Positions 1-64,000 of a DNA stretch of 64,000 nt are shown here, piece after piece. Source of the DNA: Rebecca billardiae RCC1528 (Eukaryota > Protista > Haptophyta). The translations under genes were made by a program, and so were the position numbers. The number at the start of each line of letters is the position of its first letter. The first letter of the stretch is position 1. The notes below the pieces were generated by a model, which worked only from the letters and a program-made list of their open reading frames with translations, searched no databases and had not been told where the DNA came from. The DNA lies in NCBI GenBank assembly GCA_965240325.2, contig OZ251227.1:1860001-1924000 (forward strand), given 5' to 3'.

Positions 1-988
1 CGCGCGCTTGCGGACGCCGCGTCGCGCCGCGCCGCCGCCGCGGCCTCGGCCGCGTCCGCGCGCGCGGCGCGCTCGGCGCGCAGCGCGCCCGCGCCCGCGC
101 CCGCCGCGCTTGCAATCTCGCGCTCGAGATCGCGCGCGCGCGACGCGGCGGCGGCGCCGTCCGCGCGCGCGGCGGCGGCCGCGCGCTCCGCCTCCGCCGC
201 GCGCCGCTCGGTGGCCTCGAGCGCCGCGCCAAGGGCGGCGAGCCGCTGCGCGCCGGCCTCGGCGCTGGCCTCGGCGGCAGCGACGGCGGCCGGCTCGGCG
301 GCGGCGCCCGCGAGCGCGCCGCTGTGCGCGGCGCGGGGCGTCCGCGGCAGCAGCGCCGCCGCCGCGTGCGCGCGCGCCGCCTCGGCGTCCGCGCGCGCGC
401 CGGCGAGCGCGCCGCGCGCCGCCTCCGCCTCCGCCTCCGCCTCCGCCAGCGCCTCTCGCAGCGAGCAGTTCTCCGTGGCCAGCGCCGAGGCGGCGGCGCC
501 CTCGCCGAGCGCGCCGCCGCGCGCGCCCTCCGCCGTCGCCTCCGCCTCTGGCGCTGCCTCTGCACGCGCCCGCTCCGCGCGCGCGTCCGCCTGCAGCCGC
601 GCGTGCCGCTCGGCCAGTGCCCCATGCGCCGCCTTCACCAGCGAGTGCCGCTCGTGCGCGGCCGACAGCTCGATGGCCGCCACCTGCCGCGCGGACGCGA
701 GCTCCGCCGCGCCCATCTCGCGCGCGCTGCGCAGCTCACGACTCAGTCGCTCCGCCTCCGCCCGCGCCGCGCGCAGCTCGGCGCCGCCCGCGCCCGCGTC
801 CGCGCCGCCCGCGTCGGCGGCGGCGGCGGCGTCCGCGGCGGCGCTCGCGTCCGCGCGCCCGCGCGCCGCGCGCCGCGCCTCGGCCAGCGCGCGCTGGCAG
901 TGCCTCAGCGCGCTGAGCAGGGCGAGCACGTTGGCGCGCGCGTCGGCGCCGAGCGCGCCGCTCGCGCGCAATGCGGCCTCGGCGCGCG

Positions 989-1029
<41 letters not shown>

Positions 1030-4000
1030 CCCGCGCCGGCTGCCGCCTCGTCGGCGCGCTCGTCGTCGGCAGCGGCGCGCGCGGCGCGCGGCCGCGACGC
1101 CGGCGCCGCCGCGTGCCGCGCCGCGCGCTCGACGGCGCGCCGCAGCCGCTCGAGCTCCGCAGCCGCCGTCGTCGCGGCGGCGGCCGGGCTGCGAGCCGTG
1201 CCGCGCGCGCGCCGCGCGCCGCCCGGCGTGCGAGTGCGCGCCGCCGCGCCACCGCCGCCGCCGCCGCCGCCCGCGCGGCGCGGCTGCGCCCACCGACCCG
1301 ACGGCGGCGCGTCGGCGTCGGCGTCCGCGTCGGCGTCGTCGGCGTCGTGCTCGGTGTGCGCCTCGTCGGAGTCGGAGTGTGCGCGGACGCGCGCGCCGGC
1401 AGCGCCGCCGTCGCGCAGCTCGGCGGCGGCACCGTCGTCCGCGCCGGCGCGCCGCGCTCGCTCGCGCGAGAGCGCCGCGCGCGCCTCGTCCAGCGCGATG
1501 CGCAGCGCGTCGGCCGCGCGCTCGGCGAGCGCGGCGCGCGCGAGCGGCGGCAGCGCGGCGCGGTCGACGCTGCCGCCGTCCTCGTCCGCAGCGGCGCTCA
1601 GAGCGGTCGGGTCCGAGCTCGCCACAGCGTCAGCCGCCGCGAGGAGACGGCGGCGCAGCGCGGCCGAGTCGGCGTGCGCCGCCGCCGCGCGCGCCTCCGC
1701 CTCCGCCGCCGCGACGCGCGCGCGCACGAGCGCGCGCGCGAGCCGCTCGGCCGCCGCCGCGGCCGGCGGCGCGGCGTGCGCCCCCGCCCGCCCCTGCTGC
1801 TGCGCGCCCGCGCCGCCCGCGCGCATTGCTCCGGCGAGCTCGGCGCGCAGCAGGGCGAGTGCGTGCGCCCTCGCGTCCGCCGCCGTGCGCGCCTCGGCTA
1901 GCTGCGAGCGCGCGGCGCCGAGCTCGGCGTGCAGCGTGGCGAACTCTGCAGCGAGCCAGCCCTCGCGCGCCGCACAGCCCGCGGCCGCCGCCGAGCCCGC
2001 CGCCGACGTTGCCGCGGGCGCGCCGCCGCCGGCTTGGGCGCCGCCGGGCGCGCGCGCCGCCTCGGCCTCCGCGTCCGCGTCGCGAGCGCGCTGCGCCAGC
2101 GTCGCCTCCGCCTCCCGCAGCGCGGCGCGCTCGGCGGCGTCGGGCCCGTCGGCGCCCGCGCCATCCGCGCCGAGCGCCGACCCCGCGCGCGCGCCGGCCG
2201 CGCGCGCGCGCCGCGCGCCCTCGCGCGCGCGCGCCGCTCGCGCCGCCTCCGCCTCCGCCTCCGCCGCCTCCGCGCGTTGAGCCGCGCTGAGCGCCGCCGC
2301 CTCGGCGGCGAACTGGCGCGCCGAGGCGTCGGCGAGCGCCTGCCGCGCGGCGGCGAGCTCGGCGGCGGCGCCGCGCGCGGCCGGCGCCTCGGCGCGCGCG
2401 CCGCCGCCGCCGCCGAGCGCGGCCGCGCGCGCCGCGGCCGTGGCGCGCGCGGCGCGCTCGGCGGCGGCGTCGCGTGCCGCCTCGGCCGCGGCCGCGCGCT
2501 CGGCGAGCGCTCGTGCCCACGGCGGCAGCGCGGCGGCGGTGGCGGCGCCGTGCGCGCGGCCGGCCCCGATCGTCGCGGCCGCGCCGCCGCCCGCGCCGCC
2601 GCCGCTCCCCGCGCGCGCCTCCGCCGCGCGCCACCGCTCGCGCCACCCCTCCGCCTCCGCCTCGGCCGCGCGCAGCGCGCCGCCGAGTGCGGCCGTGCAC
2701 GCCGCGCCCTCGCGCGCGCGCGCGTCCAGGGCGAGCGCGGCGTCGTTGGCCGCGTCGAGCTGCGCGCTGAGCGCGGAGACGTGCGCGCCGCGCAGCGCCG
2801 CCGCCGCGCGCGCCTCCTCCGCGCGGCACGCGCCCTGCCGCTCGAGCGCGCCCTGCGCCGCCGCGAGCTGCGCGCACGCCGCGTCGCGCGCCGCGGCCGC
2901 CTCGTCGGCCGCGCGGCCGAGCGCGCGGCCGCGCGAGCGCTCTGCGAGGATCTCGAGCTGGAGCGAGGCGGCGGCGGCGGCGCTGAGCGGGGTCGCGCGC
3001 TCGGCGAGCGCCTCGAACAGCGCGGCGGGCGGCGCGCCGTCCGCCGCCTCCGCCATCTCCGTCTCCGCCCAGCCCCAGCCCCAGCTGCTACCGCCGCCGT
3101 CGCCTCCGCCGCCGTCGCCGCCGCCGCCGTCGCCGCCGCCGCCGTCGCGGCCGCCGACACCGCCGACACCGCTGCCGCCGCCGCCGCCGCCGTCCACGGC
3201 GGCGGCGGCGGCGTCGGAGGCGTCGGCGGCAGCGCGCCCACCGCCCGCGCCGTGCGCGCGCGCCCATCGCTCGCGCAGCGCGCGCGCCTCCGCCGCCGCG
3301 TGCGCGCGCTCCGCGCCGACCGCGGCCGCGTGCCGCGCCGCCTGCGCGCGCAGCGCGGCGCGCAGGCCAGCCGCCGCCGCCTCCGCCGCCTGCTGCGCGG
3401 CGTGCGCGGCGTCGGCGCGCGCGGCGTGCGCGTCCGCGCGCGACGACGCGTCGGACAGCTCGCGCCGCACCGCCGACACCTCGGCGCGCGCCACCTCCTC
3501 CGCGCGCCGCGCCGCGGCCGCGTCCGCCGCCGCGCGGCGCGCGGCCGCGTCCGCGTCCGCGGCGCGCGCCTCGGCGCGCGCGCGCGCGCCCGCCTCCGCC
3601 TCGGCGGCGAGCTCGGCGGCGTCGGCGCGCGCGGCGCTGGCGGCCTCGAGCTCGGCCGTCGCGCCGAGCTGCTCGCCCAGCTCCGCCAGCGCGCGCCCGG
3701 CCGCGCCGCCCTCCGCCGCCGCCGCCTGCGCCGCCGCCGCCACCTCCGCCGCGGCCGCCGCCGCGGCCGCGCGCTCGGCGAGCGCGGCGCGCGCGCCCGC
3801 CGCCTCGCGCCGCGCGGCGTGCGCCTCGCGCTCGGCGGCGGCGACGGCGGCGGTGGCCGCCGCGCTCGGCGCGGGCTCGGAGGGCTCGAGCGCGCCGCCC
3901 AGCGCCGCGCGCAGCCGCCGCTCCAGCCCCGCCGCGCGCTCGTCTGCCGCCGCCGCGTCCGCGCGCGCCGCGTCCGCCGCGCGCCGCGCGCCGAGCGCGG

Positions 4001-6338
4001 CCGCGCGCGCGCCGTCCGCGTCCGCGCGCGCGCCCGCCCGCGCCTCCTCGACGGCGTCGGCGCGCGCGGTGTCCGCCGCGGCGAGGCGCGCCTCGAGCGC
4101 CGCGACGTCCGCCGCGCGCCGCGCGAGCGCCGCGCGCAGCGCGCGCGCCTCCTCCGCCGCGGACGCCGCGCCGCCGCCGCCGCCGCCGCCGCCGCGGCCG
4201 CGCGCGAGCGGCGGCGGCGGCGGCAGCGCGCGCGCAAGGGCGTCGTCGCGCTCGGCGAGCGCGCGGCGGAGCACCTCGCCCTCCGCCTCGCGCGCGCGCA
4301 CCGCGCCCTCCAGCTCCGCCACCCGCGCCGCGCCCGCCGCCGCCGCGCGCGCCGCGGCCGCGGCCGCCTCTGTCTCCTGCTGCCGCGCGGCGCCCAGCTG
4401 CGCGTGAGCGCGCGCGAGCGCGGCGCGCGCGGCGTCGAGCTGCTCGCGCGCGCTCGCGCCGAGCTCGTCGGCGTGCGCGACCGCCGCGTCGAGCCGGCTG
4501 CTCGTGCGCTGCACCACCGCCGACGCGCTCGCCTCGATCCGCTCGAGCGACGAGACGCGCCGGCGCAGCTCGGCGGCAGCGTCCGCGTGCGCGCGCGCGC
4601 GCGCCTCCGCCTCCGCCTCTCGCGACTCCGCGGCGGCGGCGCGGTGGGCCTCGGCCTCGGCGGCGGCGGCGGCGCGGCTCGCGCGCACGCGCGCCGTCTC
4701 CGCCTCGCGCGCGTGCTCCTCGCCGACCGCGCGCGCGTGCGCCGCCTCGCGCCGCGCGCTGCCGAGCGCCGCGCGCGCCGCGTCGGCCGCCGCGCGCAGC
4801 GCCGCCAGGGGCGCGGCAGCGTCGGCGGCCGCGGCGCCACCGCCGCCGGGCGCGGCGTCGGCGGCCGCGCCGCCTTCCTCGGCGGCGGCGGCGCGCTCGA
4901 GCGCGCGCGCGATCGCCACCACCTCTGCCGCATCCACGCCGCCCTCCGCCTCGTCGAGCGGAGCGCCGGCCGCGGCGGCCTCGGCGGCGCCGGGCGCGGG
5001 GCGCGCCGCGGCCGCCGCGCCGGCCGCCGCGGCCGCCGCCGCCTCCTCCTCGCGCGCAAAGGCGGCGCTCTCGCGCGCCTCGAGCAGCGCGATGCGCTCG
5101 GCGCGCGCGCGCGCCTCCTCCCGCGCCGCGCGCAGCTCGCGCTCCAGCGCGCCGTGCGCCGCCGCCGCCGCGCGCTGCGCCTCGGCCGCGCGCGCCGCCG
5201 CGCCCTCCGCCGCGTCCGCGCGCGCCCGCAGCGCGCCCACCTCCGCCGCGACCGCGCCGCTCGCGTCGTGCGAGCGGCGGCGCTCGGCGTCGAGCGCGCG
5301 CGCGGCCTCGGCGCGCAGCGCGTCGAGCTCCGCGCGCGCACCCGCCGCCTCCTCCGCCGCCGCCGCCGCGCGCGCCTCGGCCGCGTCCGCCCGCGCCGCG
5401 TGCGCGCGTGCCTCCCGCTGCGCCGCGCCCACCGCGCCATCCTTGGAGTGCAGCAGGGCGAGCACGCGCGCCGAGCGCTCCTCCGCGCGCGCGCGCTCGG
5501 CGGAGAGCGCGCGCTCCACCGCGAGCGCCACGGCCGCGTCCGCGTGCGCGCCGCCCGTCGCCGCCGGCGCCGCCGGCTCACGCCACGCCGGCGGCGGCAG
5601 CGGCGGCACCTGCTCCCAGCGAGGCGCGGCGCGCGGCTCATCCGCGCCGTCCGCGCCGCGGCGCGCGCGCTCGGCCGCGAGCTCCGCCTCGGCGTGCGCG
5701 CGCGCGCGCTCCGCCGCCCCCAGCCTCGCGCGCAGCTCGCGAGCCTCGACGCCGCCGTCGGCGCCGCCTTCCATGCCGTCCGCCTCCGCCTCCGCCTCCG
5801 CGCCCGCGTCCGCGTCCGCGTCCGTCGCCCGGTGCGCGCTCTCGCGCGCTCGCTCGTCCGCGCGGCGGGCGGGCGCGGCGGCGTTCGCGCCGAGCGGCTC
5901 GCGCGCCGCGCTCGCGCGCACGCGCGCCAGCGCCACGCGCGCGAAGAACTGCTGCGAGCCGTGCGCCGTGGACAGCACGAACACGTCGCGAAGGGACGGG
6001 GGCGGCGCGGCGGCGGCGGAGGCGCCGCCGCCGCCGCCGGGCGCGGACGGCTGCTGCGCGGCGCCGCGGCGTGGAGGCGGCTCCTTGTGCAGGCGGAGGA
6101 GGACCTGCACGTCCACCGCGCCGCCCGGCGGCACGTGCGCGCGCGAGGGCGACACCTCCCAGCGCTCCGAGTTGCCGGGCCTGATGCTGAACTCGACGGC
6201 GGCGGCGAGCGGGTTCCTCACGCGCACCGTTTGAACGTACGGCGTGTGCAGGCGCACACTGGGGAAGGAGAGCTCGGGGGGCGAGAGCTCGAGCAGTCGG
6301 TTGCGCTGCAGCGCCGCCGGCGGCTCGGGGGCCGCCAT
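1..6338 (-). CDS. Very large Ala/Glu/Arg-rich coiled-coil protein with an N-terminal ASH/MSP(PapD)-like Ig domain; 3' end lies outside the window
   Basis: Minus-strand ATG at 6338 reads MAAPEPPAALQRNRLLELSPPELSFPSVRLHTPYVQTVRVRNPLAAAVEFSIRPGNSERWEVSPSRAHVPPGGAVDVQVLLRL, a beta-sandwich pattern. It continues in the frame antisense to ORFs 1929..6668 and 324..1901 as AEAE/ARAE heptads. It is absent from the ORF track, consistent with no stop before the window edge. Candidate in-frame intron 1293..1189 (GT..CAG). Confidence 0.75.
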
Positions 6339-6760
6339 CGCACCGGCCGCGTGTCCAAGCTCGCGCGGGGTCGGTCAGCGCCCTCCGCGCGCACCCGCCA
6401 TCAAGTTTTCGAGTTGCCCGATCGACGCCGCTCGTGCTTTTCCTTTCGAGTCAACGGCGCGCTGCCGATGCCGTTTGCTTGGAGCAGTCCGGGAGCACGC
6501 CACGACTGTGTGCAAGGCGTGCAGCCGTTGGACCGTCGGCCGCTGGCGGCACCGACCGGTGTTCGTCAGCTGCCCTTCATCACTCTCGAGCTCGGCGCGG
6601 GCGCGCGGAGCACTCTTGTTGAGCAGCGAGTCCGAGTCCGACGACAGCAGCACGGGGGGTTCCGCTGAGGAAGGGCGCGGCCTGCGCCCGAGGACGCCGC
6701 GCCACCACGGGGCAGGAGCCCGGCGCGAGCTGGCCGGCCGCCGCGCGGGCGGCCGCCGCG

Positions 6761-7565
6761 ATGCCTGAGGGCTCCGAGAAGACGCAGCCCCACGAGCTCG
6801 GCGAGACGCAGCTCGACCTCGAGCTCGAGCCCGATGCGGGCGCGGACGGCCCGGAGCGCGCGGCGTGGGCGATGCTCATCCCGCTCGTCGAGGGCGGTCA
6901 GGCGACCGAGCTGCGCGACGAGCCCTCGCTGCTCGGGCGGGTGAAGGAGAAGGGCTGCCACGTCACCTTCCCCCACCCGCGCGTCTCCTCGCGCCACTGC
7001 GAGATCCAGCTGCGCGCGCATGCCGCGTGGATCACCGACTACTCGCAGAACGGCACGTACGTCAACTCGCACCGGCTGACGAAGCTGCGGCCGCACAAGC
7101 TCGAGTCGGGCGACCAGGTGTCGCTGCTTCACCCCAAGTCGCCGCGCGCCGACTTCGTGCAGAACACGTGCATCTTCGTGCAGCTCGACACCGCGCCGGC
7201 CGCGGCGGACGACGCGGCCGCGCGCCCGCTGGCCACGCATCTGCGCACGCCGCCGCTGCTGCCGCCCGCGGCGCGAGGGGGCGAGCCTGTCGGGCCGGTG
7301 GGATCCGCGCGGCACGACGGCTCGATGCGCACCGACCGCGACTCGGCGACGACCACCGCCGGCGCGAGCGGCGCGCTGCCGGCGCCGGGCCGGCCGCCGC
7401 CGCTCGCGCCACTCGCGCCGCCGCCGCCGATGCAGCCGCCGCCGCTCGCGGGGGGCGACGCGAGCGGCGTGCGCGCGGGCGCGAGGCGGCCCGGCTCGCC
7501 CGATGCGGCGCGCGCGCACAACGGCGGCGGCGGCGGCGGCGGCTGGGCCAGGGCAGGCGCCCCGC

Positions 7566-7618
<53 letters not shown>

Positions 7619-9244
7619 TGGAGCGGCGGCGGGTCCGGCTTGGACCTGCTCGGTCAGTACGAGATGGCGGAGACGCTGGGGCAGGGCTCGTTCGCCGTGG
7701 TCAAGCGCGGCGTGCACCGCGAGACGGGCGAGGAGTTCGCCATCAAGGTGATCGCCAAGCGCCGGCTGCTCGGCTCGGCCTCGCGCGCGGCCGCGGGCGG
7801 TGCGGATGAGAAGGAGAAGGTGATGCGCGAGGCGAAGATTCTCAAGAGAGTCGCGCACGACCACATCATCAAGCTGCACGACGTGCTCGAGGTGCGCGCC
7901 GGGGCTCGCGCGCGCGCGCCGTGCGATCGCCCACGCGCCGCGCTCACCGAGCTCCCCGCCCTCCCTGTGCCCCTGCGTGCGCCTTGGGCCGCCGCCGCGC
8001 GCCGCGCACGCCGCCGCGCGCCGCCGCGCCGCCGCGCGCCGCCGCGCCGCCGCCGCCGCGCCGCGCGCCGCCGCCGCCGCGCGCCGCCTCCGCCGCGCAG
8101 ACGCCGGACAACCTGTACCTGGTGATGGAGCTCGTGCGCGGCGGCGAGCTCTTCGACGACCTGGTCGAGCACGGCCCCTTCCCCGAGGCGCAGGCGCGGC
8201 AGCTCCTGCTGCAGCTGCTCGATGCCCTGCGCTACCTGCATTCGCTCGGGGTCGTGCACCGCGATCTCAAGCCTGAGAATATCCTGCTGCAGTACGCGCC
8301 CGGCACGGACCGCGCGGAGGCGCGGCGGCGCGGGGCGGCGCCGAGGCTCAAGGTGGCGGACTTTGGGCTCGCCAAGATGATCCCGGCCGACGGCATGATG
8401 GCCAAGACCTTCTGCGGCACGCCGCAGTACTTTGCGGTGCGCGCGCGCGACACACGCACACCGGCGGCCAAGCGGACGCGCGCGCGCGGCGGGCGGGCGG
8501 GCGGCGGGCGGGCGGGCGGCGGCGCGCGCGGAGACGGCCGGCCGAGCCTGCGCGCGCCGCCACCGGCCGCGCAGCCGGCTGTGGTGCTGCCGCCGCAGGG
8601 GGCAGCGAGGCTGCCCGCGCGCGCCGCTCGGGCCAACGGCTGCTCCTCCGGCCCCGCCGCCCCGCCGCCGCGCGCGCCCAAGCACTCACGCCGCCACCGC
8701 CGCCGCCGCGCGCTCGGCGCCCGCGCCGCCGCCGCGCCGTCTGCGCAGCCGGAGGTGATCGAGTGCCGCGAGACGGCGAAGGGGTACGGCACGGCGTGCG
8801 ACATCTGGTCCGCCGGCGTCATCCTGTACATCCTGCTCTCCGGCACGCCGCCCTTCGACGGGACGAACATCCTGGACGACGTGCGGCAGGGTCGGTACGG
8901 GCTGCCGCCGGAGAAGTTCGGGGAGGTGTCCGCGGGCGCGATCCACCTGCTCTCGCGCATGATGGTGGTGGACCCGGCGAGGCGGATCACGGTGGCGGAC
9001 GCGCTGCGACACCCGTGGGTGCGCGGCGAGGAGCTCAGCGAGGCCGAGGCGAGCGCCGCCGCGGGCGCGATCGCGCGCGCGCGCGGCGGCGCCGGCCCAC
9101 GGCCGGGCGGCGGCGGCGCGGCCGCGGCCGCGACCGCACCCCACGCCTCTGCGGACGACGAGATCGAGGAGACGTGGTGCGCGCTGCGAGCAGCCCCGCG
9201 CCCGCGCGCGCCGCGGGGCTCGCGCGAGCCCGGCCGCCGCTGCT

Positions 9245-9275
<31 letters not shown>

Positions 9276-9783
9276 CGTGCGCAGGTCGGAGGACGAGGCG
9301 CGCGCCGGGCAGCCGGCGGCGGGCGCGCTCGCGCACGGCGGCGCGGCGCCGCGCGGCCGGGCGCGCGGGACTGCGGCGCCGCTGCCCACGCGAGGGGGCG
9401 GCGGCGGCGTGGCGGTGGCAGCGCGGGGCGCGGCCGCGCTCGGTGGCTCGGCGCGCGCCCCCGGCACCAGCGCCGCGGCGCCTCCCTCGGCGCCCATCCC
9501 GCGCGCCCTCGCCGGCCCGCTGGCCACACTGCGCGCGGCCGCGCTCGCTGAGCCGATGATCAAGAGGCGGCGCGTGGGCGGCGCCGCCTCGGCCGGCGCT
9601 GCGCGCCCGCCGCCCGCACCCGTGAGCGGCCCGAGCAAGCTGGCCCTTGCGACCGAGCCGCTGACGACGGTGTCGGCGGGCAGGAGAGCGCAGGGCCGGC
9701 CTGCCGCCGGCGGCGTCCCCATCGGCGGCGTGGATGCGCACGGCGTGCTCGCGCCCGATCGCGAAGCGGAGCGCACGGCGTGA
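6761..9783 (+). CDS. FHA-domain Ser/Thr kinase, Chk2/Cds1/Rad53-like; exons 6761-7891, 8101-8436, 8749-9176, 9285-9783
   Basis: N-terminal TQ motifs. FHA signature GR..SSRHC..SQNGTYVN. Kinase motifs LGQGSFAVV, FAIKVI, HRDLKPENIL, DFG, TFCGTPQYFA|PEVI and CDIWSAGVILYILLSGTPPF. GT-AG introns 7892-8100 and 8437-8748 restore the motifs; 9177-9284 is a probable third intron. Confidence 0.9.
7568..7617 (+). repeat. (GGC)n trinucleotide repeat encoding poly-Gly between FHA and kinase domains
   Basis: Uninterrupted GGC run seen directly. Confidence 0.9.
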
Positions 9784-12102
9784 CGCGCGTCGCCGTCAAC
9801 CTCTACCAGGTACGGACGTAGTTGACCAGCACTCAGCAGCGGCCAGCACGAAGCAGGTGCCGTGGTGGGCCTGACAGCGAGCAGTGGCCGGGTCGCACTA
9901 AGTCTAACGTCGTAGCTACCGCATGGACTAGGTGGGCCCACTGGCTACTGTGGGATTATAGTGGCGCAGAGCGCGAGCTCATAGCGCGGTGTTTACTTTC
10001 GTCTCGAGCTGGATTCCAGCCCCATGAGATGGCCCCTGGCCTGCCTGGTAAAAAAACCAGTGGTACATGCTGTAAATATAGGGCGTAACGGTGACCCTAT
10101 TTACTTATTGGAAATGGCCTGTGACCAATGTAACGACCATGTAACGGGCGTCTTAAACGTGATATATAGGGTCGACAGACGTCACTTTGATATAGCACTT
10201 TGATGAGCTGATCATACTTCATAGGTCTTCAGCAGCATGCACACTCATTGTCACATATACGGCGTATATGGGCACTCTGAGAATACGGGATAACGACCGT
10301 TATACCCGTGCGTTACATATACACCGCCATGCTGATCAGCATGGCTACCATAGTATTTCAGACTGTTTCAGACTGCTCTCGTAGCAACCGTACGGCGTGC
10401 ATGTGACACCTAAGAATTTTTCCAACCCTTCTACCCTCGAAGGACGAGTCTTAAGGAGCCGTGGGCAAAGATTGAGCCTAACCGAGTCGCGGCGCCAGCC
10501 CGCCGGCCGTGGTCAAGGCAAGCAGGAGTGGGGCACGCGGCGCCGGGCACATCCAGCAGCCTGCAGCTTGAACACGGCGGACAAGGTTCGTCGAGTGCTC
10601 ATCTGTGGCGTTCAAGGCAGGCACTGCTACGCATCGAATGCCTTTTCGCGTGCTCCGACCTAACCGTTGCTCTACATTGCGACCAAGCTGTGTCCGAGCT
10701 GTCCTCAGCTGGACCGTCCTCTGCCTAACTGTGCGCAACGGCCGATTCGTCGCAGCGCCGAGCTGGCTCGCCGTGGTGTGCGCGCGCGTAGCGATGTGCA
10801 CTCATCACCGCTTCCTGCGTGGCAGCAGGGCAAGATATGGCTCACTGGTAAGCTGGTACGCCTGCTGACCGTGCACCGGCGTCGGTGGCGCCGCCAACGT
10901 GCTCGGGCAGGCTCACGAAGGGCTTAACTTCACTGTTGAACGGATCAACTGTACTGGCCGCAGCGAGCAGCGCCGTGCTCGCCGAGCACGGCGCACAGCG
11001 GTCAGCGGATGACCAAGCAGAGGCGGGGCGACTGCTGTGCGGCCGCGCGGGGGAGTAGCTAGGCTCTTGAGGTACGCGTAGAGCCATGACAGGGCTCAAC
11101 AAGCGCATCAGCTGCAATCTACCCGGCTCGACGCGCAGCCCGACCTCGTGCAATCGTGTGGCTCGAGGCCCTCCAAGTGGCTCGTAGCTTCCAAACACCT
11201 GAGGAGCGTCGGCACTGAGAGTTGAGTCGAGGCCGGGGAGGTGACAGACGGCACACGCATCCGCTTTGACCGCTGTTTGACCATCAGATCCTTCCCCAAG
11301 TGCCCACGATCGTGTGAACAGCCCCAGCGTTCGGCCACACCGCACAGACTTCCGGGGACCTGACCGACGAGGCGGGCCTCCGCAGGGCCGCAGAAGTAGC
11401 TGGGCATTGCCAGGACACCATGCAGATGCTGTCCCAGTAACGTCCCGGAGTGTCCCAGTTCGTTCACGGGTGTCCCAAGCTCGCGTTGTGCACGCATTAC
11501 AATCCCCAAAGCTGTTCCCGTGTTTGAACGCGCGACTGTCGGCGAGAGATGGCAGACCGGGAAGATGACCCAGGTATGAACCGTTCGCATGGCTCGTTCC
11601 AGAAGGCTACGCAGCATGCCACGGGCGTGCGGCGCAGCGTGCCTCGCATGGCAGGCGGGCAAGCGCGGCGGACAACGCGCTGACGACGCGCACAGGTCCA
11701 CCCCGGTCATCGTTTTCGCGATCGATCGGCTTCCCGGACCGGGAGTTTGGCGGCCTGGAAAAAGGGACTTCAGCGCGAGGAAAAGAGCACGGCTGCGGTC
11801 CGAAAAAGCCAGAGAGATTGTGTTTTCATTTTTTAATTGCTGTGGGCCCACCTACATGGACCCTGCTTGTCGCAGTCTATCGGGAGGTTATTTCGGCCTG
11901 GCGGCCGCATAGCATTAGCTGACTGACTGTGTGCGAAAGTAATATAATATCAATAAATATATCAATAAGCCTCGACGGGCGTCGGCCAACCCGTCGGCCA
12001 CAGGATGCCCAATAATACTACTTTCGCCCGTTCATCGGCCTGAATATCAGTGGCCGACTACGACGAATATATAAATGCGAATAAAGGACGATATGTATAT
12101 AT

Positions 12103-12232
<130 letters not shown>

Positions 12233-13507
12233 TCGTCAGCATGCATCCTTTATTATTTTATATTCGCTTTTGAAATCGGCGCAAGATTATTCACCACTCG
12301 GGTCCCAGAACGTATGCGGTATGGTACCCCACTGACGAGGTCGGCTTGACTCTGAGTCTGGGCAGCATGATCTCGTCGGCACTGAGCTGCCTGCAGCCGA
12401 CTACTGAGTGATGAGTACTGTCTGTGCTGCGGCAGCCACCGCTCGTCCGCTCGCCGCGCGAGGCTGCCGCAGTCGCCGCGTCGGCAGACGATGCCGCAGC
12501 GCTGCTGGCAGTGCAAGCGGCGAGCCGTGGCAGAAGTAGGCGGGTCGTGGGCGCGGGCGTGGGCGCGGGTGCGGCCGCTGACTCGCCCTCGGAGTCTCGC
12601 CGGGCTCGCCGCCTGCACCTCGCCGGGCTCGCGTCCTTTATACTCGCAGGGCCGGCGCGCAGAATACATCAATAATAGACATAGTCGTCTGTAACTGATA
12701 TCAGATTAACACACACAGGCACACACACACACCTGCCAAGCTCGGTCGAGACCGCCACTGGGGCTCAACAAGTCCACCAGTTGGGTCGGCCGAGCCCCGG
12801 CGGGCCGCCCTCTCGGACTACGACCGTGCAGAGTCGGACAGACAGATGAGACAGTGCTGCAGCCGGTCGCCGTGGCCATGCCGTCCGGCGCGGCCTCCGG
12901 CGGTCCGGCCGCCGGACGGCCATATCGCCCATCGGCCAATACCCATCGGCCGGAGATGGCTGGTCGACCGCTAACCATCGGCCATGGCCGCCTAGCGGCC
13001 AATATCATCGGTCATGGCCGGCCATAGGCCTTGATTCGCACATAGGCTTATAGGATAAGATCCATCTCCGGGCCGTCTATCATATCGTCCAAGGGACTGC
13101 CTGGGGTGGTCTAGCTAGGAGTAGCGCGCGATTGATGTCGTATGTAGATCATCAGAGGCGCGGCGGCGATCACTCGTCGTCCGATATCCATATATAAATG
13201 TCGTCGCGCGTCAAGATGTAACGCTCCACTGACCGGACTTAGGGTGGGGGTCAACCGAAGCCGGAGCGCCACGCGTGAACTATATTATTATTGATGATGA
13301 TGCGACTAGTTAGGCGTGATGACTGTAAACAGTAAAGTCAGTGATGCAGCTCCTACTCAGACTAGCGGTCCTAGCCCGCACTAGCCCAGCGTCGGCCCGA
13401 TGCCTATAGTGCTTCGCAGCGCTCGCTGCGGGACCTCGTCGTGGGTCGGGCCTCGTCGTCATCATCATATTCGAAACGCCTATAATAGTGACGTCGTCAT
13501 TACACGC

Positions 13508-15322
13508 TCATGGGCCATGCTGGCGGTTACGATATGCAGTCGTGACCGTTGACGACGGCGCTGTCGTTGTGTTGACAGCCGCACACACATGCTGCGCAAA
13601 CCACGCGGCTCGCGCATCGGAGCTCGCCAGCTTCGCCGCGAGGAGCGTTTCGCGACGCTGCGCATCTAGACCCCAGCCGCCGCGAGAGCTGACGCCCATC
13701 ATGGATGCGCCCGCACCCGCGCCGCCGGGGCTCGGCACGCGCGAGGCCGGCTGAGGCTGCTGCCGGCGCTGGCAAGCGTGCTGGCACTGCGGACAGCCCT
13801 GGTGGAGGCTGACCGTTGGCGGAGGCCTCCTCCGCTGCAGCCAGCTCGGCAGCAGCCAGCTCGGCAGCAGCGCGTGGTACCACCGCCTCGTGCCCGCCAG
13901 CAGCGCCGGGTCGGTGAAGTGCAGCGTGCACGGCGCCGAGCTCAGGTCGAACACGGCCTCCCCGGCCGCATCCGCACCGAGAGCCTCGAGCACAGAGGGC
14001 AGCTCCCACGCCACGGGCACGTGCACGTCGGCGCAGCCCCAGAGCGCGAGCCCGGCGGGCATCACGTATGGCATCGAGTCGCGGTGCCGGTGGTCGAACA
14101 CGGGCAGGCCGCCGCCGGAGACCTGCAGCTTTGCGATGACGCGTGACGCCGTCACCTCCGTCGGCGGCGCGGAGCGCGCGCGCTCGCGCACGCCGCCCCT
14201 GCCTTGTCGGAGCGCGTCGCGCAGCGCATCGAACAGCCCCGTGGGCGTGGCGAGGACCTCGCCGGAGAGCCCGGCGTACGCGTTGGGCCGCAGGTTCGGG
14301 TCGATGGCCGTCGCCTTGCCCGAGCGCTCGTCGACGCGGAAGTCCACGCCGGCGACGCCCGTCAGTCCGAGCCGTGCGGCAAGGCGGCGGAACTGCGCGG
14401 CTGCGTCCGGCACGTTCACGGTGCGGATGGCGTACGCGGCGCCTTCCTCTCGCGTCGAGGCGTACAGCAGGTACGCGTAGCCCGCGAGCAACTCGCCGTC
14501 GAGCACGGCCCCGCTGAAGTGCACGGTGTACCCGGCCACGTACCGCTCGACCATGCACGCCGAGCGCGTGCACATCTCCAGCAGCGCGCGCCTCAACTCG
14601 GCGCGCGTGCGGCAGATGCGGGTGCCGACGCCGCCCATGCCCTTGGGCTTCTTCACCACGAGCGGCAGCTCGCGCAGGTGAGGGTCGGCGTCGGTCGAGT
14701 TCACGTCGCTCGCGCCCACACGGCGCGAGCTCCGTGGCACGCGCACCCCAGCTCTCCTCGCCAGCTGCATGCGTGAGAACTTGCTCGCGATCTTCTTGCT
14801 CGCAGACACCAGCCGCGGGAGCGAGCAGCGCAGCCGCGCGGACACCTCGCGCATGCTCGCGTTGCCGGCGTCCGCGCGCTCGGACGCCAGCTGCCCGGCG
14901 TCGTGCATCAGCTGAGCGGCCAGCTCAGAGTCCGCCATGACGAGAGCCGGTCGAAACAAGCCGACGGCGGCGAGCACAGCTTCGCGGGGGTCGGTGCCCT
15001 TCCACAGCCGAACGAAGCGCACGATCGAGGAGGAGCTCCTCCGATCGCGGAAGCCGCACCCTCGCCAGCCGCAGTAGGGCGCGCCCACGTTCGCCACGAG
15101 GCCAACCTCCCAGCCGGCGCGGTGCAGTCCGCTGAGGAGCAGCAGGCTGTCCATGTGCGACGAATGGACGACGAGGAGCGCGCGCGGGTTGTCCTGACGC
15201 CAGGGCCAGCAGTCATCGTCGTTCCACGCGCCCAGTAGGGCGGCACGCGTTGGCCTGCTGATCACCGCCCGCAGCACGAGAACAAGCGCGCTGGCGAGCA
15301 TGGGGCACCTTGCGCGGGGCAT
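13508..15322 (-). CDS. ATP-grasp fold protein with N-terminal signal/anchor
   Basis: 604-aa ORF with SKFSRMQLARRAGVRVP, LPLVVKKPKGMGGVGTRIC, MVERYVAG and GVAGVDFRVD..AIDPNLR, matching ATP-grasp motifs; hydrophobic N-terminus. Confidence 0.8.
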   Translation of the reverse strand: MPRARCPMLASALVLVLRAVISRPTRAALLGAWNDDDCWPWRQDNPRALLVVHSSHMDSLLLLSGLHRAGWEVGLVANVGAPYCGWRGCGFRDRRSSSSIVRFVRLWKGTDPREAVLAAVGLFRPALVMADSELAAQLMHDAGQLASERADAGNASMREVSARLRCSLPRLVSASKKIASKFSRMQLARRAGVRVPRSSRRVGASDVNSTDADPHLRELPLVVKKPKGMGGVGTRICRTRAELRRALLEMCTRSACMVERYVAGYTVHFSGAVLDGELLAGYAYLLYASTREEGAAYAIRTVNVPDAAAQFRRLAARLGLTGVAGVDFRVDERSGKATAIDPNLRPNAYAGLSGEVLATPTGLFDALRDALRQGRGGVRERARSAPPTEVTASRVIAKLQVSGGGLPVFDHRHRDSMPYVMPAGLALWGCADVHVPVAWELPSVLEALGADAAGEAVFDLSSAPCTLHFTDPALLAGTRRWYHALLPSWLLPSWLQRRRPPPTVSLHQGCPQCQHACQRRQQPQPASRVPSPGGAGAGASMMGVSSRGGWGLDAQRRETLLAAKLASSDARAAWFAQHVCAAVNTTTAPSSTVTTAYRNRQHGP

Positions 15323-15665
15323 GATGCTTGCATGTGCACGTCGTGGTCAGACCTCGAGGGCAGCCATTGTTCCAGTGTGCAGCCATTGCCCATTGATGTG
15401 ATTTCGGCGCCATCGCGTACGATCGTACTACCGGCGGCGGCCCTTGGTATACTACGTAGTACAGTGTTGTGGTACTGAAGTTAGATAGTATTGTACTCCG
15501 TGTTCTGTCTCGGCCTGCAACAGCAATGAGCAAGTAAGCTACTGCTTGTAGTTACTAGTTGGTAGCACTCCTCCGCGCCTCCGGCGCGGGGGTCGCTCCT
15601 GGACAGCTGCAGACTGTCGCCGATCGAGGCGGCTGCGAGCCGATGCATCATCATGGCTCATGCAG

Positions 15666-17471
15666 TCATGCTGCCGAGGCGGACGGAGCCTGCGGCTGGC
15701 GCTGCGGCTGCGCGTCAGCGCTGGGCTCGCGCTGCTCCTCCGCGGCGCGCGCCGCGTCCAGAACGACGCTCTGGAAGAGCGCGTCGAACTTGGAGAGGTC
15801 CGGCCGGCGCGGGTCGAGGCGCAGCTGGCTCACGCGCCGGCCATCCACGCCCGCCTCGCGCAGCCGGCGCACCATCGTCCCCTCGCCCTCCGCTGCGCGC
15901 AGGAAGGAGACGAACGAGCAGCGCGCGCGCGCATGCACCTCCTGCGCGTACCGCGAGAACGCCTCTGCGAAGAAGGCGCCGCTCGGGCCCTTGGTGTTCT
16001 CCTCCTCGTCGGTGACCACGATGAAGAGGTCGATCTTCTTTTGCTCCCGCGCGAACGTCTCCAGCGCTGCCGCCGGCGCGGTCGAGCAGCCCGCCTGCAC
16101 CGCGTCCGCGATCGCGATCACGTCGGCGGCCGTGCGCGCGCCGTGCGGGTGCGCCGCACTCGTGAAGGCGCGGTTGTTGAAGAAGACGAGCTCCGCCTCG
16201 AAGAGCGCGCTCATCATCGCGCCGACGATGGCGGCGGCGTTGATCGCCACCTGCATCGACGCGGACGCGTCCCCGAGCACGGCCACGCGCAGGCCGGCCG
16301 CGTCGGCAGGCATGCTCTCGCGCACCGCCGCCGGCACCGCGCGGAGCGCATGCGGACCCAGATCGCTCGCGGCGCGCGCGGCGAGCGCCTGCAGCGTGCG
16401 CGGGCCGGCCGCGCCGATGAGCTCGAGCTTGTGCGCCTTGAGCCGATCGAGCAGCCGCTCGGCGGTGGGGAGCAGCGCGCCCCACCACCCTGCGCCGCTG
16501 CGCTGCAGCGTCAGCATCCGCTCGAGCAGCTTGGCGAAGTTGTCCGTGCGGAATGAGCCGACCGCGCTCGCGGACTCGAGCTCGCCGGCGGAGACGCGGC
16601 CGGCGAGCACCTCGTCCACGGCGGCTTGGCCTGGTGGGGTCGAGGACGCGCGGCCGTACAGCGTGCCGCGCGCGTCCACGCCGCACAGCTCCTCGTAGTT
16701 CCACAGGACGTCGCCGAGCGGCATGCGCGCGGCCAGCTCCGCGCGCGCGCCGCTCGGCAGCGCGCGCGGCTCGAGCCTGAGGCGGATGATCGAGTACGCC
16801 TCGGCGAGGCGCGGGTGCCGCTCGAGCATCTCGACCAGGTTCTCTGCCGTCAGCTGCCGCACGTCCGCGGCGAGCGAGCCCTCGGGCGCGCTCTCGCCGA
16901 AGACGCAGCGCGGGAAGTAGCGCAGCGCAAAGTCGGTCGGCCGCGGGTGCGCGAGGTCGCACGCGCCCTTCCACACGTCGTGGTGCTCGAAGCGCGCGCA
17001 GTCGAACTCGAGGCGGGCGGCCGGGATCGACCGAATCCACTTGCGCACCACGCGCATGAACGACGCGCTCGCGGAGAACTGCTCGGGCGCGCCCCACGCG
17101 CGCAGGTCGTTGATCTTGGACTCGACGCGACGGCGGCGGCGGCGCTGGCCCTGAGGGAGGGAGGCAAGCTCGCGGTTGAGCTGGCGCGTGCGCCGCGGCG
17201 CGTCGAGAAGCGCACATGCGCGCGAGATCACGCCGGGCTCGCGGAACTCGTCGAGCTCCATCAGCTCGGCGAGGAGCGCGCGCTTGCGCGACGCCCACAG
17301 CGTCGCGATGATGCGCGCGCGGTTCGGCAGCGTGAGCGTGACGCCACCTGTGCGCGCGATCTCGCGGAGCGCATTGTCCACGTTCGTCTCAGGGGCGCGG
17401 ACCGCGTCGAAGAAGGCCGGGAGGCCATGCTCCTCGTTGAGTAGGTGGCGGACGGTGCCGACGTCGACCAT
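15666..17471 (-). CDS. TROVE-like plus vWA domain protein with a possible N-terminal SAM-like domain
   Basis: ATG at 17471. MIDAS-type VAVLGDASASM, plus IDLFIVVTDEEEN and WKGACDLAHPRP. N-terminal LLNEEHGLPAFFDAV..LREIARTGGVTLTLPNRARIIATL resembles a SAM helical pattern. Confidence 0.75.
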   Translation of the reverse strand: MVDVGTVRHLLNEEHGLPAFFDAVRAPETNVDNALREIARTGGVTLTLPNRARIIATLWASRKRALLAELMELDEFREPGVISRACALLDAPRRTRQLNRELASLPQGQRRRRRRVESKINDLRAWGAPEQFSASASFMRVVRKWIRSIPAARLEFDCARFEHHDVWKGACDLAHPRPTDFALRYFPRCVFGESAPEGSLAADVRQLTAENLVEMLERHPRLAEAYSIIRLRLEPRALPSGARAELAARMPLGDVLWNYEELCGVDARGTLYGRASSTPPGQAAVDEVLAGRVSAGELESASAVGSFRTDNFAKLLERMLTLQRSGAGWWGALLPTAERLLDRLKAHKLELIGAAGPRTLQALAARAASDLGPHALRAVPAAVRESMPADAAGLRVAVLGDASASMQVAINAAAIVGAMMSALFEAELVFFNNRAFTSAAHPHGARTAADVIAIADAVQAGCSTAPAAALETFAREQKKIDLFIVVTDEEENTKGPSGAFFAEAFSRYAQEVHARARCSFVSFLRAAEGEGTMVRRLREAGVDGRRVSQLRLDPRRPDLSKFDALFQSVVLDAARAAEEQREPSADAQPQRQPQAPSASAA

Positions 17472-17841
17472 GGCAACGGGGTGAGGGGGTCCGCGTGGAC
17501 GGTCGTCGACTTGTCGAGTGGTCCACGACCGGGCGAACTGCCACGCGAGCAACGTGCCCGGACCACTTCTCCGCTGTATGACGCGATGATTCTGATGCTG
17601 CGCTGACTGATGACGAGCAATTGTATGTACGACAGTACCTTATGGATACTGTAACCTTTTGTTGCCAGAGGACAAGTCTCCCAACTACCCACGTTCAGTC
17701 AATGCACTAGCTAGTATTATGAAGCAGCACGTCCACTAACCGGGCAACAGCGACGTGACGCTATCAATGTCGGGCTGTCGGCGGCCGCCCAAAGTGTTCT
17801 TCTCGGACTCGGGCCGGCGTCACTCGTCAGCCGAGTCACAA

Positions 17842-19638
17842 TCAAGTGTGCTCCGAGGAGAGTCCAAACGAGAGTGTCGCCACTGCCAGCCGGCCAAAGA
17901 ACGGGCAGCATGCGACCACGGTGCCCGTGGCCTCGCAGAGCGTGAGCGAGGGCGGGTGGTTCTCGTTGCGCAGCGCGTCGAACGCCGCCGTCGCTTCGAG
18001 CGCGGGCTGCGCATCTGCGGGCGCAGCCCCCGCCGGCTCGCCCTCCCGGGCGTGCGCCGCATCGGCGCTGCCGGCCGGCCGAGCGACGCAGATGGCGTCG
18101 CACCGGTGTGCGCGCACGCACGCGGGGCCGGCGTCGCGCTCGGCGAGGCGGAAGGCGCACGCGTCCACGGGCGCGAGGAAGCCGGCGCTCGCGTCCCCGA
18201 AGCGGTCCAGGCACCGGCCGCGATGGCCGCCGAGCAGCAGGACCGTGTGGCCAGCATGCAGCGTGCCCACGCTCGCGCTCAGCTGCGCAACGGACGCGCG
18301 CGGCACGGACGGGTGGGCGGCGACGCGCTCCCAGCGCGCGCCCGGCGCCGAGAGGTCGAGGAGCCACGTGTCACTCGACGGCAGGTAGCCGCTCGCTGCG
18401 CCCGACCTCACGCCGCCGCACACGATCAGCCGGTCCCGCACCACGCCGCCGGCCGCGCGCGCGAGCCCATCCGCGCACGGCTCGGGCATGTGCAGCTCAC
18501 GCAGCCGCCACCCGCCGAGCGCAGTGTCCAGCAGCCAGGTGTCGCTCAGCAGCTCGCGGTCGCGCTGCCCGCCGAAGAGGACGAGGTGCCGGCCCCACGC
18601 GACGGCGACGTGGTACGCGCGCGAGGGCGGCGGCGCGCGCGCGGCCGCCGCGCTGAACGCCACGCCGAGCTCGGCCGCGGGCGTCCAGCGCACGCGCTGC
18701 ATCGCTCGATCGTCCAGCGTGCGCCCGGCCGCGCCCGAGCCGGTGCCGTCCGCGGCGGGGTCGGCGGCGCACGCGTGCACGCCTCGGAGGGAGAGCACGT
18801 GCACGTCGAGCAGCGGGTGCAGCATGTAGTCGTGCCCGCCGCTCACGACCAGCGCCGAGCGCCCGACGGCCGTGAGCTGGTGGTGGAAGCGAGGCGTCGG
18901 CCGCTCGTCCGACTGCGCCACGGCGCTCGGCTGCAGCTCGGACCAGCGCCACGTGTGCGCGCACGCCGCGGGGCCGAGCGGGCCGAGGGCGCAGGTGCGG
19001 TTGTCACGGGCGCCGCTCGCACGCAGCCCGCCGTACAGGACGAGCACCTCGTGCCCGTCCGCATCGCGCAGCACCGCGCCGCCGCCGTCGTCGGCCGTGT
19101 AAATGCGCGGGCCCGGGCCGTCCTCGTCGCCGCCCGGCTCCGATGGGCTATCGCCGGCGGGAGGGCCGACGGGGTACCACGTGCCCGACGCAATGTCAAG
19201 CGCCCAGCAGTCCGCGAGGAACGCCTCCGACCCGGTCCCGCCGCCCGCCGGCGCGAGCTTGCTCTCGCGCTGGCCACCAAACACGACGAGCGTCGCGCCG
19301 CCGTTGCACGCAAAGGCGACATGGTGGCGCCGGGCGATGGGGCCGCGCGCGCTCGTGGGCGGGCGGAACGACCAACTCAGACGCTCAAACGTCGTCAGCA
19401 GCCGCAGGTCGCGCCGCGCGTGCGAAGGCGCGGCGGTCGGCCCGCCCGCGCGCGCAAGCGCCGTCTGCCACACATGTTCAGCACGCGCGGCGCGGGCACA
19501 TGTGCGGCTGGTGAGCGCGAGGTGCGCGAGGTCCACAGGCTGGTCGAGCTGGGCGGCAACATGCTCCAGCAGCTCCGCATTCAGCGCCTCGTCGAGCGCG
19601 ATGTCCTCGCGCGCCACCGGGTCCACCGCGGCCGGCAT
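17842..19638 (-). CDS. F-box / Kelch-repeat protein
   Basis: ATG at 19638. F-box-like LNAELLEHVAAQL..DLAHLALTSRTC..VW, followed by Kelch blades LVVFGG, LVLYGG, LVVSGG, LVLFGG, LIVCGG and VLLLGG. Confidence 0.85.
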   Translation of the reverse strand: MPAAVDPVAREDIALDEALNAELLEHVAAQLDQPVDLAHLALTSRTCARAARAEHVWQTALARAGGPTAAPSHARRDLRLLTTFERLSWSFRPPTSARGPIARRHHVAFACNGGATLVVFGGQRESKLAPAGGGTGSEAFLADCWALDIASGTWYPVGPPAGDSPSEPGGDEDGPGPRIYTADDGGGAVLRDADGHEVLVLYGGLRASGARDNRTCALGPLGPAACAHTWRWSELQPSAVAQSDERPTPRFHHQLTAVGRSALVVSGGHDYMLHPLLDVHVLSLRGVHACAADPAADGTGSGAAGRTLDDRAMQRVRWTPAAELGVAFSAAAARAPPPSRAYHVAVAWGRHLVLFGGQRDRELLSDTWLLDTALGGWRLRELHMPEPCADGLARAAGGVVRDRLIVCGGVRSGAASGYLPSSDTWLLDLSAPGARWERVAAHPSVPRASVAQLSASVGTLHAGHTVLLLGGHRGRCLDRFGDASAGFLAPVDACAFRLAERDAGPACVRAHRCDAICVARPAGSADAAHAREGEPAGAAPADAQPALEATAAFDALRNENHPPSLTLCEATGTVVACCPFFGRLAVATLSFGLSSEHT

Positions 19639-19712
19639 AAACTGCGGCGTGCGCGCCGTGCACCTGACGCCGGCTTGCGTCTTGCCGTCTTCGGCGCCTT
19701 TGAAGCTTCGCG

Positions 19713-21113
19713 ATGGCGGCCGGCCGGCGCGCACGCGCCGGACTTGATGATAGACTCCGCTCGCGCATCAAATTTGCTTCGCGGTGCGCTCCGCAGTCCT
19801 CGAACGATGGTGGTGTAGGCTGCCTGATTCAACACTGCCCTGCCTGCCCCAAGAGCGCAGCGAGGGAGGCGGGCAGGCAAATGGCGGTGAGCATCGGCGA
19901 CCGCACGCGGTGGACGGGCGGCGGACAGACTGGCGGCGCCGTGCTCTTCGTCGTGGCGGCTCACGTGGCCAACGAGCGCAACGGCGATTTGCTCAATGGC
20001 ACGGTCAGGTCCATCCAGCGGTACCACCCAACCATGCCAATCCTGGTCGTGGACAACGCCTCGCCAGCGCAGCGCGCAGGGGATCCGCCGACGCAGCGCG
20101 TGGAGGATGCCCTCGGGCCCTCGCGCACCGAGTACGTACGCGTGATGCGCACGCCGTGGTCCGCTGGGCAGCTGGGCTCGTGGGCGCTTGCGGACCGCGA
20201 GCTTGGACCAGGCGGCGCGTACGCTGCTGCGAACATCACGCGTGTAATCCTGCTGCAGCACTCGACTCGGCTCAGCAGGAAGCCGCTTTTCCCGCGTGAC
20301 GTGAACGCCGGGCTCTGCCCTCTCGTGGCTGCGGCTGGCAGCTATGCGCTGATGCAGGGCGTCAACGTCTCCGCTTGGGACGACGCGTTCGCGCCTCTCA
20401 AGTCGCGCTTGGACCCCAACCTCGCCCTCGCGATTCTAGAAGAGGTTGGGCCAGTGCCGTGCGCACAGTGCATCGCAGCGAACCGCTCCGGGGTCCAGGC
20501 CAGTGCGCTGCTGCCGTGGGCCCTTGCGCGGCATGGCGTGCTGGACTGCACGCGCCCCGCGTTCGAGGCGCTCGGAGAGCTCGGCCTGTGGGGCGCACTC
20601 GGGTGGAGCCGAGCGGGTCGCCCCCAGCTGGACGCAGTTGGCTCTCTCGCGCGCGTCCTGCAGTCTCGAGGGGCATGTGCACTCGGCGAATGGAATCAGG
20701 ATTTGGAACGGCTAGCTGGGATCCTGGTGATCTGGTTCGCGGCAGGGCTGCCCGGCCTGCAGCGCGCAGTGCCGAAGGGCTCGGCGTTGGAGATGGTGCT
20801 CTCGCTGAGGGCGAGCAACAGCAGCTGGCCGGCTCTTGGGCACGATGCGGTGGCTCGTGGCATTGAGCCCGGCCCGAGCGGCGCCTTCACCGCCGAGGCT
20901 GAGCCCTCTGCGGATGCTCACGCAGGTGGCGAGCAGGACCAGCAGAGGGCAATTGCCGACCTCTTCAGGCCATATCCTCACTTGGGACGTCAAAAGGGGA
21001 AGCCTTACCCGCGGTGTGCGCGCCGCCCAGAGGAGACGGTGAAGAAGGTCCACGGCCACACTTTCCTCGACGACATCACGGGGCGGTGTCCTCTGCGACC
21101 ACGCCAAAGGTGA
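19713..21113 (+). CDS. Hypothetical protein, possible GT-A/GT2-like glycosyltransferase
   Basis: 466-aa ORF with TVRSIQRYHPTMPILVVDNAS, similar to the GT2 nucleotide-sugar-binding strand. Start uncertain (19713 or 19882). Confidence 0.5.
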   Translation: MAAGRRARAGLDDRLRSRIKFASRCAPQSSNDGGVGCLIQHCPACPKSAAREAGRQMAVSIGDRTRWTGGGQTGGAVLFVVAAHVANERNGDLLNGTVRSIQRYHPTMPILVVDNASPAQRAGDPPTQRVEDALGPSRTEYVRVMRTPWSAGQLGSWALADRELGPGGAYAAANITRVILLQHSTRLSRKPLFPRDVNAGLCPLVAAAGSYALMQGVNVSAWDDAFAPLKSRLDPNLALAILEEVGPVPCAQCIAANRSGVQASALLPWALARHGVLDCTRPAFEALGELGLWGALGWSRAGRPQLDAVGSLARVLQSRGACALGEWNQDLERLAGILVIWFAAGLPGLQRAVPKGSALEMVLSLRASNSSWPALGHDAVARGIEPGPSGAFTAEAEPSADAHAGGEQDQQRAIADLFRPYPHLGRQKGKPYPRCARRPEETVKKVHGHTFLDDITGRCPLRPRQR

Positions 21114-22596
21114 GTGGCTGATGATGTCTGCGACCACGCGAAAGGTGAGACATCATCAGCGCGCTGGGCGGCGCTGGAGGGGTGAGATTGGCGCCGACTG
21201 CGCGCCCTCCTGCGGTAGTTGCGTGCCCGCGAAGGCGGTGCGCGTGGTTGAGCGCGGCGGAAGAGCAGCCATTTGCGTCGTTCCGCCGCTCGCCGTTCGG
21301 AGTCACTGCATCCGCCGCGCCTCAGGCCATCGCGTGCGCCGCACCAACAAGGAAGTCGTGTGCATTCCTCGGCTGACTGCACGCGTGCCGCGAGCAGCGG
21401 CGTCGGCGTCCGGCACTTGGTTGCACTGGGCGATGTCCAGGTAGTTTATACACGCGTCATCGCTCTTCACAGTACGCTGCCTGGCATACGCATCTGCACT
21501 ACGGCCACGGGTCACACAGCCGTCAAAAGGCATGATCGAGCATCACGCAGCGGTTGGCATCGACCTACGGCGAGGGACGTGTGAGCATGAAAAGCACTGA
21601 CATGCGCCCTTCTGGATAGTGATGTCGTAGTGATCGAGCACATTCCCGCGTGAAAGGAGCGCGCGCCATTCAGGCACCGGACGCGGCGTCGGGGCTGGAT
21701 GCTCACGTCTTGGCCTCTTGGGCAGGCTGATGCTGCCTTCCGGCTGCAGGCGGGTGCGTCCATCAAGGCTGACCGTGTGTGCGCGATGCGCACCGTGAAG
21801 TTCGACAGGGAACGTCCAGGCGTGAGCTACTGCTTGGCAAGGTAGTACACACATTCATACACGCGCCGTGTCATCCGAAGAGGCACATACACGCAGGCCA
21901 TGGGCCTCGTTCAGGTATGTTTTGCATTGCACGCATGTATGTTCGTACTACCTCGGGCCAAGATTGACGTCGGAGCACAAGTCAGGGAGGTCAGTGCCGA
22001 GGCAGAGCTGGGCAACAGCCACGTGCGCGGCGACTCCGTGCCAGCGCACATGCTGCGCGTCGCCGTAGATCAGCATGGCGTGCGCTGCAAGTGCAACGTC
22101 GTCGTCGGGCCAGAGCGCTTGTTCGACCAATCGAATCGTATGATGCAATCAGCACACCTGAACGCAGCTGTTCGGACCCGCGCTCATGCGCGGCGGCGCA
22201 AGGCAGCGCAGTGCGTAAAGTGTAGTTCCTCGCCACGCGGAAGCGCATGCTCCGTGTTTGTCTCGCCTCGCATGGCGCACGCGGGGGAGGCTGGCCGTGT
22301 GGCGGTGTGCACAGACATGCTGGCCCGAGGCAAGTACAGCCGAATGCGAAGCGCGGGCGAAGCGGCGAATGGCACTTCAACACGACTGCCCGTCCACACG
22401 CACGGGAGCGCGGCGCCGTCGCCCGCTCGCCCGAGACGCGCGCGGCCGCCGCGAAGCGCGCGGCGGAATAAATGCAAGGCGGAAATAAAAGTGGCAGGTA
22501 CCAATTTTCGGCGAAGTGCCACCACGGACGCCAACGGTACTTTTCGATCCCATTATTTTCTCAGCAAATTCTCAATAAAAGTTCGTAGCCTATAAA

Positions 22597-24090
22597 AAAC
22601 TGTGCCCTGGCGGGCGGGGGGGGTCGGCGGGCCGTGCCAGTGCTGTCGCAATGTATCCTTTGCGGGTTCGCGTCTTTCCACATTCGCTCGTGGCCGTGGG
22701 TGACGGACAGTCGAGTGCAAGGACCAGTGACACGTGAAGTTGGCTCCCCGACGTGATGTACACATGTTTCACGGTCTGTACTCTTAGAGTATTGTATGCG
22801 CATCAGCGAGGCCCACACCCACGAGGGAATGTGCAGCACGCGGGGCGGGGCGGGTAGCCCGTTGCTCCGCGCGAGCGCGGGTACGCGTTGCTGAGTATGT
22901 GCCGCATATCGACCGCGATGGCGTAATCGAGCGCCTCGCCGCCGTGGGCTCGGCGCAGGTCGCGTTGACGTCGTACACGGCCACAACGCTGAGCACGAGC
23001 GCGCTGACGTTCACGCGGTCGTCGCTCTTCGCATCTTCGACAGGTCTGGCGCTCGCGTGCTCGGCGGCACGAGGAGCTGTTGGTTGTGCGCGCGCGCGCA
23101 CACAGCGACAGCGTGTGCACTCGCGATCGAGAGTGGGCAAGCGCTGCTCACGCGAGCACACGAATCGCAGCGCATCCGTCACCGGCGTGACGACTTCCGC
23201 CTCGTCCCGCAGCGCCTGCGCCATGGACGAGGCCATGGCGCGGCGATGTTGCATGCTCGACGTTTCCGATCTCTCTGCGGATGGCATCACGGGCTTGTCT
23301 GTGTCGCGCTGCGGCGAGGGTCGCCAACTCGCGATGACGCGGTTGCTGCCACGGCGACAGACCCGGGAGGTGCGTCCGCAGCGCGTCGTACGCCGTTGGC
23401 GCTGCGCTTCCGTCGCATTGGTCACCGTCGACGCCATCCGGCAGGCCGGACGTGGGCTTCGGCTGAGGGACCGGACCGCGAGCAATGACTGAGTCCGGTG
23501 CGCGGATTCCGGCGATCGAGTTCAGAAGGCCGCGCCAAATCTAAAATCTTGCGTCGCGTGCGATGGCGCTTCCCGCCCGCGAGACGCCTCGTGATGAGGG
23601 CTTTCTCGCACCGAGCCCGACGCGCGACGGTGGATCGCGCGAGGCGGTCATCGTGCGCAGCGCATGATGCTATGGCCGGTGCGAGCTTTCGACGTGCACG
23701 TCGGGCGAGGATCGCCCCAGGTCGCACGATCGTGTCGACGCGCCGAGCGTACCGCATCAAACGGGTCGATTTGGGCCCCGTTCGACCTGCACGCGAGACG
23801 ACGAGGGCAGCAATCGCGAATCGGGCGAAAACACGTCTCGGGAATCCTCTCATGATGTCCGCGCCGGCGTTGGATTCGGCGCGCGCGGCCCACGCGCTCC
23901 GCGCCAGGCGCCATATGGTTTTCGGCCGAGCGTCCCCAGTGGGAGCTGCGAGGGCGCCCGGTAGTGAGCGAAGCGACCCGGCAGTGAGCGAGGCGATTTT
24001 CTTTTCTTTGCGAGGCGATTTTCTTTTTCCCTTGTATTTTTCTTATCTTTTTCCCGGGCACTACAAGGGGCGGACCTACGGCCCGCCATA
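22597..24090. mobile_element. Dispersed repeat / degenerate non-autonomous transposon, copy 1 (contains the empty site of the pogo insertion)
   Basis: Homologous in blocks to 47273-48800 plus 50725-50753. Shared left motif tgccctggcgggcggggggg(g)tcggcgggccgtgccagtgctgtcgcaat and right end tacaaggggcggacctacggcccgccata. No TSD found. Confidence 0.7.
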
Positions 24091-24628
24091 AAGAGGGCGG
24101 GTAAATTCTGGTACTACGTTTAATGCTGATGCTGAACACCGAGAGAAGAAAAGGAACGTTCGCGCTGCCGCCGACGAATCAGGAGACCTGTGTCGTCCTA
24201 TCTGTGTCGTTAAATCATAGAATGAGAGTTAGGGACTTGCGTAGTAGTAGGTCCACATTTAATATACTCAAGTGGACCACCTCATCACCACCCTGTGGCT
24301 ATCGGTCCCCAAGCCTGAGCTGTACAGTTTACTCATTCTATGATTTAACGACACTCTGTTTTAACGTGCACAGTTTACTAAGAATAAGAGACGCACACAG
24401 CTCAGGCAGGCGAGATTGACGCCCGTAATGAATTCCGCTGTGTGCGTTTTGATAAAGGGTAATTAAGAATTACCCTGCGGGTACAGGATGAACCGACGCG
24501 CAGGCAAGGGCCCTCGGCGTGCGTTCGTAAACGTGCCGCGGCGTCACCGCATGGAGATCCCCCCTTCACGCCTCCCTTCGCGCGCGACGGCCCGACCAGG
24601 TACAATGGTACATGGCCCCTGCACATCG

Positions 24629-27600
24629 ATGTCGGCGGACATGAACTCGACACTGGTACCACTAGCCGTGGTGGGCATTGCGATGGTTACGCTTGCCGCC
24701 GTCGCCAGCATGCTGCTGCGCTGGCGGGCGTGTACACGCCGCAGCGGAACCACGCGGGTCTCGTCCTCGCGTGGGCGCGCAGCGGGAGCCACGGCGAGAT
24801 GCGTCGTGGCGAGTGCAATCATCTGCTCGGCTCAAGCCGGTACCATCCCCCAGGCGAGCGAGTACCAGACCTGCATCGCTACCCCTGCGAGCTGTGTGCT
24901 CCTGTGAGCGCTGTCGCGTGCGTTAGCGCCATAGCCATAGGCGGGGCGCGCATGGGGAGGCGCATCGTGACGCCAGCGTGTTCCGGCTGGGCAGATCGGG
25001 CAGCTACGCGAGCGTTCAGCCGCGGCACATGCGCCGGCGACCGCGCTTGCATGCCACTCATCATCTGCCATCCCCCCGACCACGGCGTGCGCGTGCAGTG
25101 ACTTGAGCAACGATGGGCGCACCGGAACACTGCCGTCGGAGCTCGGGCAGCTCACGGCTCTGACTGTCCTGTGTGCGCACGCTCTCCTGGCAGACGCGCC
25201 CACTGCGGCACTGCCCATCCGCGCGCCGCGACCTGCGCACACGACCCTGTCTGCATCAGTGCACCTGCAACCACATGGTTTGGTCGCCCCCTCAGCCGCC
25301 CTTTTGGCCTTCCCTCCATGGCGATTACTACAGGTACTTGTACGACAACTTGCTCACCGGCACGGTGCCGTCTGAGCTCGGGCAGCTGACGGCCCTGACC
25401 GAACTGTGCGCGCACGCTCTGCTGGCCGACGCGCCCGCTGCTGCACTGCCCACCCGCGCCACGGCCCGCGCACGCGTTGCCGCGCATCGTCCGGCACGTG
25501 TGGGCTGCCGGCGCCCGCCATCGTGTGGCGGGCGCGCATAGCGCACCTGTGCTCGCGCTCGCATCTTCGACCGCGCGAGTACGCCACTCAGCCGCCTTTG
25601 GCCTTCCCTCCACCCACGCCATGCGAGCGCAGGGACGTGTACAAGAACGACCTCACTGGAGCACTGCCGCCGGAGCTCGGGCAGCTGACGCGCATGCGAC
25701 GCATGTGCGCGCACGCTCTCCCGGCCGACGCGCCCGCTGCGGCAATGCCCACCGCGGCCCGCGCACGCGTTGCCGCACATCCTCCCGCGCGCGTGGGGTG
25801 CTTGCGCCCGCCCGCCAGCGGCGGGGGAATAGAGCGCACATGTGCGCGCGCTCGCACCCTCGACCGCGCGAGTACGCCACTCAGCGGCCCCTGGCCTTCC
25901 CTCCACCCGCGCCATGCGAGCGCAGGGGCTTCTACACAAACGACCTCGATGGACCGATGCCGCCGGCGCTCGGGCAGCTGACGAGCATGCTTCGCCTGTG
26001 CGCGCACGCTCTCCCTGCCGACGCGCCCGCTGCTGCACTGCCCAATCGCACTACTGCCTGCGCACACGCCGCCGCACATTGTCCGGCACCGTGTGGGCTG
26101 CCGGCGCCCGGCGGCGAGCGGCGGGCGCGCGTAGCGCACCTGTGCGTGCACTCGCTCCTCGCCACTCAGCCGCCTTTGGCCCTCCGCCCACCCATGCCAT
26201 GCGATTCTTACAGGTACTTGCATAGGAACTCGTTCACCGGATCGCTGCCATCGGAGCTCGGGCAGGCGACGGTCCTGACGAAACTGTGCGCGCACGCTCT
26301 CCAGGCCGACGCGCCCGCTGCTGCACTGCCCACCCGCGCCACGGCCCGCGCACGCGTTGCCGCGCGTCGTCCCGCGCGCGTGGGCTGTACCGGCGCCCGC
26401 CAGAGCGTGGCGGGCGCACATAGCGCACCCGTGTGCGCGTTCGCACGCTCGACCGCGCGGGTGCGCCACTCACCGCCTTCGGCCCTCCCTCCTCCACCCG
26501 CGCTGACGATGCGAGCGCAGCTACTTGGACACCAACGCCTTCTTCATCGGATCGCTGCCGACGGAGCTCGGGCAGCTGACGAGCATGGACACCCTGTACG
26601 CGCACGCTCTCCCCGCCAACGCGCCCGCTGCTGCACTGCCCCCCGGCGCCGCGGGCCGCGCACACGCGGCCGCGCATCGTCCGGCACGTGTGGGCTGCCG
26701 GCGCCCGGCGGCGAGCGGCGGGCGCACGAAGCGCACACGCGCGCGCTCTCGCTCCTTCGACCGCGCGGGTGCGCCGCTCAGCCGTTTTCGGCCCTCCCTC
26801 CACCCCCGTGGGCCGAGTGCAGGAACGCGCACGACGCCCCGTTCACAGGCACGCTGCCGACCGAGATTGCGCGCATGACCGACCTGGTCTTGATGTGCGC
26901 GCTGAGCTGCCGCTGCGGCGTGCCGTGTGCACGCGCACTCAGTGTCGCATGGCGCCACTCTCGCGCTGCGCCTCCATGCGCGCACCCCTTCACCGGCCTG
27001 ACGAATGAATGCGGGTGTATGTACTGCGTGCCTTCCACTGCCCCACAGGGACGTGTCCGTCACTTCGATCTGGGGCGGAGAGCACGGCTACCCCGGCGTG
27101 ACGCCTGCAGTGCTGCCTGATTACCCGCCGTACCCTCCACCCAGCCCGCCGCCGAGCTTGCCGCCACCGAGCCCACCACCGTCGCCACCGCCGTCGCCAC
27201 CGCCGTCGCCGCCGCCGAGCCCGCCGCCGCCATCCCCGCCGCCGAGCCCGCCACCGTCGCCGCCACCATCGCCGCCGCCGAGCCCACCGCCGCCATCGCC
27301 GCCTCCGCGCCCGCCACCGTCGCCGCCACCATCGCCGCCGCCGAGCCCACCGCCGCCGTTGCCGCCGCCAAGCCCACCACCCTCACCGCCACCATCGCCG
27401 CCACCCAGCCCACCGCCGCCATTGCCGCCGCCATCGCCTCCACCGAGCCCTCCGCCACCGCTGCCACCGCCGAGCCCGCCACCGTCGCCACCGCCATCAC
27501 CGCCACCAAGCCCACCGCCGCCATCGCCGCCTCCGAGCCCGCCACCGTCGCCGCCACCGTCGCCGCCGCCGAGCCCACCGCCGCCATCGCCGCCTCCAAG

Positions 27601-30600
27601 CCCGCCACCGTCGCCGCCACCATCGACGCCACCAACGCCTCCACCGAGCCCGCCGCCACCGTCCCCGCCTCCGCGCCCACCACCGTCGCCACCACCATCG
27701 CCTCCACCGAGCCCTCCGCCACCATCGCCGCCTCCGCGCCCGCCGCCATTGCCGCCACCATCGCCTCCACCGAGCCCACCGCCACCGTCGCCTCCTCCGA
27801 GCCCGCCACCGTCACCGCCTCCGAGCCCGCCACCATCGCCGCCACCATCGCCGCCACCGAGCCCTCCGCCGCCATCGCCGCCACCGAGCCCGCCACCGTC
27901 GCCGCCACCATCGCCTCCACCGAGCCCGCCGCCACCGTCCCCGCCTCCGCGCCCACCACCGTCGCCACCACCATCGCCTCCACCGAGCCCTCCGCCACCG
28001 TCCCCGCCTCCGCGCCCACCACCGTCGCCACCACCATCGCCTCCACCGAGCCCTCCGCCACCGTCCCCGCCTCCGAGCCCGCCACCGTCGCCGCCACCGT
28101 CGCCGCCGCCGAGCCCTCCGCCACCGTCGCCGCCTCCGAGCCCGCCACCGACGCCGCCACCGTCGCCGCCGCCGAGCCCACCGCCGCCATCGCCGCCTCC
28201 AAGCCCGCCACCGTCGCCGCCACCATCGCCGCCACCAGGCCCTCCGCCACCGTCACCGCCACCGAGCCCGCCACCGTCGCCACCACCATCGCCGCCGCCG
28301 AGTCCACCGCCGCCGTTGCCGCCGCCAAGCCCACCACCTTCACCGCCACCATCGCCGCCACCGAGCCCTCCGCCGCCATCGCCGCCACCGAGCCCGCCAC
28401 CGTCGCCGCCACCATCGCCTCCACCGAGCCCTCCGCCACCGTCCCCGCCTCCGCGCCCACCACCGTCGCCACCACCATCGCCTCCACCGAGCCCGCCGCC
28501 ACCGTCCCCGCCTCCGAGCCCGCCACCGTCGCCGCCACCGTCGCCGCCACCGAGCCCACCGCCACCGTCCCCGCCTCCGAGCCCGCCACCGTCGCCGCCA
28601 CCGTCGCCGCCGCCGAGCCCACCGCCGCCATCGCCGCCTCCGAGCCCGCCACCGTCGCCGCCACCATCGCCGCCACCAGGCCCTCCGCCACCGTCACCGC
28701 CACCGAGCCCGCCACCGTCGCCACCACCATCGCCGCCGCCGAGCCCACCGCCGCCGTTGCCGCCGCCAAGCCCACCACCTTCACCGCCACCATCGCCGCC
28801 ACCGAGCCCTCCGCCGCCATCGCCGCCACCGAGCCCGCCACCGTCGCCGCCACCATCGCCTCCACCGAGCCCTCCGCCACCGTCCCCGCCTCCGCGCCCA
28901 CCACCGTCGCCGCCACCATCGCCTCCACCGAGCCCTCCGCCACCGTCCCCGCCTCCGAGCCCGCCGCCGTCGCCGCCACCGTCGCCGCCGCCGAGCCCAC
29001 CGCCACCGTCGCTGCCTCCAAGCCCGCCACCGTCGCCGCCACCATCGCCGCCGCCGAGCCCTCCGCCGCCATCGCCGCCTCCAAGCCCGCCACCGTTGCC
29101 GCCACCATCGCCGCCACCGAGCCCTCCGCCACCGTCCCCGCCTCCGAGCCCGCCACCATCGCCGCCACCATCGCCTCCACCGAGCCCGCCGCCACCGTCA
29201 CCGCCACCGAGCCCGCCGCCGTTGCCGCCACCGTCGCCGCCGCCGAGCCCACCGCCACCGTCGCTGCCTCCAAGCCCGCCACCGTCGCCGCCACCATCGC
29301 CGCCGCCGAGCCCTCCGCCGCCATCGCCGCCTCCAAGCCCGCCACCGTCGCCGCCACCATCGCCGCCACCAGGCCCTCCGCCACCGTCACCGCCACCGAG
29401 CCCGCCGCCGTCGCCGCCACCGTCGCCGCCGCCGAGCCCACCGCCACCGTCGCTGCCTCCAAGCCCGCCACCGTCGCCGCCACCATCGCCGCCGCCGAGC
29501 CCTCCGCCGCCATCGCCGCCTCCAAGCCCGCCACCGTCGCCGCCACCATCGCCGCCACCAGGCCCTCCGCCACCGTCACCGCCACCGAGCCCGCCACCGT
29601 CGCCACCACCATCGCCGCCGCCGAGCCCACCGCCGCCGTTGCCGCCGCCAAGCCCACCACCTTCACCGCCACCATCGCCGCCACCGAGCCCTCCGCCGCC
29701 ATCGCCGCCACCGATCCCGCCACCGTCGCCGCCACCATCGCCTCCACCGAGCCCTCCGCCACCGTCCCCGCCTCCGAGCCCGCCGCCGTCGCCGCCACCG
29801 TCGCCGCCGCCGAGCCCACCGCCGCCATCGCCGCCTCCGAGCCCGCCACCGTCGCCGCCACCATCGCCTCCACCGAGCCCTCCGCCACCGTCACCGCCAC
29901 CGAGCCCGCCACCATCGCCACCACCATCGCCGCCGCCGAGCCCACCGCCGCCGTTGCCGCCGCCAAGCCCACCACCTTCACCGCCACCATCGCCGCCACC
30001 GAGCCCTCCGCCGCCATCGCCGCCACCGATCCCGCCACCGTCGCCGCCACCATCGCCTCCACCGAGCCCTCCGCCACCGTCCCCGCCTCCGAGCCCGCCA
30101 CCGTCGCCACCACCATCGCCTCCACCGAGCCCGCCGCCACCGTCACCGCCACCGAGCCCGCCGCCGTCGCCGCCACCATCGCCTCCACCGAGCCCGCCGC
30201 CACCGTCACCGCCACCGCGCCCGCCACCATCGCCGCCACCATCGCCTCCACCGAGCCCTCCGCCACCGTCACCGCCACCGAGCCCGCCACCGTCGCCGCC
30301 ACCATCGCCGCCACCGAGCCCTCCGCCACCGTCACCGCCTCCGAGCCCGCCACCATCGCCGCCACCATCGCCGCCACCGAGCCCTCCGCCGCCATCGCCG
30401 CCACCGAGCCCGCCACCGTCGCCGCCACCATCGCCTCCACCGAGCCCGCCGCCACCGTCACCGCCTCCGAGCCCGCCACCGTCGCCGCCACCATCGCCTC
30501 CACCGAGCCCGCCGCCACCGTCCCCGCCTCCGCGCCCACCACCGTCGCCACCACCATCGCCTCCACCGAGCCCTCCGCCACCGTCCCCGCCTCCGAGCCC

Positions 30601-33600
30601 GCCACCGTCGCCGCCACCGTCGCCGCCGCCGAGCCCTCCGCCACCGTCGCCGCCTCCGAGCCCTCCACCGTCGCCACCACCATCGCCGCCGCCGAGCCCA
30701 CCGCCGCCGTTGCCGCCGCCAAGCCCACCACCATCGCCGCCACCGTCGCCGCCGCCGAGCCCACCGCCGCCGTTGCCGCCGCCAAGCCCACCACCATCGC
30801 CGCCACCATCGCCGCCACCGAGCCCTCCGCCGCCATCGCCGCCACCGAGCCCGCCGCCGTCGCCACCACCATCGCCTCCACCGAGCCCGCCGCCACCGTC
30901 CCCGCCTCCGAGCCCGCCGCCGTCGCCGCCACCGTCGCCGCCGCCGAGCCCACTGCCGCCATCGCCGCCTCCGAGCCCGCCACCGTCGCCGCCACCATCG
31001 CCTCCACCGAGCCCTCCGCCACCGTCACCGCCACCGAGCCCGCCACCGTCGCCACCACCATCGCCGCCGCCGAGCCCACCGCCGCCGTTGCCGCCGCCAA
31101 GCCCACCACCGTCGCCGCCACCATCGCCGCCGCCGAGCCCTCCGCCGCCATCGCCGCCACCGATCCCGCCACCGTCGCCGCCACCATCGCCTCCACCGAG
31201 CCCACCGCCACCGTCACCGCCACCGAGCCCGCCACCGTCGCCACCACCATCGCCACCGCCGAGCCCACCGCCGCCGTTGCCGCCGCCAAGCCCACCACCT
31301 TCACCGCCACCATCGCCGCCACCGAGCCCTCCGCCGCCATCGCCGCCACCGAGCCCGCCACCGTCGCCGCCACCATCGCCTCCACCGAGCCCGCCGCCAC
31401 CGTCCCCGCCTCCGCGCCCGCCACCGTCACCACCACCATCGCCTCCACCGAGCCCGCCGCCACCGTCCCCGCCTCCGAGCCCGCCACCGTCGCCACCACC
31501 ATCGCCTCCACCGAGCCCTCCGCCACCGTCCCCGCCTCCGAGCCTGCCACCGTCGCCGCCACCGTCGCCGCCGCCGAGCCCACCGCCGCCGTCGCTGCCT
31601 CCGCGCCCACCACCGTCGCCGCCACCATCGCCGCCGCCGAGCCCTCCGCCGCCATCGCCGCCACCGATCCCGCCACCGTCGCCGCCACCATCGCCTCCAC
31701 CGAGCCCACCGCCACCGTCACCGCCACCGAGCCCGCCACCGTCGCCACCACCATCGCCGCCGCCGAGCCCACCGCCGCCGTTGCCGCCGCCAAGCCCACC
31801 ACCTTCACCGCCACCATCGCCGCCACCGAGCCCTCCGCCGCCATCGCCGCCACCGAGCCCGCCACCGTCGCCGCCACCATCGCCTCCACCGAGCCCGCCG
31901 CCACCGTCCCCGCCTCCGCGCCCGCCACCGTCACCACCACCATCGCCTCCACCGAGCCCGCCGCCACCGTCCCCGCCTCCGAGCCCGCCACCGTCGCCGC
32001 CACCATCGCCTCCACCGAGCCCTCCGCCACCGTCCCCGCCTCCGAGCCTGCCACCGTCGCCGCCACCGTCGCCGCCGCCGAGCCCACCGCCGCCGTCGCT
32101 GCCTCCGCGCCCACCACCGTCGCCGCCACCATCGCCGCCGCCGTCGCCGCCACCGAGCCCACCGCCGCCATTGCCACCGCCGCGCCCGCCGCCATCGCCA
32201 CCGCCGTCGCCGCCGCCGAGCCCGCCGCCACCGTCGCCGCCGCCATCGCCGCCGCCGAGCCCTCCGCCGTCACCGCCGCCGAGCCCACCGCCGCCATTGC
32301 CACCGCCGAGCCCGCCACCATCGCCGCCGCCGTCGCCGCCGCCAAGCCCACCGCCACCCTCGCCGCTGCCGAGCCCGCCGCCATCGCCACCGCCGTCACC
32401 GCCGCCGAGCCCACCGCCACCCAGGCCGCCACCGAGCCCGCCACCGTCGCTACCGCCGTCGTCGCCGCCGAGCCCACCGCCGCCACTGCCACCGCCAAGC
32501 CCGCCACCATCATCGCCACCATTGCCACCGCCCAGCCCACCGCCCCCGCTGCCACCGCCGAGCCCACCGCCATCGCCGCCGCCCAGCCCGCCGCCACCCT
32601 CAATGCCACCGAGCCCGCCACCATCGCCACCGCCGTCGCCGCCACCGAACCCACCGCCACCCTCAATGCCACCGAGCCCGCCGCCATCGCCGCCGCCGTC
32701 GCCGCCACCGAGCCCACCACCGCCATTGCCGCCGCCGAGCCCGCCACCATCGCCGCCGCCGTCGCCGCCGCCAGGCCCACCGCCACCATTGCCACCGCCG
32801 AGCCCGCCACCATCGCCGCCGCCGTCGCCGCCACCAAGCCCACTGCCACCTTCGCCGCCGCCGAGCCCGCCACCATCGCCACCGCCGTCGCCGCCACCGA
32901 GCCCACCGCCACCCTGGCCGCCACCGAGCCCGCCACCGTCGCCACTGCCGTCGCCGCCACCGAGCCCACCACCGCCACTGCCGCCGCCGAGCCCGCCGCC
33001 ATCGCCGCCGCCGTCGCCGCCGCCAGGCCCACCGCCACCATTGCCACCACCGAGCCCGCCACCATCGCCGCCGCCGTCGCCGCCACCAAGCCCACCGCCA
33101 CCCTCGCCGCCGCCGTGCCCCCCACCATCCCCACCGCCGTCGCCGCCGCCGAGCCCACCGCAACCATCGCCGCCGCCGAGCCCGCCACCGTCGCCGCCGC
33201 CGTCGCCGCCACCGAGCCCACCACCGCCACTGCCGCCGCCGAGCCCGCCACCATTGCCACCGCCGTCGCCCCCGCCAGGCCCACCGCCACCATTGCCACC
33301 GCCGAGCCCGCCACCATCGCCGCCACCATTGCCGCCGCCCTCGCCGCCGCCGAGCCCACCGCCGCCATTGCCGCCGCCGAGCCCCCCACCATCCCCACCG
33401 CCGTCGCCGCCGCCGAGCCCACCGCCACCGTCGCCGCCACCGAGCCCGCCGCCATCGCCACCGCCGTCGCCGCCGCCGAGCCCACCGCCGCCACTGCCAC
33501 CGCCGAGCCCACCGCCATCGCCGCCGCCATCGCCGCCGCCGAGCCCTCCGCCACCGTCGCCGCCTCCGAACCCACCTCCGTCACCACCACCATCGCCACC

Positions 33601-36600
33601 GCCGAGCCCACCGCCACCACTGCTACCGCCAAGCCCGCCACCATCACCGCCGCCGTCGCCACCGCCAAGCCCACTGCCACCGCTGCCACCGCCAAGCCCG
33701 CCACCGTCGCCGCCACCATCGCCGCCACCATCGCCTGCACCGAGCCCATCGCCACCTTCGCCGCCACCGAGCCCGCCGCCTTCACCGCCGCCGTCACCGC
33801 CACCGAGACCGCCACCGCCTCTGCCACCACCGTCACCACCGCCCTCGCCTCCGCCATCGCCGCCGCCCAGCCCACCACCGTCAACAACGACACCATTGCC
33901 ACCGCCGAGCCCGCCGCCTTTGTCGCCGCTGCCCTCCCCGCCGCCCACGCAACCGCCCTCGCTGCCACCCTCGCCCCCGCCGACCCCGCCGCCCTCGCTG
34001 CCGCCCTCGCCGCCGCCGAGCCCACCTCCAGCGCCCTTCCCATCGCCCCCGCCCAGCCCCCCTCCGGGCGCTCTGCCGCCCGCACCGCCGCCGCCGCCGC
34101 CGCCGCGGCCGTCGCCGCCACAGCCACCGAGCATTCCGCCGCCCCTGCCGCCGTCGCTGCCCCCGAGCCTCCGCCCTCTGGACCCGCCCTCGCCTCCGCC
34201 ACCGGCGCCGCCCTCAGCCGAGTCACCGCCACCGCACCAGCCTCCGCTGCCGCCGCCGAGCCCGCCGCCACCAGGCCCGCCGCCGCCACCGCCGTCGGCG
34301 CCGCCGCCGCCCCCGCCGCTCGCCGCGCCGGCCCTACTCTCCGCCGCGTTCGACTCGAGCGCCACCAGCCTCGTCCTCCGCTTCGACTCACCAACCGACC
34401 GCGGCGGGCTGAACGCCGGGCTGGCGCGGTGCGCGCCGCTGCTCGACGACGAGACGCTCGGCCTCGTGGCCGGCGGCGCGGCTGTGGCCGAGGCGGCCGA
34501 CGGCGGCGCACGCGAGCGGCAGTGCTACTGGCGGGACGACCGCTCGCTTGTCGTGAACCTGCGCGCGGCCTCGCACGTCCGGCCGGGCGACCGCGTGGGC
34601 GTGCGCGCTGGGGCCATCGCCCACGTCGCGTGCGCGGCGCGCGCGCCCGCGGCGCCGTGCGCGGCGCACGCGTACGCGGCTGCGGCGAGCGTGGTGATCT
34701 CGGCGGACGCCCCGTGCGGCGTGAGCTCGGCGTGCGCCGCGCCCATCGCAAGCGTGTCCGGCGCGCGCGTGCTGCCGACATGCGCCGCCGCCTCGCTCCG
34801 CCTGATCGGCGGCGTGGGCGGCGGCGGCGGTGTCTTGCCTCTCTCCTTTGAGTGGCGCGTGGCGCCGCTCGCGGCGGACCCGCCGCCCGCCGCGGCCGTG
34901 GCGGCGCTGTCGGCGCTGCTCGAGGCGCTGCCTCCAACGCAGGCGGTGCTCGAGCTCGACGCGGCCGCGCTCGGCGCCGAGGGCGGCTTCGTCTTCTCCC
35001 TCGTCCTCACCTCCGCGCTCGGCATCGCGTCCGCGCCCGCGACGCACGCCGTGGCGCGCGCGCCGCCGAACGGCCCGAGCGTCGAGGTGGATGGGCGGTC
35101 GTCGGGCGTGCTCGCGCGCGCGGACAGCGCCGTGCGGCTGTGGGCGAACGTCGGCCTGTCCCCGTGCTGGCCATCCACGCTCTCCGCGCACGTGCGCTTC
35201 GGCTGGGCGGTGCTCAACGTGACGCGCGACGACGACGTCGACAGCGGCGTCTCGGCCGCGCCGAGTGCCGCGGCGCCGCGCGTGCCCGACCTGAGCGATG
35301 CCGCCGGCGCGACGCTGCAGCTGCCGCCGTGGTCGCTGAGCGCGGGGCACGCATACACGCTGCGCGTGCTCGCGACGATGGCCGCGGTGCCCGAGCTCAG
35401 CGCGAGCGCCGACGTCTCGCTGCGCGTGCCCTACTTGCCGCTGCGAGCCGCGCTCACGCCGAGCGCCGCGCGCGTGGGCGGTGCCGACGCGGTGCGGCTG
35501 GACGCCTCCGCCTCGGCCAACCCGAACGAGGCGGCGGGCGGCGGGCTCGCGTTCGCGTGGGGGGTGGCGCGCGCGGCAGACGGCGTGCCCGTCGAGCTCG
35601 ACCTGCCCAACGCCACCTCGCCCACGCTGCTGCTGCCGCCGGGCGCGCTGCCGCACGGCGCGGCGTATCTCGTGCGCGTGCTCGTGTCTGCGCCCGGCGC
35701 GCCCGCGCTCGCGCCCGCGGCGGCGGAGGCGAGGGTCGAGGTAGTGGCAGCGGCGGCGGCGCTGCCGACGCTCCGCCTGGCGCCGCTCGCCGCGCGCAAG
35801 GCCGCGCCCACGTGGGAGCGCAGCAGCGGCCGCCTCGCCCTCCGCGCCACCGTCGACGCCGCCGCGGACGCCGAGCTCGCCGACGGCGCGGAGGCGGAGG
35901 CGGCGCACGACTTTGCGTGGCGCGCGTGGCTCGTGGGCGCGGGCGGCGCGCGCACGCCCGCGCCGTTCGACCTGGCGGACAGCGCCGGCGTCACGACGAC
36001 GGGCGCCGGACAGCCCACGCTTGCCTTCCGCAGCGGCGCGCTCAGCGCGGGCGCGACCTATGCGTTCGAGGTGCGCGCGACGCGGCGCGCGGACGGCGCG
36101 GCCGGCGGCGCGGCGGCCGCGGAGCTGGTCGTGGTGGTCAACCGGCCGCCGTACGGCGGGGCGCTGGCGGTCTCGCCGGCGCACGGCGTCGCCGCGCTCA
36201 CGCCGTTCGCGCTGCGCGCGATCAGCTGGACGGACGACGACCCGGACGACCTGCCGCTCAGCTACGCCTTCTCGCACGCGGCCGTGGACGAGGGCGCGGC
36301 CGCGGCGCTCGGCGCGGCGCAGCGCTCGGCGCACGCGCTCGCGCTGCTGCCCGCGGGCAACCGCACGCTGTACGTGCGCGTGGCGGACGCGCTCGGCGCG
36401 AGCGCGCGCGCTGTGTCGTCCGTGCGCGTGTACTCGCTCCGCGCCGACGCCGCCGCCGCAGCTGAAGCCGCCGTGCCCGGCTCGGGCGGCGCGGTGGCGG
36501 ACGCGGCCGTGAGCGCGGCAGTGGCGCGCGCGCAGCTTGCTCTGGGCTCTGGCGACACGACTCGCTCGCTGCAGCTCGCCGGCGCGATCGCCGCGGAGCT

Positions 36601-39600
36601 GGGCGGCCCCGCGCCCGCCAACGCGTCCCTCGCCGCGGAGGCGGCCGTCTCGCTCTCGCTCCTCCAGCTCAGCGCGGGCGCCGCGCGCGCGGGCGCCCTG
36701 GAGGAGGCGGAGTCGCGCGCACACACAACGTTCACACTGTCAGCGGTTGTGAGCGCCGCGCCGCCGGCGGCGCTCGGGACGGGCGAGATGCAGCTGAGCG
36801 CGCTGGCGCAGGCGGCGGCGATCGGCGCGGCGGCGGCGACGACGACGGGCGTGGGCGCCGCCGAGGGCGCCGCGCTGCTGAGCGCGCTCGACGCCACGCT
36901 CGGCGCGCCCGCGACCGAGCTCGCGCCCGCGGCCGCGGCGGCGGTGGGCGCGGCCGCCGCCTCCGCCGCGGAGGGGCTGGCGCGCGCGCTGCTGGTGGGA
37001 GCGCTGCCGGGCGACCCGCCCGTGGCGGCGGTGGGCGCGCGTCTCAACGTGTCCGCCGCGCGGCTCGCGCCCTCCGCGCTGCTCAACGCCAGCCTCGCCG
37101 GCGCGGGCGGCGCGGGCATGCTGCGCGTGCCGCCGAGCGCGCTCGCCGGCGTCGACGCGTCGGCGCTGGGCGGCTCGGGCGTGGACGTGCTGCTGTGGAG
37201 CGTGGGCAGGGCGGGCCTGCGCGCGCCGGGGGCGGACGCGGCGCTGAACGGCTCGGCGGCCACGCCCACCGCGACGAGCGTCTTCTCGGTCACGCTCGCC
37301 TCGGCGGCCAGCGGCTCGGCGCTGGCCATCTCGGGGCTGGCCGAGCCGCTGCTGCTCGGCATCCCGCCGCTGCCGCCGGCCGCGGCCGGCGCTCCGAACG
37401 GCTCGGCGGCCGACGCGGCCGACGCGGCCGAGTGCCGCTGGTGGGACGAGGTGCGCGGCGCGTGGGTGGCTGACGGGTGCACGACGCTGCCGCCCGACGG
37501 CTCCGCGCTCCTCTGGTGCGCGTGCGACCACCTCACCGAGTTTGCCGGCGTGGCGCTCGACGTGCCCGACTCGGCGGCGGACGCGCTCGACGACGCCAAG
37601 GCGTTCAGGCTCGAGCCGCTCGGCGCGGACGACGTGGCGGGCGCGCTGCTCGCGCCCGCGGCCGAGCGCGACCCGACGCTGCACGCGCTGGTCGGCAGCC
37701 TCGCCGCCGCGTGCCTCGCGTCCGTGTGCGCGCTCGGCTGCCGCGACCGGCAGGCCGCGCGGCGCAAGGCCGCGCAGGTGCTCGCGGACGAGGGCTCGGA
37801 GGAGCAGCAGCCCGCGGGGCCGCGCGTCTTCCGGCGCGCGCTCAGCATGCACGGGGCGCGCGCGCCCACCGCCGCCGCGCCCACCGCGGCCGCGGCCGGC
37901 GGCGGCGAGGCGGAGATCTCGCCCGCGCTGCTCGCCGCGCTCGCCGAGCAGCACGCCGCGTGCGAGATCCAGCGGTACGTCCGCGGGCTGCTCGCGCGCC
38001 GCGCGGCGCTCGACGAGGCGGAGTCGCACGCGGCGAGCTCGCTGCCCGGCGGCGGCGGCGGCGGCGGAGGCAAGCACTCGCGGCTCGCGGCGCTGTGGGC
38101 GCCCGTGCGGCGGCTGAGCGGCGCGGACGCGCTCGGGCTCGCGCGCGCGCTCGCCAGCCGCGCGGGCGCCGAGCACACGCTGCTCGGCGCGCTGCTCGGC
38201 CGGCGCGAGCCCTTGCTGCTGCCCTCTGAGCTCGCCATCCTCTTCTGGGCGGCGGCGGCGCTCGGGCTCGTGCTCTCGTGCGCGCAGTACGACGACGCGC
38301 CGGAGGGCGCGCCCGTCGTGCTGATCCACGAGCTCCTCGCCGCGGCGACGACGGCGCTGCTCAGCGCGCCGCTGCTCCTCGCCGTCAAGTCGCTGTTCTC
38401 TCGCGCGCGCTGGCAGGGCTCGAGCGCGCGCCGTGTGCTCACGCGCGCCGAGCGCGCGCGGCTCGTGTTCGACGAGGCGGTGCGCGTGCGCGCGGCCGCG
38501 CTCGGCGGCGCACAGCCGGCGGTGGAGCGCGGGGCGCGGGCACACGAACGCGCCGGCCGCGCCGCGCCGCGCCGCGAGCTCAGCTGGTGGGACCGGCGGG
38601 GCCGCGCGGACGCGCCCGCAGCCGCGGCGCTGGACCGCGTGCTCCCGACACGCGCCTCACGCCGCCAGCAGCCCTCGCCCGTCGCCATCGCCGTGTCTGT
38701 CGACACGCCGCCCGACCCGCCGGCTCGGTGCGCACCGCACGCGCCCGCGGACGCGGACGCGGACGCGCCGGCGGGCGCGCGCGACGCGGGCGGCACCCGC
38801 TCCAGCTCCGACGGCTCTGAGCGGAGCTGCTCTGCGGCCGTGGCGCTCGCGCGCGCCGGCGCGTCGCCCAACGGCGTGCGCTCGCGCGTCTCCGCCGACG
38901 AGCTGCCCGAGCCGGCGGCCGCGGACGCGGCCGCGCCGGCGAGTGCGCTCGGCCGCGCGCCGAGCGTGCTCACGGAGCGCGCGCTGCGCGAGCACACGAC
39001 GCGCATGCGTGAGCACACGACGCGCGCCGCGCGCCGCGGCTCGGCGCGCGCGCCGCGGGCAGCGGTGGCAGGCGCGCCGTTGCCTTATGCCGAGCGCGCC
39101 CCCGCTTCGCTCGAGCACTGCCCCGACTCGCCGCCGCTGCCGAGGCTGGGCGTGTCGATGCGGCCGCTGGTGCTCCCGCCCGTGCCGCCGCACTCGCCCG
39201 CGCCGCGCTCGCCGCTCGCGCTCACCAGCGCGACGCCCACCCCGCGCGCGCCCGCGCTCGCAGCGGCCGAGGGCTCGAGCGACTCCGCTCAGCGCGCGCC
39301 CGCACACGCGGCGGGCGCAAGCGGCTCGCCGTGCGACTCGCGGCCGTCCGGCAGCCTCGGCAGCCTCGGTGCCCGCTTCTCGAGCCGCAGCGGCTCGAGC
39401 GTCACGCTCGCATGGGCATCGCCGCGCCGATCGAGCCGCGCCTCGGCCGCGCAGCCGCAGCAGCCGCCGCAGCAGCAGTGGCGGGGTGGCGCGTCCAATG
39501 CGTCGACGGCACTGGGCTCACCGGCCGAGGGCTCGGCGCGCCCCTCCGCCGCGCCGTCGCCGCGCACGCCGCCCTCCTCGCCGCCCGCGCCCGGGCCGCC

Positions 39601-40708
39601 GCCCGCGCCGCCCGCGCCGCTGCAGGCGGCGCCCGCGGCGGCGCGCCCAGCGGCGGAGGGCGGCGAGTGGCGGCGCTCGCGCGCACGCTGTGGTGGGCCT
39701 TCTGAGCAGCTCGGCCTAGGCCTGCCCTCGCCCGCCGCCAGCTCTCAGCCCGAGGCGCTGCGCCGCCGCGCCTCGCTCTCGTCGGTGGGCTCGGCCGAGT
39801 CGGTCCCGCGCGTGCGCACCATCTCCACAGAGCTCGCGCAGCAGTACCTGCCCTCGGCGAGCTCGCGCTTCGAGGCGCCGACCGAGGCGGAGCGGCTGCG
39901 CGCGGCCGGCCTCTCGCCCGCGCCGCCCGCGCTGCGCGCCGCGCGTCTCTCCTCGCTGAGCGCGGAGCTGGGCACGCAGCTCACGCGCGGCACGGACGGC
40001 GTCTCGGTGGCGGAGGCGTCCGAGCTGACGGCCGAGAGCCTCGCCTCCGTCTCCGTCCTCTCCGCGCCGCACACGCACGGCCTCGACTCCGCCTCCGCCT
40101 CGCTGCTGCGCTACCGCTTCGTGCTCGCAGACCCGACACTCTCGGGCGCGGTGCACCCGCGCGCCGCTCGCCGCTTCCTCGAGGAGCTCGGCTTTGGCAA
40201 GGGGCTCGCGGCGCGCGCGGTCGCAAGGCTCGCGGCGGAGGAGGCGGAGGCGGGCGGCGGCGCCGTCCCCTTCCGCGCGCTGTGCGGCTGGTACGCGGCG
40301 CGCGTGGAGGACGGGGCGCGCGCGAGCGTGCGGCGCACGGCGCGCGCAGGGGCGTGGGCGCCGCGCCGCGCGCGCGCCTTGTGCCGCGCGGCGTGCGGCG
40401 CGCGCTTCCGCACGGCGCTCGGCTGGCTCATCTCGGTGGTGACGGTGTGCGCGTGCTGCCTCTCCGCGCTCGCGTACGGCTACCGCTTCGGCCGCGCCAA
40501 GACGCGGCGCATGATGCTCAGCTGGGGGCTCGCCGAGGCGCAGCGGCTCGCGCTGGTCGAGCCGCTGCTCACGCTCGTGCGCGTCGGCGCGGCGCAGGCG
40601 GTGCGGCGCACGGCGCACTTTGGCGCGACGGTGGGTGACTCGATCAACGAGGCGCTCGCGTCGGGCACCGGCCGTGCCCTGCAGTGGGCGGCGAGTCACC
40701 TCGCCTAG
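24629..40708 (+). CDS. Giant (~4,800 aa) LRR - extensin-like stalk - REJ/GAIN-GPS - polycystin-1-like membrane receptor; exons 24629-24903, 25099-25170, 25334-25405, 25633-25704, 25926-25997, 26214-26285, 26521-26595, 26823-26894, 27049-40708
   Basis: Eight GT-AG introns, all phase 2, splice into one open frame that joins ORF 27005..40708. Plant-type LRR consensus LxLxxNxLTGxLPxELGQLTxL. SPPP/SPPPP stalk. REJ-type VVVNRPPYGGALAVSP..WTDDDPDDLPLSYAF. GPS motif CRWWD..W..DGC..CACDHLTEFA. About 5 hydrophobic segments. Start could be 24629 or 24641. Confidence 0.88.
25099..26894 (+). repeat. Tandem array of exon+intron LRR cassettes (period ~235-307 bp)
   Basis: Seven exons of 72 nt (one of 75 nt). 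The introns between them share gtg(c/t)gcgcacgctctc..gccgacgcgcccgctgctgcactgccc at their 5' ends. Confidence 0.92.
27122..34320 (+). repeat. Coding minisatellite: extensin/HRGP-like (SPPP)3-SPPPP unit of 17 aa / 51 bp, ~2,400 aa in total
   Basis: Direct translation; regular up to ~33.7 kb and degenerate afterwards. Confidence 0.97.
37433..37546 (+). other. GPS autoproteolysis motif (H-L|T at 37529-37537)
   Basis: CRWWDEVRGAWVADGCTTLPPDGSALLWCACDHLTEFA has the four Cys, the conserved Trp residues and the HL|T triad. Confidence 0.9.
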
Positions 40709-41232
40709 CTACGCCTGGCGGTCAGCTACGGCCTGGCGGTCTCCTCGTCGACAGCGGACAGCCTTGCTATGATCATCACGCGCACCGCCGCCCGATTTCG
40801 ATCAACCGGTTGCTGGCCTGCCAGCTTGTCGCGCGTGTGCGTGCGGTCTGACCGATGATGGCGCGACACTGTCGGCTGTCGGCATATATGGCGCTGACGA
40901 CGGCGAAACAATAAATGGCAGGCGGCGCCGGCCGTATAGGCGCCCGCGTGGGCGCGGCCAGGCCCAGTGCCGCCACTCCGACGGTACGGGCGCCGGCCCG
41001 CCCCTCAGGCCTCACTCATCACTGTGCGGCCGTTAGGCGTTACCGTACCGCGCGCTTCGTCATCGCTCACCACCGGGCACTCCTTCGCAGCTCCCGAAGC
41101 TACTATGACCAAGACGAAATTCGGCCGTCATCACGCGGGCCCGCACATCGGCGTAACTAGTCCACGTGACTGACGGCCGCCACGGCATAATGGCGAATAA
41201 AGTGTAAACCTTGGGCGCCCCGCGGCTGAGCC

Positions 41233-42345
41233 CTAGGAATCCGCCAGCTCGTCCCTTGAGCTTGAAGGGGCACTCATCTCCCGAAGCAGGACGTCGAGGC
41301 GCTCGTTGTGTGGAGCGAAGAAGCGCTCCAAGCGAGCGCGTGTTGCCGCATCCATGGTTTCCTTGTAGCCGCCACGGTTGCCAGCTCCTCCTGTGATCGC
41401 TGTGTAGCCCACACCCTTCTGAACAGAGATCGGTTCAACGCCAATGAACTCGTAGACTCTGCGCATGGTTCTTGCCAAGGCATCCTCCTCCAGGTCGCGC
41501 ATGTGCAGCACGAGGATCTGCTCACGGGGGAAGTACCGCAGGTATCGTTCGATGTTGGCAGCGTACATCCCACGGCGGAGGAGGGAGCAGGGATGAATGA
41601 GGGTCCCCGTGTGCTGTGGCACGTCATCATCAGCGCTCATCGCCTCGAGTGCCTCAAAGGCGCCTTGCTCCTCAGCCTGCTCAGAGAGGCCGATCATGTC
41701 CTCGAAGCGCCAGGGAACCGGCAGGGTGGATGAAAAGAGGGGACGGGCGAACGATTTGCTGAACCTCTTGTACATCTGGAACTGGCTGAACGCGCGGTCC
41801 GCGGGGTCTCGCACGAGGGCAATCAGCTTGGCATGCGGCGCCCACATCGCCAAACGTTTGGCGGCATACGGGGCGACGAGGGCATGCGGCGATGCATCGA
41901 AGACCACCTTGCTCCCCTTGGTCCACCGTAGCGGAAAGAAGAGACGGTAGCCTCGCTCATCCACACGTGATCCGAAAAGGGACATGAACCACTGCGTCTC
42001 CTTGCCGTTGTGGAACGGGAAGGGTTGGTGGCCTGTCGCCCAGACGAAGAAAGGCCCTGCCATCCGTGGGTGGCCTGCAAACTGGTCTGTGAGTACGGTG
42101 GTACCTGCCTTCTGTTCGCCCAAGACGAGAACGTCTGGGAGAGCGCGGAGACGCGCAGTGAGCAATCGCCAGAGGAACTCCGACTTGCTTGTCGATCGGA
42201 GCAGCGCGAGCCGCTGCACGAACGAAAAGGAGCTGTCGTAGGTGAGCTCAACCCGTCGAAGGATGAACGCGTGGACCCAAAGCAGGGCAGCGGCCACGCA
42301 AGACGCCGCGCAAGCCCCTGCGACGGCGGCGGCGGCGGGTGGCAT
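41233..42345 (-). CDS. Membrane-anchored PAPS-dependent sulfotransferase (heparan sulfate 3-O / NDST-like family)
   Basis: 5'-PSB motif LPDVLVLGEQKAGTT, KETQWF, 3'-PB motif LVRDPADRAFSQF and C-terminal LERFFAPHNERL; N-terminal TM segment; ATG at 42345. Confidence 0.9.
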   Translation of the reverse strand: MPPAAAAVAGACAASCVAAALLWVHAFILRRVELTYDSSFSFVQRLALLRSTSKSEFLWRLLTARLRALPDVLVLGEQKAGTTVLTDQFAGHPRMAGPFFVWATGHQPFPFHNGKETQWFMSLFGSRVDERGYRLFFPLRWTKGSKVVFDASPHALVAPYAAKRLAMWAPHAKLIALVRDPADRAFSQFQMYKRFSKSFARPLFSSTLPVPWRFEDMIGLSEQAEEQGAFEALEAMSADDDVPQHTGTLIHPCSLLRRGMYAANIERYLRYFPREQILVLHMRDLEEDALARTMRRVYEFIGVEPISVQKGVGYTAITGGAGNRGGYKETMDAATRARLERFFAPHNERLDVLLREMSAPSSSRDELADS

Positions 42346-42552
42346 AGGCGGGAGAGTCGCGCAACGGAGCGGCAAATTGGCGGCCGACGAAGCCTTTTAT
42401 TTTAATTAGATTTTTTGCGCGTCCGGGCCAAGATTCCACCCGTTCCACGAGGTGTTGTTCCGCCTCCAGGCGCCCCGCACCACGGTCGTGGCGGCAGGAT
42501 GGCGATCAAGTGGCGCGTGGCCGACGTGCGGCCCGAGAGAAACGTGACTTGG

Positions 42553-43543
42553 GCGTCGCGCGCCGCGCTGGCGGGGCGGCCAGGACCCACGCGCGCCTTC
42601 GAACCCCCGGCGCCCGCGTGCGCATCGGCTTCCTCCGCCTGCGAGTCGCCTGCGACCGCGCCCGCCGCCCGCTTTGAGTGGGTTGACCGCGCCCGATCCT
42701 GCTCGCTGCCGAGCGCAGGGATGAGTTGAGCGCGGCGCGAGGCGGCGATCGCGGTCGGGCGATCGCGTGAGCCCATTTGCGCCCCATCTGCCACGGCGCG
42801 ACCGCTTCAGCATGCGTATGTGACCCCACTTGTCATGGTTGTCTCATGTCGGGTAGCAGGTGAGCCATGTCGGCCAGCATGTCCGCGCGTGTGTGCGCGC
42901 GCGCAGGGCTCTACGGGTCGGATGCCGCTCCGTGGCATCTCTTGATGTCTGCACTGCGCAAACTGGCTGGCACGATTGGTCCGCATCTGTAGTTGTGCGA
43001 CGCCTGCCGTGTTCGCGACGAGAACTCAAGCAAGTTCTTCTGGCGACCCTGAGAGTTGCCGTCACCATTGACGCACGTTGCGAGCTGGCAGAGCAGTGAA
43101 GGGCATGCCCTTGGTGGCCCAAGCTGGGCAATACACGGCAGTCGGCATGCCCTGATGCCAAATGTGACGTGTTTCCGACCCGTCTGGCCCTGCGCAGGCG
43201 CGGCGCGCGCGGACACGCTGGCCGACAGTGCCTCGCCCGCTACCCGACATGAGACAACCATGACAAGTGGGGTCACATACGCATGCTGAAGCGGTCGCGC
43301 CGTGGCAGATGGGGCGCAAATGGGCTCACGCGATCGCCCGACCGCGATCGCCGCCTCGCGCCGCGCTCAACTCATCCCTGCGCTCGGCGGCGAGCAGGCT
43401 CGGGCGCGGTCAACCCACTCAAAGCGGGCGGCGGGCGCGGTCGCGGGCGACTCGCAGGCGGAGGAAGCCGATGCGCACGCGGGCGCCGGGGGTTCGAAGG
43501 CGCGCGTGGGTCCCGGCCGCCCCGCCAGCGCGGCGCGCGGCGC
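42553..43543. mobile_element. Foldback / long inverted repeat: arms ~42553-42921 and ~43175-43543 with a ~250-bp spacer
   Basis: The outer ~300 bp of each arm are near-perfect reverse complements (mirror ORFs 42402..42794- and 43302..43829+). The inner ~65 bp are diverged. No TSD found. Confidence 0.8.
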
Positions 43544-45105
43544 AAACAGCAACTCCTCGACAGCAGAGCGCGTGGATCGCCGCGACGTCGACGTCGCCCG
43601 CCCGCCCCCGCCCCTCCTCAACGGCCGCGCCCCGCGTGCGCGCACTCAGGGTCCGGGAGCTCAAAAGGTGCAAGTTGCACCTTTTGAGCTCCCGGACCGT
43701 GTGCGAACTAATCGCCTTTCTGGAACGGGTGGCTACCGGCACCAGTCCTTCCCCCTTTACAATACTGCTGTAGAAAGTAATACCGGAGTAGGAATACGAA
43801 CAATGGACCCCGAAACGATTTTTGATTAGGCACGCCTCGGGAATCGAGAACGCATGTCGTTACCTTTTTGAGCGCGCATCATAGGGACGTCGTTGCGATT
43901 CCCACCTATTTGTTGAAGCTTTTATTCTACGACCTAATCCGCTCCCCAAGTCGAGGAACCGCGACGCACGTGTGCTTTCGCCGCCGCGCCGCGTGCGCTC
44001 GGCACACACGATTGAGTATGACGAACGAGCGCGCCGCTGCAGGAGGCGAAGGCCGCGCGCGACACGCAGAATGGCGCTCAGCCGGCGTGGCTCGACGACG
44101 CTGCCGGCATTCGCGCTCGCACACACGTGCGCGACCGAGGAACAGCTCCGCGGGCCTCCGCCGAACCCAGCGCCGGCGGATGCCATCGTCGGCGTCGCGA
44201 GGAACTGCGCCGATCTGGCGGAGATCCAGCGGCACGTGGCGGCGATGAAGCAGCCGCGACCGCATCAGATGACGTGCACGAACGGCCTCATGGAGAAGCT
44301 CGTACCACAAGCCTACCATAAGCCACCCGCTCGCTGCCGACTAGTGCGGAGTGCCCGACTACTACTACAGCTACTGGCCCTGGCTCGTCATCAACAGGCG
44401 CGGCCTTCGAGCCGTCACCCGCGCCGCCCGCGGCTCGCGGCGCCATCGCGGACCGGCGTGCCCGCCGGCGCGAGCTGCACAACACAACATGCACACCGAC
44501 GCGAGCCGCTCGTACCACGTCGTGCCCGACGGGCCGTGCTCAGCGACGGCTTAGCAGGAGCCACGGAGTCTACGCCGTGCAGTCGGTTGTGACTTGTGCC
44601 CTGCCGGCCTGCGCCGCTCGCCCCGCGCCTACAGCCGGTGGGCCATCCGCGGTGCGTGCCGTTGCAGTGCCGTCGTGCCCGAGCGGCCGTGCGCAGCGAC
44701 GACCCCATCGACGCGCGCCTCGCCGTGCGCCTCGGTGGGCCTTGCAGAAGTGCCGCGCTGCCGCGCCTGGCTTAATCGCACACGCGACTCGGCGGGCAGC
44801 GCGCCACCGGATGATACCGTCACTTCAGCGCTGAACGGCCAACTCGTCCCATCGTCGTCGGGTCTGCCGGCCCTGGGAAGCTTCTCCGTCGCGTCCTAGA
44901 CGCGCTGTGTTCGACCAGCCCCACCTGGACAAGGCCGCAAGGCCCCCGCTGTTTTCATTACGATCGCGGTGCAGGCTATGCTCTGCCACCAACGCCGACT
45001 TCGTGTCGACGATCGGGCACTGCCGCCGACGAATCAGGAGACCCGCGTCGTCCTACCTGTGTCGTTAAATCATATAGAATGGGTCCAGACCCAAGGATTA
45101 GCTAT

Positions 45106-47089
45106 CCCCTTACCGCAGTTCACTTTGCTTCTGTATGGAAGCAAAGTTGACGGCGTCCGCTGAGGGCGCCTTGCGGCCAGTCAGGGCGCCTTTGGGCGCT
45201 GAACGCCGCATGATACTGTGCAGGCATGGTCTAGCTACCCTCAGACAGCCGCCAGACTGGTCCCTCCAGCTACAATGCCTCCACGATGGCATCGCGCGGC
45301 AGCGCGCCGAGCTGCCGTACGGGCGTGTCGTGCCCGGCTGCCCGCCAGGCTAGTGGCCGTGTGCCCGCGACACCCGGCTGCACGCCTTGCAGCTGCTTCA
45401 GGCAGGTAGGCGATCGGTCGAGATGGCTGTAGGCGGTGTACGTACTGCACGCGCTGGTCTGCGCGCGTTCACCTGACTCGTCGCGCTGAACTCACTCACC
45501 TGATAGTCGCGCGTGACACGCTAGTGGCGGCTTGCGGCGCACGCAGCAGCCGCAGGCCGCGCGCGCGGCGTGATTGCCGAGTGCAAGTCAGCCAGGAGCT
45601 CGGCGGGATGGGCGGTCATGTTTCTTCGTCTGCTTCGGTGTCGATCGCATGCGCGACGCGCGCGCCCCGCTGCGCAAGTACACCCTCCTCATTGCCGACG
45701 TCACACAGGAAGCCGCATGATGGATCTCGAGCTCGGAGAGCAGCGTCAGAGCACCACAGGCACTGACTGGCAGCCCGAGAGCCGACCGGCGGGTGACGTC
45801 CTTCACCCCGCCTGATGCGGTACCGCGTGCGGCACCATACCGCAGCGATACGAGCACCTCAGAGGCGAACTGAGCACCCCTCAAAACTTTGCTTCTGGGC
45901 GTGCTCGAATACTCGTTTGGCACTCCGTTTGGACGCCGTGGCACCGGAGAAGGGGGAGGGCGGCGGCGATGAGGCTCGGGTGGCCCACGAACATGCTCAC
46001 GAAGATGCCTCTCAGCCATCGCGCGCCCTCTCGCGGCGTCCACCTGCCCGCCGAGCGGGGGCGAACCCATCTTTGCTTCGTATCCCCTTACCGCAGTCTG
46101 CTTCTATACGAAGCAGATTTGGGTGGGCGGCGGCGTGGGAGCGCTGGGCGCGCAGGTAGACGGCGCGAGCGGGCGCGCGCACGCTTGGGGGCATCTTTGG
46201 GACCATACCCATCGATGACCCGAGCCTCGCCGCCACCGCCCTTCCCCTTCTCCCGTGCCACGGCGTCCAGACGGAGTGCCAAACGAGCGTTTGAACATGC
46301 CACGAAGCAGATTTGGAATGGTGCTCAAACCGCTGCGGCAGTGATCGTCAGGCTGCGGCGTGAGGCTGGGAGGGGTATCATAACATAATGGATGACGGTC
46401 GTCACCCGTGCGCCGGTCGGTAGGCTGCTACTCAGCGCCCGTAGCCTCGTACGCTGCACGTCGAGCTCAAGATCCCTCACCGTGGGCTCCGCGCGAGTGA
46501 CACTGAGCACGAGGAGGGTGTACTTGCGAGGGGTACGCGCGTCGCGCCTGCGATCGACGCCAAGACAAGCGAAGAAGCGATACCACCACTCCCGCGAAGC
46601 GCCTGCCTGACTTGCACTCGGTGTACACACCGCGTGCGGCATGCCGCAAGGAAGGAGCCCGACCCGTGCCTCAGCGTGTCCCGCGCGGCTGGCTGGTGGG
46701 CACTTTCAGCGTGATCGGTCATGCGAACGCGCGCAGAGTCACGCGCGCAGTATGTACACTGTCTACAATCATCTTTGTCGGTCGCCCACGTGCTTGAAGC
46801 GGCTGCAAGGAGTGCAGCCGGGTGTCGCGGGCCAGTCGAGCGCCCAGCTAGCACGACGGCAGCTCGGCGCCGCCGCGCGCTGCCATCGTGGAGGCGGTGA
46901 AGCTGGAGGTACTAGGCTGGCGGCTGTCTGAAGGTAGCTAGACCATGCCTGGGCACTCTCAAGCCGTGTTCAATGCCCAGGCGCGCGTGGGTGGGCCGCA
47001 AAGCGCGCGCAGCGGCCGCCGTCAAATCTGCTTCCATACGAAGCAGATTGAACTGCGGTAAGGGGATAGAAGCAACCTGCGGTAAGGGG
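45106..47089. mobile_element. MITE-like element A, interrupted by same-family element B
   Basis: TIRs ccccttaccgcag / ctgcggtaagggg, flanked at|...|at. Confidence 0.8.
46084..47065. mobile_element. MITE-like element B (982 bp), nested in opposite orientation in the right subterminal region of A
   Basis: Same TIRs, flanked at|...|at. The body is a diverged reverse complement of 45106-46080. Confidence 0.82.
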
Positions 47090-48800
47090 ATTACAGAATC
47101 GCGAACCGTCAGAACCCCCTCGGAGCAAGGGGCTTACAAAATACCACTTTTGTAAGCCCCTTGCTGTGAGGTGCTCTCCGCCACTAACAGAACAATCGAA
47201 ATTGAGAACAATCGAGATTGAGATTGTTCTCGCCACTAACAGAACAATCGAGGTCGCCCGCCGCCGAAAATTAAACTCTGCCCTGGCGGGCGGGGGGGTC
47301 GGCGGGCCGTGCCAGTGCTGTCGCAATATTTCCTTCAGCGGGTCGTTATTCGCGCCTTTTAGTTTTATTTAGCGGTTTGACGGGCAGGATGACGAATAAC
47401 AGTGCGACACACAGATGATGGTGAGCTACCTGACTCACTGACGAATAATAACGCGACAGATGACTCTGGTGATCTCACCGACAGTGTGATTGCGCGTGTA
47501 TTCGTGCACCCACTGCGCTACTCGTCATCGTGCCGAGCCGGCGTCGACTGCGCGCACGGCGCACTGCCAACTGATTGGCGTGCGACGGCGGCTTGCTTGT
47601 GACGCCTGACGGTGACGGTTCAATGTCCTCGGAGCTAAACAGTGGTGGCGGAGTGTGATGTCATGTTTCATTTGTTTAGGTCGTCTGGAAGTGCGGTGCG
47701 TGCGCGCGCAGTGCGAGAGCGTGTGCCACTCGCGATCGAGGGTGGGCACGCGCTGCTCGAGCAGGCACATGAAGCGCAGCGCATGTGCCACTGGCTTCAC
47801 GACGTCGGCCTCGTCCAGCAGCGCCCGTGCCATGGTGGAGGATGGGGCGACGATGTTGCACGCTCGGCGTTTCACTCTCGTGGCGGATGTGCGTCCGTGG
47901 GATCGAGCGCTGTGCGACGAGGGCCGCCGACTCGCCAAGATGCGGTTCTGTCCACGGCTGCAAACCCGGCAGGTGCGTGCGGTGCGCCTCGTACGCCGCT
48001 TTGCGCTGCGCCTCCATCGCATTGGTCACCGTCGACGCCATGCAGGCCGGACGTGGGCCCTGAGGCGCCGAGCGATTTTTGGCCGCGAGCTCGCGAGCGC
48101 GAAAGATGATCGCCCGCTCTGGAACACCACCGACCGTACAGTTTACTAAGAATAAGAGACGCACACAGCTCAGGCAGGCGACAGTAGCAAACGGATTTGC
48201 ATGCGCCCGACCTTGCCAACCGGGGCACGCGACAGTCCGGTGTGTGCATTCCGGTTATGGTGTTCAGAGGCCGCGCCAAAGCTTGCGTCGCGTGCGATGG
48301 CGCTTCCCGCCCGCGAGACGCCTCTTGATGAGGGCCTTTCGTACCGAGCTCGACGCGCGACGGTGGATCGCGCGAGGCGGCCATCGTGCGCAGCGCTTGA
48401 TGCTATGGCCGGTGCGAGCGCTCGACGTGCAAGTCAAGCGAGGACCGCCCCAGGTCGCACGATCGTGTCGACGCGCCGAGCGTGCCTCCAAACGCGTCGA
48501 CTTTGGCCCTCGTTCGACCTGCACGCGAGACGACGAGGGCAGCAATCGCGAATCGGGCGAAAACACGTCTCGGGAATCCTCGCGCGATGTCCGCGCTGGC
48601 GTTGGATTTGGCGCGCGCCGCCCACGCGCTCCGCGCCATAACCAAGATGGTTTTCGGCCGAGCGTCCCCAGTGGGAGCTGCGAGGGCGCCCGGTAGTGAG
48701 CGAAGCGACCCGGCCTGGGCAGTGAGCGAGGCGATTTTCTTTTCTTTGCGAGGCGATTTTCTTTTTCCTTTTCTTTTTCTTATCTTTTTCCCGGGCACTA

Positions 48801-50724
48801 CAGGTCGCTGCTTCGTTTTTCGGACTGCTTCGTCTTTCAGACCCGGCGATGGCGACGCACCTCGCGCAGCGGCTGCTGTGTGGCGGGCGCCGCGCGGCAG
48901 GGCTAGGCGGCCTGTCGGCGCGTCTGGTGACCTCAACGCAGCTCTGGTGGCTGCGGGGCTGGAGCCCATCGCCTTCCCGATCGTGCTGTTGCTCGACAAC
49001 CACTCGTCGCGGTACACGGAGGACGTGCTCGCAGCCCTCGGCACTGCTGAGTCCGAGTTCGGCATCCGCATCTTCACCGAGGAGCCGAACACGTCGCACT
49101 TCCTACAGGTAGGCGCCCGTGCGCGCGGACGGCTGCAGCGCCTCTCCGGCGCGCGCGCGTGCCCCGGGTGTACCTGGCGTGCAATCGGCCCGGCGCGCGC
49201 GCGCGACGCGCGCACAATCACCTCTCCGCCCTCGCGCGGCCGCACGCACCGTGAAGGCTCTCGATCAGTACAACCACAAGTTCCACTCGCAATACCAGAA
49301 GGGCCTGGCGTCTTTCAAGCACGCGTACACGGCGAGCTACGGCAAGGAGCCCACGATCGGCCTCCGCGAGTTCCTCCAGATCCTCGGCGGCTGTGAGGAG
49401 CTGTCCACGCCGGGTGCGTGGTTCTCGTGGTGTGACACCTTTGACATCATCAACGCGTGGCGCAAGGTGGGCATCACGGGCAACGTGTTGGACCCGGACC
49501 AGATCAACAGGAAGGACTTCGTGGATCGTCTCGATGCCGCACAGGCGAAGGCGGAGCGCAGGCGGCAAGAGGAGGAGGCCGATGCCGCGTCGCTCGCGGC
49601 GGCGGCGCCGGCAGCGGCGCCAAGCACTCCGGAGCGCGGGGCTGCGCGCTCGGCCGACGACGGCGAGCCCTCTGGCGCGCACGCATCACCTACGTTTAGT
49701 GCGTTCACAGCCACGCCTGCGGGGATGCGCTCGAACACTGCTCCAGCCCTCCGCGCCAAGCTCGAGCTCGCCAAGGAGTACTCCGGCCGCCAGGCCGCCA
49801 AGCTCGTGCGCGAGCGTGATGAGCACGACGCCGAGCTCGCCGCGGTGCGCAAGGCGGTGAGGTTCGACCCGGGTGAGCTCGCAGACCAGCTCGGTGTCCT
49901 TCCAGTGCCCGCCGTGGAGCTCGCCGCGCCGAAGCCGGACAACACGCGGCTCGACAGCCAAAACGGCTCGTGGTCGTTGCGTGAGATCAACACGCAGAAG
50001 GCCGCGCAGACCGCGCAGAAGGAGGCCGAGGCGGCGCGCAAGGCGGCGGCCGCATCCGAGCGTGCGCGGAAGAAGGCGGAGGCGGAGGCAGCTGCTGCTG
50101 AGCTCGAGGCGAGCTTCGACCGCTGTCACCAGACCTGCTCGTGCGGCGTGTCGCCCTGCCCGATGGCGAAGGCGAGACGCTGCCCGACGTGCCAGAAGAT
50201 CGATCTCCGAGGGTGGCTGTGCAAGAAGGCCGAGTGCTCGGAAGCTCGCAAGCAATCGGCGCCGGCGCCGGCCGCGCCGGGCACCGCCGCGTCAGTATGA
50301 GCTGTCGTCGTCGACCGTGCTGGCCGCGCAGCCGCAGCGCCGGCTGGCGGTGGCGCGGAAGCCTAGTGAATCCCTGAGGTGGTCTGCTGCATGTATGTGG
50401 TATCTAGAGTGCATGATGCCGTTAGCCCGACTCACACGGCTCACCAGACAGCGGCTCTGACTCGGCGCGCGCGCTGAGAGCCCGCGGGTCTGAAAGTTGA
50501 AGCATGCCGTCGGCGGCCCCGTCGTGGACCTCGTGGCGTCCGTGGGGCACATGGTAGTGGAACAAAGTCGTCTAAATGGTACATACCCGCTGGGTTGTAC
50601 CTCAGGCACACCCTGGGGGTGCCGCCAGACGCGATCTCGAGCGCCGCAGACCCCCGGGGGCGCCGCCGCCATCGTGCACAAAAAGTGAACAGCAATCGGG
50701 TCCGAAAGTTGAAGCAGCGACCTG
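48801..50724 (+). mobile_element. Tc1/mariner-superfamily pogo (DDE_1) transposon, 1,924 bp, TA target-site duplication, internally deleted
   Basis: TA|caggtcgctgcttc..tttcggac ... gtccgaaa..gaagcagcgacctg|TA. The paralogous empty site gggcacTAcaagggg is at ~24056-24070. Confidence 0.93.
48926..50300 (+). pseudogene. 5'-truncated pogo/DDE_1 transposase with a C-terminal Cys-rich putative zinc finger; intron 49109-49256
   Basis: PIVLLLDNHSSRY...EPNTSHFLQ|ALDQYN, IINAWRKVGI and CHQTCSCGVSPC..CPTC..CKKAEC. No HTH region or first catalytic Asp is visible between the TIR and this segment. Confidence 0.8.
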
Positions 50725-50850
50725 TACAAGGGGCGGACCTACGGCCCGCCATATCGCTGCTCGAGCGCGCGGGAATCCCGCTGCTCATCCGGAGGAACCA
50801 CGTGCTCCGCGGAGATCTTGTCAGCAGACCGTGCGCGGTCCTCGTCGCCA

Positions 50851-52329
50851 ATGAGCAGTCCGTCGGGCATCCGAGTTCGTGCGCGCGTTCACACCGCCGC
50901 GTTCGAAGGGCTCCGCGGTATCGCGGCGCTCCAGGTGAGTCTGAGTCACTTCTGCCAGTACATGCTCTACCAACCACTCGTGTACTTCAATGCCACGGCG
51001 GCTGTACAGCTCTTTTACGTGCTGGCCGGATTCATGACGTGCCTCGCCAACAACGAGGCGCCCTCGTCGGAAGCGGGGGGCTGCGGTCCGTTCGCGCGCC
51101 GATTCTGGGCTCGCAGGGTCGCCCGTCTTGGCCCCGTCAATTGGCTTTCGATCGTAGTTGGCACGCCGATCGCCGCCCTCCTGCACCCTCGTCCCCCGTG
51201 GCACGTGCCGCTTAACGTCCTCCTGGACGCACTCTTTGTGCAGGCGTGGGTACCCGTCTTTCGTTTGGTCAACGGGCCGCTCTACTTCATGAATGGGCTT
51301 GCGCTGTTCTACGGCGTGTTTCCCGCCATCCAGCGCCGCACGCAACAGCCGCGCTCAGCGCAGCGTGTCGTTCAGCTATGCTGGCGGCTCTGGGTTGCAT
51401 ACGTGGTGCTCTTTGTGCTGATTGCGGCTGCTATCGAGTGCACCATCTCGCCTACCCCGGTCAGTTTGCCGTCGCAGACGCCGACCACCGCCGAGATCCT
51501 GCATCACGTGCGGCCGATGGCCCGCAAGCACCCGTTGAGCAAGCTCCCCTTGTGCTTGATTGGCGCAGTGGTCGGCAGCTATGCAATGGCCCCCGCTGCC
51601 GACACCGCTGCAGGTGCCGAGGGCAGCTCTATCGCTGCGACGAAACCCGCAGCGTCCTTGCGCTGGGGCGGTGTTGCGAATGGCTGCGCTTTGGCTTACG
51701 CACTCTTCACGCTCGCCTACCTCTGCGTGCCGCTGATCGCCTTCCAGACGTGTGGGTACGAATACGCCTGGATTGCTGAGGATGCCTTCGCATACACAGC
51801 TGATCTGCTGCCTGGGCCGGCGTTCGCGCTGTGGCTTTACGCCCTGACGCAGGCGCCCGGCTGCGCAGCGGAGCGCTTCTTATCGAATGCGCTCCTCCAG
51901 TGGATTGGCAAGATCTCCTACTCATGGTACTGCATACATCTTCCCCTTTTCTACATCTGCGCATGGCTGAGGGGGCTGGCGCGCGCACCTGATGACGGGA
52001 TCGTTCCCCGCTATGCCGCCGGCTGGTCTGGATCCCCGCTGCTGCAATGGTGGGAGATTGTGCCCGTCATGGCTGTGGTGGCGATGGTGAGTGCTGCTGT
52101 CCATCGCTGGGTCGAAGAGCCCGCGCGGCGGATCATCTACCGTCTCGTCGACGGCACTCCTGCAACGGCCGCAACCCCCGACGATTCGATGGCGACACGG
52201 CGTCCCTGGCGCGGCGATGATGGATCTGATGCTGGGACCGGTATCGAACGCCGGTCGCTGCAGACTATGCCTGGTAGTTCTCTGATGACGTCGATGAATA
52301 CGCCGAAGACGACGATGCCATTGGTCTGA
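50851..52329 (+). CDS. Acyltransferase family 3 (OafA/YrhL-like) multi-pass membrane protein, copy 1
   Basis: FEGLRGIAALQVSLSH, AVQLFYVLAGF, FWARRVARLGP, IGKISYSWYCIH and HRWVEEPARR. Confidence 0.9.
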   Translation: MSSPSGIRVRARVHTAAFEGLRGIAALQVSLSHFCQYMLYQPLVYFNATAAVQLFYVLAGFMTCLANNEAPSSEAGGCGPFARRFWARRVARLGPVNWLSIVVGTPIAALLHPRPPWHVPLNVLLDALFVQAWVPVFRLVNGPLYFMNGLALFYGVFPAIQRRTQQPRSAQRVVQLCWRLWVAYVVLFVLIAAAIECTISPTPVSLPSQTPTTAEILHHVRPMARKHPLSKLPLCLIGAVVGSYAMAPAADTAAGAEGSSIAATKPAASLRWGGVANGCALAYALFTLAYLCVPLIAFQTCGYEYAWIAEDAFAYTADLLPGPAFALWLYALTQAPGCAAERFLSNALLQWIGKISYSWYCIHLPLFYICAWLRGLARAPDDGIVPRYAAGWSGSPLLQWWEIVPVMAVVAMVSAAVHRWVEEPARRIIYRLVDGTPATAATPDDSMATRRPWRGDDGSDAGTGIERRSLQTMPGSSLMTSMNTPKTTMPLV

Positions 52330-52963
52330 CGACGCGACAATACAGGTGGATACGGGTCAACTGGACAGCGGCCGGCCCAACTCACGGGGCGCCATTGTGC
52401 CCGCGGCTCCGGCTCCCACCGCGGTGCGCGCGTTCGAGCGGGTGGCTGTGCGAGTTAGCATGAGCAGTCACGGGTCGTGGCGCGCCTCGGGCCTGGGCGA
52501 GGGTGCCGTGGTACATCCCACACGGTGGCCAACTGGACAGTGCGCGCCCGCGAGCGACCACGTGACTCGTGAGGCGTATGGTCTTTTTCAGGGTGGGCGA
52601 GGCCTCTCTGTGCCGCCCCTGGACCTGACGACCACGTCCCAGCAGCCATGTGCGTGCCGGTACATACGCGCCATACGCGTCGATCCCCAGGCGCGCACGT
52701 CGGTACGGGCACCTGTTTTGCACCTGTTTTGCAGCCGCATGCAAGCCAGGAGCAGCGCCCGCGGGTGGAGGGAGGCCTACAGACGGTGCGTCAGAAGCAC
52801 TCGACTGACTAGTCTCAGAAGACTCGCTGCTGGACCTAATAACGTCCCACCCCACCTAATATGCCCCTGCTGCTGCGCACCGCCATGTCCGCTCGCGCTC
52901 GCGCGCGCAGACTAGGCGGTCGTCAACGAGACGCGACGAGTATGGGGGATATATCATCAACTA

Positions 52964-54338
52964 TCAAGTGACGATGCGGATGAAGAGGGTCAGCCACGCT
53001 GTCAGAGAGAGCGGTGCTACGATCATCTGCACGGCGAGAATGGCCGCAGCGCGGCGGCTGAGGTTGTGCGCTTGTCTCTGGTTCAGCATGACGACGACGT
53101 TGTTCGCCGTGGGCATTGCCGTCTGCAGCAGCAGCACGAGGCGCAGCAGCGTGCCCACGCGCCGCCCGTCGTCACCAGGCCCGCCGCCGGTTGCGAGCGC
53201 GGGGATGCAGCGCGTGTCGAGGCTGTACAGCGCCAAGCCGAGCGCAGGCATCAAGCCCGCGCGCACGATGAACGCGAGCGCGGCGTCGAGCGGCAGCCCG
53301 TGCCACCACGGCTGCTCCGTGCCCGCATGCCCCTGGCCCTCCGCCTCGTCGTCCGCGTCCGCATCCGCGCCGAGCACCGCGCCGAGCAAGACGGTGCCCA
53401 CCGGGATGCACGCGTCGCCCACCAACAGCAGAGCCGCCTGCAGCGGCGCGAGGGGCGCGTTTGCGCCGACGAGCAGGCGCTTGGCGGGCGAGATGCCGAC
53501 GAGCAGCCCGGCGAGGACGGCGACGATTGGCGCGTTGAGCGTGCGCCGCGCCATCGCCACCATGCTATCGCGCTCCGGCAGGCGCGCCCACACGGCTGCG
53601 ACGGGGCGAGACGCGGCGTGCTGGTGCGCCCATAGCCGCCCGCCGACCGAGCTGCTGAGTGCGATCGTGCCCCCCGCAGAGCTCTCCTCCGTGACGGATG
53701 AACCGCGCCCCGCGCTCTCCTCCACGCTCGGCTGCGCCGCCAGCTTGGTCGGCGGCTCGGCCGCAATCGGTCGCCCCGCGTACTCCCAGCCAGCCGTCCA
53801 GCAGAGCACGCTCCAGCCGAGCAGGTACACGGACACGTTGCCGAACGCGCGGTCGAGGGCGAGCGGGTCGTCGGGTACGAGGACGGGCGCGAGGCTGGTG
53901 AGGAGGATCAGGGGAAACAGGTTGCCTGTGACGCGGCCCGCGCGGCGCAGGCAGCAGCGTGAGGTGTGCAAAGCGGTGCGCGCGCGCGCACTGACTGTTC
54001 CGCGCACCATTGCCGAACGTGCCAGCCATTACTACGACCCGCCTGCGAGATGGGCTCAGTCGGCACACCCAGGCGAGCGCGCTCGTCACCGCAAAGCCCA
54101 AGCCAATGTGCACGACCGCGTGCGCGGGCAGCAACCAGTCCGTTGCGAGCCCGGCCAACGTCGCTGACTCCGCAACGTGCGCAAAGAGCATGCACGGGAG
54201 CAGCAGATGGACGGTGAAGGCGTTGAGCTGCTTGACCGCCGGCGCGTTGACGAAGCCCGTGCGCGCCAGGACCACGCCGAAGCTCAACACGAGCATGGCC
54301 TTCGCCACGGCGGCGCCGGCCGCCGCGAAGGGCGTCAT
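52964..54338 (-). CDS. Auxin-efflux-carrier / PIN-LIKES (Mem_trans) family transporter; exons 54338-54008 and 53925-52964
   Basis: HLLLPCMLF, AGTFGN(G)|NLFPLIL, LNAPIVAVLAG, VGDACIPVGTVLLGAVL and LLLQTAMPTANN; 82-nt GT-AG intron 54007-53926. Confidence 0.88.
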
Positions 54339-54380
54339 GCAACTCGACGGTGTACGATGGCGCCCGGCGCCCGGCAGCGC

Positions 54381-54510
54381 TAAATCAGCCCGGGCTGATT
54401 TAAGCTTATCTCAGCCCGGGCTGATTTAAGCCCTTAAATCAGCCCGGGCTGAGATAAGCTCCGCGCGAGCTTATCTCAGCCCGGGCTGAGATAAGCGCTT
54501 ATCTCAGCCC
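54381..54510. repeat. Array of palindromic units with core tcagcccgggctga (left end)
   Basis: Four full cores plus a half core, with taaa-/ttatc- and -ttta/-gataa wings. Confidence 0.95.
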
Positions 54511-56712
54511 AGCGGCTCGCGACTCGGCCACCGTGGACTCGGAGCGCACGTCGCGCGGTGCGGCCCGCCCGCTCCATGGCTGCACGCGCTGCTGTGTCTT
54601 CGGTGGCCACAGGGTGAAGTGCGCTGAGTCTAGTGGCGGGCGCCCAGCTCCACCCACCCCCTTCTCCCTGGCCCGCCCCGCCTGCCCTCGCCCGCATCGG
54701 ATGCCTTCCTCGCGCATGCAACGGCCTCAGCCAACGCCATTGTTCCACCATCGATTCCACCATCGACGGTCGTGGGTACTTGTACGTCGTGTACTGTACA
54801 TGTGTGTCATGTGTAATCGCACGCATCTGGCCACGGCCCACGTGCACCTGTCTGCCGTGTGCCGTCGCCCTTGTACCGCGTTGCCCTTGTACCGTTCGCG
54901 CGTTGCGGCATGTGCTTGCCCAGCTTGGCATACTTGCCGGTCACGCTCGACGCTGGATCAGCCAGTCATCGCGATCCCGTCAGATCGAAACGGTCCCTTC
55001 GCGCGGCGCACTACTCTGCGCGGCGGCTGCCGGTTCATGACCGAGCTTGGACCATCAGCTGACAGCTGTGGTGTGCGGCTCGCTGCGTCTCAAGCGTGGC
55101 AGGCGCTTCGGCAGAGTAATACACTGTCGACGGTCGTGGCGCCGCAGCTGGTGGGCTCACCGGCGCCGTCGCGCTCGCAGCTTTCGGCGCGCTTGGCGAG
55201 CACGCCAAGGTCGCCGCGCGCACCGTGGTCCGCGTGCACACAACGGCCGCCGCGCGCGCCGCAGCCGTCTTGCGCGCCGCAGCCGGCGAGCGCGCCGCGG
55301 CCGGCGAGCGCGCCGCGGCTGCTGAGCGCGCCCGGCCGGCGAGCGCGCCGCGGCCGGCGAGTGCGCCGCGGCTGCTGCGCGCGCCCGGCCGGTGAGCGCG
55401 CCGCGGCTGCCGCGCGCCGCGCGGCTGGCGATTGCGCCGCGGCTGCCACGCGCGCTGCGGCCGGTAAGCGCGCCACGGCGGCAGACAGCGTAATACGGCC
55501 GTCGCGCCCGGCCGGCGAGCGCGCCGTGGCTGCTGCGCGCGCCGCGGCTGCTGCGCGCGCCGCGGCCGGCGAGCGCGCCGAGGCCGACCAACGCGCCGCG
55601 ACCGCCCCGCGCACGGCGACCGAAGGCGAGTCTGTGGCGGATAGCGAGCTTGCCGCTGCGGCTAGTGAGCGCGCCGCAACCGCCGCGGATGGATGGTGCA
55701 GCCGGGGCTTGCGCCACCGCGACCGGTGAGCTGGCCGCGCCAGCATGCGTAGGTATTGGCGAGCGCGCCACCGCAACCGGCGAGCGCGCACCGCACGGGC
55801 CACAGATGCCCATTGGTCCAACGCCGCAGGTGCCCATCAAGCCTGGCGCCAACACGTGACAGTTGCGCGATGAGGCTGAGCGTGCTCGCCGGCCGCTGCG
55901 CGCTCACTGGCCGCGGCGGCGCGCTCGCTCGCTATCCGCCACAGACTAGCCTTCGGTCGTCGCGCACGGCCGCGGCGCGCTGGTCCGCCGCGGCGCGCGC
56001 GGCAGCCACGGCGCGCGCGGCAACCGCGGCGCGCGCGGCGGCCACCGCGCGCGTGGCGCATGCGGCGGCCGCTGCGTGCGTGCGGACCGCGGCGCACACC
56101 GCAACCTTAGCTTGCTGTCCGTGCGCACCAGCCCCTGAGCCGCGGCACGCGCTGCGAGCTTTGCGTGCTCGCCGTGCGCGCCGACAGCTGCGGGCGTGCC
56201 GGCGTCGGCGCGCCCACTAGCCGCAGCGCCATGATCGTCCATGGAGCTGCGCCGGTGCCCATGCCTGTGCCGCTGGCACCGGTACGCCCGCGCGCGGCGG
56301 CCGCGGTGGCAACGTTCAGCACATTTTGAACAACGTGCAATGGCAACAGCACACAACCGACTGTAGCGCACGGGCCGTGTTCACCCGCGTGCGACTACGC
56401 GCGGACATGGTCAACTGGCGAACGTCGATGGTGCGTCCATGGTGTTGGCTGCATGCTTCTCATGCGGGCAGCAAGTCCACAAGCCGAGTTGCCGCCGTGG
56501 AGTTGCATGCGCGAGGAAGGCATCCGATGCGGGCGAGGGCAGGCGGGGCGGGCCAGGGAGAAGGGGGTGGGTGGAGCTGGGCGCCCGCCACTAGACTCAG
56601 CGCACTTCACCCTGTGGCCACCGAAGACACAGCAGCGCGTGCAGCCATGGAGCGGGCGGGCCGCACCGCGCGACGTGCGCTCCGAGTCCACGGTGGCCGA
56701 GTCGCGAGCCGC

Positions 56713-56796
56713 TGGGCTGAGATAAGCGCTTATCTCAGCCCGGGCTGAGATAAGCTTAAATCAGCCCGGGCTGAGATAAGCGCTTATCTCAGCCCA
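56713..56796. repeat. Internal array of the same palindromic units
   Basis: Two full cores and two half cores. Confidence 0.95.
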
Positions 56797-57070
56797 GCGC
56801 CCCAGCCCGCGCGGCTCGCGACACGCACGCGTCAAGGGGCCGTGGGAGCGCACCCCTGATTCGCACGCGGGCGGGCGTTACAGGCGCGGTGAGCACGGCA
56901 GCGCGCGTCACCCTGCGGCATCGTGTCTCATGTACCGGCACGCTGGCGTTCTTCTCCCCGCAAGCTTCATCCGCCTCGTTCTCACGCGTCCTCCCCTGCC
57001 CCGCGTGTGTTGTCAACCGCATCATGTCATTGCCGCACGCCGCGCAGGTCGTGCTCGCCGAGCTGCCCTC

Positions 57071-60000
57071 ATGTCGTGGGTCTTCGCGTCTCTGCCGTGG
57101 CTGCGTCGGAGCGATGACAATGCGCAGCCGAACCCGCCTGAGCCCGCCCCGGCCGAGGCAGGGAGCGTTGTGAACCAGGCAAGTGCGGGGCGTGCAGCTG
57201 CCGACTTTCAAACGGGCGAGTCGCAGCGGCTTGAGTTGCCGCGGGAGCTCTTGGACTCGCTGGGCGATATCGATCCCACTTCAACTTTCCTCGGGGCCGG
57301 CGAAGCAGCCACTGCAGGAGCCCCCGCGCGCGGAGGAGCCGGCGAGCGCACTGCAGCCGGCGCGCGCCGAGCGGCCGGCGCGCGCGGAGCGGCCGGCTCG
57401 TGCGCCGCGGCGGGCGAGCAACGACCGCGAGCTGCTGACAAGCGCGCCGCGGCCGGCGCGCGCGGAGCGGCTGGCGAGCACGCCGCGGCTGGCGTCGCCG
57501 GAGCGGCCAACGAGCGTGCCGCGGCCGGTGCGGCGGCATCGGCCAGCGCGCCTCCCGCGACCGAGGGCGAGCCGGTGGCAGATGGTGAGCGTGCCGCCGC
57601 GCCTGGCGCGCACGCCGCGGCCGGCGCGCACGCTGCGGCCGGCGCGCACGGCGCGGCCGGTGCGCGCCCCGCGGCCGCGGAGCAGCCGCAGATGCACGTT
57701 GTACCATCGCCGCAGAAGCACATCGAGCTTGGCGATAACAAGTGGTACTTGCGCGAGGAGGCTGAGGTCGTGGCCGAGCGCGAGGCCGACAACGTCTTCG
57801 TGCCCATGGGCCTGCAGTCGTTCTGGCCGATGCTGCGCGCGAACGCTCGGGACGAGCAGCAAGCAGTCGACGCGACTGTGAAGCAGGCGAAAGCAGATGT
57901 CAGGCGGTGGGCGAAGCGCTTCGACACGGGCGAGGGCTGCCACGGCGTGCGCAGCAGGGGCACGCGGAATGCCAACAAGCCGGAGGAGTTGTCCAACGAT
58001 GGCCTCTCGCAGGCGCAGCGCGAGAGATTGTGGGCGAGCCGGCATGGCACGTCGTGGCGCGTGTGCTGCTCGTGCTGCGACCCGCCGAGAAAGTCGGTGG
58101 TGCAGCTCGACTTCGCCGACGACGACTTCGCCGGGTGCGGTGACGACGTCGATGACGACGACAACGGCGACGCTGGCGCGGTCAAAGGCGAGACCAAGCG
58201 GCGGCAGCGCACAAGCCAGGCGAGCGGCTGCGCATTCGTAATCTACCTCGAGCACGTGAGGGACGGTATCTGCATCAACCAGACGTCACACTTCCAGCAC
58301 AACCACACCTGCGGCACGTCCGAGGCTGAGAAGGCCGCGAGCGCCGCCACGCGCGACAGCATCTCTGATGAGATCCGCGAGGAGGCGCAGACCTGGGCGG
58401 CACGCGTCCCGCTGCCTATGGTCGTCCACGTGCTCAAGACGAAGTACGGGACTGACGAGTGGTCCCCGGACTGGACGGTGAAGGACTTCAACAACCTCTT
58501 GAAGCCGGACGCGCTCGGGAAGCACCTCGACACCACCCGATTCGTCGCCGACCTCATCGCCCTGCGCGACGAAGGTGTGCACGCGCCCGCGCGCTCGGCG
58601 CTGCGCCTGTGCCGCGCGCGGGCGCGCGTGTGCGCGCCCAAGGCAGCACGTGCTCACCATGTCGCACCACGTGCGCGCGCTTTGCAGGGCACCGGACATT
58701 CTACCAGACGCACGAGGAAACGGGCGTGCTTCTCGTCGCCATGATCTGCTTCGCCAGCGCCATCGAGGACCACAAGCTCGCTCCTCTCTCGACCGTCGAC
58801 GTGTACGATGACACATTCAACACGAACCGGTACAACTACAAGCTCGGTGCCATCACGTACACCTCTCGCGACGGCCGCACGCGGTTGAAGGCGCTGACCT
58901 TCAAGCTCTTCACCGACCAGAAGAGCTTCGAGCTCGTGCTGCGATGGTACGTCGAGGCCTTCGGCTCTCGCATGAACACGCTCATCACGGACGGTGACTA
59001 CGCGCTCCACCTAGCCATCGTCGCCGTGTTTGGGGCGGCCTTTGCGCTGTACTGCCACCTCCTGTGCGTTTGGCACGTGGCGCAGCTGGTGACGAAGCAC
59101 ACGAAGTACCTCTTCGGCAACGCGGCAAGCGGCAAGCGAGGTGGCAGCGAGGGCAACACCGCTTACAACGCTTTCATTCGTGCGCGCCCGCGCCCATCAT
59201 CCACTGGCGCGTGCTGTGCGCTGCCGCGCGCCGCGCCGCACGCGGTGACGCGGTGAGAGAACTCGCACTCACGCGCTTCATTCGCGACCCCGCCTCCGAC
59301 GCCCGTCACGACCAGGCTGTTTCTGGCGCATGGCGAAGAAGTCCGATGTGCAGTCGATTGCCACCCTGCGCGACGAGTTCCTGGAGCTGCGCTCGATGAT
59401 CGTGGCCCTCAGGACGGACTCGAACGGGGCCGCCGTCGACAAGGAGCTCGCCTGGCTCGGACACCCCGACGATGAGGAGGATCCGTCGACACTGTGGGGT
59501 CGGCGTTACAACTGCTTCGCGCGCTACACCTACGCGCGGTTCAGCTGGGGCATGGACGCGTCGACGCGTGGCGAGTCCATCAATTCGAGTGCGCGCACAC
59601 GCCCAACAGCTGCGCGCTGCGCGCACGTGCGGCAGGCGCAGCGCGCGCCTGCACACCGCTCATGACTTTCTACCGTACCCTGCGCGCGCATGGTGCGTGC
59701 GGACAGCCATGAAGGACTCGTACAACAGCCTCGTGAACGGGAAGATGCCGCTGACTGAGCTGTTGAGCAACATGAAGACGCTCGAGCAGACGATGACGAC
59801 GAAGGCCAACGTGCAGAACGTCATCGACAGCAGACGTTTTGCCTTGTCGAACTCGAATGCACCGGCGCCGTTCTTGACGGACATGCAGACGCGCCTGGGC
59901 GTCTCTGCTCGCGGGCTTATCCTCGTGCGAGCCGCGCTGCTGCGCATCTCGTCGTACATGGTGGACGATGATGCTGAGCCGCCCGACTGGGACGAGCTGC

Positions 60001-61361
60001 GCGATGGTGGCGCTTTGACCGTCTGCGCTCGTGGCTGTGTGGCGGGCGCATGCCCACGCACGGCCGGGTGGGCACCGCATGCTGCGACGGCCGCACAGGC
60101 GGACGGCGACGCCTACACTTTCGAGTGTCTGCCCGTGGCCGAGGCAGCGCGCCGCCCATTCTTCTCCGTGCGCTTCCTCGCGACGAGCGGCAGCGCCGGC
60201 GGCGGAGGTGCTGCGAACGCGCAGAGCTCGGGCGCCGGCGGGAGCGGAAGCGCGGGCGCGGCCAGTGGTGGCACTGCCAGCGGCGGTGGCGGCGGCACCG
60301 GCACGGGCACCGGCGCCGCTGGCAAACGCCCTCTGAGCAGAGGCGACAGCGACGCGGGCGGCGGTGGCGACGACGTCCATGGTGCCGGCGGGCGTGATGC
60401 AGCCGATGCGGGAGGCGGTGGCGGCGGCGGCGGCAGCGGCGGCGGGCTCGGCGGCGGCGGCGGCCGTGGCGGTCGGCGCGGCCGTGGCGGCGGCCGTGGC
60501 GGCGGCGGCGGCGGCGGCGGCGGCCGTGCACGTGGCGGTGGCGGCGGCGGCGGCGCGGGCGTTCGCGATTCTCGTGACAACGGCGCCGAGAGTGAGCCCA
60601 CCCGTGAGGAGCTCGCCTGCCTCGACGTGGGCCTGGAGTCGGCGCTCGAGGACATGTACACGACGCACATCACCTCGATCGACTGGTGCTCGTGTCAGCT
60701 CGTGATTCACCTCGGCCTCCCTTGCCCACACATGCTGGGCGTCTGGGTGCGAAAGGGAGTCCGACGCGTCCCCAACGGCGTGATCCACCGCCGATGGACC
60801 GAGAAGCTCAACGACGAGGCTGACGTCGCGGCCCGCGCGGCCTACGCGCAGCACCTCAGGCGGGCGGCCGTCGATGCTGCGCGGGCAGCGCGCATTGCAG
60901 CCGCCCCAGTGGCGACTGCGATGTCGCAGCCGCAGAGGTATCACGCGCTCATGACGAAGGCGAAGGTGCTCATCGCCACAGCATCGAGCTCGTCGGCCAT
61001 GTACGACGAGCTCGACAAGGATTTCAACGCGGCGCTGACGAGGCTGGAAGACGGCCAGCTCGACAAGCCGCAGACGCACGGCTCGCGCGGGTACGCTCTG
61101 GCAAAGCACGCGCAGGCCAACCAGGGAGCAGTGGACGCAGCTGGAGAGCGCGCGCGCGCGCACGCTGCGGGTACTAACACACCCGCGGTGCCGAACGCAC
61201 CCGTGAACTCCAGCACGAGGAAACGCCAAGTCGCTGGCGACGGCAAGCGCCCGTCCACGAACAAGAAGCCGAAGAAGCCGTCGCAGCCAGAGGCCAAGCC
61301 TAAGGCAACGTCGAAGCCGAACGGGTCCAAGCAGCCAAAGAAGTCTAAGTCTCAGAAGTAG
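57071..61361 (+). CDS. MULE/FAR1-type transposase with SWIM zinc finger; exons ~57071-58574, 58688-59179, 59316-59588, 59707-61361 (possible extra in-frame intron 60021-60098)
   Basis: FAR1/WRKY-like CCSC..SGCAF..QHNH. Catalytic D (DDTFNTNRYNYKL), D (LITDGD), CxxH (LCVWH) and E (TRGESINS). SWIM motif WCSCQLVIHLGLPCPH. Lys-rich NLS-like tail. Three phase-1 GT-AG introns join the frames without stops. Confidence 0.88.
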
Positions 61362-62652
61362 CAGCTTCTGCTAGAGTGGCGCTCAAGCTGATCATGCGCT
61401 CACGTATAGTAGATACTAGAGACAGAGAGACTCTTGAGTTCAGCATCCATAGCGCCGGACGACTGAGTCGTATATATATATATAGTAATATATATATATA
61501 TAGTCATCGTCTTATAGTTATATTGATGATTATCATATTATTAATTATCACTATATGCTCGTCTGCTCGTATAGTTATTGGCGGTGGTATGATGCCGGGC
61601 ATGCCGGCGCGCGCCGCCGGGGCGCGCCGCGCCGGCCTGCTGACTCGTGAGTGCTGTCCCTGGCCCTGGTCCTGCAGCCTGTTGCCGCCACGGCCAAGTG
61701 CCCAAGCACTACCGCCAAGCGCGCTCGCTGGCCACGGCCTGCTCACCGGTCGCGGCGGCGCACGCCACGGCCGCGCCATCCGCGACGGCCGCGGCGCGCT
61801 CACTAGCCGCGGCGGCACGCTCGATCCGCCACCGACTCGCCTTCGGTCGCGACGGGCGCGACGGGCGCAGCGCGCTGGTCGGCCGGGCGCGCGAGACGGC
61901 CGCGGCGCGCGAGACGGCCGCGGTGCGCGAGATGGACGCGGCGCGCAGGTCTGCCGCCGTAATGCACTTACCGGCCGCAGCGCGCGTGGCAGCCGCAGCG
62001 CGCTCGCCGGCCGCGGCGCGCTCGCCGGCCGCGGCGCGCTCGCCGGCCGCGGCGCGCAAGACGGCTGCGGCGCGGGCGGCGGCCGTTGTGTGCACGCGGA
62101 CCGCAGCGCAAGCGGCGACCTTGGCGTGCTCGCCAAGCGCGCCGACAGCTGCGAGCGCGACAGCGCCAGTGAGCCCACCAGCTGCGGCGCCACGACCGTC
62201 GACAGAGTATTACTCTGCCGGAGTGCCAGACTTCAGACGCAGCGAGCCCGGCACGCCACGGCTGTCAGCCTGTCATGGTCTGGGCTCGGTCTTGAACCAG
62301 TAGCCACGCGCAGAGTAGTGCGCCGCACGAAGGGATCGTTTCGATCTGACGGGATTGCGATGATTGATTGATCCGGCTTCGAGCGTTACCGGCAAGTAAG
62401 CCAAGGTGGGCATGCACACGCCGCAACGCGCGAACGGCATGCGCGAGCAAAGTATCCGATGCGGGCAAGGGTAGATGGGGTGGCCCAGGGAGAAGGGGGT
62501 GGGCTGAGCTGGGCGTCCGTTACCAGGCTCAGCGCACTTCCACTTCACCCTGTGGCCACCGAAGACACAGCAGCGCGCGCAGCCATGAAGGGGGCGGGCT
62601 GCACCGCACGACGTGCGCTCCGAGTCGACGGTGGCCAAGTCGATCGAGCCGC

Positions 62653-62772
62653 TGGGCTGAGATAAGCGCTTATCTCAGCCCGGGCTGATTTAAGCTTATC
62701 TCAGCCCGGGCTGATTTAAGCGCTTATCTCAGCCCGGGCTGATTTAAGCTTAAATCAGCCCGGGCTGATTTA
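62653..62772. repeat. Array of the same palindromic units (right end)
   Basis: Four full cores plus a half core. Confidence 0.95.
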
Positions 62773-63142
62773 GCGCTGCCGCCGCTGCCCTCGCCCGCCC
62801 CTGTGCTGCCGCCGCCAAGCTGCGACAGCCGTCCTGATGGATGAAAATCCGCCTACGATTCGGGCATTCGGCATGGCGGCAGCGGCGAGCGCGGCGATGG
62901 AGGCGAAGCCGCGCATCTTGCTCATGGGGATGCGGAGGTGCGCCGCGCGCGCGCGCTTGTTCGCGCGTGGTGCCGGCCCATCTCGCCCCTTTAGATGAAG
63001 CCACGCACCAGGTAGAGTGCGCACGCGGCCCTGTACAATCAATTCAGCGACTCCCTCGGCCGTACTTATAATTACAATCCAGGTGCATCTAATCTCCCGT
63101 AACGGTCGCGCCCTCGTGCCTGTGTCTTTAAATCATAGAATT

Positions 63143-63179
63143 GGTCGAGCACCCCTCGCTAGGCGAGGGGTGCTCGACC
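63143..63179. other. Perfect 17-bp hairpin upstream of acyltransferase copy 2
   Basis: ggtcgagcacccctcgc-tag-gcgaggggtgctcgacc. Confidence 0.85.
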
Positions 63180-63258
63180 GTTACGGGAATCCCGCTGCTC
63201 AGGAACCACGTGCTCCGCGGGTCTTGTCACAGCAGACCGTGCGCGGTCCTCGTCGCCA

Positions 63259-64000
63259 ATGAGCAGTCCGTCGGGCATCCGAGTTCGTGCGCGCGTTCAC
63301 ACCGCCGCGTTCGAAGGGCTCCGCGGTATCGCGGCGCTCCAGGTGAGTCTGGGTCACTTCTGCCAGTTCATGCTCTACCAACCACTCGTGTACTTCAATG
63401 GCACGGCGGCTGTACAGCTCTTTTACGTGCTGGCCGGATTCATGACGTGCCTCGCCAACAACGAGGCGCCCTCGTCGGAAGCGGGGGGCTGCGGTCCGTT
63501 CGCGCGCCGATTCTGGGCTCGCAGGGTCGCCCGTCTTGGCCCCGTCAATTGGCTTTCGATCGTAGTTGGCACGCCGATCGCCGCCCTCCTGCACCCTCGG
63601 CCCCCGTGGCTCGTGCCGCTTAACGTCCTCCTGGACGCACTCTTTGTGCAGGCGTGGGTACCCGTCTTTCATTTGGTCAACGGGCCGCTCTTCTTCATGA
63701 ATGGGCTTGCGCTGTTCTACGGCGTGTTTCCCGCCATCCAGCGCCGCACGCAACAGCCGCGCTCAGCGCAGCGTGTCGTTCAGCTATGCTGGCGGCTCTG
63801 GGTTGCATACGTGGTGCTCTTTGTGCTGATTGCGGCTGCTTTCGAGTGCACCATCTCGCCTACCCCGGGCAGTTTGCCGTCGCAGACGCCGACCACCGCC
63901 GAGATCCTGCATCACGCGCGGCAGATGGCCCACAAGCACCCGTTGAGTAAGCTCCCCTTGTGCTTGATTGGCGCAGTGGTCGGCAGCTATGCAATGGCCC
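63259..64000 (+). CDS. Acyltransferase family 3, copy 2 (partial; runs off the window)
   Basis: Near-identical to 50851-51592, with 13 substitutions in 742 nt by manual comparison and no indels. Confidence 0.9.
   Translation, partial: MSSPSGIRVRARVHTAAFEGLRGIAALQVSLGHFCQFMLYQPLVYFNGTAAVQLFYVLAGFMTCLANNEAPSSEAGGCGPFARRFWARRVARLGPVNWLSIVVGTPIAALLHPRPPWLVPLNVLLDALFVQAWVPVFHLVNGPLFFMNGLALFYGVFPAIQRRTQQPRSAQRVVQLCWRLWVAYVVLFVLIAAAFECTISPTPGSLPSQTPTTAEILHHARQMAHKHPLSKLPLCLIGAVVGSYAMA

Follow-up and report, generated by a model that had tools for sequence, protein, structure and literature searches.

A tandem array of single-repeat LRR exons at the predicted head of a giant REJ/GPS protein in a haptophyte-like alga

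The window, i.e. the whole 64 kb stretch of DNA that was analysed, contains a predicted gene of nine exons and eight introns, all on the plus strand, whose joined coding sequence is open over 4,813 codons (Table 1). Its splice sites were placed from the sequence and the LRR register only. All eight predicted introns have GT..AG ends, measure 154-235 nt and split a codon behind its second base (phase 2). The region 25099-26894 contains seven LRR exons, of which six measure 72 nt and the remaining one 75 nt. The original prediction had described this set of seven exons with phase-2 flanks; every exon was recovered at the same position, and the junction sequences given for them (TVL|YLYDN, TEL|DVYKN, RRM|GFYTN, LRL|YLHRN, TKL|YLDTN and DTL|NAHDA) matched exactly. 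Exon 1 encodes a hydrophobic signal or anchor segment at residues 12-30 and, immediately ahead of the first repeat, two cysteines (C-x6-C). It also contributes the 'xxL' that begins LRR 1, and gave no Pfam match. Open frames are weak evidence in this gene because the DNA is so GC-rich; intron 5, read in frame, is stop-free. Intron 8, which connects LRR exon 7 with the last exon, is unrelated to the other introns and was placed by its GT..AG ends, its phase and its donor, of which the first 8 nt are common to the intron family. Read-through of intron 8 meets a stop codon at 27118-27120. The sole public run matching the stretch (kind of run unknown, 5% of words) gave contigs at 24370-24425 and 26972-27130 and no joints. 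The former site is a dispersed 45-nt repeat and the latter is covered by one 171-nt contig. An Rfam search of 23500-27200 yielded no match.

Table 1 Features of the predicted LRR-rod-REJ/GPS gene, with positions in the window.
Feature	Position	Strand	Description	Basis
Exon 1	24629..24903	+	275 nt; start codon; donor CT|GTGAGC, phase 2	
LRR exon 1	25099..25170	+	72 nt; LDLSNDGRTGTLPSELGQLTALTV	nhmmer, E 3.5e-17
LRR exon 2	25334..25405	+	72 nt; LYLYDNLLTGTVPSELGQLTALTE	nhmmer exon profile
LRR exon 3	25633..25704	+	72 nt; LDVYKNDLTGALPPELGQLTRMRR	nhmmer exon profile
LRR exon 4	25926..25997	+	72 nt; MGFYTNDLDGPMPPALGQLTSMLR	nhmmer exon profile
LRR exon 5	26214..26285	+	72 nt; LYLHRNSFTGSLPSELGQATVLTK	nhmmer exon profile
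LRR exon 6	26521..26595	+	75 nt, one codon more; LYLDTNAFFIGSLPTELGQLTSMDT	nhmmer exon profile
LRR exon 7	26823..26894	+	72 nt, most diverged unit; LNAHDAPFTGTLPTEIARMTDLVL	nhmmer, E 1.6e-13
Introns 2-7 and the five LRR exons between them	25171..26822	+	homologous introns, 163-235 nt	
Last exon	27049..40708	+	13,660 nt; begins with closing half-repeat (M)DVSV	
Ser-Pro3/4 extensin-like rod	27122..34320	+	~2,400 residues; GC 0.80, strong C skew	translation
REJ domain	35291..36454	+	PF02010	Pfam, E 2.2e-29
GPS motif	37430..37546	+	PF01825; HLT tripeptide (..CACDHLTEF..)	Pfam, E 2.1e-6
Membrane anchor	37685..38386	+	helices 37685-37741, 38216-38272 and 38330-38386; IQ-like stretch after the first	hydropathy

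When the predicted exons are joined, they yield seven units of 24 residues (one of 25) that match the plant-type consensus LxxLxLxxNxLxGxIPxxLxxLxx, and by this consensus the repeats are of the plant-specific 24-residue LRR class. Nearly all of the matches listed for a profile of the seven units were plant LRR ectodomains, among them those of MIK2 (9e-35), FLS2, GSO1, ERL1/2, PEPR1, SERK1/2, BAK1, LRX (LRX1-like and LRX2) and PGIP. Pfam recognised just one of the seven single units (LRR_1, E 0.16), queries of 23-24 residues being too short. Six units share the backbone motif (L/M)PxxLGQ(L/A)T, which is replaced by LPTEIARMT in the seventh; the corresponding 26-nt pattern has 6 matches against 0.00 expected. 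Each intron interrupts the codon for Leu-4 in LxxLxLxxN. This codon is split as CT|N or AT|N, so that any join between two exons restores Leu, Met or Ile; gain or loss of a unit thus keeps both the frame and a hydrophobic core residue. The proposal that exons could be skipped, duplicated or swapped without frameshift holds for the gene model, since the exons are of phase 2-2 and their lengths are divisible by three. Symmetric phase, however, results automatically from duplication of one exon-plus-intron unit and is therefore no evidence that the exons are used as cassettes.

Behind the array, the REJ and GPS domains are encoded in one open exon with the rod. The GPS sequence CACDHLTEF lies about 45 residues ahead of a hydrophobic helix, and a hydropathy scan revealed a fourth helix at 40406-40462. 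Pfam searches of the 2,122 residues after the rod detected REJ and GPS only and no ROC-COR; up to the stop at 40708, no PLAT, PKD_channel, PKD, C-type lectin or WSC domain was found. The gene had been expected to encode an extracellular polycystin-like receptor. The REJ and GPS domains behind the head bear this out in part, but no PLAT domain or 11-TM body like that of polycystins was detected up to this stop.

The array arose by tandem duplication. Tandem Repeats Finder detected a 293-nt period in 5 copies (score 1387), and this period of about 293 nt spans exon and intron as a single unit. Introns 3-7 are 77-88% identical to one another, and intron 2 has its first ~72 nt in common with them. 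The introns are mosaic, the nearest neighbour changing along the unit. Differences between units 3 and 4, counted in successive segments, were 5/69, 18/62, 6/55 and 2/35 sites (heterogeneity chi-square p = 0.0008), and heterogeneity was also seen for units 3 and 6 (p = 0.02) and units 5 and 7 (p = 0.007) by the same test. The tandem unit and the near-identical, mosaic introns fit a history of unequal crossover plus gene conversion. The head would thus have grown in the germline by repeated duplication of an LRR exon with its intron, after which exchange among the copies, through gene conversion or unequal crossover, would have patched them. With the intron at a position neutral to frame and core, repeat number could be readily altered over evolutionary time.

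Five codons of each repeat encode the exposed positions x2, x3, x5, x7 and x8 of the beta-strand, which straddle the splice site. The mean pairwise divergence (p) was 0.59 for these codons, 0.23 for the rest of the exon and 0.17 for the introns. Divergence of the exposed codons was thus about three times that of the introns (Fisher p = 1e-4; Mann-Whitney p = 1e-7), the introns being an imperfect neutral yardstick because gene conversion accounts for part of their similarity. None of 20,000 intron block samples reached the divergence of the exposed codons. By the Nei-Gojobori method, dN of the exposed codons was ~1.1-1.2 against a backbone dS of 0.20-0.37 and an intron K of 0.21, values that come from seven units of one gene with few sites and with exposed codons near saturation. 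A comparison of exposed and backbone residues had been suggested; made between units, it found the exposed codons far more diverged than both introns and backbone. The backbone had also been described as nearly invariant. This is correct for the motif common to six units, but the backbone as a whole was no more conserved than the introns (Mann-Whitney p = 0.19), except for its GAGCTCGGGCAGCTGAC core. It appears that the scaffold GxLPxELGQLT has been held nearly constant while the exposed positions diverged several-fold faster than introns and synonymous sites, either through selection for new contacts or through selection against their homogenisation. The concave face may bind ligand. Differences in concave-face residues from repeat to repeat are ordinary for any LRR binding surface.

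Homologues of the REJ-GPS part with 35-40% identity were found in the pavlovophytes Diacronema lutheri and Pavlovales CCMP2436, and the membrane segment aligns with pavlovophyte homologue P0001 (26% identity, E 4e-9). The alga, whose DNA is very GC-rich, is itself probably a pavlovophyte. Among the best 150 public REJ-GPS homologues, none carries the plant-type LRR motif, their heads being TIG/IPT or other domains. The REJ locus of Pavlovales CCMP2436 is preceded by a Ser-Pro run, missing from the annotation, and by a small head without LRRs.

We consider that the array is probably the N-terminal extracellular ligand-binding head, composed of seven LRRs and a closing half-repeat, of a giant receptor, and that this head has been tandem-duplicated and diverged. 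It would tip the Ser-Pro rod of about 2,400 residues, and the REJ domain and a putatively self-cleaving GPS would tether the rod to a membrane anchor of few helices. Short introns with strong and uniform splice sites favour intron definition and constitutive removal. The eight introns of this gene would most likely be removed in this manner, giving one form of the head. This argues against a use of the symmetric LRR exons as cassettes that are skipped or chosen by regulated splicing, by which one gene would produce many heads for self/non-self, mating or pathogen sensing. Such use has precedents. In the closest published system, that of the Ectocarpus ROCO genes, whose LRR exons measure 72 nt, alternative splicing yields several variants that combine different LRRs (PMC11378527), and in Medicago the exon for the first LRR is missing from one SERK3 variant (PMC3061892). 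Cassette use would also be tolerated here by the phase 2-2 exons and by junctions that always restore L, M or I. However, symmetric phase is what unit duplication leaves behind in any case, and the introns are short (154-235 nt) with uniform strong GTGCGC..CAG sites. An inverted-repeat search and alignment folding of the introns returned GC-rich hairpins only (covariation term +3.6), with no one-to-many pairing and no covariation-supported structure, and no complementarity of the docking/selector kind stood out. Cassette use is therefore unlikely. Its stronger form, in which regulated skipping would yield heads that differ in the number and order of hypervariable repeats, held about 0.7 micrometre off the cell and read mechanically via the GPS, is quite improbable. 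If true, it would place a diversification like that of brown algae or Dscam on a force sensor of the adhesion-GPCR/polycystin type in a haptophyte.

The constitutively spliced, duplicated head also has to be weighed against errors in the gene model itself, since the array could be a separate small gene or a pseudogene unjoined to the rod/REJ exon, or the locus could be unexpressed. Such doubt comes from intron 8, which lacks homology with the rest of the introns and whose read-through ends at a stop, and from the lack of plant-type LRRs in the best 150 public homologues. Against it, frame, LRR register and splice sites are intact in all seven exons although the units have diverged by ~20% at neutral sites; intron 8 carries the family's GTGCGCGC at its donor, and its acceptor likewise shows the pyrimidine tract and CAG of the family; and the following exon begins with the beta-strand that would close the last repeat. 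Moreover, the public models of REJ-GPS genes are visibly incomplete. We therefore regard a wrong model or a dead locus as rather improbable. Much less credible is a rebuilding of the array from spare LRR exons, whether somatic, as in the lamprey VLR, or in the germline, as suggested for Ectocarpus ROCO genes. The mosaic introns do imply sequence moved between units, but only movement between resident units was seen, the gene stands complete and open in the germline, and the exon profile, run on both strands of the 64 kb, found the seven exons alone (next best E 0.53). The original prediction had proposed a search for orphan donor exons and other arrays; nhmmer detected no orphan, antisense or inactivated LRR exon on either strand of the window. 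The introns are strikingly alike and start with the palindromic GTGCGCGCAC, as might be expected had copies of a mobile element (introner) been inserted at one point of pre-existing repeats. This idea was rejected because the intron family is found in the array alone and is missing from the remaining ~61 kb of the window; it would also need identical insertion points in seven repeats, whereas a single period of ~293 nt runs through exon and intron. We give it hardly any credence.

The precedent of brown-algal LRR exons, put forward at the outset, is real. In Ectocarpus and Saccharina, ROCO and other type I arrays encode one 24-residue LRR per 72-nt phase-2 exon, are reported to be under positive selection at concave-face residues and have been suggested as candidates for evolvable receptors (Zambounis et al. 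2012, PMC3341825; PMC11378527). The array described here is like them in its 72-nt (one 75-nt) phase-2 exons, in its plant-like GxxPxxL motif and in the excess of nonsynonymous change at the concave face. However, the brown-algal exon reads GxxPxxLxxxxxLxxLxLxxNxLx and leaves the beta-strand whole, whereas the present exon reads xLxxNxLxGxLPxELGQLTxLxx and the beta-strand is split at the Leu-4 codon. The brown-algal LRRs belong to cytosolic ROC-COR GTPases or kinases of stramenopiles, and their introns hold orphan and antisense LRR exons; the present array, haptophyte-like, is predicted to be an extracellular head followed by a Ser-Pro rod, REJ and GPS, with no orphan or antisense LRR exon in 64 kb. 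As cited in PMC11378527, the glycoprotein-hormone receptors of vertebrates (LH, FSH and TSH receptors) also have extracellular LRRs in single-repeat phase-2 exons of similar size, which are read as products of exon duplication. Their introns are old and diverged, without the near-identity that marks recent duplication, their LRRs are of another class, and their base is a 7-TM GPCR.

Plant SERK receptors are of the same LRR class as the array (profile matches to SERK1/2, BAK1 and ERL1/2). SERKs and ERECTA, plant LRR receptor kinases, have one LRR per exon, and SERKs have a Ser-Pro-rich hinge after their LRRs. This hinge is short and the SERK base is a kinase, in contrast to the 2,400-residue rod and the REJ/GPS base found here. 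Plant LRX proteins join a plant-type LRR head to a Ser-Pro(n) extensin, as in the present gene, in which the chain runs on into REJ, GPS and membrane helices; LRX proteins are secreted to the wall, have a Cys-rich hinge and lack REJ, GPS and any membrane anchor. In the SERK family the domains lie on separate exons, as the MtSERK3 splice variant illustrates (PMC3061892). The present gene resembles polycystin-1, PKDREJ and sea-urchin REJ in having a REJ module and an HL-T/S GPS near the first membrane helix. Unlike polycystin-1, it has about four helices, with no 11-TM or channel-like body and no PLAT detected up to the stop at 40708, its LRRs are plant-type and lack LRRNT/LRRCT caps, and its Ser-Pro rod has no counterpart there. 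The lamprey VLR system, with similarly repeated LRR cassettes, requires an incomplete germline gene and flanking donor cassettes, unlike the complete and open gene here, beside which no other LRR cassettes occur in the window. Insect Dscam uses Ig cassettes in mutually exclusive exon clusters that are chosen by docking/selector RNA pairing, and the inverted-repeat and folding searches found no pairing of this type in the present introns.

The combination of features had been thought undescribed. This does not apply to the joining of LRRs, REJ and GPS, since the N-terminus of human polycystin-1 already carries LRRs in front of its REJ and GPS (PMC9672506), but we found no description of a plant-type one-repeat-per-exon head with a Ser-Pro rod and a REJ/GPS base. 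The gene design has precedents in brown algae, plants and vertebrates; new elements are the lineage, the placing of the intron within the beta-strand and the stalk of Ser-Pro repeats. Should the model hold, the design of one LRR per symmetric exon with a variable concave face extends to a haptophyte-like alga; because the intron sits elsewhere in the repeat, the design would then have an independent origin, suggesting convergence on recognition domains whose size is easily changed. The mosaic, near-identical introns document the growth of an LRR domain and the divergence of its binding face at an unusually recent and legible stage. With such a head, the giant Ser-Pro-stalked REJ/GPS protein becomes a candidate for a surface sensor or adhesin in an algal group in which cell-surface recognition is, to our knowledge, essentially unstudied.

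Word-indexed protein searches gave no match, either for the REJ-GPS part within the 4,552-residue translation of the last exon or for the ORF that runs from LRR exon 4 to LRR exon 5 through intron 5, a poor query. A metagenome scan with an alignment of three LRR backbone units retrieved 50 loci, none of them a close relative. Most were intron-less LRR genes of 34-69% GC, and a few AT-rich eukaryotic contigs contained LRR exons with a different intron position.

The array of the original prediction is present in the sequence as claimed, with seven exons of one LRR each, six of 72 nt and one of 75 nt, all flanked by phase-2 introns. The window was read from 24300 to 27500 and the pieces were joined by script, and the predicted junction strings were matched letter for letter. 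All eight predicted introns of the receptor gene are GT..AG, 154-235 nt long, and split a codon after its second base, and the joined exons give a predicted CDS of 4,813 open codons. Each LRR exon encodes one 24-residue repeat, xLxxNxLtGxLPxELGQLTxLxx, and the split codon is the Leu that completes LxxL/xLxxN (slash: intron). Since this codon is CT/N or AT/N, any possible join between LRR exons yields Leu, Met or Ile. The array is far beyond chance expectation: a 26-nt LRR backbone pattern had 6 matches against 0.00 expected, and Tandem Repeats Finder reported a period of 293 nt in 5 copies (score 1387).

Predicted exons of the receptor gene and other features, in window positions
Feature	Position	Strand	Length or remark
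Exon 1	24629-24903	+	
LRR exon 1	25099-25170	+	72 nt
LRR exon 2	25334-25405	+	72 nt
LRR exon 3	25633-25704	+	72 nt
LRR exon 4	25926-25997	+	72 nt
LRR exon 5	26214-26285	+	72 nt
LRR exon 6	26521-26595	+	75 nt
LRR exon 7	26823-26894	+	72 nt
Last exon, very long	27049-40708	+	ends at stop
Introns 3-7	within 25406-26822		palindrome and hairpin in each
Complementary stretch, intron 1	24943-24970		28 nt
Complementary stretch, intron 8	26961-26988		28 nt
IQ-like stretch	37850-37900		residues ~3,890-3,905 of the joined protein
Repeat ACAGTTTACTAAGAATAAGAGACGCACACAGCTCAGGCAGGCGA, first copy	24369-24413	+	45 nt
Repeat ACAGTTTACTAAGAATAAGAGACGCACACAGCTCAGGCAGGCGA, second copy	48137-48181	+	45 nt
Inverted repeat TCGTTAAATCATAGAATGAG, arms	24207-24226 and 24332-24351		20 nt

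The repeated unit is the exon and the intron together, not the exon alone. Introns 3-7 are 77-88% identical to one another, intron 2 has its first ~72 nt in common with these introns, intron 1 shows a weak relationship to the family in its 3′ half (E 4e-4), and intron 8 is unrelated to the other array introns. On both strands of the 64-kb window, no copy of the intron family was found outside the array, which argues against a mobile introner as the source of the alike introns. An LRR exon profile likewise matched only the array exons on both strands of the 64 kb, and orphan, antisense and inactivated LRR exons were absent. Between the exon-plus-intron units (numbered U3 to U7), the nearest neighbour shifts along the unit length. 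In the first part of the intron, 2 of 75 sites differ between U3 and U6; in its middle, the nearest pair is U5 and U7 (4/62). At the 3′ end it is U3 and U4 (2/35), although the middle of the intron sets these two apart at 18 of 62 sites. Tests of heterogeneity along the unit gave p = 0.0008 (U3-U4), 0.02 (U3-U6) and 0.007 (U5-U7). A mosaic of this kind is typical of introns that resident units have exchanged by unequal crossover or gene conversion. Each of introns 3-7 opens with the palindrome GTGCGCGCAC and contains a 9-10-bp GC hairpin, GCGCCCGCC..GGCGGGCGC, whose loop varies; when the aligned introns were folded, the hairpin received no covariation support. Stretches of introns 1 and 8 are 75% complementary, and their pairing would loop out the entire LRR array; this complementarity may well be due to chance in such GC-rich DNA.

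In the LRR motif LxxLxLxxN, x positions 2, 3, 5, 7 and 8 face the concave sheet, and codons were split into exposed and other codons by this standard rule. Each exon ends with positions 2 and 3, and the following one begins with positions 5, 7 and 8; the variable face thus straddles the intron, as had been proposed. For the five units whose introns are homologous, the mean pairwise difference was 0.59 for exposed-codon bases (n = 15), 0.23 for the remainder of the exon and 0.17 for intron columns (n = 227), the exposed codons being close to saturation and the intron baseline being set in part by conversion. The excess at exposed codons was significant (Fisher p = 1e-4; Mann-Whitney p = 1e-7), and none of 20,000 intron block samples matched it. 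By the Nei-Gojobori method, dN of exposed codons was ~1.1-1.2 against a backbone dS of 0.20-0.37 and an intron distance of 0.21, a three- to six-fold excess. Along the unit, a sliding profile placed the highest divergence at both exon ends and the lowest at the GAGCTCGGGCAGCTGAC core, while the backbone as a whole was no more conserved than the introns. The suggested comparison of exposed and backbone residues thus shows a nonsynonymous excess indicative of selection on the exposed residues, among seven units of a single gene. Selection for novelty and selection protecting already different contacts from homogenisation both fit these data, which cannot separate them.

In the best-supported reading, the array would have grown in the germline by tandem duplication of the exon-plus-intron unit, the units would later have been altered by conversion between them with their exposed residues under selection, and the product would be one constitutive head of seven repeats. 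The original prediction took the LRR exons for cassettes used combinatorially as a recognition module, a reading that is supported in part. The array is shuffle-ready in principle, its variable face appears to be selected and it belongs to a REJ/GPS receptor; however, no positive sign of combinatorial use was found in the window sequence. Symmetric phase is by itself no sign of cassette use, because it follows automatically from duplication of a single exon-plus-intron unit. Short introns with uniform, strong splice sites favour constitutive intron-defined splicing, and those of the array are of this kind, with five donors equal to GTGCGCGCAC and all acceptors being CAG behind a pyrimidine tract. 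Neither an inverted-repeat search nor alignment folding found one-to-many docking/selector pairing, both yielding GC-rich hairpins only, with covariation absent, and donor cassettes were absent from the 64-kb window. Any part of this stretch was found in one public sequencing run only (X1, contigs of unknown library type), which covered the 45-nt dispersed repeat and 160 nt where the last exon begins, without joints. On the other side, splice variants of brown-algal LRR genes, the closest published system, differ in their LRR sets (PMC11378527), and one plant SERK gene omits its first-LRR exon (PMC3061892). These precedents keep combinatorial use within reach, and we consider it improbable.

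Pfam cannot be applied to single LRR units, which are too short. The solved structures matched by a profile built from all seven aligned units were nearly all plant LRR ectodomains, including MIK2 (9e-35), FLS2, GSO1, ERL1/2, PEPR1, SERK1/2, BAK1, LRX proteins and PGIP. Ahead of the first repeat, exon 1 encodes a hydrophobic segment (residues 12-30) and two Cys (C-x6-C). The last exon opens with a closing half-repeat, followed by ~2,400 residues of Ser-Pro3/4 and then by matches to REJ (E 2.2e-29) and GPS (E 2.1e-6), the GPS motif having the tripeptide HLT. Behind GPS come, by prediction, one membrane helix, the IQ-like stretch and another two to three helices. No PLAT or channel domain was detected up to the stop codon, and the label polycystin-like therefore suits REJ and GPS but not the remainder. 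The IQ-like stretch, IQRYVRGLLARR, lies between membrane helices 1 and 2 and aligns with a similar stretch of a pavlovophyte REJ-GPS homologue (P0001). REJ and GPS are extracellular in all characterised family members (PMC9672506), suggesting that the LRR head is outside the cell, at the distal end of the rod.

Human polycystin-1 also joins LRRs to REJ and GPS, in a textbook layout (PMC9672506). Therefore, the claim that the combination had not been described is valid only in a narrower sense: in the literature searched, we found no published description of a Ser-Pro rod that has a REJ/GPS base and bears a plant-type LRR head, nor of haptophyte arrays of LRR exons. In brown algae, ROCO and other LRR genes, like the receptor array, have one 24-residue LRR per 72-nt phase-2 exon, and their concave face is reported to be under positive selection (PMC3341825; PMC11378527). 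As cited in PMC11378527, gonadotropin receptors likewise have single-LRR exons of similar size, all in phase 2. The brown-algal exon, GxxPxxLxxxxxLxxLxLxxNxLx, has its intron between repeats, whereas the intron of the receptor array lies inside the beta-strand, and lineage and partner domains also differ. These differences indicate that one and the same exon design arose independently.

Searched exhaustively with HMMER against a protein library without the window's own protein, the REJ-GPS part matched 1,451 proteins (best 35-40% identity). The named ones belong to Diacronema lutheri and Pavlovales sp. CCMP2436, in keeping with the window being of pavlovophyte origin. None of the best 150 of these matches had the plant-type LRR motif; their heads were TIG/IPT and other domains, some behind a short Ser-Pro linker, and many ended in EF-hands. 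At the CCMP2436 locus (MU631364.1, 8100-10000), the annotated gene of the REJ domain-containing protein KAJ1635852.1 starts directly behind a (SPPP)n run of ~1 kb, which the annotation lacks along with a small non-LRR head domain upstream; the assembly has N gaps here. This public model is cut short at the proline rod. The stalk-plus-REJ/GPS chassis is thus common to different species, with an exchangeable head. When metagenomes were scanned with the LRR backbone, 50 loci were obtained, a close relative not among them. Three AT-rich eukaryotic contigs (L023, L037 and L042; GC 0.34-0.37) encode plant-type LRRs with a GxLPxELGxL backbone; their exons hold one or two repeats, and their introns apparently lie at a different repeat position.

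The 45-nt element ACAGTTTACTAAGAATAAGAGACGCACACAGCTCAGGCAGGCGA occurs in two exact copies whose flanks are unrelated; the receptor start codon follows ~215 nt downstream of the first. It had no Rfam match, and in the X1 contigs it showed a word depth of ~100-200 and many different flanks; it is a short dispersed repeat. Just upstream of the receptor gene, a perfect inverted repeat of TCGTTAAATCATAGAATGAG and its complement encloses ~105 nt of unusually AT-rich DNA, a segment that looks like a miniature transposon remnant. At the beginning of the window (1-6000), G+C content is 86-88%, and several reading frames of both strands stay open over long distances.
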